41,509 nt of DNA, from positions 1 through 41,509 of the forward strand of contig FLMG01003944.1 in NCBI GenBank assembly GCA_900088475.1, written 5' to 3'. The first letter of the stretch is position 1. Each line of letters begins with the position of its first letter. The notes under the pieces are model-generated. The model was given only the letters and a program-made list of their open reading frames with translations. It was not told the origin of the DNA and ran no database searches. Shown one piece after another: positions 1 to 41,509 of this stretch. The DNA is from Hyphochytrium catenoides (taxonomy: Eukaryota; Protista; Hyphochytriomycota). The translations under genes were made by a program, and so were the position numbers.

Positions 1-766
1 ATATAGACTCATCGCCACAAGTCTTTGGCCTCTCACCCTGTCCATCATGGAAGTATGTATACGTTGCTTTGCAGCAAAAGCCTGACCTGGGAGAATATTT
101 TCCTCTCGCTGCTGGGGAACTACGATTCAAGTCGACGTATAAAAACTCCTCAAACTGACTGCCACTCTCATCTAAGACCTTCTGGGCCCACACATCTGAC
201 CATGTTGGCCTCAACCATGTTGACGACTGAAGGAATCGGCCCTGGCCATCCCGGTAAGCAACCTTCCCCACTCCCTTACCACCCGTCCGCAGCGGTACCT
301 GACTGCTCTCAAGGCATCGTGCGCATTTGTAGCGCTTCGTCCCACCACCTTTACTGGGGGGAGATAAACTCCCATCGCTTGTCCTTTCTCTTCAAGTAAC
401 GTGCATTAATGGTCAAGGCTGGCGAGACTCTGATCACATTCGCTGGTAGGAACAACGGTAATGTTTCCATATTTGCCTCCGGCCGCCCGGAGGGCTCTCT
501 TCCTTGTTCTGGGCGAATTCCCGCTTGCAGATATCCAGTGGTTCTTCTATGTCTACTGTCTCATCGTCACTTTGCAAGTTCCTCTCAGCACGGTTTCACC
601 TTGTGAGGGCGACGGGGCGATCTACAAAGATGTGATACGTGCTGTCTCCCCGTGGTGTTAAAGAGGCACGTGCCTCCGCGCGTTGCACTTCCACTCCAAG
701 CAAGACTGCTGATGGACCAAGAGCGAGGCCAACTATAATGGCCTTTGTCATCCTCCATCTCTTCAT
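1..766 (-). pseudogene. Disrupted paralogue of the Cys-rich surface-protein gene at 5324-6694 (runs off the window start)
   Basis: Manual minus-strand translation gives a signal-like MKRWRMTKAIIVGLALGPSAVLLG, then ERNLQSD..EEPLDICK..ITVVPTSECDQSL..EKGQAMGVYLPP..CARC..GGKGV..YRDGQ..WAQKVLDESGSQFEEFLY..GFCCKATYT. This is colinear with the intact gene (VVPISECDQSL, KGQAVGTYLPP, YRDGQ, KVLDDSGSRFEELLY, GFCCKATYT). Lesions: TGA at 596-598, +1 frameshift near 481, TAA at 406-408, -1 frameshift in the G-run at 356-361. Confidence 0.9.
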
Positions 767-1411
767 CCTCCTCTTTATCTTCAACGACTTGAAAAGCAAC
801 TGATTGTTGAATAATAGCCTGGTGGAGCAAGGCTGAGCAAATAGGAGAGTGGTGTGATATTGAGGTCGCTGTCCAAGGATGAACGTTGGACTCCGAAGCA
901 ATCCAAAGAGCTCACGTGCTGATGCCTTGCGGATAGGAAAGGAGGTGCTACTCTGAAGCGGAAATGACTTCTATCATCTCTCATCGGGTCACGTGTATCT
1001 CTAATAAGAGGAAATAACAGGCATCCGTCTTCCTAATAGAGCTGCGTGTCAGAGGAAAGAGTAGCGACGTGGCGCGACGAAGGGGAAATTATCTCCAAAT
1101 GTTGCCCGTCTTCGCCTTGGGCCCTTGTAAAACAGTAGAACCGTCTACTGCTACTGAACCTGCGTCCCTATAACAGTTGCGAACCTTTTCGGTTGGTAAC
1201 TTTCTAATAATATGTAAAGGATACTTGAACCCAATTCACCACACGGCCCCTACGAGTACTGCCGTAGTAAATTAGGAATAAATACAAAAATACCGTAGAA
1301 GACTAAAAGGCTTTTTGGTTGGAAAGTAGTGTAAAATGTGGAATCAGAAACCGTTTCTTTGAATTTATTACGGAAATAGGGAGTTGTTATTCAATTTTTA
1401 TATTCTTTTTA

Positions 1412-1560
1412 TGTAGCTCTCGTCTCCTCTTCATTTCTCTTCTTCTTCTTCTTCTTCTCCCTCTTGTTTCTCCCCCTTCTTCTCCTCCTTCTTCTCCTCC
1501 TCTTGTTCTAGTTCTTCTTTTACCTCCTTTTTACTTCTACTTCTTCTTCATAGTTATAGT
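1412..1560 (+). mobile_element. Short 3'-terminal fragment of the CRE-like retroelement
   Basis: Shares TGTAGCTCTCGTCTC, a (TCT)-rich tract and a TAGT-rich end with the 3' end of copy 1 (about 3374-3475). Confidence 0.5.
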
Positions 1561-2044
1561 GAGGCCTTAGCGGTAGCTATCAATGATCACAAAAAATAAG
1601 TCATTGAATGGAAGGACCAGCATAAACATTTGGGTTCGTAACTAGTGGATCAACAAAAAAGATGTGCACTTTCTCCACCGATCTCCGTAGAACTATCTTC
1701 ATGTATGTGAAAGACAATCTTAGTCAATCCTCCTGTGTCCTGCTCTGAACCTTCTTCTGTTGGGTCTACGTATTTAGTTATCCTTCATTCTTCACCACCA
1801 TTGGTGGTGATCTGCTCCTTTCGTCTCCTCGTTATAAAAAATCACGTTAGCGGAGGTCAAACGTAGAGGAAAAAAGCTAGCTCGGAAGGAGGACGACAGC
1901 CGCGAAGCAGATGATGGTGAACTTGGCAAGCCCAACAAGACAATGTGAAAGATTCAAAGCTGAGTCTGGGGAGAGGAGACAAGCCCGAGCGTCGCATCTA
2001 CTCTTATCAAGACGAGAGAGAACGGAAGAAGCATTATTTTATAA

Positions 2045-3475
2045 ATTTCCTATTGGGCCTTCTTCTGTCTCGGCTTTAATCTGGAAACAAGCTATCCTTA
2101 CCCATCCCCTGGGTGGCCTTGGTCTCGCTTCTGCTTCGTCCCTTGCAATCCGATTCCTGCTTCTTATCGATCTCGGTTCTGGTAGTGTCTCTGCCACTCT
2201 ATCTTCTAGTTGTTGCTCAGCTTCTTCTGCGTTTGCCAAGCGTCGAGGCTTACTCCCCTCTGTCGCTGATTGCCGAACTTCTCGATGCCTTCCTCTGGAA
2301 CGCCAACGACGTGCACGATGTGAAACTGTGTCAGTCCTCCCCTGAACTTTTTGCTCAGGACCTTCTGCTGCAACGATACCTGTCCCGACGATTTGTTTCA
2401 GTGACGGCTTCCATCAATGTTTGCCGTCTTCTACTGGCCTAGACTTGCGCTCAAAGGTTCGCTTGCGGGCTGTTTCCCTCCGGCACCACGGAGGGGCTTT
2501 CCTTCGGGCTGCCCCTAATTAAGCTCTGGTTGTAGTTGGGAGGTTTTTTCGACGTTAGTGTTTCGGGTGATGTTGTGGCCAAATCTAGTAGGTATAGCCT
2601 CTCGTGCGCACTCCAGCGTCTTGCCTGTCTTATGCCTGTCCAATGAATGCCTTTGGCCGATCATGGCATAGTCTGTCGTCGTGGCGGTGGTGGCGCTCAT
2701 CAACGTCACCGCCGTGTACAAGACCTTCTCTTTGAGATGCCTCCTGTCGGGGCTTCTGGTCTCAATGTCTCTCGTGAACGCCACCTTCTTCCGGGCTCCA
2801 ATCAGAAGCCTAGAGATTTGTTGGTTCGTGGATTTTCACCTTCCTATCAGTACTCGACCTTTGATGCGTCTGTCACGGATTCGCTGCAATCCAGAACCCT
2901 TCCTCATGCAGCAATCCATGCCGGCCATCATCAAGGTCGTTTGTCTGAAATAGCGAAGTCTGGTGGGAGTCTTATTCTTGTGGTGCTGCTATGCCCTACG
3001 TCTTGGACTGTGTGCAACAACAGCTGGTTAAGCTTCAGTGCGGTCGTGCCGCTCTTGAGGCTTCCCGTCGTCCTCTTGGTCATTGGTCCCGGTTGGCAAA
3101 AGGCTCTGCTGACTCTTCATCCAGAATCTCTTTCAGGATTCATGAAGAGAATGCGCTACAGATTCTGAAGCGTATATTCCTCTTCAGCAGCTGGACTCCC
3201 TTCTAGCTTGCATGATTGAGCGTGATGTTGCCTCGGTACCGCGCCCCCTTCGTCTTCTCCTCCTCCGTCTCCTATCATTATCGCCGACGAAGAAGAGTTC
3301 AACTATGATTCTTCTTCCTTTCCAAATGATGATGGTGGAGGAGGAGAACGTGCTGAAGAACAGTCCAAGACTCTGTAGCTCTCGTCTCGTGTCAATTTCT
3401 TCATCTTCTTCTTATTCTCCTCCTTCTTCTTCTTCTTGTTCTACTTCTTCTTAGTTGTTTATAGTAGTAGTAGCT
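2045..3475 (+). mobile_element. 5'-truncated, degenerate CRE-like non-LTR retrotransposon with restriction-like endonuclease (copy 1)
   Basis: Across frameshifts it encodes WKQAIL..GGLGLASA (post-RT motif WxQAxLPxxxGGLGL), RLRAVSLxHxGAFLRAAPN, Zn-knuckle C..C.MNAFG/DHGIVC..GG..RH, RLE core EHLLPG-like..QKPRDLL..FDASVTDSLQ..EIAK, and RISFRIHEENALQILKR. An acidic tail and (TAG)n follow. The RT core is absent. Confidence 0.85.
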
Positions 3476-3523
3476 TGAGCTGTCGCTTGGCCCGTGTTTT
3501 TCTTTTCCTTACAAGTATTACTT

Positions 3524-3590
3524 NNNNNNNNNNNNNNNNNNNNNNNNNNNNNNNNNNNNNNNNNNNNNNNNNNNNNNNNNNNNNNNNNNN
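3524..3590. other. Assembly gap (N run); others at 5616-5673, 21051-21111 and 32083-32142
   Basis: Runs of n in the sequence. Confidence 1.
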
Positions 3591-3864
3591 GGGGGGGGAC
3601 GTTTCCTTTCACTTAGTAGTGCTGCTTGCTTCTTGTCACTACGACTATAACTAAGAAGAAGAAGAAGTAGCAGAGGAAGAAGAAGGAGAAGGTATTATTT
3701 GCAATTAACTGTGAGCAGTTCATCTAAAGAAGAAGCCTTATAAAACAATCAGTAGTTTTACAAGTTGTATATCCTTGTTTTGCAAAGTTCAAACTACTCA
3801 TCAGCAAAATCTCAAACAAAACAGTAGTAGGAGGCGAAGTCTGCCACCAACAACAATGCCTTCC

Positions 3865-4870
3865 TGCTTGCGTTCTTCTTCTGCTGTCCTAGACTTGGGA
3901 TACTTGTCTCTCACACATGGGGGCTTTCCTTCGAACTGCTCCTAATTCCTTGGCTGCAGTTTGTTGATGGTTCGTCCCCTTGGTGTTCTCCCAGGAGGTG
4001 AATTTATGGTGGGGTTACTCTAACTAGGTATCCCTCTCGTTCTCCGGCGATCTGTAATAGATAATCTGTCCTTGTCTAATGTATGCCTTTGGAGACCATG
4101 CATGGGTTTGTCTGTCATCCTCCTGCTGGTGGTGCTCACCAGCGTCACCGTCCGTTAGATAGAGGAGACACCTTTTTCCTTCATGTTTTCGGGAGGAATC
4201 GGTCTTAAAGTCTTTTCGTGAACCTCCTCGTCACCTCCTTTGGGACTCCAGGTAGGAGCCTGAACATCTATTAGTTCGTGGTTTCTCCACCTCTGTTTAA
4301 CACACGGCCTTTGATGTGTCCATTACGGACTTCTTGCTGCTGCAATCCAGAAACCCTTCCTAATAAGCACCTCATGCCGGGTCGTTTGTCTGATAATACT
4401 TCCAGCAGGTTATTAAAGAAGTAAATACAAAGTTCGATGTTGTGAGGCTACTTATTATGCCCGGGGTCCGTGACTGTGTACAGCGGCTTGCGAGGATTTA
4501 TTCGACGATGTGCTCGTTCTTACTTGATGCCTCTCGGCATCATGGTCATTATTGTTTAGTCTCGTCTGGCGATCCATGCAGAAAATGCGCTTCAGAGTGA
4601 GAAATGTATTCAACCCAAGCAGCTGTTTGTGGGACCCTTCTTCTTCGTCGCTTGCCAATAGCACGGTAGAGAGTGATGATGGTCTTGGTTCTTCCTTTTC
4701 TTTCCCTCCTCTCCTACCTATTATTGTTATTGCTGCGGAGGGCAACTACTATGATCCTTTATTTTTTTGTGTTAATGTTGATGTTGGAGGGTGTAGAGTT
4801 GAAGAGATCCAGACTTCCTCGATTTTACTCTTCTTCTTCTTTATCCCTGCTATTTCTGAGTAGTAGTAGT
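3865..4870 (+). mobile_element. Degenerate CRE-like non-LTR retrotransposon (copy 2, more truncated)
   Basis: Colinear with copy 1 at nucleotide level (cctagacttg, ggggctttccttcg, gctgcaatccagaa, gtcgtttgtctga). Encodes ICPCLMYAFGDHAWVC (4064-4111), IHAENALQ, and the tail PIIVIAAEGNYYD..NVDVGG (copy 1: PIIIADEEEFNYD..NDDGGG). Ends in tagtagtagt at 4861-4870. Confidence 0.8.
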
Positions 4871-4889
4871 GAGAAGTCGTGATACTTGA

Positions 4890-5205
4890 TATCAAGTTAT
4901 TAAGAGATAGAACAAAAGCAATAGGAAGTACAAGAAGAGAACACGCTGCTGCCATCGAGAGCATGATGACTCCGACGTATCTGCTATCTGACCACCGTAC
5001 ATAGTACTCCATTCTTCTCCGGTGGTCTGCCAAAGGTACTGAATGCATGAACCCTATTTCACCTCTATCTTGCCAGGCACTCCTCCTGACTTCTTAGCAC
5101 TCTGCGACGGAGCGAGCAAGGAATAGAGCGAAAAGCTTGCCATCGTCGATTCTACTTCTTCTTAGACTTAATAGCGCACAAGCGTCATACTTAGGTATGT
5201 GCTTC
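4890..5205 (-). pseudogene. C-terminal fragment of a third, more divergent surface-protein paralogue
   Basis: One frame reads IPKYD-13 aa-DGKLF (intact gene: VPKYE-gap-DGNLY), has one TAA at 5094-5096, and ends in a hydrophobic tail MLSMAAACSLLVLPIAFVLSL. The motif match is short. Confidence 0.45.
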
Positions 5206-5323
5206 TTCGTCTTCTTCTGTCTCGCTTCCAGTGGCTAGTTGCCTAAAGCCGATTGTTGGTAGCTCTTCTCTACTTTTCCTTACCTTCTCAACATCTCATG
5301 ATGATGATGCCGAAATAGTATGA

Positions 5324-6694
5324 TTAGGCATTGGCCGTCAATGTAATGAACAGAGTTACCAGCATGAACGCATGAAGGCTGATACTACTTGATAGCCCGC
5401 CTCCAGAAGATGGTGGCGAGCCTTCCTTGTTGGTGGTGGCTCCTGCTTTATAGTCATAAACCGAGATTGTGACGTCGTCCACTGGTGGCCTCTCTTCCAC
5501 CCAAGACCCGTTCAGGAAGCAATATCTAAACTTCTGCTGGCGCGTACTACTACTGTACCAAACTCTAGGTCTGGCTAGTATCCCTTTGTACACCACCTCG
5601 TACAGATTGCCATCCNNNNNNNNNNNNNNNNNNNNNNNNNNNNNNNNNNNNNNNNNNNNNNNNNNNNNNNNNNACTCATACTTGGGGACGAAGCACTCTT
5701 CATAGCGGCCATCACAACCGGTACCATAGATAGCCCCTGGCGTGGCCCTACAGTCTGCTATACACTTATCATACAGCTGCCGTACATAGGAAGGCGAAAC
5801 GCCATAATTTTCTTCTCCAATCTCGTCACAGGTCTCCGGCTTCTCATTCTGTGCATCTGGAATAAGGCGTGTATAGGTTGCCTTGCAGCAGAAGCCGGCC
5901 TTCGCAGAGTACCTTTGCTCACTCAGATATGAAGACTCCCCTTCTTCATCGAAGTATAAGAGCTCTTCAAACCGACTTCCACTGTCGTCTAGAACTTTCA
6001 CAGCCCACATATTGGTCCATGACGGTTCACTCTCCGATGAGGACGGTTCTAAAAGCTGGACTTGGCCATCTCTGTAGGTAACCCACTGCACTCCTTTACC
6101 GCCTAACCCTAGCCATGCCTGATCTCCATTAGGGCATCGTCTGCATACGTGGTGCTGCTTCTTAGCACCATTCTGACCAGGGGGAAGATAAGTGCCCACT
6201 GCTTGTCCTTTGCTCTCAAGTGAAGCGCATTCCTCCTCAAACCTGCTCAGACTTTGATCACACTCGCTGATAGGAACAACACTGATGTCCGTGTAGAACC
6301 CTTCGTCGCCGGATTCAATGTCTTCCTTGGTAGGGCGGAACCAATCTTGGCACGCCTCCAATGGCTCTACTTTTGCTAGCACCACCGGATCACTCTTTAG
6401 TCCTCTCTTTGTGGAGTTCTTTGCGACGAGGTAGTCGGGATAGCGATGAAGAAGAGAGTAAGACTTCTCCCCCGTCATCATTTTTTTCGCTACGCTGTCC
6501 GCGGTAGTAAAGGAGGAGAGGGGATTATAGCCGACTTCGGTCGTCTTCCTGCTATCTTTTACTCCCACCCAAGAAGAAGAAGCACCGGCAGTCGCAGCTT
6601 GTGACTCGAGTAGCAAAGAAGAGAGCATCAAGGATGCAGCGGCAGCGCTAAGGCCTCCCAATAACATAGCATTTGTCCAGCTTTTCGTCCTCAT
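5324..6694 (-). CDS. Intronless secreted Cys-rich, putatively GPI-anchored surface protein of unknown family (about 456 aa)
   Basis: Long open frame. Start taken at MRTKSWTNAMLLGGLSAAAASLMLSSLLL (signal-like, matching the start of the paralogue at 1-766). About 14 Cys. C-terminus is a Ser/Gly-rich spacer (PPSSGGGLSSS) plus a hydrophobic end ISLHAFMLVTLFITLTANA with no cytosolic tail. N gap at 5616-5673. Confidence 0.85.
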   Translation of the reverse strand: MRTKSWTNAMLLGGLSAAAASLMLSSLLLESQAATAGASSSWVGVKDSRKTTEVGYNPLSSFTTADSVAKKMMTGEKSYSLLHRYPDYLVAKNSTKRGLKSDPVVLAKVEPLEACQDWFRPTKEDIESGDEGFYTDISVVPISECDQSLSRFEEECASLESKGQAVGTYLPPGQNGAKKQHHVCRRCPNGDQAWLGLGGKGVQWVTYRDGQVQLLEPSSSESEPSWTNMWAVKVLDDSGSRFEELLYFDEEGESSYLSEQRYSAKAGFCCKATYTRLIPDAQNEKPETCDEIGEENYGVSPSYVRQLYDKCIADCRATPGAIYGTGCDGRYEECFVPKYEXXXXXXXXXXXXXXXXXXXXDGNLYEVVYKGILARPRVWYSSSTRQQKFRYCFLNGSWVEERPPVDDVTISVYDYKAGATTNKEGSPPSSGGGLSSSISLHAFMLVTLFITLTANA

Positions 6695-7559
6695 CTTTCG
6701 TCTCTCTTCCTTGGTGGTCCTGCTCCGCTGCAGTAAGCAACAAGGCAAATGACGACCAGCAGCAATGACGACTAGCAAATTTAGATCGATTATGATAATG
6801 AGTAGTAGCGCAGGAGAGACGATTTTTAAAGTGAGGAGCATGCTCATCAGCAGCAGCAACTCAAGCATGCCTAGCTCATACAGATCATCACGCCCTGTTG
6901 TTTCCTCTACGCCACCCCACCACTTCACCTCCTGCTGCTTGTCTGCCATGTGGGGGGAGAAGACAGGATACATGTTGCTGGCTTCTTCTGGGTCTTTGTT
7001 CGACAATGACAAGAGATGGTACCCACGGTGATGGTCAGCTATGCTATTCAGACCAGGCAGCACGGTGCTCGTCACAGAGGAGAGAGGCACCAATATCCAC
7101 CACCTTCTCTCCCCGCCGCTCTTTCTCTCCCTGCTACTGGCTGTCGACCAGTCTTCTAGCCGTCACACCCGCCCGTTACTCCCTCAAGAGGTCTCCTACC
7201 GCCGTGATAAATTTATTGTAAGGATTCTATGTCACGCCCACTCATTCTTAGCCCCTTTACTTGGCCCTCCTCCCGTATAATAATAATATACTTTCCTTCA
7301 ACTTTTCAGCAGCGCAGGCTAGTTACCCCGCTCTATTACTATTGGACAAGCTCTAAACCCTGGTGACTCTATCGTGGAACAATGGGCATGCAACAACAAG
7401 GCCGGTGGTGGGCAGAGAGGTGGCCTAAAGGCCCACAAAGAACCACTTTATTTGGACGTCGATCTGTCCCACCTGAATTGAGGGAACAAGAGGAGGGTCT
7501 GTCTGTGCCTGTGGTGGTGGACATCCTTAATTAGCTTGTAGTTCACCACTTCTTTTTTG

Positions 7560-9400
7560 TGCAAGGCACTAGTTCTACTACTACTACAAGTACTACTCTT
7601 GCTGCTTTCTGAAGACAGCAGCAGCGGAGATGATAGCCTTTAGTAGGATGGTGGTGCTGTCATCATCTCGAAGACAAATCCTGATGATTGATGTTCGAGG
7701 AGGAAGTGGGCAGTGGTCTGCTGCTGCCACCTGCTGGTGGGTGTGCACAAGACCTTGCCACTAGTTCCCGCCGCAGATTGCAGATTGGGGTTGTTAGTTG
7801 TTGGAGCATGTGAGAGCTGGTGGTGATGAGAAGCAATCAGCAGGATTTTTGCCGTTCTTCTCTGTACCTAACGAGACGTGCACTACATAAAACTCAAAAG
7901 AGTTGGATGATGAGCGTCTTCGCGTCTTTTAAAAATAATATTTATCTGCTTTGGGAAATAAGATTAAGAGTGGTGCGGGGCGAGTCTCTAGCTCGCTGCG
8001 CTGCACTGTTGTCTGCGCTGGGTCAGGAGTAGTTCAATTCAGCACTCTACTACTACTAGGTTCTTCCTCCCCTCCTTCTTCCGCGTACACGTTAATCTGG
8101 CAGTAGTAGTACTACTTTTCTAGCTGACAACCTCCTCTTCTAGATTCTGGTGGCGACGACGGAAGGTGAAGAAGGTGTTATCCTATCGAGTATCTTTTGT
8201 CTGTCAAAGCAGCAGCGATGTCCCACCACGTAAGAAGGAGAAGATCCACGTACTTGCAACTCCGTGGTGAGATACTGCGATAGCAATCCTCCGTTCGAGA
8301 GGCTCTCGTCTCGAATGACCGGCGGCGGAACCGTGCCAGGCAGGAAAGAGGCTATCAGTCCAGCTAGCGCCGCCCCGGAATAGCGTGGGTGACGCCAACC
8401 CTTTCAAAGAAGGTGGTCCGAAAGATCTACTAGTAGTCATCTACTAGTAGTCGATACTAATCAACAACAACAACCCCTTTTCTTCCGTCATTGACGAAGA
8501 AAGAAGGACGCCTACAGAAGGTAGGAGCTTGTGCGTAACGATCGTCCGTACAGAAGAAGTAATAAGAAGAACAGCAACCCACTTCCACCGAAAGGGTGAT
8601 GAGGATTAGCCATCGAAGATCTGACGATGCTTTTGCGGGCCCCGTCGACAGACGACGACGAAAGCCGTGCGTCATCATCTAGTCCTGTCAATCATCATCT
8701 TGAAGAGCCCGTCGACGATAGGTTGGCTTCTTATGGTAATATGAGGGGTGGTCAGAGCTAGCTCGTCTAATCCTCTTCTCCCAGCCGCCTTATACCGCCT
8801 ATTCTATTGTTGTCCTCCCTTTTCTCTGGAGCTGATTGTTCTTAGTAACGCCTCTTAAAGTTATTTGGATGATTGCCTGTTGTCGCAGCATCAATGGGGT
8901 TGCTTGCTGTTGTGGGGATCTCTTGTTTGATTGTCGTCCTGAAGATAATAGTAGTAGTACTTGCTCCATAAATAATAGAAGAAGAGGAGAAGAGTAGTGC
9001 ACAAGAGCAGCCGCCGCCTCTTCTTCTTCTTGCTGCTACTTCTAGTAGCAGGCAGCAGCAGCAGGAGGACTTTTTTTGATTCATACGAGAGAATAAGAAA
9101 AGGTGGTTGACAGCGAGCAGAGAAGAAGACTCCTCCAGCAGCAAAGATGATGATGATGATGATGATAAAAAATGGGGAAGGATGCTGCACTGACTGTGGA
9201 CAAGGAGGAGGGCGAAGCAGAAGGAGCTGAGATGATGACGAAGAGGAGAGTTAAGAGCATGTGGCGCCACATCATGCATGCAGGCCATGAAGCCTTCCAA
9301 GATGATGATGATGCGCGGCAGCTGTAAGAAGAAATGATAGGCGATGATGATGGTGCTGCGGCGATGAGTGATTGATTGATGATGGTAGGGCTGTTGACAA
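7560..9400. repeat. Low-complexity region with (TAG/CTA)n, (GAT)n, (GCA)n and (GAA)n tracts
   Basis: Examples: ctactactactac near 7575, gatgatgatgatgatgat near 9147, gcagcagcagcag near 9052, and tandem ATCTACTAGTAGTC x2 at 8425-8452. No convincing CDS. Confidence 0.6.
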
Positions 9401-10245
9401 GAAGCAGACCATCAGGGAAATGTATGACCCATGCTTTTTGAAAGTAAAGTTGCGAGAAGCCTTCAAGAATTATTCATTTCTTTCGGTGGTTCACCTGCAG
9501 TCATATTCCAATCTCTATGATAACAATACCTGAAAGCTTTCAACTGAAACATTACAACTAATTATTCCTCATATCACATATTACTATCCTTTATATAATA
9601 AGCTGAATTTCAAATAAAAGGAGACCGTGTGACACCAGGGGGTGCCGCCACCTACCCTATGTGGCCCCCGTAAGCCCCCCTAACTCTGGCTGCTCTAATT
9701 TTCTCTATGTCCCCAGGGCTCCAAGTTGAGTACCCATTTACTCCCTTGGGCGAAAAAAAGCTGTGTGTGTGTTTGTCCGTAGCCCAGCCAACACAACCAC
9801 ACCACGATTCGTTTTTGCCTTTCATCACTGATCACCTCCAGAGCCTTGCCCGTTGCGCAGCGTCGTCGGTCTTCAGCTGGTCCATTGCCTCTTGGCGGTG
9901 CTTCGTCTCTCTCGCGCTCACTTGCTGAGCGTTGTTTCACTTCTGCCCTAGCCGGGTTGGATGTCTGCTTGTCTCCTTACGGCTGTGCACCACCCTATGA
10001 CGGGTTGAAGGACAAGCTCTCCACCTTTGAGAGCAGACTTCCAGTGACATTTGCGGACCGTAGCGGTACCCAGCACGTAAGGACACTGCTACCTGGACTG
10101 CTAAGCATAAATCCAGCTTCGTCGAGTAGGGACCGCGAGTGCTGCGGATGTTTCGCTGGTGCCTTTCGTGTCCTCAGTGATACGTCGTTGATTTCTTCTG
10201 TGCTTTGTTTTATCTTGTTCCCTGTTTGAGAGCGGGTGGAGCAAG

Positions 10246-13158
10246 ATGAACGGAAGCACGATCGAGGCGCTGATGACGCCACCTCCATCGGTCCCTCCTC
10301 CAGCATCGACCACTACCATCAATGCCGTCCCTATAACACATCTTCGGGCCACAGAGGTGGCCGCCGCACTTCGAGAATGGTTGCCAAGGCTTACTGCGTC
10401 GACTCGGTTCCACGCAGTTGCACTGCTTGAAGATTTGAATGAACATATGGATCTTCCCCCCGTTCCCATGAGGGGCGGCATTGTGGTTAAGAAGCGCGGA
10501 AGGTATAACAAAGGCGATAAGGGTGCAGAAAGCGACTCACAAACTCGGCGCACAAGGAAACGAAAGCGCCCTGATCCTACAGCCCTTGCTACTGGTCCCT
10601 TAAGTGTTGAGTCCCTCCTCAGTGCGGCAACCGGCATGCCTTCGACGGACCCCAACTCTGTCTCAGTAATGTCTGGGGCATTGTTGGCCGCAGAGCTGGA
10701 AGGGGATGACCGCCTGCTAAAGGATGACCAGCAACTAAGACTCTCTCGGTCTAGACAGTGCGCTGTAGAAGGCTGTCAAAGAAGGTCGAGAGATACCGGG
10801 GGATTCTGTGCGGCCCATGGTAAGCTGCAGTCACTTGATGCAGCTGTGTTCCCTTAACTGAGCCTACAGGGGCTATACTTTCGAGGAACTTTAGCTTCTT
10901 CTTTCTCCCTTTGACTCTGCTCACTTCCATTTCTGTGGTCCTTCTCGTTGCGTTGTATTCTCTCGTAGCAGGTTTGTGACAGCTACTCTAGGCTAGTCTT
11001 TGTTTCCCTAGTTCTGAGCCGGACTGGATGCTTGTTATCTAACGTTACTCTTCGTCGCTGTGTACCTTCCTCCGAACACGATATCTGTCCACTTGGCTAC
11101 ACAGGCGGCGGAAAGCGATGTGCTCATGAAAACTGCGATCGCAGGGCTCTGAAATATGGATTCTGCTTGCGGCATGGTACCTTCTCAATCTTACCTCTTC
11201 CAAGACTCATAAGGCGGGTGTTAACTACCTTTTTTTCTAAATCTACCTCGTTTCTCGCTGTGTAACTTTAGGGGGAGGGCCACGATGCAGCGTCCTCGGC
11301 TGCGACAAGCCCGTGGACCGCACAAAGTTCTGCTATTCACATGGAGGAGGAAGACACTGCAAGCACGAACACTGTGAGGAGAGGATCCCATCTGGCGCTG
11401 GGGGCTTCTGCTTGATGCACGGTGGGAAGCTTTGCAGTGTAGATGGATGCGGAAGGTTGGCACACAGCCACGGAGTGTGCAAGATGCACAAGACGAAGCC
11501 TCACTGCATCCAAGAAGGATGCGATAGACCTGCGGTAGCTCGTTCGCTTTGTTATGTCCATGGGAAGGCGTACGCTTGCCAGCAGGAGGATTGTACCAAT
11601 CCCGCACTAAGAAAAGGAGGACGATGTAAGCTACACGGTGGAGGAAAGACTTGCTCTCTGAAGGAATGTGAAGGGACTCCTCTACGAAGCGGGACTTGCT
11701 TAGAGCATGGGGGAACGGATTTGTGCAAGATGGAGCGGTGCAGCAATATCTGCCTAACAGGTCAGTCTGCTTAGCGGGACAGAGAGGGACGACCAAAGCA
11801 GAATAGGAAGAAAGGATACCCGCCAGCAGCTTGTCAGAGGTTGCCAGCCTTTACTAAGCTAGGAGGCCAGTGAAAAATTGACGCTCTGAAGAGCTGGAGA
11901 TCAGTTTGGATTCAAGTGAGAGAGGAGATAGACTTGCTTTGAGGCGAGAAGACCGACTCAACAACCTCTTCACAGGTGGACTATGCAAGAGTCATGGAGG
12001 TGGCACAAGGAAGTGCAGCATAGAAGGTTGTACCAAGAATAAGCAGGGACCCACGGGGTTCTGCATTGCCCATGGTAATCCAAAAAGGAAGAGACAAGGG
12101 GGAGATCTTAGACGCCCGATAACAAACACTAGTCGTCGGCATAGCCGGGGCGCCAGTCTTACTTGCACCTGTTACGTATTGCAATATGGCCTGTTTGCAT
12201 TAAACTGCTTCTTGTTCCCGCTCTCTCTACCTGCAGGCGGGGGTTTGCGCTGTAGAATAACAGGTTGTGGGAAGCTGGCGGAGAGCGCAGGCCTCTGTGT
12301 CGGTCATGGTGGAAGAGGGAGAAGAGGGAAATGCAAGTATCCCCGTTGCGAGCAGTTTGCTGACAAGGTAGACGCAAGTTCTCTCCCTACTCAACGAGGT
12401 TTCTGCGTAGACCTTGATGTCTCACTCATTTCGCTATTCCTCCTTCCAAACGTGGTTCGCCTTCGTAATCGTTCCCCTAATGCCACATGCCATGAGTGCT
12501 TCCAGCGCGCTCCTCACCCATTTCTCTTTGTAGGGAGGACTTTGTCATCCACACGGTGGCGGTCGAAGGTGCAAGGCCCAAAACTGCGGCAAAGTTGCCC
12601 TCAAAGGTGGCTACTGCCATAGACACGGTGGAGGAAGAACCTGCGAGCATGAAGGGTGCGAGCATCAGGTGAGTGGGCCACTAAAAAATGGCTCTGGTGA
12701 CATCTGCCTGCCACCCCACTGTCATCTGAGTCTGGCTTTTTCTGACTCCCGTGTCCTTCCTTTCGTCTTCATCTCCTCCCTCGTCCTTTTCCTGTTAATG
12801 GCCGATTTGTCTTTGTTGTTGGGGATGTCAAGATAGCATAAGCATGTCTTAGATCTACATCTTAAAGTCGTCAATCTTGTCTTCTGTGGAGCCCTAGTTT
12901 GTCTTTTGAGCCTTGTCCTCATGGCCGATTCGCCTCTCTCGCACTGACTCAAAGATATGCGGTTGGACTTTCTTGCAGGTACCTCCCAAGGCCTCCTACT
13001 GTCTTCGGCATGGAGGTGGGCACCAATGCCTCTTCGACAGCTGTAGGGCACACACCTACAGTGGCGATTTCTGCAAGAAGCATAAGCCAGCGCTACCCCA
13101 CATCTCAGATGCAGACCTTGGCATGCTCCCTGATCCAATGCAGAGAGCTGAGGTCTAG
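10246..13158 (+). CDS. WRKY19-like CCCH zinc-finger repeat protein with 15 fingers (about 559 aa), putative nucleic-acid-binding regulator
   Basis: 7 exons with GT-AG introns and consistent phase: 10246-10819, 11105-11176, 11272-11760, 11976-12074, 12237-12367, 12534-12668, 12979-13158 (1680 nt). Repeats of C-x4-C-x9/11-C-x2-H(GGG). A basic NLS-like RRTRKRKRP lies in exon 1. Confidence 0.92.
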
Positions 13159-13992
13159 GACAGCACTTATCACCTCTCATCAGCGCTCTCACGTGGGCTT
13201 TCATGCGTGATAACCTTGTTCGTATTGGCGAGGACGATGGGTCAATTGATCAACAATGACTTACGTGGGGACCAGATTAGACGAAGAGGTTGTTCTTCTC
13301 CTAGTAAGCTTTCTCTCGGGCTACTTCAAGGACTTTACTAATCCCCGCCTTCCATGGGGCTCGTCAGGGTGACTGGAGCTAATTCTCTAGGCTCTGTCTC
13401 ACAGCTGTACATTTTGCACAGCCTTCTCTTTTGGCTATCCGCTGTGACTTTCTATCTGTCTATTTGGGGCTGCCGGAAGACCAGGAATACTTTCAACCGG
13501 CTGATTGTGACAAGACCAGCCTGACGACTCCAATTATTCCCACCCCTGGTCCTTCCTTTATGGCTCATAGCCTCATTCTACCGACTGTCTTGAAGTGGCC
13601 TAGCTAGACTCCACTCTCTCCGTTATTGTTGTCTTTCTAACACCTAACACTGCGTCGCTTGTTCCCTTATGAACAAATAAGCATTGCTCATGATGTTAGA
13701 GCTGAAGGCCGCCCATCTCAGCCGCATCAAAGCTCCTCCTTCTTCTCGGGAAAGATCTGCTATTCGGCAATCTCCTTTTCTCTGGAATTGTGCTCTAGCT
13801 TCTGGGCTTTCGATTTTTTTGGTCCCGTTTCCTCTGCCTATCCTCTGCTTATTTAGAGAAGTATGGGGTGCCTCCAATGTTGACGTTCGATTGATCGAAT
13901 TTTGCACAGCAGAGAATACTTTGCAAGTCGGGTCTCATGGCACACTTTATAAGTAGTGATCTTCTCTATCTGTCGGCTCCCGTGCCCTCTGT

Positions 13993-16900
13993 CTACACCC
14001 TGTTCTTCAGCTTAGGGTTGAGTTGTCCACATTCATCTCCCTTGGTATTCCTCTCATTCTGCTCTTGTTGCTCCCAGTATAATGCTGCGTCAATGATAGA
14101 GTTCAGGGCGGCCCTGAGGGAAGATAGAAGGCAGGTACAGTTAGCTTGCAAAAGATATAGAGAAGAACGACATCAAAGAACAGATCTCCAAGACGGATAA
14201 GGATAGTCGCAGAGGAGGAAGGGGAAAGCAGAGAATGTTCAAGACTCGACACCCACGAACGCACCCATAGCTCCCCATAATGTGCGCCCGTGGCTTCCTT
14301 GCCATCCTCTTCAGCAGAAAACGCTCGACATCAGATGGAGAGAGGAGAAATCTTCCATGTCCGGACGGATCAATGAGAACTTCCTCTCCAACGTGCTTGT
14401 AAGAGTCGGTCCAGCTCTTGATCCCCATAAATTTAGGGGAGCCAGTGATGAGGTCCCCATCACAAACCACACGATAAGAGGAGGGCACTAAGTGATTGTA
14501 GACTTGGGCGAAGGTGTGGTTACCTGCAGAGAGAGAGGGCACATAAAAGACGGAGTGACTTAGAACGACAGTAGGCAAGAAATTGGTTTACGCAGGCGTT
14601 AGAGGCAGGTATGACCGGACCACGGAGGAAAGGCGGACGGCCAGCAAGGTGGAGCTGTGAAGACACTGTTATCCATCACTGGGATGGGAAGCGCCTCAAG
14701 AGAAGGTCTTCCTTTATACAGAAAAGAAGACTATTGAGTCTGGAAAGACAATTGACGAGGGGACGAAGCCAAACGAGAGAGAGCCTAGGGATAAAATCTG
14801 TAAGGGAACGGAGTGAGGATAAATAGAGAGGGAGAAGAGATATTGAAGGGGAGAAAGGATCTGCACAAACCGATCCTGGGCGCCCCATAACTGTACATGA
14901 TAACGTCAGCAGGGACCTTGAGGGCCAAATCTAAAGCCATCAACGTGGCCATCGCGCCTCCCAAGCTATGCCCTACATGGAGATCAGGGTGGTAAGCTCA
15001 GCCATAAACCCCAGAAGCGCAGAGAGGGCGATAAGGAGGATAGGTATCCTCAAACGGACTAAAAGGCTTTTGCAGAGCAAGAGACAGAGAGAGAAAGAGA
15101 GAGCGGATTGGCAGAAGTGAAACGGTAGCTACAAAGAGACCAAGCAGACAGCAGGCCGCGGAGACAATCGGCAGAAGCATCAGTTTAGCGCTAGAGGGGA
15201 CACAATGGATTGAACGGCGTGAGAAGGGAAGTATAGATCGCTCGTAGATAATAAAGAGCTGTTTGAGCAGACGGAGAAATTTTCAAGTACTAGGCAGGAG
15301 GCGAGACCTGTAACATATATCTGCGCTTGCCCTTCCTCTGCTAACGTCCGCTGAACTATTGCGCGCACCTCATCCCTCATCGCAAGGGTTGCACTCCAGA
15401 AGCCCCGGTGACAGAAGGCCCTCTTAAAAGCTGCGGCCATAGCTGCAGACAGGGACCCTGGAAGAAAAGAAAGTGGAGGTGTCAGGGCACCTGTCCACTC
15501 TCTCTCTGTCTCTCTCTTATCTTCTCGTTCCCTCTTTTCCTCTCCTTGTCTCTTTTCCCCCAGTTTCCTTCTGCCTTCATTTTCCCTCTCCTCTCTGTGC
15601 CTGTCCTCTTACCTTCACCTCCATCTTTCCCTATATCTGTCTCCATCATGTCGACGTCCAAGTCCACAAGCGCATTAGCTCTATTGCATGTCCCTCGAAA
15701 CGCGACAATGATCCTCTTGGCATCTCTTACGACGATTGACCGCGTTCCGTACGCAGCGTGGTCGTATTCTCCCACCAGCTTGAGCTGCATGTGCGCTGAC
15801 AGAGATCGGATAAGGAAGGATAGCGATTTTGATTGGCCGGAGGATTCCAAAGAAGTGAAAGATAACCCGACACAGAGCAACGAGGGATGGAGAAGAAAGG
15901 AGGCAGGAAAGAACGCAAGAGTGGTTGACCGTTGACTACGTTATTCTCATTGATTGCACTAGGCGAGAGAGAGAGAGAGAGAGAGAAGAGTTCAGAAAGT
16001 CCAAAGAGCCAAATGAAAGAGACAAAGGGACATCGGCACTGCAGGAGCGGCATGGTTGACGAAAGGAGCAAGTCTAAGGATAAAAGCAAAAAAGCCAGAG
16101 AGGGAAGAAAGCAATAAGTAGCTTTTTGATGTTCCTTGACTATTATTCGAGTGCTCTGATTAAGTCTCTTACCTAGGGTGTGGATCAGAATGGGATAGTC
16201 GCTGTCAAAGTAGACGATGTAGCTGAGGTTGTACAGGATACATGCTGTCTCCACAGAGAATCTTAATGCACAGAGTGGAAGGAGGGAGTTAGAGGATCAA
16301 CGGAGAAGCCGACAGAGCCAAATCCTGTCATCTTCTGCAGTCTAACTCTCCCTTCTCTTCAGATGCCTTGCCATCCATTAGCTTCCCTTTAGTTTTCAGG
16401 ACTATCCTTGGTCATCGTCTTACTCTCCTCCTTGCTACATCAGGTCACACTATTGGTGTTCTGAAGAGGTATCTTATCCTATACGGTCGGTCCTATGTTG
16501 AAGCTCTCCTTGTCCGCCGGCTTCTCTCCATCTCTATGTCAAAGGTCGCGCTCTCTCTCCAATTTTGTCCTTCCGCTCCTTCTCTCAATAACTCTTTCTT
16601 TCTCACTCAACAACTCTTTTTTCTAACCTCTTCTTGTTCCTTCTGGATTGACCGCTAAGAAGCTGTGTAATTCCCGTTGGATCATTCACTTCCTGCACCG
16701 ATTCCGTCAGCCGCCGCGTGAGAATGACGTTTCTCACGGTTTTCTGCAGCCGACGAAGTGCAGAAGGCGACGAAGAGGAGAGAGACGCAGAGGTTTTTGC
16801 ACTTATCCTACAAAGAAAGTGGGAAAGAGTGAGAAACGCGCCGAGTTAGAAGATCGGCAAGGTAGGAGCCTGGAGTGAACGAGAAGTCGAAAGAAAGGCA

Positions 16901-19900
16901 AGCGCCCTTGAGGTTTGCCCAACAACCAGCGTGAGCCCCATTCGCGGAACGGGGAGTAAAAAAAAGCGTGTACGGAAGGAGAGTAATGACTACCTCACGG
17001 CAAAAGTGAGAGGCATGGAACTGAGTGAAGAACGAACCCGGTATCGAAAGAGAGTCAAGAAGAAACATTAAGGAAGAAGAGAAGCATGAAGACTCTTCCT
17101 TGATACTTACTCCTCCGCGTACGTGAAGCCGAAAACGTCTCTGATATGCTTAGTGGGCCTTCCCAGAGCGATGGACAATAGGATGAACTGCGCGACAAGC
17201 ATGAAGTTCTAGCAGGATAGAGACGCAGGAAGGGAGGAAAACTTTTAGACCAGCATTCTTCTAAAGACCTAACCGCACAGAAGAGAGAGACAAAGCCCCA
17301 AGAAGTGCGGAAAGAGGACAAAAACTTAGAACTTCAAAGAAGTAACAGGACTTAGCAGGCGGGAATGAGCGGACTAGAGAAGGAGAAGGGAGTGTGCTAA
17401 AGAGGGGCAGGAAGAGGGCATATTTCTCTCTTCCGAGGAACTTCCTTTCCGATCAGCGTCCATCTTTTTTCCTCGATTCTGTAGAGACATACCTTTGCCA
17501 GTACGAGATGGGCCATAGCTCCATTGCTAGGGGTTCTTGAGATAGTGAGGGGCTCCATACGGCTGATGGTTCGACGTAAAGAGAGGGACAGGACCAAGAA
17601 GAGAACGCAAAAGCACTAGAAGACACGAATAGAGGCAATGCAGAGCAAGTCAAAGTGAGAGCGCGGCCATAGGAAACGGGACAAGAAACTCAGGAACGGC
17701 ACAGGAGCTATGTCTGACAGAGATTACGCTTAGAAGAAAGAGACATGAAGTGAAGAGAAACATGCTAAAATGAAAGGCTGAGCACTGTCCAAAATGAACC
17801 TCAAGACTACGAAGTAGAGTCAGAGATATTGACAGTTCAAGAAGGTGGAAGCTTGTCGTGTCATATAAGAGCGGAAGACGAGGAGAGAGGAGAGAAAGCT
17901 GACAGAGGAAAAAAGAGAGAAGATAGTGAAAAACCGAATGAAATGCTAAGATGCTGCTGTCGCACCTGCAACATTAGGAGAGAGAAGCAGAGTTGCTGGA
18001 AGCGTGTCGTCACAAAGTTCATCTTGTGCAACTCCTTCTGTCCGCGGTAGAACAGGACACAAAGCCACACAGCCCAAATTAACAGACTCATCTGCGATAA
18101 GATGAGGAGAGAAAAGTCTACATATCGTATGAGAGTAAAGAGAGAAGAGTGGCGGTCAGCCGTCAGCCTGCAAAGTGGACGAAAGCGCAGATAGGCGATG
18201 TCTTTGCAATATCAAGGCCAGAGATTATGAGAAGAAGGGAGTGACAAGGGAGAGACAGCGTACCAACAGCATCTTCTCCGGGGTCTGAGTAGGTCGATCT
18301 GGCAGTGTAGTTGGACTTGAAGCAACCGTAAAGAAGGAGAATCGCGAGGGAGAGGATAAAGTAGAGCATTTTCCACAGATATGAAGGAAGGTCTGCTGCG
18401 AAGGAGACAGATTTGACCTTGCGGAGATTATCTACTAGAAGCAGTATGCCCTGAGGAAGAAGGATTGATCAGCTACATTGCTCGTTGGAAGAGGTGAAGA
18501 GAGAGAATGAAAGAGACGAGAAAAAACGTGGTAGGGAAGCGAAAGGCAGGGACAGACAAGTTGAAAGGCACAGAGGTGAGACACACGGTGAGGTATGGCA
18601 ACACAGATTAAAGTTATTTACCACTCTTATCGTGACCACGGCCAAGGAGTGCAGGATAATCGAGAGCAAGCGGAAGACAGGAGAAGAGCGTCCGGACCAG
18701 CTCTGAACCGTCAGTACAGGATCCGCCTCCAAAATAACTACAGAGAAAGAGCCGTAGGGCATGTGAGAGAGAGGGCCACAACGATAGATAGAGAAACGTA
18801 GGGAACACGTGGTTAGGTAAGGGGGAAGGAACATGTGTAAGTGCAAAGCTAAAGTTAGACAGAAGCAGCAATCTAAACGTTGGAGACAGAGGAGAAGCCA
18901 CTAAATAGATGGTCTGAACATTGAGGTAGATGAGAGAGAGAAAGAAGCAGCGTTTCCGTTCCGCTACCTGCGCCTAGTAGAACGGCAAGAATCTTCTGTT
19001 CTGTCACCCACTTTTTCCCATTCTCTTTTGACGACATGTGAAGGATGTAGAAGACAAAGTTGAAAAGAGCTACGCCGAGCAGTAGAGACGAGAGTGTGTG
19101 AAAAGCCTTCAGGTTGGTCTCAGCACCATAGTCCACCCTGCGCCGATAAGTAAGCATTAACAGCGGGAGAGGACCAGTTAGTAGAGGCCAAGAGAGTCAA
19201 AGCCCAGCATGGGGGAGCATATGTTTCCATATTGCTAGAGGAGTAATAGTGAGCAGAGCGATTAATTTTCGGTTCGTTAGGCGTTCGCGTTGCCCAGTTC
19301 CTTCCAGTTCTCTCTTTCTCTCTCTCTCTTTTTCTTCCCTTCCCTGTCTCCGTTTCTCTCCCTCCCCTCTGCTGCATCTTTATCCCAATCTTTCTTTTAC
19401 GCACTCATAGCTGCTTTTGCGGGCCTTTCTACTCACTCACATGAGGTTAGGCCCCACCCAGAAGGCTTCCGAAGGGTAGGAGACCTCAAAGGAAATGTTT
19501 GGAGCTCCAAAGTTTACCGAGGGTAGGCCATCCTCAGACACTAGCGGTAGAGACACCACATAGGACCGGGAGCAGGAGAGAACAGAGCAGATTGCCGAAG
19601 TGCAGAAGCAAGATACTGGCACCTGTCAGTGTTTTGGAGAGAGAAAAGCAACGAGACAGGGAAAGAGCAACAGATAGATGAATAGAAAGAGAGGACGCAG
19701 AATGGGGGAGAAGAAAGGGGTAAGTGGCAACAAGAGCTAGTGTCCGACCCAGAAGGACAAGTTTAGAACAGGAGCATAGTTCAATATGCTTACTTGAGAC
19801 ATTCAATGAACCCACAGAAAGAGAGAGAGCGACGGGATCAACAGGTCACGTAGAGCAGAAACAATAGAGACGTAGAAAAGATAGATGAGAGGCGAAGAGA

Positions 19901-21581
19901 GAGGGAGAGATAGAGAAAAGAAAGACCGACTCTCAGAGAGTGAGGAGAGATGGGAAGAGAAAGAGTGCGCATTGAGGGATAAGGCTCACCTGATATGTGA
20001 CAGACAACGGAGACTGATCCGCTAAGAACGCTTTCACTTTAAGCGGGATCCAGCCCGACCGCCTGCCAGTCCGAGATGATTCTGATAGATCTCTGACTAA
20101 GGAGGCGTTCAGCTGTGGGGAGTCTATAAGAAGTGTAAGGAAGGAAAAAGACGGCGATAGAGGCGGTATCTGGAGTCTCGAGACTTCTTCAGAAGCGTTG
20201 ATAGGATTGGCCAGACTGCAGTTTGTTGCCGCTGTAAGCCAAGAGAGCGGGAAAACGTGAGACAAAAGATGGAGGTTTCCAGCAGAAAGGAAAGGCGAGA
20301 GCCGTGGAGATGAACGGTGGAGGCAACACATTGAAAGCAGCTCTATAAAGGAAGGGATAAACATAAGGACGAGGACTGGAAACAGAAAAAAGCGACAAGA
20401 ACAAGGCAACCTCTGTACCAAGACTCCATGCTCATAAAGAACCAGGCCGCAGAGGGAAAGAGTAAAATAAATGGAGGCATGTACCAAAAGGAGAAGAAAG
20501 ATGAGATAACACCTGTCACATCCTGCACGGGGCATGCCCTCTTCAGATAAGTGGGACCTGCAACCCAGCTCACATATCCAGGCCAGAGAGAGAGGGAGAG
20601 AGAAAAGAGGAAGGAGAAAAGCAGCAAGAACATCATCATCTTCATTGACCGCCCTGACATTGTTTCAAGCCTGATACAAGCGCTGTGTCTGCTAGAGTGG
20701 TTTCCTCGAGGGCACTTATTAACCTACGGAGGGACAGTAGAAAAGACGAGCAAGAGAGACAGAGAACCAAGTAAGAAGGCACCATGGCGTCGCCGAGAAA
20801 GAGAACCCTCCACCACCGTCATTTGCTGTTCAGGAGAGAGAGTGAAAGGGGAAGAGAAGGGAAAGAGAGAGAGAAAGGAACCAGATACCATTCCTCTTCT
20901 CTCTTACCCTGCTCACATCTACCAGCTCAGTATGTAAGACAGGTTTGATGGTGGGTCCTAACACGCCACTGGACAGATAGAGCGCCCCTTCTTGGCGTCC
21001 CTTGGTAGCGGAAGAGACGGGAAGAGTCGGAGATACAGCAGCAGCGGCAGNNNNNNNNNNNNNNNNNNNNNNNNNNNNNNNNNNNNNNNNNNNNNNNNNN
21101 NNNNNNNNNNNATTCGTAGGTCTGCGCTGTCTCTATGGTGAAGGCGCCATAGCAGCCGTAGCAGAAGAGGATGCCTAATAGACTTAAGAGCACCACTAGC
21201 GCGATAGTGGTAAAGGCATAAGCAGAGCCTGGCGAGGGGCGAGATGAAAGAAAGAAAGAAAGAAAGAGAGAGACAGAGAAGAGAGACACAAGAAAGAGAG
21301 AGAGACAAGAAAGAGAGAGGGACAGAGAGACAGAGAAAGCCAGCAAACGGGGCAGAGAGATTAAGAGAAGATTAATCAGCAACAAAGAAGGGATCTCTTT
21401 CTAAGGAAGGAGGAGGGAAGAAGAACGAACCAGCGGAGAGAAGATATAGACTAACCCAAGATACGGCAGTCGTCGATGCCTAACTACACGTTTAAGTGCA
21501 TGGATTCTTACTAACACTGTCTCTCACTCTCCGTTTCTTGGCCAACGCTTCCTACTGTTCGTTCGTCTTTATCCTCTGCCC

Positions 21582-21615
<34 letters not shown>

Positions 21616-21890
21616 TCTCTTCCTCCTCCCCTCTCCCACACATACAAACACTTTTCTCTATTGCCCTTTCTCTCTCTCGTACCCTCTTTCGTTCGTACCT
21701 TCCAGCTGACAGATGCCATTGGCTCCGGCCTGACGGTTGCAAGCAAAGAAGACCTCATCAAAGGGACAGCGGCAGCCATTTGCGGTTGCACAGCCTTCTC
21801 CCTCGTTAAACGAAGAGAACCCGAAGAGAGCACTTGCATCTTTGCAGACAGGGAGCTCTCTATGTGATAGAGGGACGATGGAGGGCTTCA
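13993..21890 (-). CDS. Wntless/TMEM181-like 8-TM membrane protein fused to a C-terminal class-3 lipase (Lipase_3); 5' end unresolved
   Basis: 17 phase-consistent, stop-free exons (2523 nt, 840 aa): 20513-20723, 19990-20231, 19441-19622, 18968-19137, 18622-18737, 18264-18450, 17966-18117, 17493-17615, 17111-17208, 16999-17020, 16628-16743, 16173-16261, 15613-15795, 15308-15457, 14871-14972, 14265-14523, 13993-14113. Lipase motifs: IVAFRGT, HRGF, IYVTGHSLGGA, YGAPRIGN, DGDLIT, AHIMGSY. Further upstream exons are likely at 20923-21228 (spans an N gap) and 21699 to about 21890. Confidence 0.85.
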
Positions 21891-22363
21891 CAGTGTTCTG
21901 TGGCTCATCCAACGCAGAAGAGAAAGAGAAGAGACAGAAGAGAGAGAATGGAAGGAACAGGGGAAGAGGCTACGATAATAGAGAGAAGAGAAGGTCATCG
22001 GCGCCAAATAAATGAGACAAATAGAGAATCGAGGGACCAACAGAGGCAGAGATCGTGAGAAGGCATGAGAGAGAAGAGAGAGAGAGAGAGAGAGAAAGAG
22101 AGAGGGAGAAGGAGAATAGAAAGAGAGGAGGAGAGAAGGGGAGAGAGACCTGATGCAGACAAGCAAAACACAGGCAATGAGGTAGATGACTGGGTAACTC
22201 ATCACGAAAAGGAAAGCAAAGGAAGGCGAGGTTAGGTTAGGAAAAGAACGGGCAAGAGATGAGCAAGACAGTGAAAGAGAGAGGTAACCAAGAGGCAATA
22301 TGATAAAATGATGGGGAGGAGGAAAGAGGAGAGATTGCCGAAGGGACGGTCTGAGAGTTTACC

Positions 22364-23139
22364 TTGACGACTGACATCTGTCTCTTGGCGTTCGAAAGAG
22401 AGCGCTACAAGCTGGGAACACTCTTTTCTCTCTTTATAAAGCCTCTCAGTGTAGAGAGAGTGCCCCTGCTTCCCTATCCGAATCTCTCTCCTTCCTCATC
22501 TCTCATGCTCTCGTCCCCTTGTGTCAGCCAGTTGCTCCTGCTGTCCAGTTAGGGCTGACGCCGCGCGAGGAGAAACAGTTAAAATGTTCCCATAAATGTA
22601 TGTAAAAAAAGTAGTATTGGTGCAGGACTAGGGCTGTGACGACACGGGTAGGATGGAAGAGGAAAGGAAGGGGTAAGAGAGAGAGAGAGAAAGAAAGAAA
22701 GAAAAGAGAAGAGAAGAGAAGAGAGATGCTCAGGTAATCGGATCCCCCGAGTCCCTTAACACTGCAACCATCTCCTTGTGACCACCTGAGAGGAGCGCGG
22801 CACTGTGATAAGAAGAAGCACCCTTTTCTGCTCGTCCCAGGGACTCTGAAGCGGTCTGTGCTCCCGCCTCTCTCTCCCTTTTCTTGACAGGAGAGCTCAC
22901 AGAGAAAAGGAAGAGGCAGACCATCAAGCAGCGCGAGGAAGCGGACAGCTCTTGAGGAACATTGAGTTGTCAGTGTTATAGCAGGAAGAGGAGAGAGAAA
23001 ACAGAGAGGAGAGAGATGAAGAGCGAGAGAGAGGGAGAGAAATAGGCAGAGCAGGGCAGGAATAGAGACCGAGACGACGAGAGGCAGCGAGAAAGAGAGA
23101 GAATGAGCGGAAGATGAAGTGCACAGAGAGAGAGAGAGA

Positions 23140-23170
<31 letters not shown>

Positions 23171-23182
23171 CGAAAGAGAGCG

Positions 23183-23213
<31 letters not shown>

Positions 23214-24050
23214 GAGAGAGAGAAAGACGGAGAGAGGAGGGAGAGAGGGAGAGGAAGAGAGCAAGAGAGAGAGAGAGGGAGAGGAGTAAAATGTATAAGG
23301 GGAACAAATCTGTATCTCCAGTGCATGAACAGGGCGGTTTATGATCAGGTAGATCGGGACAGGCGTGGTGTTGTAGGCGGCTAAGGATCGAGTAGGTTTG
23401 TAATCTCTCAAGTAAACCTCCCCTTGAAAGAGCTTCAACACCTCTCCCCAGCTTATTCTGCTACCTAGAGAATAGCTGAGGAGAGGTATCTTTCTACTCT
23501 TTACGTAGCAGCGTTTCTCATGGGTACCGTAATTCTACTGGGAGAAGGTCTCTGCCATCCCTGAAAGGACACAAAGCAGCCAACATGAAGACCCAAGATC
23601 ACTCGACAGATCAATAAGATTGCCAACCAAATGATTATTCTCTGATAATCACAGCCAACCCAAAAACGGCCTTGATGATGCGAAGCCTCCACTTCCCCAC
23701 TCTTTTCATTAGAGTTTCTGCATCTTCATATCATCGGCTTTTGGAGCTCTGCCATCACGGTGACGCTGAGTTTATCGCCATCTGCTTCCCTCATCAGGGC
23801 ATAGAAGATGATTGAAAAGAGGTAGAATGGGATAGATAACAACTGATACTCACAGAGAGGTTGTAGGTAGAGAGTGGGTAGCTGGCGCCTGCGGTGGAAC
23901 AATGTGTGGAATCGTCTTTCGAGATAGACCACTACGGTTGCAGGTGTGGGCACGATGAAGGTGGAGAAGAATGAGTATATGGACTGAAGACTATTAGGAG
24001 AAATGTTAGTACCACCACCGCCAATAGGCAGCGATCACCACAGGCGAGTT
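22364..24050 (-). pseudogene. Exon-like segments with in-frame stops: either the broken 5' part of the lipase-fusion gene or a separate decayed gene
   Basis: A signal-like CLLAVVVLTFLLIVFSP is followed by LQP*WSISKDDSTHC..YNLS|gtgagt (TAG at 23932-23934). The next exon reads GWQRPSPSRITVPMRNAAT*KSRK.. (TAA at 23501-23503). CT-rich tracts on the minus strand look intronic. No in-frame ATG was found. Confidence 0.3.
23120..23285. repeat. (GA)n/(CT)n microsatellite tract (intronic)
   Basis: Nearly uninterrupted gagagaga run. It produces the spurious SL- and ER-repeat ORFs in the track. Confidence 0.9.
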
Positions 24051-24118
24051 ATCGAGTGCATGGTACACCCACGCATCGTTTGATACCGTGACCGTGCACT
24101 ATCTTTCTCTACGTCAAA

Positions 24119-27100
24119 ATGTTTTCGACAAAACTCCTCGAGACAGCTGTTCAATGTCCTTCAGAGGCCAAGGAGCTCTTCCTAGCAAATCGGGAGCTAG
24201 GGGATGACAGTATGACTCAGATCCCATGGGCCAGCTTCTCTCAGTTGAGAAGCCTTAACCTTGCAGTAAGCTTTACTTTTAGTCCCTATAGATCTAGGCT
24301 AGTCCCTATAGATCTAGGCTCAAGCCTACGTCCTCCTCTCTCTTAATCTTACTTCCCAACTCGAGTTACATTTCAATGCTCTTATCTGATGTCTTCTCTC
24401 ACCGTCTCCGTATGTGGATGTCCATCTTTGCACCTTCAACCTAACTACCGCCGCTCTATCGCTGGTGGTTCCTTTGCAGTTCAATAAGCTGACTCGCATG
24501 CCAGAATTAGAGAAGGTATTTCTTACTCCCGTTGCGCTGCTTGGTCTTTACCTCTGTCTTCCTTTTGTACTCCTGCCTTACCGCCCTTCTGAATCCACAC
24601 TACGTTACCTTATTTAGTCCTATACAGGCCAGGTCTTTCTAACTTCTCTCTTCGGTTTTTCTCTCTCCAACTGTCCTCAGCCTTGTCTTACTCTTTCGCT
24701 GCCAACGTGTCCGCCTTCTTTCTCTCTCGGCCCTCTCCTTTGAGCCTCCCTGCCTTACTCACCTCTCTTTCCATTTCTTTGTTTGTAAGTGCTGGGCACT
24801 AGAATATTTAAACATCGCTCACAATAAGATCAGCGATCTAGACGTTGTGCTCTCACTCCCAAGTCTGAGAGTGCTAAAATGCTCCAACAACAAGGTGAGC
24901 AGTCTGAAGCCCATGGAGAGACTGAGCGGCTCCAAGATTGAGCAACTCTGGCTCAACAGCAATAAAATAGAGGCAGACCAGCTTCGACACCTGAAGGTGA
25001 GTTGTGGATCTCTCAGCAAGGAATGAGTAGGGCCTCCGTATGGCTATAGAATAGCGTCCGGGAAAGAGAGGTGGGTAAGAAGGTATAAGCTATGCCATGT
25101 CTCTAGTGATAGGAGGGTAAAGGTCTATAGGAACGGGAAGTGGGCGGCAAATATATGTGAGGACGAAAGCCTGCATTTTAAAAAGTTAAAGAAGAGCTGC
25201 TTTTGGAAAGACTGGCGAAGGAAGCGGGTTGAAGAGGTCAGCAGAAGGCAATGCGGGACTGAATGGGGAGCACGATGACGCTGACATTCTTTTCTTCACC
25301 TGTAGCACCTACCCTCTCTTCGCACCCTCATGGTCTCCCCTAATCCGTGCTCCGACGCACCTAACTTCAGGTAGGGCCATGCAGGTATTCCTGCGATTGA
25401 TTTTGAGTTAGACGAACATCGGCAGAAAGGGAGAGAATATGAGGGCAGGAGAGTGAGAAGAGGTGGGGCGATCGATGAGTGAGGATGCAAACAAGCACTC
25501 ATCTGCGCATTTATAGTCATTTAGTCCTAGAAGCTGCTCCACGACTGTCTGTGGTAGATGGAGAGCCATTAGACACCTTTCAAGAAAAATACGCTGCCAA
25601 GGCATCTTCAGTTACCCCTTCTGCCTCGAGCAAGGAGGAGGTTCAGCCTAGAGACTCTGTAGACAGCGTATCCCTTGCAGAAGAGACCTACCTCAGACCT
25701 TCTTCGTCTCGTTCCTCATCTTCCAATCAGAAGGAGAGGGTCTTGCTTTCGCCATCCACCCCTCACGATGTCCACTCTCCTAGGACGTCAGGTACTCTTC
25801 AATACTTCAAATAGCATGGGATCTTCCCCTTGCATCTTACTCTCTTGCCAATTGTCGTTCGGTGACTCTGTCCTTAGTTTCTCGCTTAGATCTCGTCTAT
25901 TCCTCAGTCTTTTAGTAGTCATTCACCTTTATCCTCTACTCACTTTTCTCCCTTATTTACCTCTGGGCTGTCGTCAATTGTGGTTCATATGTGGACTTCA
26001 GCTGTGCTTCAGAAGACAGGCCTTGCTCTTTTGGAACCCATGAAGAACAGCCGAAAGCAGTCAAAGTCCACGGTTAGGAAGCCTTCAGCAGGTCAAGAGA
26101 TTCCATTGAAGCTACGCTCTGAAGGTGCGCGTAGAAGATAGACGAGAACGGAGCTCACTCTTACTCTTACTCTTTTCTCGGAAGTTGGCTCCTTAATAGT
26201 AAGCTGTGAGCTGCCTTAACCATCGTCCGACTAAGCCTTGTTCTGCTGGAGAATTTCTCCTCTCCCTGTGCGCTTTGGCATGCCTGTATCGTCCCTCGGT
26301 TGGACTCTGCGCATGCCTCTTTGTCTTGCCTAAGTACCTCAGGAATGCTCTTTGTCGTATCTTTCAATTCTATGGAAATCCTTAGCTTATATTGCCTGAA
26401 TAGCTATCTTCTTCAGCACTTTAGCTCCCCTATCATCTGGTCAGTTCCCGCCTCCTATTACTGATCTCTGGTGCCTCCTAATGGGTATGCTTGATTGACG
26501 TTGCTGCCTTTACCTCCCTAGAATTGGACAAGCTGTCAATATTGGATGCCGTAAGCGCCCTTAGCTCTCTAAACCTAAGCAAAGCAACAGTATCTAGCAC
26601 GACTAAGAGGCAGCTCACTGCAAAAAGCAAAGGAAAGAAGAACGACAGAGGGACCAAAGCAAGCAGTGACAGACCCGTGAGCAACAATAACAATGAGGAA
26701 AGCAGAGACGAACAGGATGACGGTAACCTCGTGCAGGAAAGAAAGGACAGACGAGAACGGGCACCACAGGACGAAGGATATGGGGCTCTCCCCTCCGGGC
26801 CTGTAGAGGACGTACTTGTCTCAAGCGAAGTCGAACCCAATCATCAAGAGTTCGGAGCGAGTTTCTTGGAGAATAACTCCTGGAAAGGAACAACCAAACA
26901 GCCTGAGGTTGACAATGAAGAAGAGAAAGCGAAAGAGAGCCAAGCAGGGGAAGTCCAAGTCCAGTATGGGAAGAACGGAGGCGTGGGACTCCTCATCAGA
27001 TCCGATGGCTCTGCGTATGCACGGTGGCCAAACGGGACTCTTGCAGTCTCGGTAGACAGAGAGGGCGAGAGAGAGGGAAGAGAAGGGTGGAGGCTCTTTG

Positions 27101-27687
27101 CGAGACAGAAGAATGGCGCGATAGCTGTAACATTTGACAGCACAAACACCGGCTCTGCTAACTATGGAGGAGGGAATCTTCTCTACTCCTCCGCGAGCAG
27201 TGGATGTGGCTTTATTCTAGACTCAGAGGGCGATGTCTATCGGAACTGGGATGAATCAGGGAACATCATTAACGGAAGCGGAGAACGCTGCAGTCTAGGG
27301 GAAGACGGAAGTGAGTACTTTGAGGCCGTCATCTCAGATGAACTGGGAATCCGACTGTCTTTGGTCCCTGCAAGGAAAGGAGAGAGAGAAGAGAACCAAG
27401 GAGGAACAAGAGCAAAAGAGGCTGATGGGGCTCGGCTACGGCTGGAGTTATTCTTTGCATGCCGGAACATTCACTGCGTCTTGCGATGCGGCAGAAACAC
27501 GTCTCATGGGATCAAAGAGTTTGAAGATCTGCATCACAGTGGTAGGACAAAGCTCTTCACGGACTATCTACAGAGGGAAACAGGTGAAGATGGAGACAGC
27601 AAGAGAAAGGAAGATGCGAAGGACGATGCTCTCACGCACGATGAGCTGAGGAACATGATCCGTGAAGCTACACGTCTCTTAGGGTGA
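24119..27687 (+). CDS. Leucine-rich repeat (SDS22-like + LRRcap) protein with C-terminal FAM194/ERICH6-like domain (about 672 aa)
   Basis: 7 phase-consistent exons: 24119-24265, 24480-24515, 24790-24996, 25306-25370, 25517-25791, 26002-26124, 26522-27687 (2019 nt). LRRs: LRSLNLAFNKL, LEYLNIAHNKI, LRVLKCSNNKV, IEQLWLNSNKI. Cap: NPC..PRLSVVDG. C-terminal DGSAYARWPNGTLAV..AVTFDS..GSANYGGG..GFILDSEG..W resembles the FAM194 pattern as I recall it. Confidence 0.85.
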
Positions 27688-27857
27688 AAAACCCTCTCGG
27701 CTGCGCCTTCTGTACTTGGCCTGTCTGTCAGATACGCCAAGCGGCATCTGTCAGCTAGAAAGAACGCCGTGCTCGTCTTTGCTGAGACAGATATGTACCA
27801 AAGTCTAATAAGACGAAAGATCCGACGGACAGCAGAACAACTATAAGAGGCAGAATG

Positions 27858-30800
27858 CTAAGGCCTCACCAGGCTATTACGACGGTTAAGAAGGCTTACT
27901 AATCCGCTCATGGTGGGAGGTGAGGCCAACGCAGATAAAAAGAAGGCACTGAGGAGCGCAGCTGCGCTCTCCTCTCTGGCCCAGAAGAGCTCATCTAATA
28001 AGACCTTTCATAGGTATGGCAAGCACCACTCCTTATCTCGGCTGACGATGGTCATATATAAAAAAAAAAATATAGGGCAAGTTGACATCGAAAGGAGTGG
28101 ACTCATGACGATGGAAGAGAGAGGGTGGTGAAAGAAAGAGAGAGGATAGAAGTGCAAAAAAGGAAAACACAGAGGAAGGGAAAGAGAAAGAGACGAAGGC
28201 CAAGATCAGATAGGTAGGCAATGTTGCTGCACAGGGGATGCTGACATGCTGATTGCTGAGAGAAGCGAAGACGTTGGGAGAAGTAGTTCCTAGTAGTTCT
28301 AGGTAGTCCATTTTTAATAAAAAAAAGGCTCCTGCTTTGTTCTGCCTGCCCTTCCCTTCATAGGGGAGACCGAGAGCTTCTGGCTTCGTGAAGATGTAGA
28401 TCCATGAGCGGGGACAACGGAATAGATTAGCCGATGGGATGGGAGAGAGAGAGAGAGACAGACGGAGAGAAAAAAGAAGAGAAAGAAGACGGAGAGAGAG
28501 GGATATATATATATATATATCTAGAGAGAGAAGGAAGGAAAGAGAGAGAAAAGAGAAACACTGAGAGGAAGGGAGGAAAGGAAGAGAGACATAGGGATAA
28601 TTGGAGAGACACAGAGAGGGAAAAAGAGAGAAAAACAAAGAGAAAGAGACAGTGAGAGAGAGAGAGAGACAGCCAGAGAGAGAGAGACGGAGAGACAGAG
28701 AGAGAATGAGAGAGAAAAAGGAACAGAAAAGATGAGAATCGATAGGAATCAACCCTCTCTTCCTCTGATGAGGGTTCCGATGCGACGGGGATGGACTGGT
28801 AATTCAAATGCTTATAGAGGATCTTTTACTGTCGCGGCGCCGCAGCACTTGGCTCGCAAGCTCTCACAATCAAGAGTGTCGTCAATTGTCTCTTTCTTTC
28901 CGTCACATAAACATAGATCTAGTTCTGATTCTACTTTCTCTCTTCTTCTATCTCTGTGTCTCCGTTTCTCCCTGGCTCCCCTGGCTCCCTTGGATCTACT
29001 GTTGTCTGCCCCTGGTCTGTCCTCCCTCATCAGGCAACAAGCCCTTCCATTCTTCAACAAAGCCATGGCCAAAACTTGGTCATGACGCAGCGATGAGTAA
29101 GCAGAAGGAAGAGAGGCTGGGCCACAAGAAGAAAGCTCCAGACCCCTTGAACCATCATAAAACTAATAAGTGGATGGGAAGAAAGAATGGAGTTACGGAG
29201 GAGAGAGCACTCCGTAAACCTTGCTGCTGCTGATGAGCCTCAGCTGAAGTTGAAGCGACGAGCAAGGTAGGTTGCTTGTGGGCCTATCACTCATGCTGCC
29301 AGTAGTATCCCATGGATGATAAGGTAAGAAGAGATGCTCTCTTATTATGAGGCAGAAAGTGAGAGCCATGGCAGGGGTCGTGGAGAGAAGGAATGAGGGA
29401 AAGGAACCGAGAAAGAGACAAGCCTATTCTACGTTGTCTCTCAGCCCTTTCCATCCCTCCCGAGAGCCCACTACTAGGAACCTTGGGAGAGCTGATCTAT
29501 GAAGAGCCCAGAAGGATGATGGATTTTGTGCTTGCGCAGCCCTGCTGTTCCCTGACCCGGTCCTTATGGGTGGAAGAGAGAAGACAAAGAGAGGGGATGG
29601 GCCCTACAACTAGAAATCGTAGGCTGGAGAAAGAGGAGAAGAGGTGTAGAGGAGAGGTGTAGAGAAGCAGGGTACCGCGGGCAGCGAGAGGACCAATGTT
29701 CTTGATGACTCGTAACCTCCGCCTGCGGGTTTGCATGCGATTCAGTCTCTCAATACTTAGTCATAAACCTTCTTAGACGATAGGCGGACCCCGAACACGG
29801 AGCACTGGGATAGCGCTGACCTTGGAGAGGAGTATCTTATGTTGAAGAGGACGATGATGAGGAGTGAGAAATGAGAGAGAAGACCACCTGCCTGAAAGCA
29901 GGTCGAGCTTGAGAAGAGAGATGGACTGGGTTAGGGGCATAGCGTGTCAGAATTGGGTCTGATTCCTGCGGCAGAAACGTAGAGAATTGAACCCACTCTG
30001 TTGTCCCAGCAGAGTGAACGGGAAAGAAACAAGGCAGGCAAAGCAGACTGAGGAGGAAAGAAGGAGGAGTATAGAGGGGAAAGAGAAGGAAAGAAAGAGG
30101 GAGACAGAAGAGAGAGAAAGAAAGCAAAGAACAAGAGCTGGTCTACAGGTGGTCGAGGGTCGCGAACCTGCTGCTGCATGGTTGTTTTCATTGTTTGAGC
30201 AGACCCGGCTTCCTTCCAGGCATAAAATGCGTAGAGAAGAAAGGATCTTGTGATCGACAGCTCCCCACCACCTTTCTTCTAGAAAAGAAGAGACAGAGAG
30301 GTCAGAAAGCCACTTTCTTAGCCCACGAAGAGTCTTATTCCTCAGAAAGAGAAAGGCGGACCCTGCGGTGATTTTCTAGATGGATGGCTGGTTGTCTCTC
30401 TCTCTGGCGGCAGTTGTCCTGCCAAAAAAGCGAACAGAAAGGCTTTCGGCTGCTGCACTTCAGCCGATCCTAACCTTTGTGATAGACTTTCGTCCTTAGT
30501 CCTGGCAATAGTTCTACCTCCAAAAGAGTGGTCTCTCGCTTGACTGAGATCCTTTTCCTCTCTGGCTCTCCTTCTCAGCCCTCTCGGTCTCTCTCTCTCC
30601 CTTCTTTTCGTTCTTTCTTTCTCTTTCTCTCCCTTCTGACTTTGTCGTCATCCCTTTATCTTCTCAGTCACTCTTCTCTCGTCCTCCTCGTCTTTCTCAT
30701 CATCTGCGGACCTGTTGGGTCTTCTGTCACGAAGAGGCTTTTTGTCCTTGTTGGCTGTCTGTCACGGTACTGACCACACCAGACGCCGCAGAGAAAGAGA

Positions 30801-30937
30801 CGGGCACTCTGATACTAATAATGCAAGAAGACCAAAAACAAGGCAGAGACGAACTGAAGGACCACCAGAGAGAAGATGGGAAGGATAGAGGGAGGGAGAC
30901 AGAAAGAGAGAGAGAGCGAAAGAGAAAGAGAGAGAGA

Positions 30938-30979
<42 letters not shown>

Positions 30980-33060
30980 AAGAAAGAAAGAAGAGAAAGG
31001 AAGAGAAGAGAAGAAAGAACGAAAGAAAAAGGAAGAGGAAGAAGAGAGAGAGTTGCCAAGACAAAACGGTAGTGAGAGGAGACAAACGAAAGGTATCACG
31101 TCCCACGATAGTCGTAATACATCTCCTTCTTCTGTGAAAGCAGCATTCATAGCTTCTCAGTACTGCCTTAGGGCACAAAAGGAGTCAGAATGAACCTGCT
31201 CAGGAGACCAAGTAACCCAACTATGGCGCTTTTAGTGAGAGAGAGGATGACGAAGGCTTACGTCCGCGAGCTCTCTTCTTTGTAGAGCCACGGGCCCCCA
31301 TCCCCATCCCTCGACACAGCCCCGTCACTCCTTTAGGAAGAGGGAGAGAGACAAGTGGAGAGCGACCCAACAAAGAGAAGGATCACAAAGTGCGAGAAGA
31401 GGAAGACAGAAGACTAGCCTTGTCTAGTGCGAAAGAAATGCGAACAGGGGTGCCAAAGACAGAGAGAGAGAGACAAGAGAGAGGCACACGTGCGCGCGCT
31501 CGAGAGGAGAGAGGCAGGTGGACTGCAAAAGTGGCTTGGCCTGGGTATGTTCCTAGAGATAAGGACTGCCGCTGACTGGCTGACTGGGAGGAAAATCAGC
31601 TTCAACAACCAGGCTCTCTTCTGTTCTCTGAGGTCCCTCTCTCTAACACCCAGCAGTAGAACAGCTACACCGCTAGAACAGCTGCTAGTACAAGTGACCT
31701 TCTAGACGGTGAGAAGGGTTAGACCATTCGGTTTGACAGCAGCCCAGAACTTATGACCTAACGTTCATAAAGAGTGAAAAAGAGTCATCAATAGTCGTAA
31801 CTCTAAAACAGAGACTAGCTTGAGGTGATGGGAAAGAAGCAGATAAGTTCTAACTCATAGACACTACCTTTGACTGACGCGTAGCTTCACCTATCTGAGC
31901 CAAGGGCGAGCAATCCCTAGCCTTAACGCGTGCACTACTGAAGGGCTTTGGGGTCTCTCTACGACGCTAGCCCAAGAGCTAAGTGTAGAACGACTCTACG
32001 GAGACAGGCGGCCCGAATACCCCTGTAATTGCTAGATGAGGGCCTGAATGACCGATCTGTCTGATCCTCGATGAAGAAGGAANNNNNNNNNNNNNNNNNN
32101 NNNNNNNNNNNNNNNNNNNNNNNNNNNNNNNNNNNNNNNNNNGAGAGAGAGAGAGAGAGAGCAGTTGCTCACCTGCGAGAAGTAAAAACGAGGTTGTTTA
32201 TGAACCCAACAGCATCAGCATCCTCTGATCCACAGATGTATTGTCTCAGGCGTGGCATCTTAGGCTCTTGTCGGTCTCCTATGATTGACAATATGGGCTT
32301 TCTACGAGCCTAACATCATCATCGAGCGTCAAGTAGAGAACCTTCAGCCACCTGTTCTTTATAGCCAAAAGTAGTGGATTTACGTGATCTTTTTCCCTGT
32401 CTTTCTTCTTCTCTCTCTCTTGAGCACACACTCTCTCTCTCCTTTCCCTGAGAAGAGAGACAAGCTAGGATGCCCTGTCACATGGAGACAGCCCAATAGC
32501 TCTTCTTGCGCTCTTCGTCGTCCAAGCCCAAGCCCCATCACAGAGGCTAAGAACGCAGGGTTTTTCCCTAGGGACGACGTATACCATTCAGCCTGAGCTC
32601 GGCCCTGTCTTCCGTATGTGATAGAACGAATAGGTTGCCAAGGCTGATCGACGATGAGAAAAGAAGAAAGAGATACAGGGGAAAGAGAGACAAAAGATGC
32701 AGAAAGGAAGAAAGACGGAGAGACAGATCGAGTACCTGGGAGAAAGAGCAGAGCGAGGTTTCTCCTTAGAGCGTCCCGTACGGAGGCTGGTGGAGCAAAA
32801 CGCACTGCCTTTCGCAGGGCTTTACGGAGGACTGAGAAGGACAGGTCTTCCAAGGGCCTGAGGTCCATGTAAAGGAGAAAGGCGAGGGTAAAAACGAGGA
32901 GAACGTACTGCAGGCCAGCCCACTTCTGCTCATCTTTCGCGGTCCTATCACTTTTTCTACTTAACGTGGCGTGCAGTGACTTATTAGGGACAGAAGCCAC
33001 GTCATAGCCTTGGGTTTTAGCTTCTTGGTCATAGCTCTTGATGAGCCCTTGCTTCTCACT
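27858..33060 (-). pseudogene. Multi-exon gene for a type II membrane protein of unknown family, carrying several in-frame stops
   Basis: N-terminal EKQGLIKSYD..KWAGLQYVLLVFTLAFLLYMDL (single TM) with no in-frame ATG. Canonical, phase-compatible splice sites join ..SRT|QY*EAMNAAF..LSWD|YRDRQP.. and ..NHAAA|EWVQFSTFL..RQ. In-frame stops: TGA 31157-31159, TAA 29773-29775, TGA 29761-29763, TGA 28008-28010. Terminal TAG at 27858-27860. Some exon frames are uncertain. Confidence 0.5.
30890..31050. repeat. (GA)n/(GAA)n purine microsatellite (intronic)
   Basis: Long gagagaga/gaaa run, i.e. CT-rich on the minus strand, which is the sense strand of the host gene. Confidence 0.9.
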
Positions 33061-33279
33061 TCTCGATTGTTGCCGCCTGAGGCAACCTACCGGCCCGCCG
33101 CAATCTGATATTATCGCGAACGAAGAAACTCTCTGAGTCCATGCTTTCCCTACTTCTTCCCGCCACTCCCATATATTGAAGAAGAACCATCATCCACCGC
33201 AATAGGTACTCTTCCACGAAGTGTCTGATCGCAGTGGCAACAGCGCCCCTGATCTCGGCTGGGAAGTTTCGTCTCCCTC

Positions 33280-34584
33280 ATGGCTACGGCAATGTTGCCT
33301 TCGCTTCCCCGCTCTGTGTTCTTGCCCAAGTCCTACGAAGGCGCGGGACATTGTCACCAGGGCGTCGGGGCCCGCAGACGACCTTTAAATAACTCTCCCT
33401 CCTCTTCCTCTCCTCTTCCTCTCATTCGGCCAACAGCTTCCTTCTTGGCTGCTTCTGACAAGGTTCCAACGCCTGCTCTTGGAAACGGAGACGAGAACAG
33501 ACTCTCGTATCGAAGAGGGCCTTCCCGTGTTGAAGATGCGGCGCTTCCTCTGCGTGACGTTGGTGGCAGCAAGAGCCATTCAACGGTCGCACATGATAGC
33601 AGCAGTCGGCTGCCAAGGTTGTCACATCAGCGATTGGAAATCCATTCAGAGAGTAAAGTTCGTGCATTCGCTCAAGAGAAACAGTCACGTCACGCTTCGT
33701 CGCCAGGAGTTGAGCAACAAGTTCCAAGCTTCACAAACGCGAGGCCCTTGCCTCTACAAAGTCAGGGTTTTCCGATTCACTTTGCCAGCATGGAACTATC
33801 ATCGTCTTCTCTTATATCTCCTTCCAACTTTGTCAACACCAGCGATGACAGCTTAGGAAAAGGGGTTCGGGCAACCGGAGTGGCATTTATGAGCTTACAT
33901 CAGCCGCCTTCTCTCTCCCCTGCTGGGTCGGACATAAAAGACAAAGGACGGAGTGTTCCACTGCCCCTTAATAACAGTGCCAGGCTGCTTTCTCCTCCTT
34001 CAAAACAATGGCGCCAACAGTCCAGTCCCATGTCTTCTGAGGCTTCAACCATGTACCCTTGCAAGGTGCAGGGATGCTTCAGATATGCAAAAATCAGAGG
34101 GCTTTGCCTGACTCATAAGAGGACTGAGAGTCAGCAAGAACACGGAGAGGTATACATGGGCACGAGGTTAGCGTTTACGGCCCGTCCTCTGACCGCGCCA
34201 CAGAGTGTTAATAATCATAGCGAGAGTGAGGAATCCCAGCTGTTGGAGGAAGAGGAGCTCAAAGATCGACTCTTTATGGCGAAAACGGCCGTCCCGACTT
34301 CATCTAAAAAGTGCAAAGTAGAGAGCTGTCAGAGTCTGGCTAAGACCAAAGGACTCTGCAAGAAGCACGGTGGAGGCATCCGCTGTGGCATGGGTTCGTG
34401 CACCAATAGCGCTAAAAAGGGTGGCTATTGCATCCGACACGGCGGAGGAAGGTGCAAGGTAGAAGGGTGCAAGTCGGGAGAGAGAAAGCGCGGCATGTGC
34501 TACTTCCATAACCGGATTTTGCTGGACGAGGCTACTAGTCCGCCAATGGGCCGTTCTCCGGGTACCGGTGAAGACGAGAGCTAG
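33280..34584 (+). CDS. Intronless protein with a Ser/Pro-rich disordered N-terminus and four WRKY19-like CCCH zinc fingers (434 aa)
   Basis: ATG-to-TAG ORF. Fingers: CKVQGC..GLCLTH, CKVESC..GLCKKHGGG, CGMGSC..GYCIRHGGG, CKVEGC..GMCYFH. Confidence 0.9.
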   Translation: MATAMLPSLPRSVFLPKSYEGAGHCHQGVGARRRPLNNSPSSSSPLPLIRPTASFLAASDKVPTPALGNGDENRLSYRRGPSRVEDAALPLRDVGGSKSHSTVAHDSSSRLPRLSHQRLEIHSESKVRAFAQEKQSRHASSPGVEQQVPSFTNARPLPLQSQGFPIHFASMELSSSSLISPSNFVNTSDDSLGKGVRATGVAFMSLHQPPSLSPAGSDIKDKGRSVPLPLNNSARLLSPPSKQWRQQSSPMSSEASTMYPCKVQGCFRYAKIRGLCLTHKRTESQQEHGEVYMGTRLAFTARPLTAPQSVNNHSESEESQLLEEEELKDRLFMAKTAVPTSSKKCKVESCQSLAKTKGLCKKHGGGIRCGMGSCTNSAKKGGYCIRHGGGRCKVEGCKSGERKRGMCYFHNRILLDEATSPPMGRSPGTGEDES

Positions 34585-34865
34585 ACATAATGCAAGCAGC
34601 ATTGTCCTTTTGTCTACCCTCCCTGGAGACAGCAGTTAAAAGAACAGCAAGAGCAGTGCTGGTGCGACTGCTTATTGATCGGGAAGATGGAAAATTTTGA
34701 TGGTATGTAAGGTTACGAGTGGTGGAAGGTAGAGCCATACAGGCATATATTTATTTGAAGGGGCAGCTATTATTTTATAATGTCGTCAACAACCCTCATG
34801 TTCCTACTGATAAGTACAGTCGCTTTTCCATGAGGTCTGTCCTTCAGTCAATAGCACAACTTCTC

Positions 34866-35290
34866 TAGTCAACGTTGCCCGCTCCCTGCTGGCGCCTGAC
34901 CCACTGACGCGTGTGAAGGAAGGACTTCACTTTCCGTTGTATGCAGCTGTTGAAGGACTGACTCTTTAACTTATCTTTAGCTCTTTCCAGAACATCTCAG
35001 AACTACAATAAACCATGTGGCGCTGGAGAGAACTGTCATAGCTGCTTCGTGGCAGCCGGTGTTGCTATCAAGAAGCGTATCTCAAAAGTGCTGTGTGCCT
35101 TGTCTGAGAGGTCTCGGCCTCGACTTTGGTTCCTGATGAGGGCTCATGAAGGACCAGAATGAGCTAAAGAGAGCGCTTCTCTAGCTCTCCTTGCTTCCCT
35201 TTCTCTTCCTCTTCACGTGGCCCAGCTCACGGGCGATGATGGGCGCCGCGTCCTTCCAAGAAAGCTGGGGCGGCTGCGTCCTCGCTGTAG
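34866..35290 (-). mobile_element. Possible highly decayed pogo/Tc5-like transposase remnant
   Basis: Fragments SWKDAAPIIARELG (HTH-like), ALLRYA and KSQSFNSCIQRKVKSFLHTRQWVRRQ loosely resemble the CENP-B-type HTH of pogo transposases. There are many stops, and no DDE core or TIR pair was seen. Confidence 0.25.
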
Positions 35291-36679
35291 AAGAAGATAA
35301 AGGGAAAAATTTTTCATTGACAACAGGCTGAACAGTAGTCAAGTCCAGTAGTAGTAGTAGTTCTCCAAGTACCGTTAGTCGGGGAGTTATTACTTGTCAT
35401 TCACATTGCGCTTCACTACCGTTTTTACTCTGGGGTAAAAGTACTTGGTCACAGAAGGCCCTGTATTTGGCGGTACTTGCACACCCTTGTACTCGAGTAA
35501 AGAACAACTACAAGTACAAGTAGAACCCATCTTCCCATCTTTCATAACAAGTATATCTTATAAGTACGACTACAAGTATCTATTTATCGGTTATCGCTCC
35601 GTCTTTAGCTATGATAACTATAGGCAGTCAGAGCCTTAGATCTTTTCTTCTTGATCTTCTGAGTGTTCCTCACATCAACTGTTGATGTGATTCTGAGTTT
35701 TGCGGAGCGCGCCATCATCATCTTCAGTAGCAGCAGCACGGCGGCGCAACGCTTGGGGCACTGTTCTTTGCCATGTAGGAGCGTCACTCATCGCCATCGG
35801 TCAGCCCAGGCTTCGAGAAGAAGATCCCTCGTTGTCGCATAGAAGTAAACCTAGGATTGAAGGAAGCCGAAGAAGAGTTTAAAACAGTGATAAGTGGGCA
35901 TCCTACAATTTGCCACAGTATTTGCTGATAGTGTGTAGGGTGTAGAGGTGCAAGGACAAGAGCTTGTTGTCCCGACCTTGCCAGAAGAGGTAGAAGCGCT
36001 GGCCCCGGTAAAGGGAGCATTTCCCAGCTCAATTTTTTAGTGCCACTGCCGGAGAAGCATGCGTTATCACGTCCAGGACTCAACGAATGAAGTTTATCGG
36101 TCTACTACAGAGCCAATAAGCCGGACAGGTACGGGACGAGGAAAACCTTTATTGGCTACTGCTTCGGTTACTCGTGGGTTTGGCAAAGAGTTATTTACAA
36201 GTGCTCCGGTGCGCTAGATAACGACGGGGACTGGACTGATGAGGCTCTTGAGGAGGAGAGGCAGTCAACTGAAGACAATGATGGGACAACTGCGGAGCCC
36301 GAGGCAGAGATCGATGGTGCTGCTGGTCTCAGAGTGGCACAGAACAATGACTCGGTAGAGGTGCGTCTGTCAAAGTACGGCTCTGAACGGGGCACTATGA
36401 TCCTTCCACGTATATAGATAGAGACACAGCACGACAGAGAAAGCGAGGCGAGAGAGGAAGAGAAAACGCTTAGAGCCACAGAATGTTGAGCTAAGACAGG
36501 GAGAACCTACCGGAGCTGGTTGACAGAAGAGGCTTGGGAATTGAGGACTAGAGGCTTAGCCCTGAGCAGGCAGAGGATAAGATCGAGGTAATGGCAAGAC
36601 GAGACGAAGGGACCGGAGAGAGAGAGAGAGAACGAGTGAAAGAGGGCTCGGTGAACTTAGGAGTACTCTCTGTCTGCAG

Positions 36680-39600
36680 GACTGGCAAGACATCTTCCAG
36701 TCTTCTAAAATGGTACTTCAGTCTTCTCGCTCCAGCTGAACCCTTGTGTCTGTGCTCCTTTTCTAGCCCTTCTCATTTCAAGCTGTCAGTCTCTCAGCTT
36801 CTACTGGGTTTCTTTCCCTTTCTTACATTCGGCTGTCTCTCTTCTTCATTATTCTCTGTGGATCTTCTCCAACTGACTGCGGACTGCGCGTGGTACTTAG
36901 TTTGGCATTTTCAACTGCAGGGACTGCTTGAAAGAGTCCGCTACTTTGTTGAGGTAACTCTTCTATGTGAGGTTACGTTAGGCTGCTCGGTGGGACCGAC
37001 GGGGCCAGAGATAGGCGCAGAGAAGCCAGAGGAGAGAGAGAGGGGAGGGAAGGCATTAGAGAAAGCGAGAGGAAAGGCACAGGGACCGTGGAAGAGGGAT
37101 GAAGGACTAATAGAGAGAGAGGGAAGACAGAGTGGGCCCCGCTTGACGAACAAGGCTAGGAGGGAGACGAGGAAAGATGCTTACTTGAGGACCACACCTG
37201 CTTAAACACGCCTTGCAGGTTGAAGGTGTGGACGTGAACGGCTTGGATTACTGGAATGCCCCTCCGTTGTACTACGCTTGTCTTTGCGGACACGAGGCTC
37301 TTGTCAAATACCTCCTGGAACAAGGTACTGGGCAACTCCTCTCCCTTTATCATAGCCTTAACGGTCCTCACTCTCCTGTCAACTTTTCCTGGGGTTCCCA
37401 CTAAAGGTCCTTCTCTCTCGATCACTTTGTGTCTCTTGATAATCTCAGCAGAAGAAAAAAATCGGCTTGGCGTATACTGATCAACGCTGTTATCTTGAGC
37501 TCTTGCGCAACTATCTGACTGACCCTTTGCTTCAAGAGAAACAAGGGCATGTGGTCATCACTGCTCAAGCTCCTCTCCATTATCCTCCTTATCAATTTAA
37601 CCTTCTTCTGGACTTGTCACAGGCGCAGAGTGCGAAACTGACACTTACATTGGAGAGAGATGCCAGTACGCGGCCCTTACTCCTGACATAAAGAACCTTC
37701 TCAGGAGTTACAACGTCACGGTGGCCTATAGAGATCCCTATGCAGAGTTCTTTAGGGTCTGCTTAGAAAGTGCTGAAGACAAGACGAAGGATGTTCGCTT
37801 TATCTTTGTAAGAACGACCTCGCTGCACACTCTCTTTATAAGGGCAAAACGTCTTTCTCAGCTCTCTATGCACTTTTCAGTCCATCCTGGCTTTCAGCTG
37901 TCTTATGCGCTTTGTTTTCAATCCTTGGCCTTAGTCTTTCCTGTCGGAAGGATCTTAATTATTGCCGCTTCCTCTCTCTGGCCACGCACTCTTTGCGTCG
38001 AAACAGAGGTCTGGGGAGGCGGTCTCTGCCCACAGGGTGATCCTGGGCTCCAGGAGTACATACTTCCGGCGACTACTGGGTGGCAAGTGGAGAGACCAGG
38101 AGATAGTGCGAGTGTCGAAGTCATCCCTGAGCTTTCAAGCGTTCTCCTCACTGTAAGTGACAGATAAAGCGATCCTATTCTCTGTTCCTCCTCGCCCAGC
38201 TAGTATGAAGATTGTTTTCATTTAATCTTACATAAAAATCGACTCTTTATCTTTTCGGCTAACGTCGCACGATCAATGATCTAATGCAATATAGGCTCAG
38301 ATACCTCTACACGGCGCAAGTGGACGTTCCTGTTCATGCCATCGACTCCTTTCTTTTCCTCTTACGCAGCTGCAAAATGGTAGAGTTGGAAGAGCAAATT
38401 CTCGTGGAACAGGGAAGTCTGAAGAACTATGGCAGCAGGCTCATCTTTGAACCACGCGGGGAGAAAGATAGGATGAGGGAAGATTATTATCGCCTGGTAC
38501 GACCTTAACTTTGGCCTGTCACCTTTTTGCAACCCTACATCCTCGGTTGACTCGACTGTTAGGAGAGTGCCTTAGACTTCACCCTGACTTAGTCGTCTAA
38601 ACGTAAGCTAATTTATGCTCTCCCTACGATAGTTCTACGGAGGTTGTTCTGCTACGGTGCGGAATCGAATGAGATGTCCGGAGCCTCCCCGTGACGGGAA
38701 AGAGGGGAAGCTTGCCTTCTCTCTCCCTTATGATCTACACATCGAAGCAGGTGGACAGGTTTTCGCAGTCCATCGAGTCTTTATTCATAGATCAGACTAC
38801 TTCAAGGTGAACGAGGCCATACTCTGTTTCTTTTCTTACCCTTTGGCCTCAGTTTGGCCTCGTTGCCCTTTTCCTTATCTGGAAGACACCCTGAGCAGTC
38901 TCTCTCTCTCTTCTGTTCCTAAAATTCTTGTCTACTCTGTGTTCCTTTAGATCCTAATTGGGTTCTGTTCTCTTACTGATTCCGTGTCTCTTCACATGTC
39001 TGGGGGGATACTCTGGCTTTCTTTCGTAGGCAATGTTATCTGGTGGCTTTGCCGAAGGCAGCGCAGGAAGCGCTTCCGACCCAATCAGGATCAATGACAT
39101 CGATCCAATGGTCTTCGCCGCTACGTTAGAGTTTATTTATACCGACAGAGTGCAGAGAATTGACCCAGAACTTGTCATTGAAGTTATATGTGAGCTCTCT
39201 TTCTCTCTTCATAAACTATTCTTTCGCTATCATGCCTTCCACGCTTGTCTCTCTGTCCGGGTCATCATCTCTCGTTATGACATTGTGAAGCTGATCGGTG
39301 TTTCCTTTCTTAGAGTCATAGGACTTGGTAGCTACTGAAGCCTCTTTCGCCTCTCTTGGTGCTTCTATCTCTCTCTGTTTTTTCCTTCTTTGTCTCGTCC
39401 AGTCCCTGGTACTTCTTACCGTCGATGGGGCCTGGACACTCTTCACAAGTAGAGTCCTCTCTTTCCCGTATTACTCTGACAAACCACTTCTGCGTCCTTT
39501 TTTTCAACGTGGTCCGCAGATGCCGCCGATCGCTTTCTCTTGGAAGGGTTGAAGTCTTACGCCGTGACGGTGGCTGCTCACTGGGTAGACGGTACTAATG

Positions 39601-40529
39601 TCTTAGAAATCTATGAGATATCCAGAGCTCTCGGGCTTGTGAGGCTTGAAGAGCATTGCACGGACGTCTTGGCCATGAACCTTGAGGAACTGCTGCAGGT
39701 AGAGAGTATGACTGATGTGTCTGTGCGTGTGAGTGAGGGCGAGAAACGACAGAGAGGAGGTGGGATGGCCACGAGGGGGAGAGACCGACACCACCTCTAA
39801 GGAAAGCCGTAAAGGGACACACATTCGGAGAGAGAAAGCAGTGGGACAAGCTTTAGGCATAGATGGAGAAAGACAGGCCAAGTGAGACAGAGAAGACGCG
39901 TTTGCAGAAGACAGAAAGATGAAGGAACATGTGTAGGGTGATTGAGCACCGCATGGTGAGAGAGAGAGAGACACACACACAGAGAGAAGGAGAGAGTTGT
40001 TTTCCAACAATGGCTTTGTCTCCTCAGCTGGAAGGCTTCAAGCGCTTGATCCAAGAAAGTGCAATGTCCATTAAGAACAAGCAGGAGGTTGACTCTATTC
40101 CTGTAGTGGACGAGATCAGGTAAGTGCTCCTTCCAAACTTCTTTCATTTCTCTTCTCTTCTGTCTTTCACTTCTCTCGCTTCCGCCAACCTTGCACGTCA
40201 TCCAGTCTGATGATATCTTTTCCTCAGCATTTTTTAGCTTCGGGTTGCCGTGTCTCTCTCTTTCGTCTCTCTCTATTCTTTCCTCTCCTCTATCTGCGGG
40301 TCTCATGGTGATGTTTCTAGTCTTTCTTCCGTGGCAATGCCTCCCATTTTTTTTATTTTTTTCGTGACTATTTCTTATGGTTAACAGGGAGGCTTTGGAT
40401 CGCTTCTATGGCGGAGTGGAAGTGGAGGAGGGAGAAAGAGAGGAAGACTGGACGGAGAGACAGAAGTCCAAACAGCACCTTCTCGCAATGCTAGATGACC
40501 TCGTCACAAGCTTAGGACACGAGGCATAA
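36680..40529 (+). CDS. ABTB1: Ankyrin repeat and double BTB/POZ domain protein (ABTB1-like Cullin-3 adaptor); start codon not identified
   Basis: 11 phase-consistent exons: 36680-36712, 36921-36953, 37219-37324, 37623-37807, 38007-38152, 38295-38496, 38633-38806, 39030-39189, 39520-39698, 40028-40119, 40388-40529. Motifs: DIFQSSKMGLLERVRY, PLYYACLCGHEALVKYLL, GERCQYAAL, AHRVILGSRSTYF, LRYLYT, RSDYFKAML, AADRFLLEGLK, DSIPVVDEIR. Acidic upstream exons are likely near 36200-36360 and 36552-36587. Confidence 0.92.
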
Positions 40530-41509
40530 ACTAAAGCATCTCCAGTGGATCTGACCATGCCGTCTCTCTCTTTCTCTCTCTTCTTTCTCTCTCTTTGATC
40601 TCTTCTCTTTTTGTCTCCATCCCTCTCTCTTCTTGTGTCTCTCTTTGTATCATTCGGTCTTCTCTCTCTCTCTTCTTTCATATGCTTATGGAGCCCTGCC
40701 AGTTTCCCCTACCCTCGCTATTTCCTGACGCGCCTATCTGTGTATACATAAGACAACCGGGACTCCTCCTATGATGGGTCTCTCTCTCCCCTCACCTCAA
40801 ACTTCTCTTCACCCCTATGCTTTTGTTGATAGCATTATTATGGCAAGAAGTATGGCTGTCTCTCACTGTTTCTGCCTCTTTCCTCTTTATATGTGCCTCT
40901 CTTTGTGTGTCTGTCTCTCTCTCGCGGGTCCGTTGTCCTCCTTCCTTTCAGATGAGCTGCTACCTCTCCTCCTCCTTTGCTCTTTTTCTATTTCAAAAGC
41001 GAGACAAACCTCAAGCAAGGCTGTCCAGGCGAGGGAGAACGAGGTTGAAAAGTAAGAAGAGAGAGTGAAGATAGAAAGAACGATGGTGTCACTTCACATG
41101 GGAACACCTATAAAAAGGAAGACGTCTCGGCTGTCTGTCAGTAGAAGCGCGAGAGCTTCCTGCTTGATTCCCTCATGATGGGGCAGCTTCTTGTTTCCTG
41201 GAAGGAAGGAGAGGGAAAGAGGAGACAGGATGAAAGAAAATACAGAGAAGAGAGGAGACGGCCAGGAAGGCAAATGGTGAAGATCTGAGGCTTCAAGGGA
41301 CAGAGGAGAACTGAGCTCCATCAAGAAGAAAAGAGAGAACAAGAGACAGAGATAACAAGAGACAGAGAGCAAGGCAAAAGGAGGTTAAAATCTTGGAAGA
41401 GAGAGACAACGAAGAGGAAGGGATCCTATGGCATAGGATCTGACACTCAACCCCACGTGCATGTGCAGCAGCAGGACAGAGAGAGAGAGAGAGAGGTAGA
41501 GAGAGAGAG

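Follow-up and report, generated by a model that had tools for sequence, protein, structure and literature searches.

A probable gene joining a Wntless/TMEM181-type membrane module to a class-3 lipase in Hyphochytrium catenoides

To our knowledge, Wnt ligands are specific to animals and other organisms are without Wnt; Wntless (WLS) has been studied solely for its carriage of Wnt, and TMEM181 has received next to no study. The window analysed here, a stretch of 41,509 nucleotides from contig FLMG01003944.1 of Hyphochytrium catenoides, raises the question of whether a membrane domain of this kind and a class-3 lipase belong to a single protein, and what such a protein would do. Judged from its sequence, the locus is most likely one multi-exon gene encoding a Wntless/TMEM181-type eight-helix membrane module followed by an apparently active class-3 lipase.

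Gene model and exon boundaries

The gene lies on the minus strand at 20723-13993, where GT-AG exons splice into one frame without stops. The encoded order comprises TM1, a Cys-containing luminal part, and seven further hydrophobic helices, followed by a complete Lipase_3 domain, whose catalytic residues are the Ser in GHSLGG, the Asp in DGD, and the His in HIMGSY. An earlier note on this DNA had given the same limits, and they are correct: the acceptor AG occupies 20725-20724, the frame is open from 20723, and the stop codon lies at 13995-13993, with the first ATG at 20660. The order of parts in that note is reproduced by the stop-free spliced frame with its triad, and its in-frame fusion and both domain calls are upheld, at least 39 relatives carrying the TM and lipase parts together. 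The exons are listed in Table 1.

Table 1. Exons of the fusion gene in 5' to 3' order of the minus strand (a slash marks a splice boundary)
Feature	Position	Strand	Remarks
Candidate upstream start exon	21699..21839	-	ATG 21839; donor AAG/GTACGA after 21699; speculative
First recognisable exon	20513..20723	-	TM1 (MMMFLLLFSF...) and first luminal Cys; ATG 20660
Luminal-domain exon	19990..20231	-	NxS/T sites, PPLSP; acceptor TTACAG/, donor CAG/GTGAGC
Luminal-domain exon	19441..19622	-	CxCx5C cluster on the family's conserved Cys positions
TM2 and W..EQK motif exon	18968..19137	-	Weak PF06664 match; family HMM positions 15-70
TM3 (ILEADP) and TM4 exon	18622..18737	-	Family profile alignment
LLLVDN, SYLWK, TM5, YSDP exon	18264..18450	-	Donor uncertain; alternative exon end 18317
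TM6 and L..M.F.TTRFQQL exon	17966..18117	-	Family HMM 24.4 bits; acceptor uncertain, alternative 18167
TM7 exon, model A	17493..17615	-	Strong acceptor and donor (AAG/GTATGT)
TM8 exon, model A	17274..17350	-	FCPL on family FLPP motif; uncertain
First lipase exon	16173..16261	-	FSVETACILYNLSYIVY fits family FC.E.A..L...S..AY; starts at an acceptor, without its own ATG
Lipase exon	15613..15795	-	VAFRGT strand, oxyanion region
Lipase exon	15308..15457	-	HRGFW ... YVT; acceptor possibly 15430
Nucleophile-elbow lipase exon	14871..14972	-	GHSLGG (catalytic Ser); Pfam Lipase_3 match
Lipase exon with catalytic Asp and His	14265..14523	-	DGDLITGSP, AHIMGSY
Last exon and stop codon	13993..14113	-	H....Y...L spacing as in the family

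The exon number and the protein length are not fixed. Four GT-AG solutions, all without stops, contain 15-17 exons and 765-829 aa counted from ATG 20660: a 15-exon form of 766 aa, a 765-aa variant that differs at exons 6-7, a 17-exon form of 801 aa, and a 15-exon form close to the earlier reading with 829 aa (850 aa counted from 20723). The stop-free GT-AG frame described earlier stands, and none of the four solutions reproduces its exact figures of 17 exons and 840 aa. A look-up of sequencing runs for this genome listed none of RNA.

The less certain parts of the model are the 5' end, the junction from 18450 to 18117, and the TM7 and TM8 exons together with the linker (17966-16261). At the 5' end, the residues IRLET immediately before ATG 20660 fit the family motif IxxET, and the true translation start may therefore lie in an exon upstream of 20723. 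The candidate start exon in Table 1 bears a weak likeness to the family N-terminus, which is itself poorly conserved, and an assembly gap (N run 21051-21111) falls inside its putative intron. Within the luminal domain, a candidate exon at 19830-19741 was discarded, because 19990 splices directly to 19622. Around TM7, the alternative resembling the earlier reading (17688-17493) is in a different frame; with the model A exon the TM-domain profile extends to position 295 rather than 240 and gains about 6 bits. The corresponding alternative to the TM8 exon spans 17268-17107. The lipase exons are unambiguous, with junctions reading ...YVT/GHSLGG and ...GAPRI/GNHTFA.

Membrane and lipase domains

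In model A, a Kyte-Doolittle scan finds eight hydrophobic segments, arranged as 1 + 7 with approximately 175 residues from TM1 to TM2, which fits the GOST (WLS type) layout. The model resembling the earlier reading contains seven. Pfam was run on single exons, of which the piece 18969-19160 matches PF06664 weakly (13.8 bits, E 0.036; gathering score 28.3 bits), the remaining exons giving no match to that family. The family HMM matches four TM exons in collinear order. A TM profile built from eight relatives only, each above the PF06664 threshold (40-62 bits), gives 79-82 bits for the spliced TM region, whereas 2000 shuffled versions reach at most 7.1 bits and the sequence in reverse -5.1; the match is therefore not attributable to chance. 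Along this profile, KWVTEQKILAVLLGAVILEADP aligns with the consensus vlteqkWlvvylvavllyQnP, which carries the TM2-TM3 motif W..EQ.W...NP, and LHKMNFVTTRFQQL aligns with LkkLpYlsTRyrQL, the post-TM6 motif L...Y..TR..QL. The TMEM181/Wntless motifs named in the earlier note are thus genuine family motifs on profile consensus columns. The same profile also matches the TMEM181-type protein P0168, which itself reaches 136 bits on PF06664.

The comparison with WLS structures proposed in the earlier note was run on the relative P0074, and its outcome agrees with the expectation. The AlphaFold model of P0074 consists of TM1, a beta domain (strands 71-242), and seven helices, and the full-length AF2 model has a pTM of 0.79. 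In Foldseek the best matches are human WLS (E 8e-10). The whole WLS chain (WLS/Evi/MIG-14; 7KC4, 7DRT) is matched by the N-terminal 560 residues of P0074, with a VIA Z of 22.5 and an rmsd of 4.1 Å over 367 residues, compared with a Z of about 17 for TMEM87A and at most 15 for GPCRs. The family TM profile gave no match at E<=1 among PDB sequences; therefore, the WLS link is one of fold only. Pfam GOLD models, including TMEM181_GOLD, found no match in the luminal parts of nine relatives, and an atlas feature search with one TM exon returned no usable match. Taken through the relatives, which supply the links to PF06664 and to the WLS fold transitively, sequence and predicted structure support placing the membrane part in the Wntless/TMEM181 branch of the GOST family.

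In the case of the lipase, the nucleophile-elbow exon (14972-14871, tested as 14872-14970) matches Pfam Lipase_3 (PF01764) at 32 bits (E 1.3e-7; gathering score 22 bits), and two further lipase exons give weak collinear matches as single exons. Lipase_3 is present in all 45 long relatives, in which the D and H are invariant and GHSxGG is nearly so; the GHSLGG, DGDLITGSP, and AHIMGSY of the fusion sit on the S, D, and H columns of these sequences, and the enzyme appears to be active. Among solved structures, the lipase domain of the relative P0059 comes closest to Rhizopus/Rhizomucor lipases, feruloyl esterase A, and mono-/diacylglycerol lipases.

Several known proteins share parts of this design. 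WLS, the carrier of lipidated Wnt, is without an enzyme domain, whereas the fusion family has a lipase. TMEM181 (GPR181) belongs to the same Pfam family, and the motif W..EQ.W....L....NP is common to the fusion and the TMEM181-type protein P0168. TMEM181 itself is without the lipase, and its one known role is that of a host factor for E. coli CDT (PMC9711517). GPCR-bigrams (GPCR-PIPK and others), in which an N-terminal 7TM precedes a catalytic domain at the C-terminus, occur in stramenopiles and other protists (PMC12716839). Unlike these, the fusion has a 7TM of GOST/WLS type with an additional TM1 and luminal domain, and a GPCR-bigram with a lipase partner was not found in the literature searched. 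The sn-1 diacylglycerol lipases DAGL-alpha/beta place a cytosolic Lipase_3 catalytic domain behind a multi-pass membrane anchor. This anchor has four N-terminal helices and neither a luminal domain nor a WLS-like fold, whereas the fusion has eight helices and a WLS-like fold, and its lipase has no specific similarity to DAGL. The fusion thus falls outside the DAG lipase alpha/beta group, which serves as a design analogue only.

Relatives and evolutionary context

The family census consisted of a single phmmer search, and among the 150 nearest lipase relatives listed, 39 contain the same TM domain, in the order TM then lipase. Searches under a word filter, starting from the TM region of P0074 and from the N-terminal family alignment, gave P0074 itself and one TMEM181-like protein. 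These fusion relatives come from Saprolegniales oomycetes, Chlorarachnion, Ancoracysta, Corallochytrium, and the ichthyosporean Chromosphaera, and they include transcript-derived sequences from MMETSP and TSA. Saprolegniales proteins such as SPRG_08473 of Saprolegnia parasitica and the alpha/beta-hydrolase P0059 of Thraustotheca clavata have the identical order of TM1, luminal domain, 7TM, and class-3 lipase. Most oomycete members fall below the PF06664 threshold, while some relatives exceed the Pfam thresholds for PF06664 and Lipase_3 together; one of these is the protein of Chromosphaera perkinsii, a unicellular organism related to animals.

The Saprolegniales "Fungal lipase-type domain-containing proteins" and the protist relatives share motifs and the catalytic triad with the H. 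catenoides fusion. Compared with them, the latter is shorter, and its identity across the alignment does not exceed 28%, with 40-49% in the best lipase exon. In the tree it is sister to an oomycete-rich clade (SH-aLRT 96) on a very long branch. Since 39 listed relatives have the same design, the H. catenoides fusion is, on sequence grounds, a divergent member of a catalogued, uncharacterised family. The novelty suggested in the earlier note accordingly fails at the level of databases, which hold dozens of such proteins, a PF06664 + Lipase_3 pair already precomputed in Pfam annotation, and an IMG automatic product name, "Wnt-binding factor.../Lipase (class 3)", for one relative. At the level of publications, no paper describing a Wntless/TMEM181-lipase fusion was found in the literature searched, and a term search of a 2026 class-3 lipase survey found no description of it.

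The family shows that the WLS/TMEM181 membrane module is widespread in protists and regularly joined to an apparently active lipase. The H. catenoides locus adds a very divergent member, and its chief value is as a pointer to this family, which offers a testable lead both on the role of the WLS/TMEM181 fold before Wnt and on a novel kind of membrane-anchored lipase. Tentatively, and with less than even confidence, the Wntless/TMEM181 branch of GOST proteins may be ancient in eukaryotes and typically lipase-fused outside animals, namely in oomycetes, Rhizaria, Ancoracysta, Corallochytrium, and the ichthyosporean Chromosphaera. If so, animal WLS and TMEM181 would descend from, or be sister to, a membrane protein coupled to a lipid hydrolase, and the lipid-binding cavity in which WLS carries the acyl chain of Wnt would have originated as part of a membrane-lipid-processing machine. 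In a survey of animal relatives, both WLS and TMEM181 were undetected in choanoflagellates (PMC12716839).

Proposed topology and competing explanations

The locus is probably best explained as a gene for a class-3 lipase that is an integral membrane protein, its membrane part belonging to the Wntless/TMEM181 branch of the GOST family. In this protein, a short N-terminus in the cytosol would lead into TM1, followed by a beta-rich domain in the lumen, some 175 residues long and bearing conserved cysteines, the 7TM bundle, a linker, and a Ser-Asp-His lipase. The lipase would lie on the cytosolic side, because the topology of WLS and the even number of helices place it there. By analogy with its lipase family, which includes fungal TAG/MAG/DAG lipases and DAG lipase, we infer that it would hydrolyse an acyl ester in a membrane glycerolipid, acting on the cytosolic leaflet of a secretory, endosomal, or plasma membrane. 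The enzyme would owe its localisation or trafficking itinerary, and possibly its regulation, to the GOST module.

A sub-variant of this explanation, which we regard as rather unlikely, is a receptor-type enzyme in which the luminal or extracellular domain and the 7TM would respond to a ligand or lipid by switching on the cytosolic lipase. An extracellular domain, a 7TM, and a C-terminal enzyme are likewise combined in oomycete GPCR-bigrams (GPCR-PIPK) or bacterial 7TMR-DISM proteins; 7TMR-DISM sensor enzymes are among the nearest models in the atlas shape search, and the pTM of the full-length model suggests that bundle and lipase are fixed relative to each other. However, signalling has been shown for no GOST protein (PMC12716839).

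The version put forward in the earlier note, in which an acyl chain or lipid bound in a WLS-like cavity would go straight to the fused hydrolase, is improbable. The cavities of WLS and TMEM87A do hold phospholipid, with a lateral slot open to the bilayer (PMC9711517). In WLS, however, the opening of the cavity and its slot is on the luminal-leaflet side, whereas a C-terminal domain placed after TM8 would be cytosolic, and no path across the membrane is indicated. Direct hand-over is not the simplest reading, because the cytosolic lipase would stand opposite the luminal-leaflet opening of the cavity.

Very improbable is an in silico artefact created from two co-oriented neighbours, a WLS-like gene ending near 17100 and a lipase gene starting at 17000-16300. 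The TM-to-lipase join (17966-16261) holds the least certain junctions: about 1 kb, which would be the longest intron in the gene, separates the last TM exon from the first lipase exon, and the linker exons proposed there, 16807-16738 and 16662-16628, are of low information. These mini-exons, supplied by the spliced aligner, raise the profile score but were not relied on, because they seemingly serve to evade the deletion penalty. Against two genes, the first lipase exon begins exactly at its acceptor, where the family homology also begins, no ATG occurs in the open frame upstream of it, every frame combination joins without a stop, and fusion is the rule in the 39 listed relatives, the transcript-derived ones included.

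Least probable is an unexpressed or decaying copy of the fusion family, which would suit the long branch and low identity of the H. catenoides sequence but not its conserved exons, which are free of in-frame stops and frameshifts, or its catalytic triad and TM motifs, which are intact.

Gene layout and the lipase half

The gene at 20723-13993 is eukaryotic and intron-rich, with CT-rich introns, and holds no long ORF but ordered stop-free pieces of clear protein character along the minus strand. Most junctions were set by reading frames and splice signals, followed by our own profile-to-DNA spliced alignment against an HMM from 33 relatives. The predicted model A contains 15 exons and 766 aa, counted from the ATG at 20660. 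Its three variants are likewise GT-AG and stop-free; hence, the stop-free spliced frame joining the transmembrane (TM) half to the lipase half is robust. The fused frame proposed in the earlier note is thereby retained, but the exon number and length given there (17 and 840 aa) are not fixed, since four splice solutions are free of stops. A look-up of sequencing runs lists none from RNA for this genome. Model A is preferred for its 1 + 7 hydrophobic segments (seven in the reader-like variant), its stronger splice sites, and the TM profile, which extends into TM8 and scores approximately 6 bits above the alternative. Judged from the sequence, the fusion is very probably a single gene.

Predicted exons of model A and its variants
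Feature	Position	Strand	Remark
Exon 1	20660-20513	minus	
Exon 2	20231-19990	minus	
Exon 3	19622-19441	minus	
Exon 4	19137-18968	minus	
Exon 5	18737-18622	minus	
Exon 6	18450-18264	minus	
Exon 7	18117-17966	minus	
Exon 8	17615-17493	minus	
Exon 9	17350-17274	minus	
Exon 10	16261-16173	minus	
Exon 11	15795-15613	minus	
Exon 12	15457-15308	minus	
Exon 13	14972-14871	minus	
Exon 14	14523-14265	minus	
Exon 15	14113-13993	minus	
Variant 1			different junctions at exons 6-7
Variant 2			linker with two additional mini-exons
Variant 3	17688-17493 + 17268-17107		reader-like

The frame upstream of the ATG is open from an excellent acceptor at 20723, and the upstream residues IRLET match the family motif IxxET; hence, the true start codon may sit in an upstream exon. 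A speculative candidate, 21839-21699, is separated from exon 1 by an assembly gap. Four N runs of approximately 60 bases each represent such gaps (3524-3590, 5616-5673, 21051-21111, and 32083-32142), and the run at 21051-21111, just upstream of the gene, makes the first exon harder to find.

The 3' half has the unmistakable sequence of a class-3 lipase. Exon 13 by itself reaches 32 bits with the Pfam Lipase_3 profile, whose cutoff is 22, the two adjoining exons give weak, collinear matches, and splicing recreates the canonical strings YVT|GHSLGG and GAPRI|GNHTFA. The complete Ser/Asp/His triad read in the earlier note is borne out, with the Ser of GHSLGG, the second Asp of DGDLITGSP, and the His of AHIMGSY at alignment positions that are invariant or nearly so among 45 relatives. 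The lipase domain of P0059, one of the relatives, is nearest to fungal TAG and mono-/diacylglycerol lipases.

The membrane half and its fold

The exon with TM2 and KWVTEQK matches Pfam PF06664 (WLS-like_TM) below threshold (E 0.036). A phmmer search of 1.84 billion representative proteins, started from the best lipase exon, yielded no close orthologue among the 150 matches listed (at most 49% identity); many of these are proteins of 800–1500 aa whose C-terminal part is the lipase. Among the matches of at least 600 aa, Lipase_3 is present in 45 of 45 and PF06664, at E ≤ 0.01, in 17 of 45. An iterated profile seeded with the PF06664 region of P0074, another of the relatives, identifies a TM domain upstream of the lipase common to 39 of the 150 listed matches and matches four window exons in the correct order. 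To avoid profile drift, an HMM was built from eight members above Pfam's own PF06664 cutoff (40–62 bits, near full model length). It scores 79–82 bits on the spliced TM region of the window, compared with at most 7.1 bits for 2000 shuffles and −5.1 for the reversed sequence, and the motifs it aligns are the TMEM181/Wntless motifs named in the earlier note. It also matches P0168, a TMEM181-type protein without a lipase (PF06664 136 bits, TMEM181_GOLD weak). The family TM profile matches no PDB sequence; hence, the link to Wntless (WLS) runs via Pfam and the fold.

The protein folded was not the window protein but P0074 (residues 1–560, 33-sequence alignment). In the model (pLDDT 70, pTM 0.73), a single N-terminal helix precedes a beta-rich domain, which is followed by seven long helices. 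In Foldseek against the PDB, the top four entries are human WLS (E about 1e-9), followed by TMEM87A (1e-4) and then GPCRs. With VIA-align, WLS is again the best match (Z 22.5, rmsd 4.1 Å over 367 residues, model 33–522 on WLS 4–496), ahead of TMEM87A (Z ~17, 7TM only) and GPCRs (Z ≤ 15). This fold of the relative, together with the HMM score, supports the Wntless/TMEM181 identity first proposed for the TM half. In the full-length P0074 model, pTM is 0.79 and the lipase domain is predicted with confidence.

Family record and possible function

Several fusion paralogues per genus occur in Saprolegnia, Achlya, Thraustotheca, and Aphanomyces, named solely "hypothetical" or "Fungal lipase-type domain-containing protein". 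Further members exist in Chlorarachnion reptans (MMETSP transcript), Ancoracysta twista (transcript assembly), Corallochytrium limacisporum, and the ichthyosporean Chromosphaera perkinsii, the last above the Pfam threshold for both domains. The A. twista protein (P0030, 1059 aa) elaborates this design further: three TM2 domains (PF05154) precede its WLS-like TM and lipase. A quick ML tree tentatively places the window protein, at most 28% identical to its relatives, on a long branch as sister to the oomycete-rich clade (SH-aLRT 96).

The novelty suggested in the earlier note holds in part. Databases already record both domains: one IMG protein is auto-named [quoted passage not shown], the precomputed Pfam annotation of P0074 contains both families, and in an ESM-Atlas cluster of 53 proteins, mostly from oomycetes, Lipase_3 occurs in 100% of members and PF06664 in 23%. 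No published description of the TM–lipase architecture was found in literature searches on WLS/TMEM181 and lipase, including GOST-family papers, in which WLS and TMEM181 appear without an enzyme partner (PMC9711517, PMC12716839). The observation is real and its domain interpretation correct, and the locus is a divergent added member of a family catalogued in databases, uncharacterised, and apparently unpublished. What makes it interesting is the family's bearing on the history of the Wntless/TMEM181 fold before animals; in choanoflagellates, neither WLS nor TMEM181 was detected, according to PMC12716839.

By analogy with WLS topology and from the even helix count, we infer that the lipase would face the cytosol. 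On the most economical reading, the protein would be a membrane-resident glycerolipid hydrolase, with the GOST module setting its location and perhaps its activity; according to PMC12716839, GOST proteins known so far cycle via Golgi and endosomes. Direct hand-over of lipid from a WLS-type cavity to the fused lipase, as the earlier note envisaged, is less likely, since such a cavity has its opening on the side of the luminal leaflet (PMC9711517).

Other features of the window

Two plus-strand regions, 10246-12622 and 33280-34584, hold several ORFs with repeated WRKY19-type zinc fingers (Pfam PF24906, E down to 1.5e-16) of the pattern C..EGC...G.C..HGGG.RC. A 589-aa ORF at 5324-7093 (minus) includes an N run and a hydrophobic stretch towards either end, and a 473-aa part of it, run against Pfam, has no match. 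The 398-aa ORF at 26491-27687 (plus) gives a weak, sub-threshold FAM194 match (15.9 bits). Long CT/TC-rich low-complexity stretches on the minus strand (~19900-23400 and 28000-31200), translating as SLSLSL, constitute most of the minus-strand intron and intergenic sequence, resulting in strong GC/AT skew.
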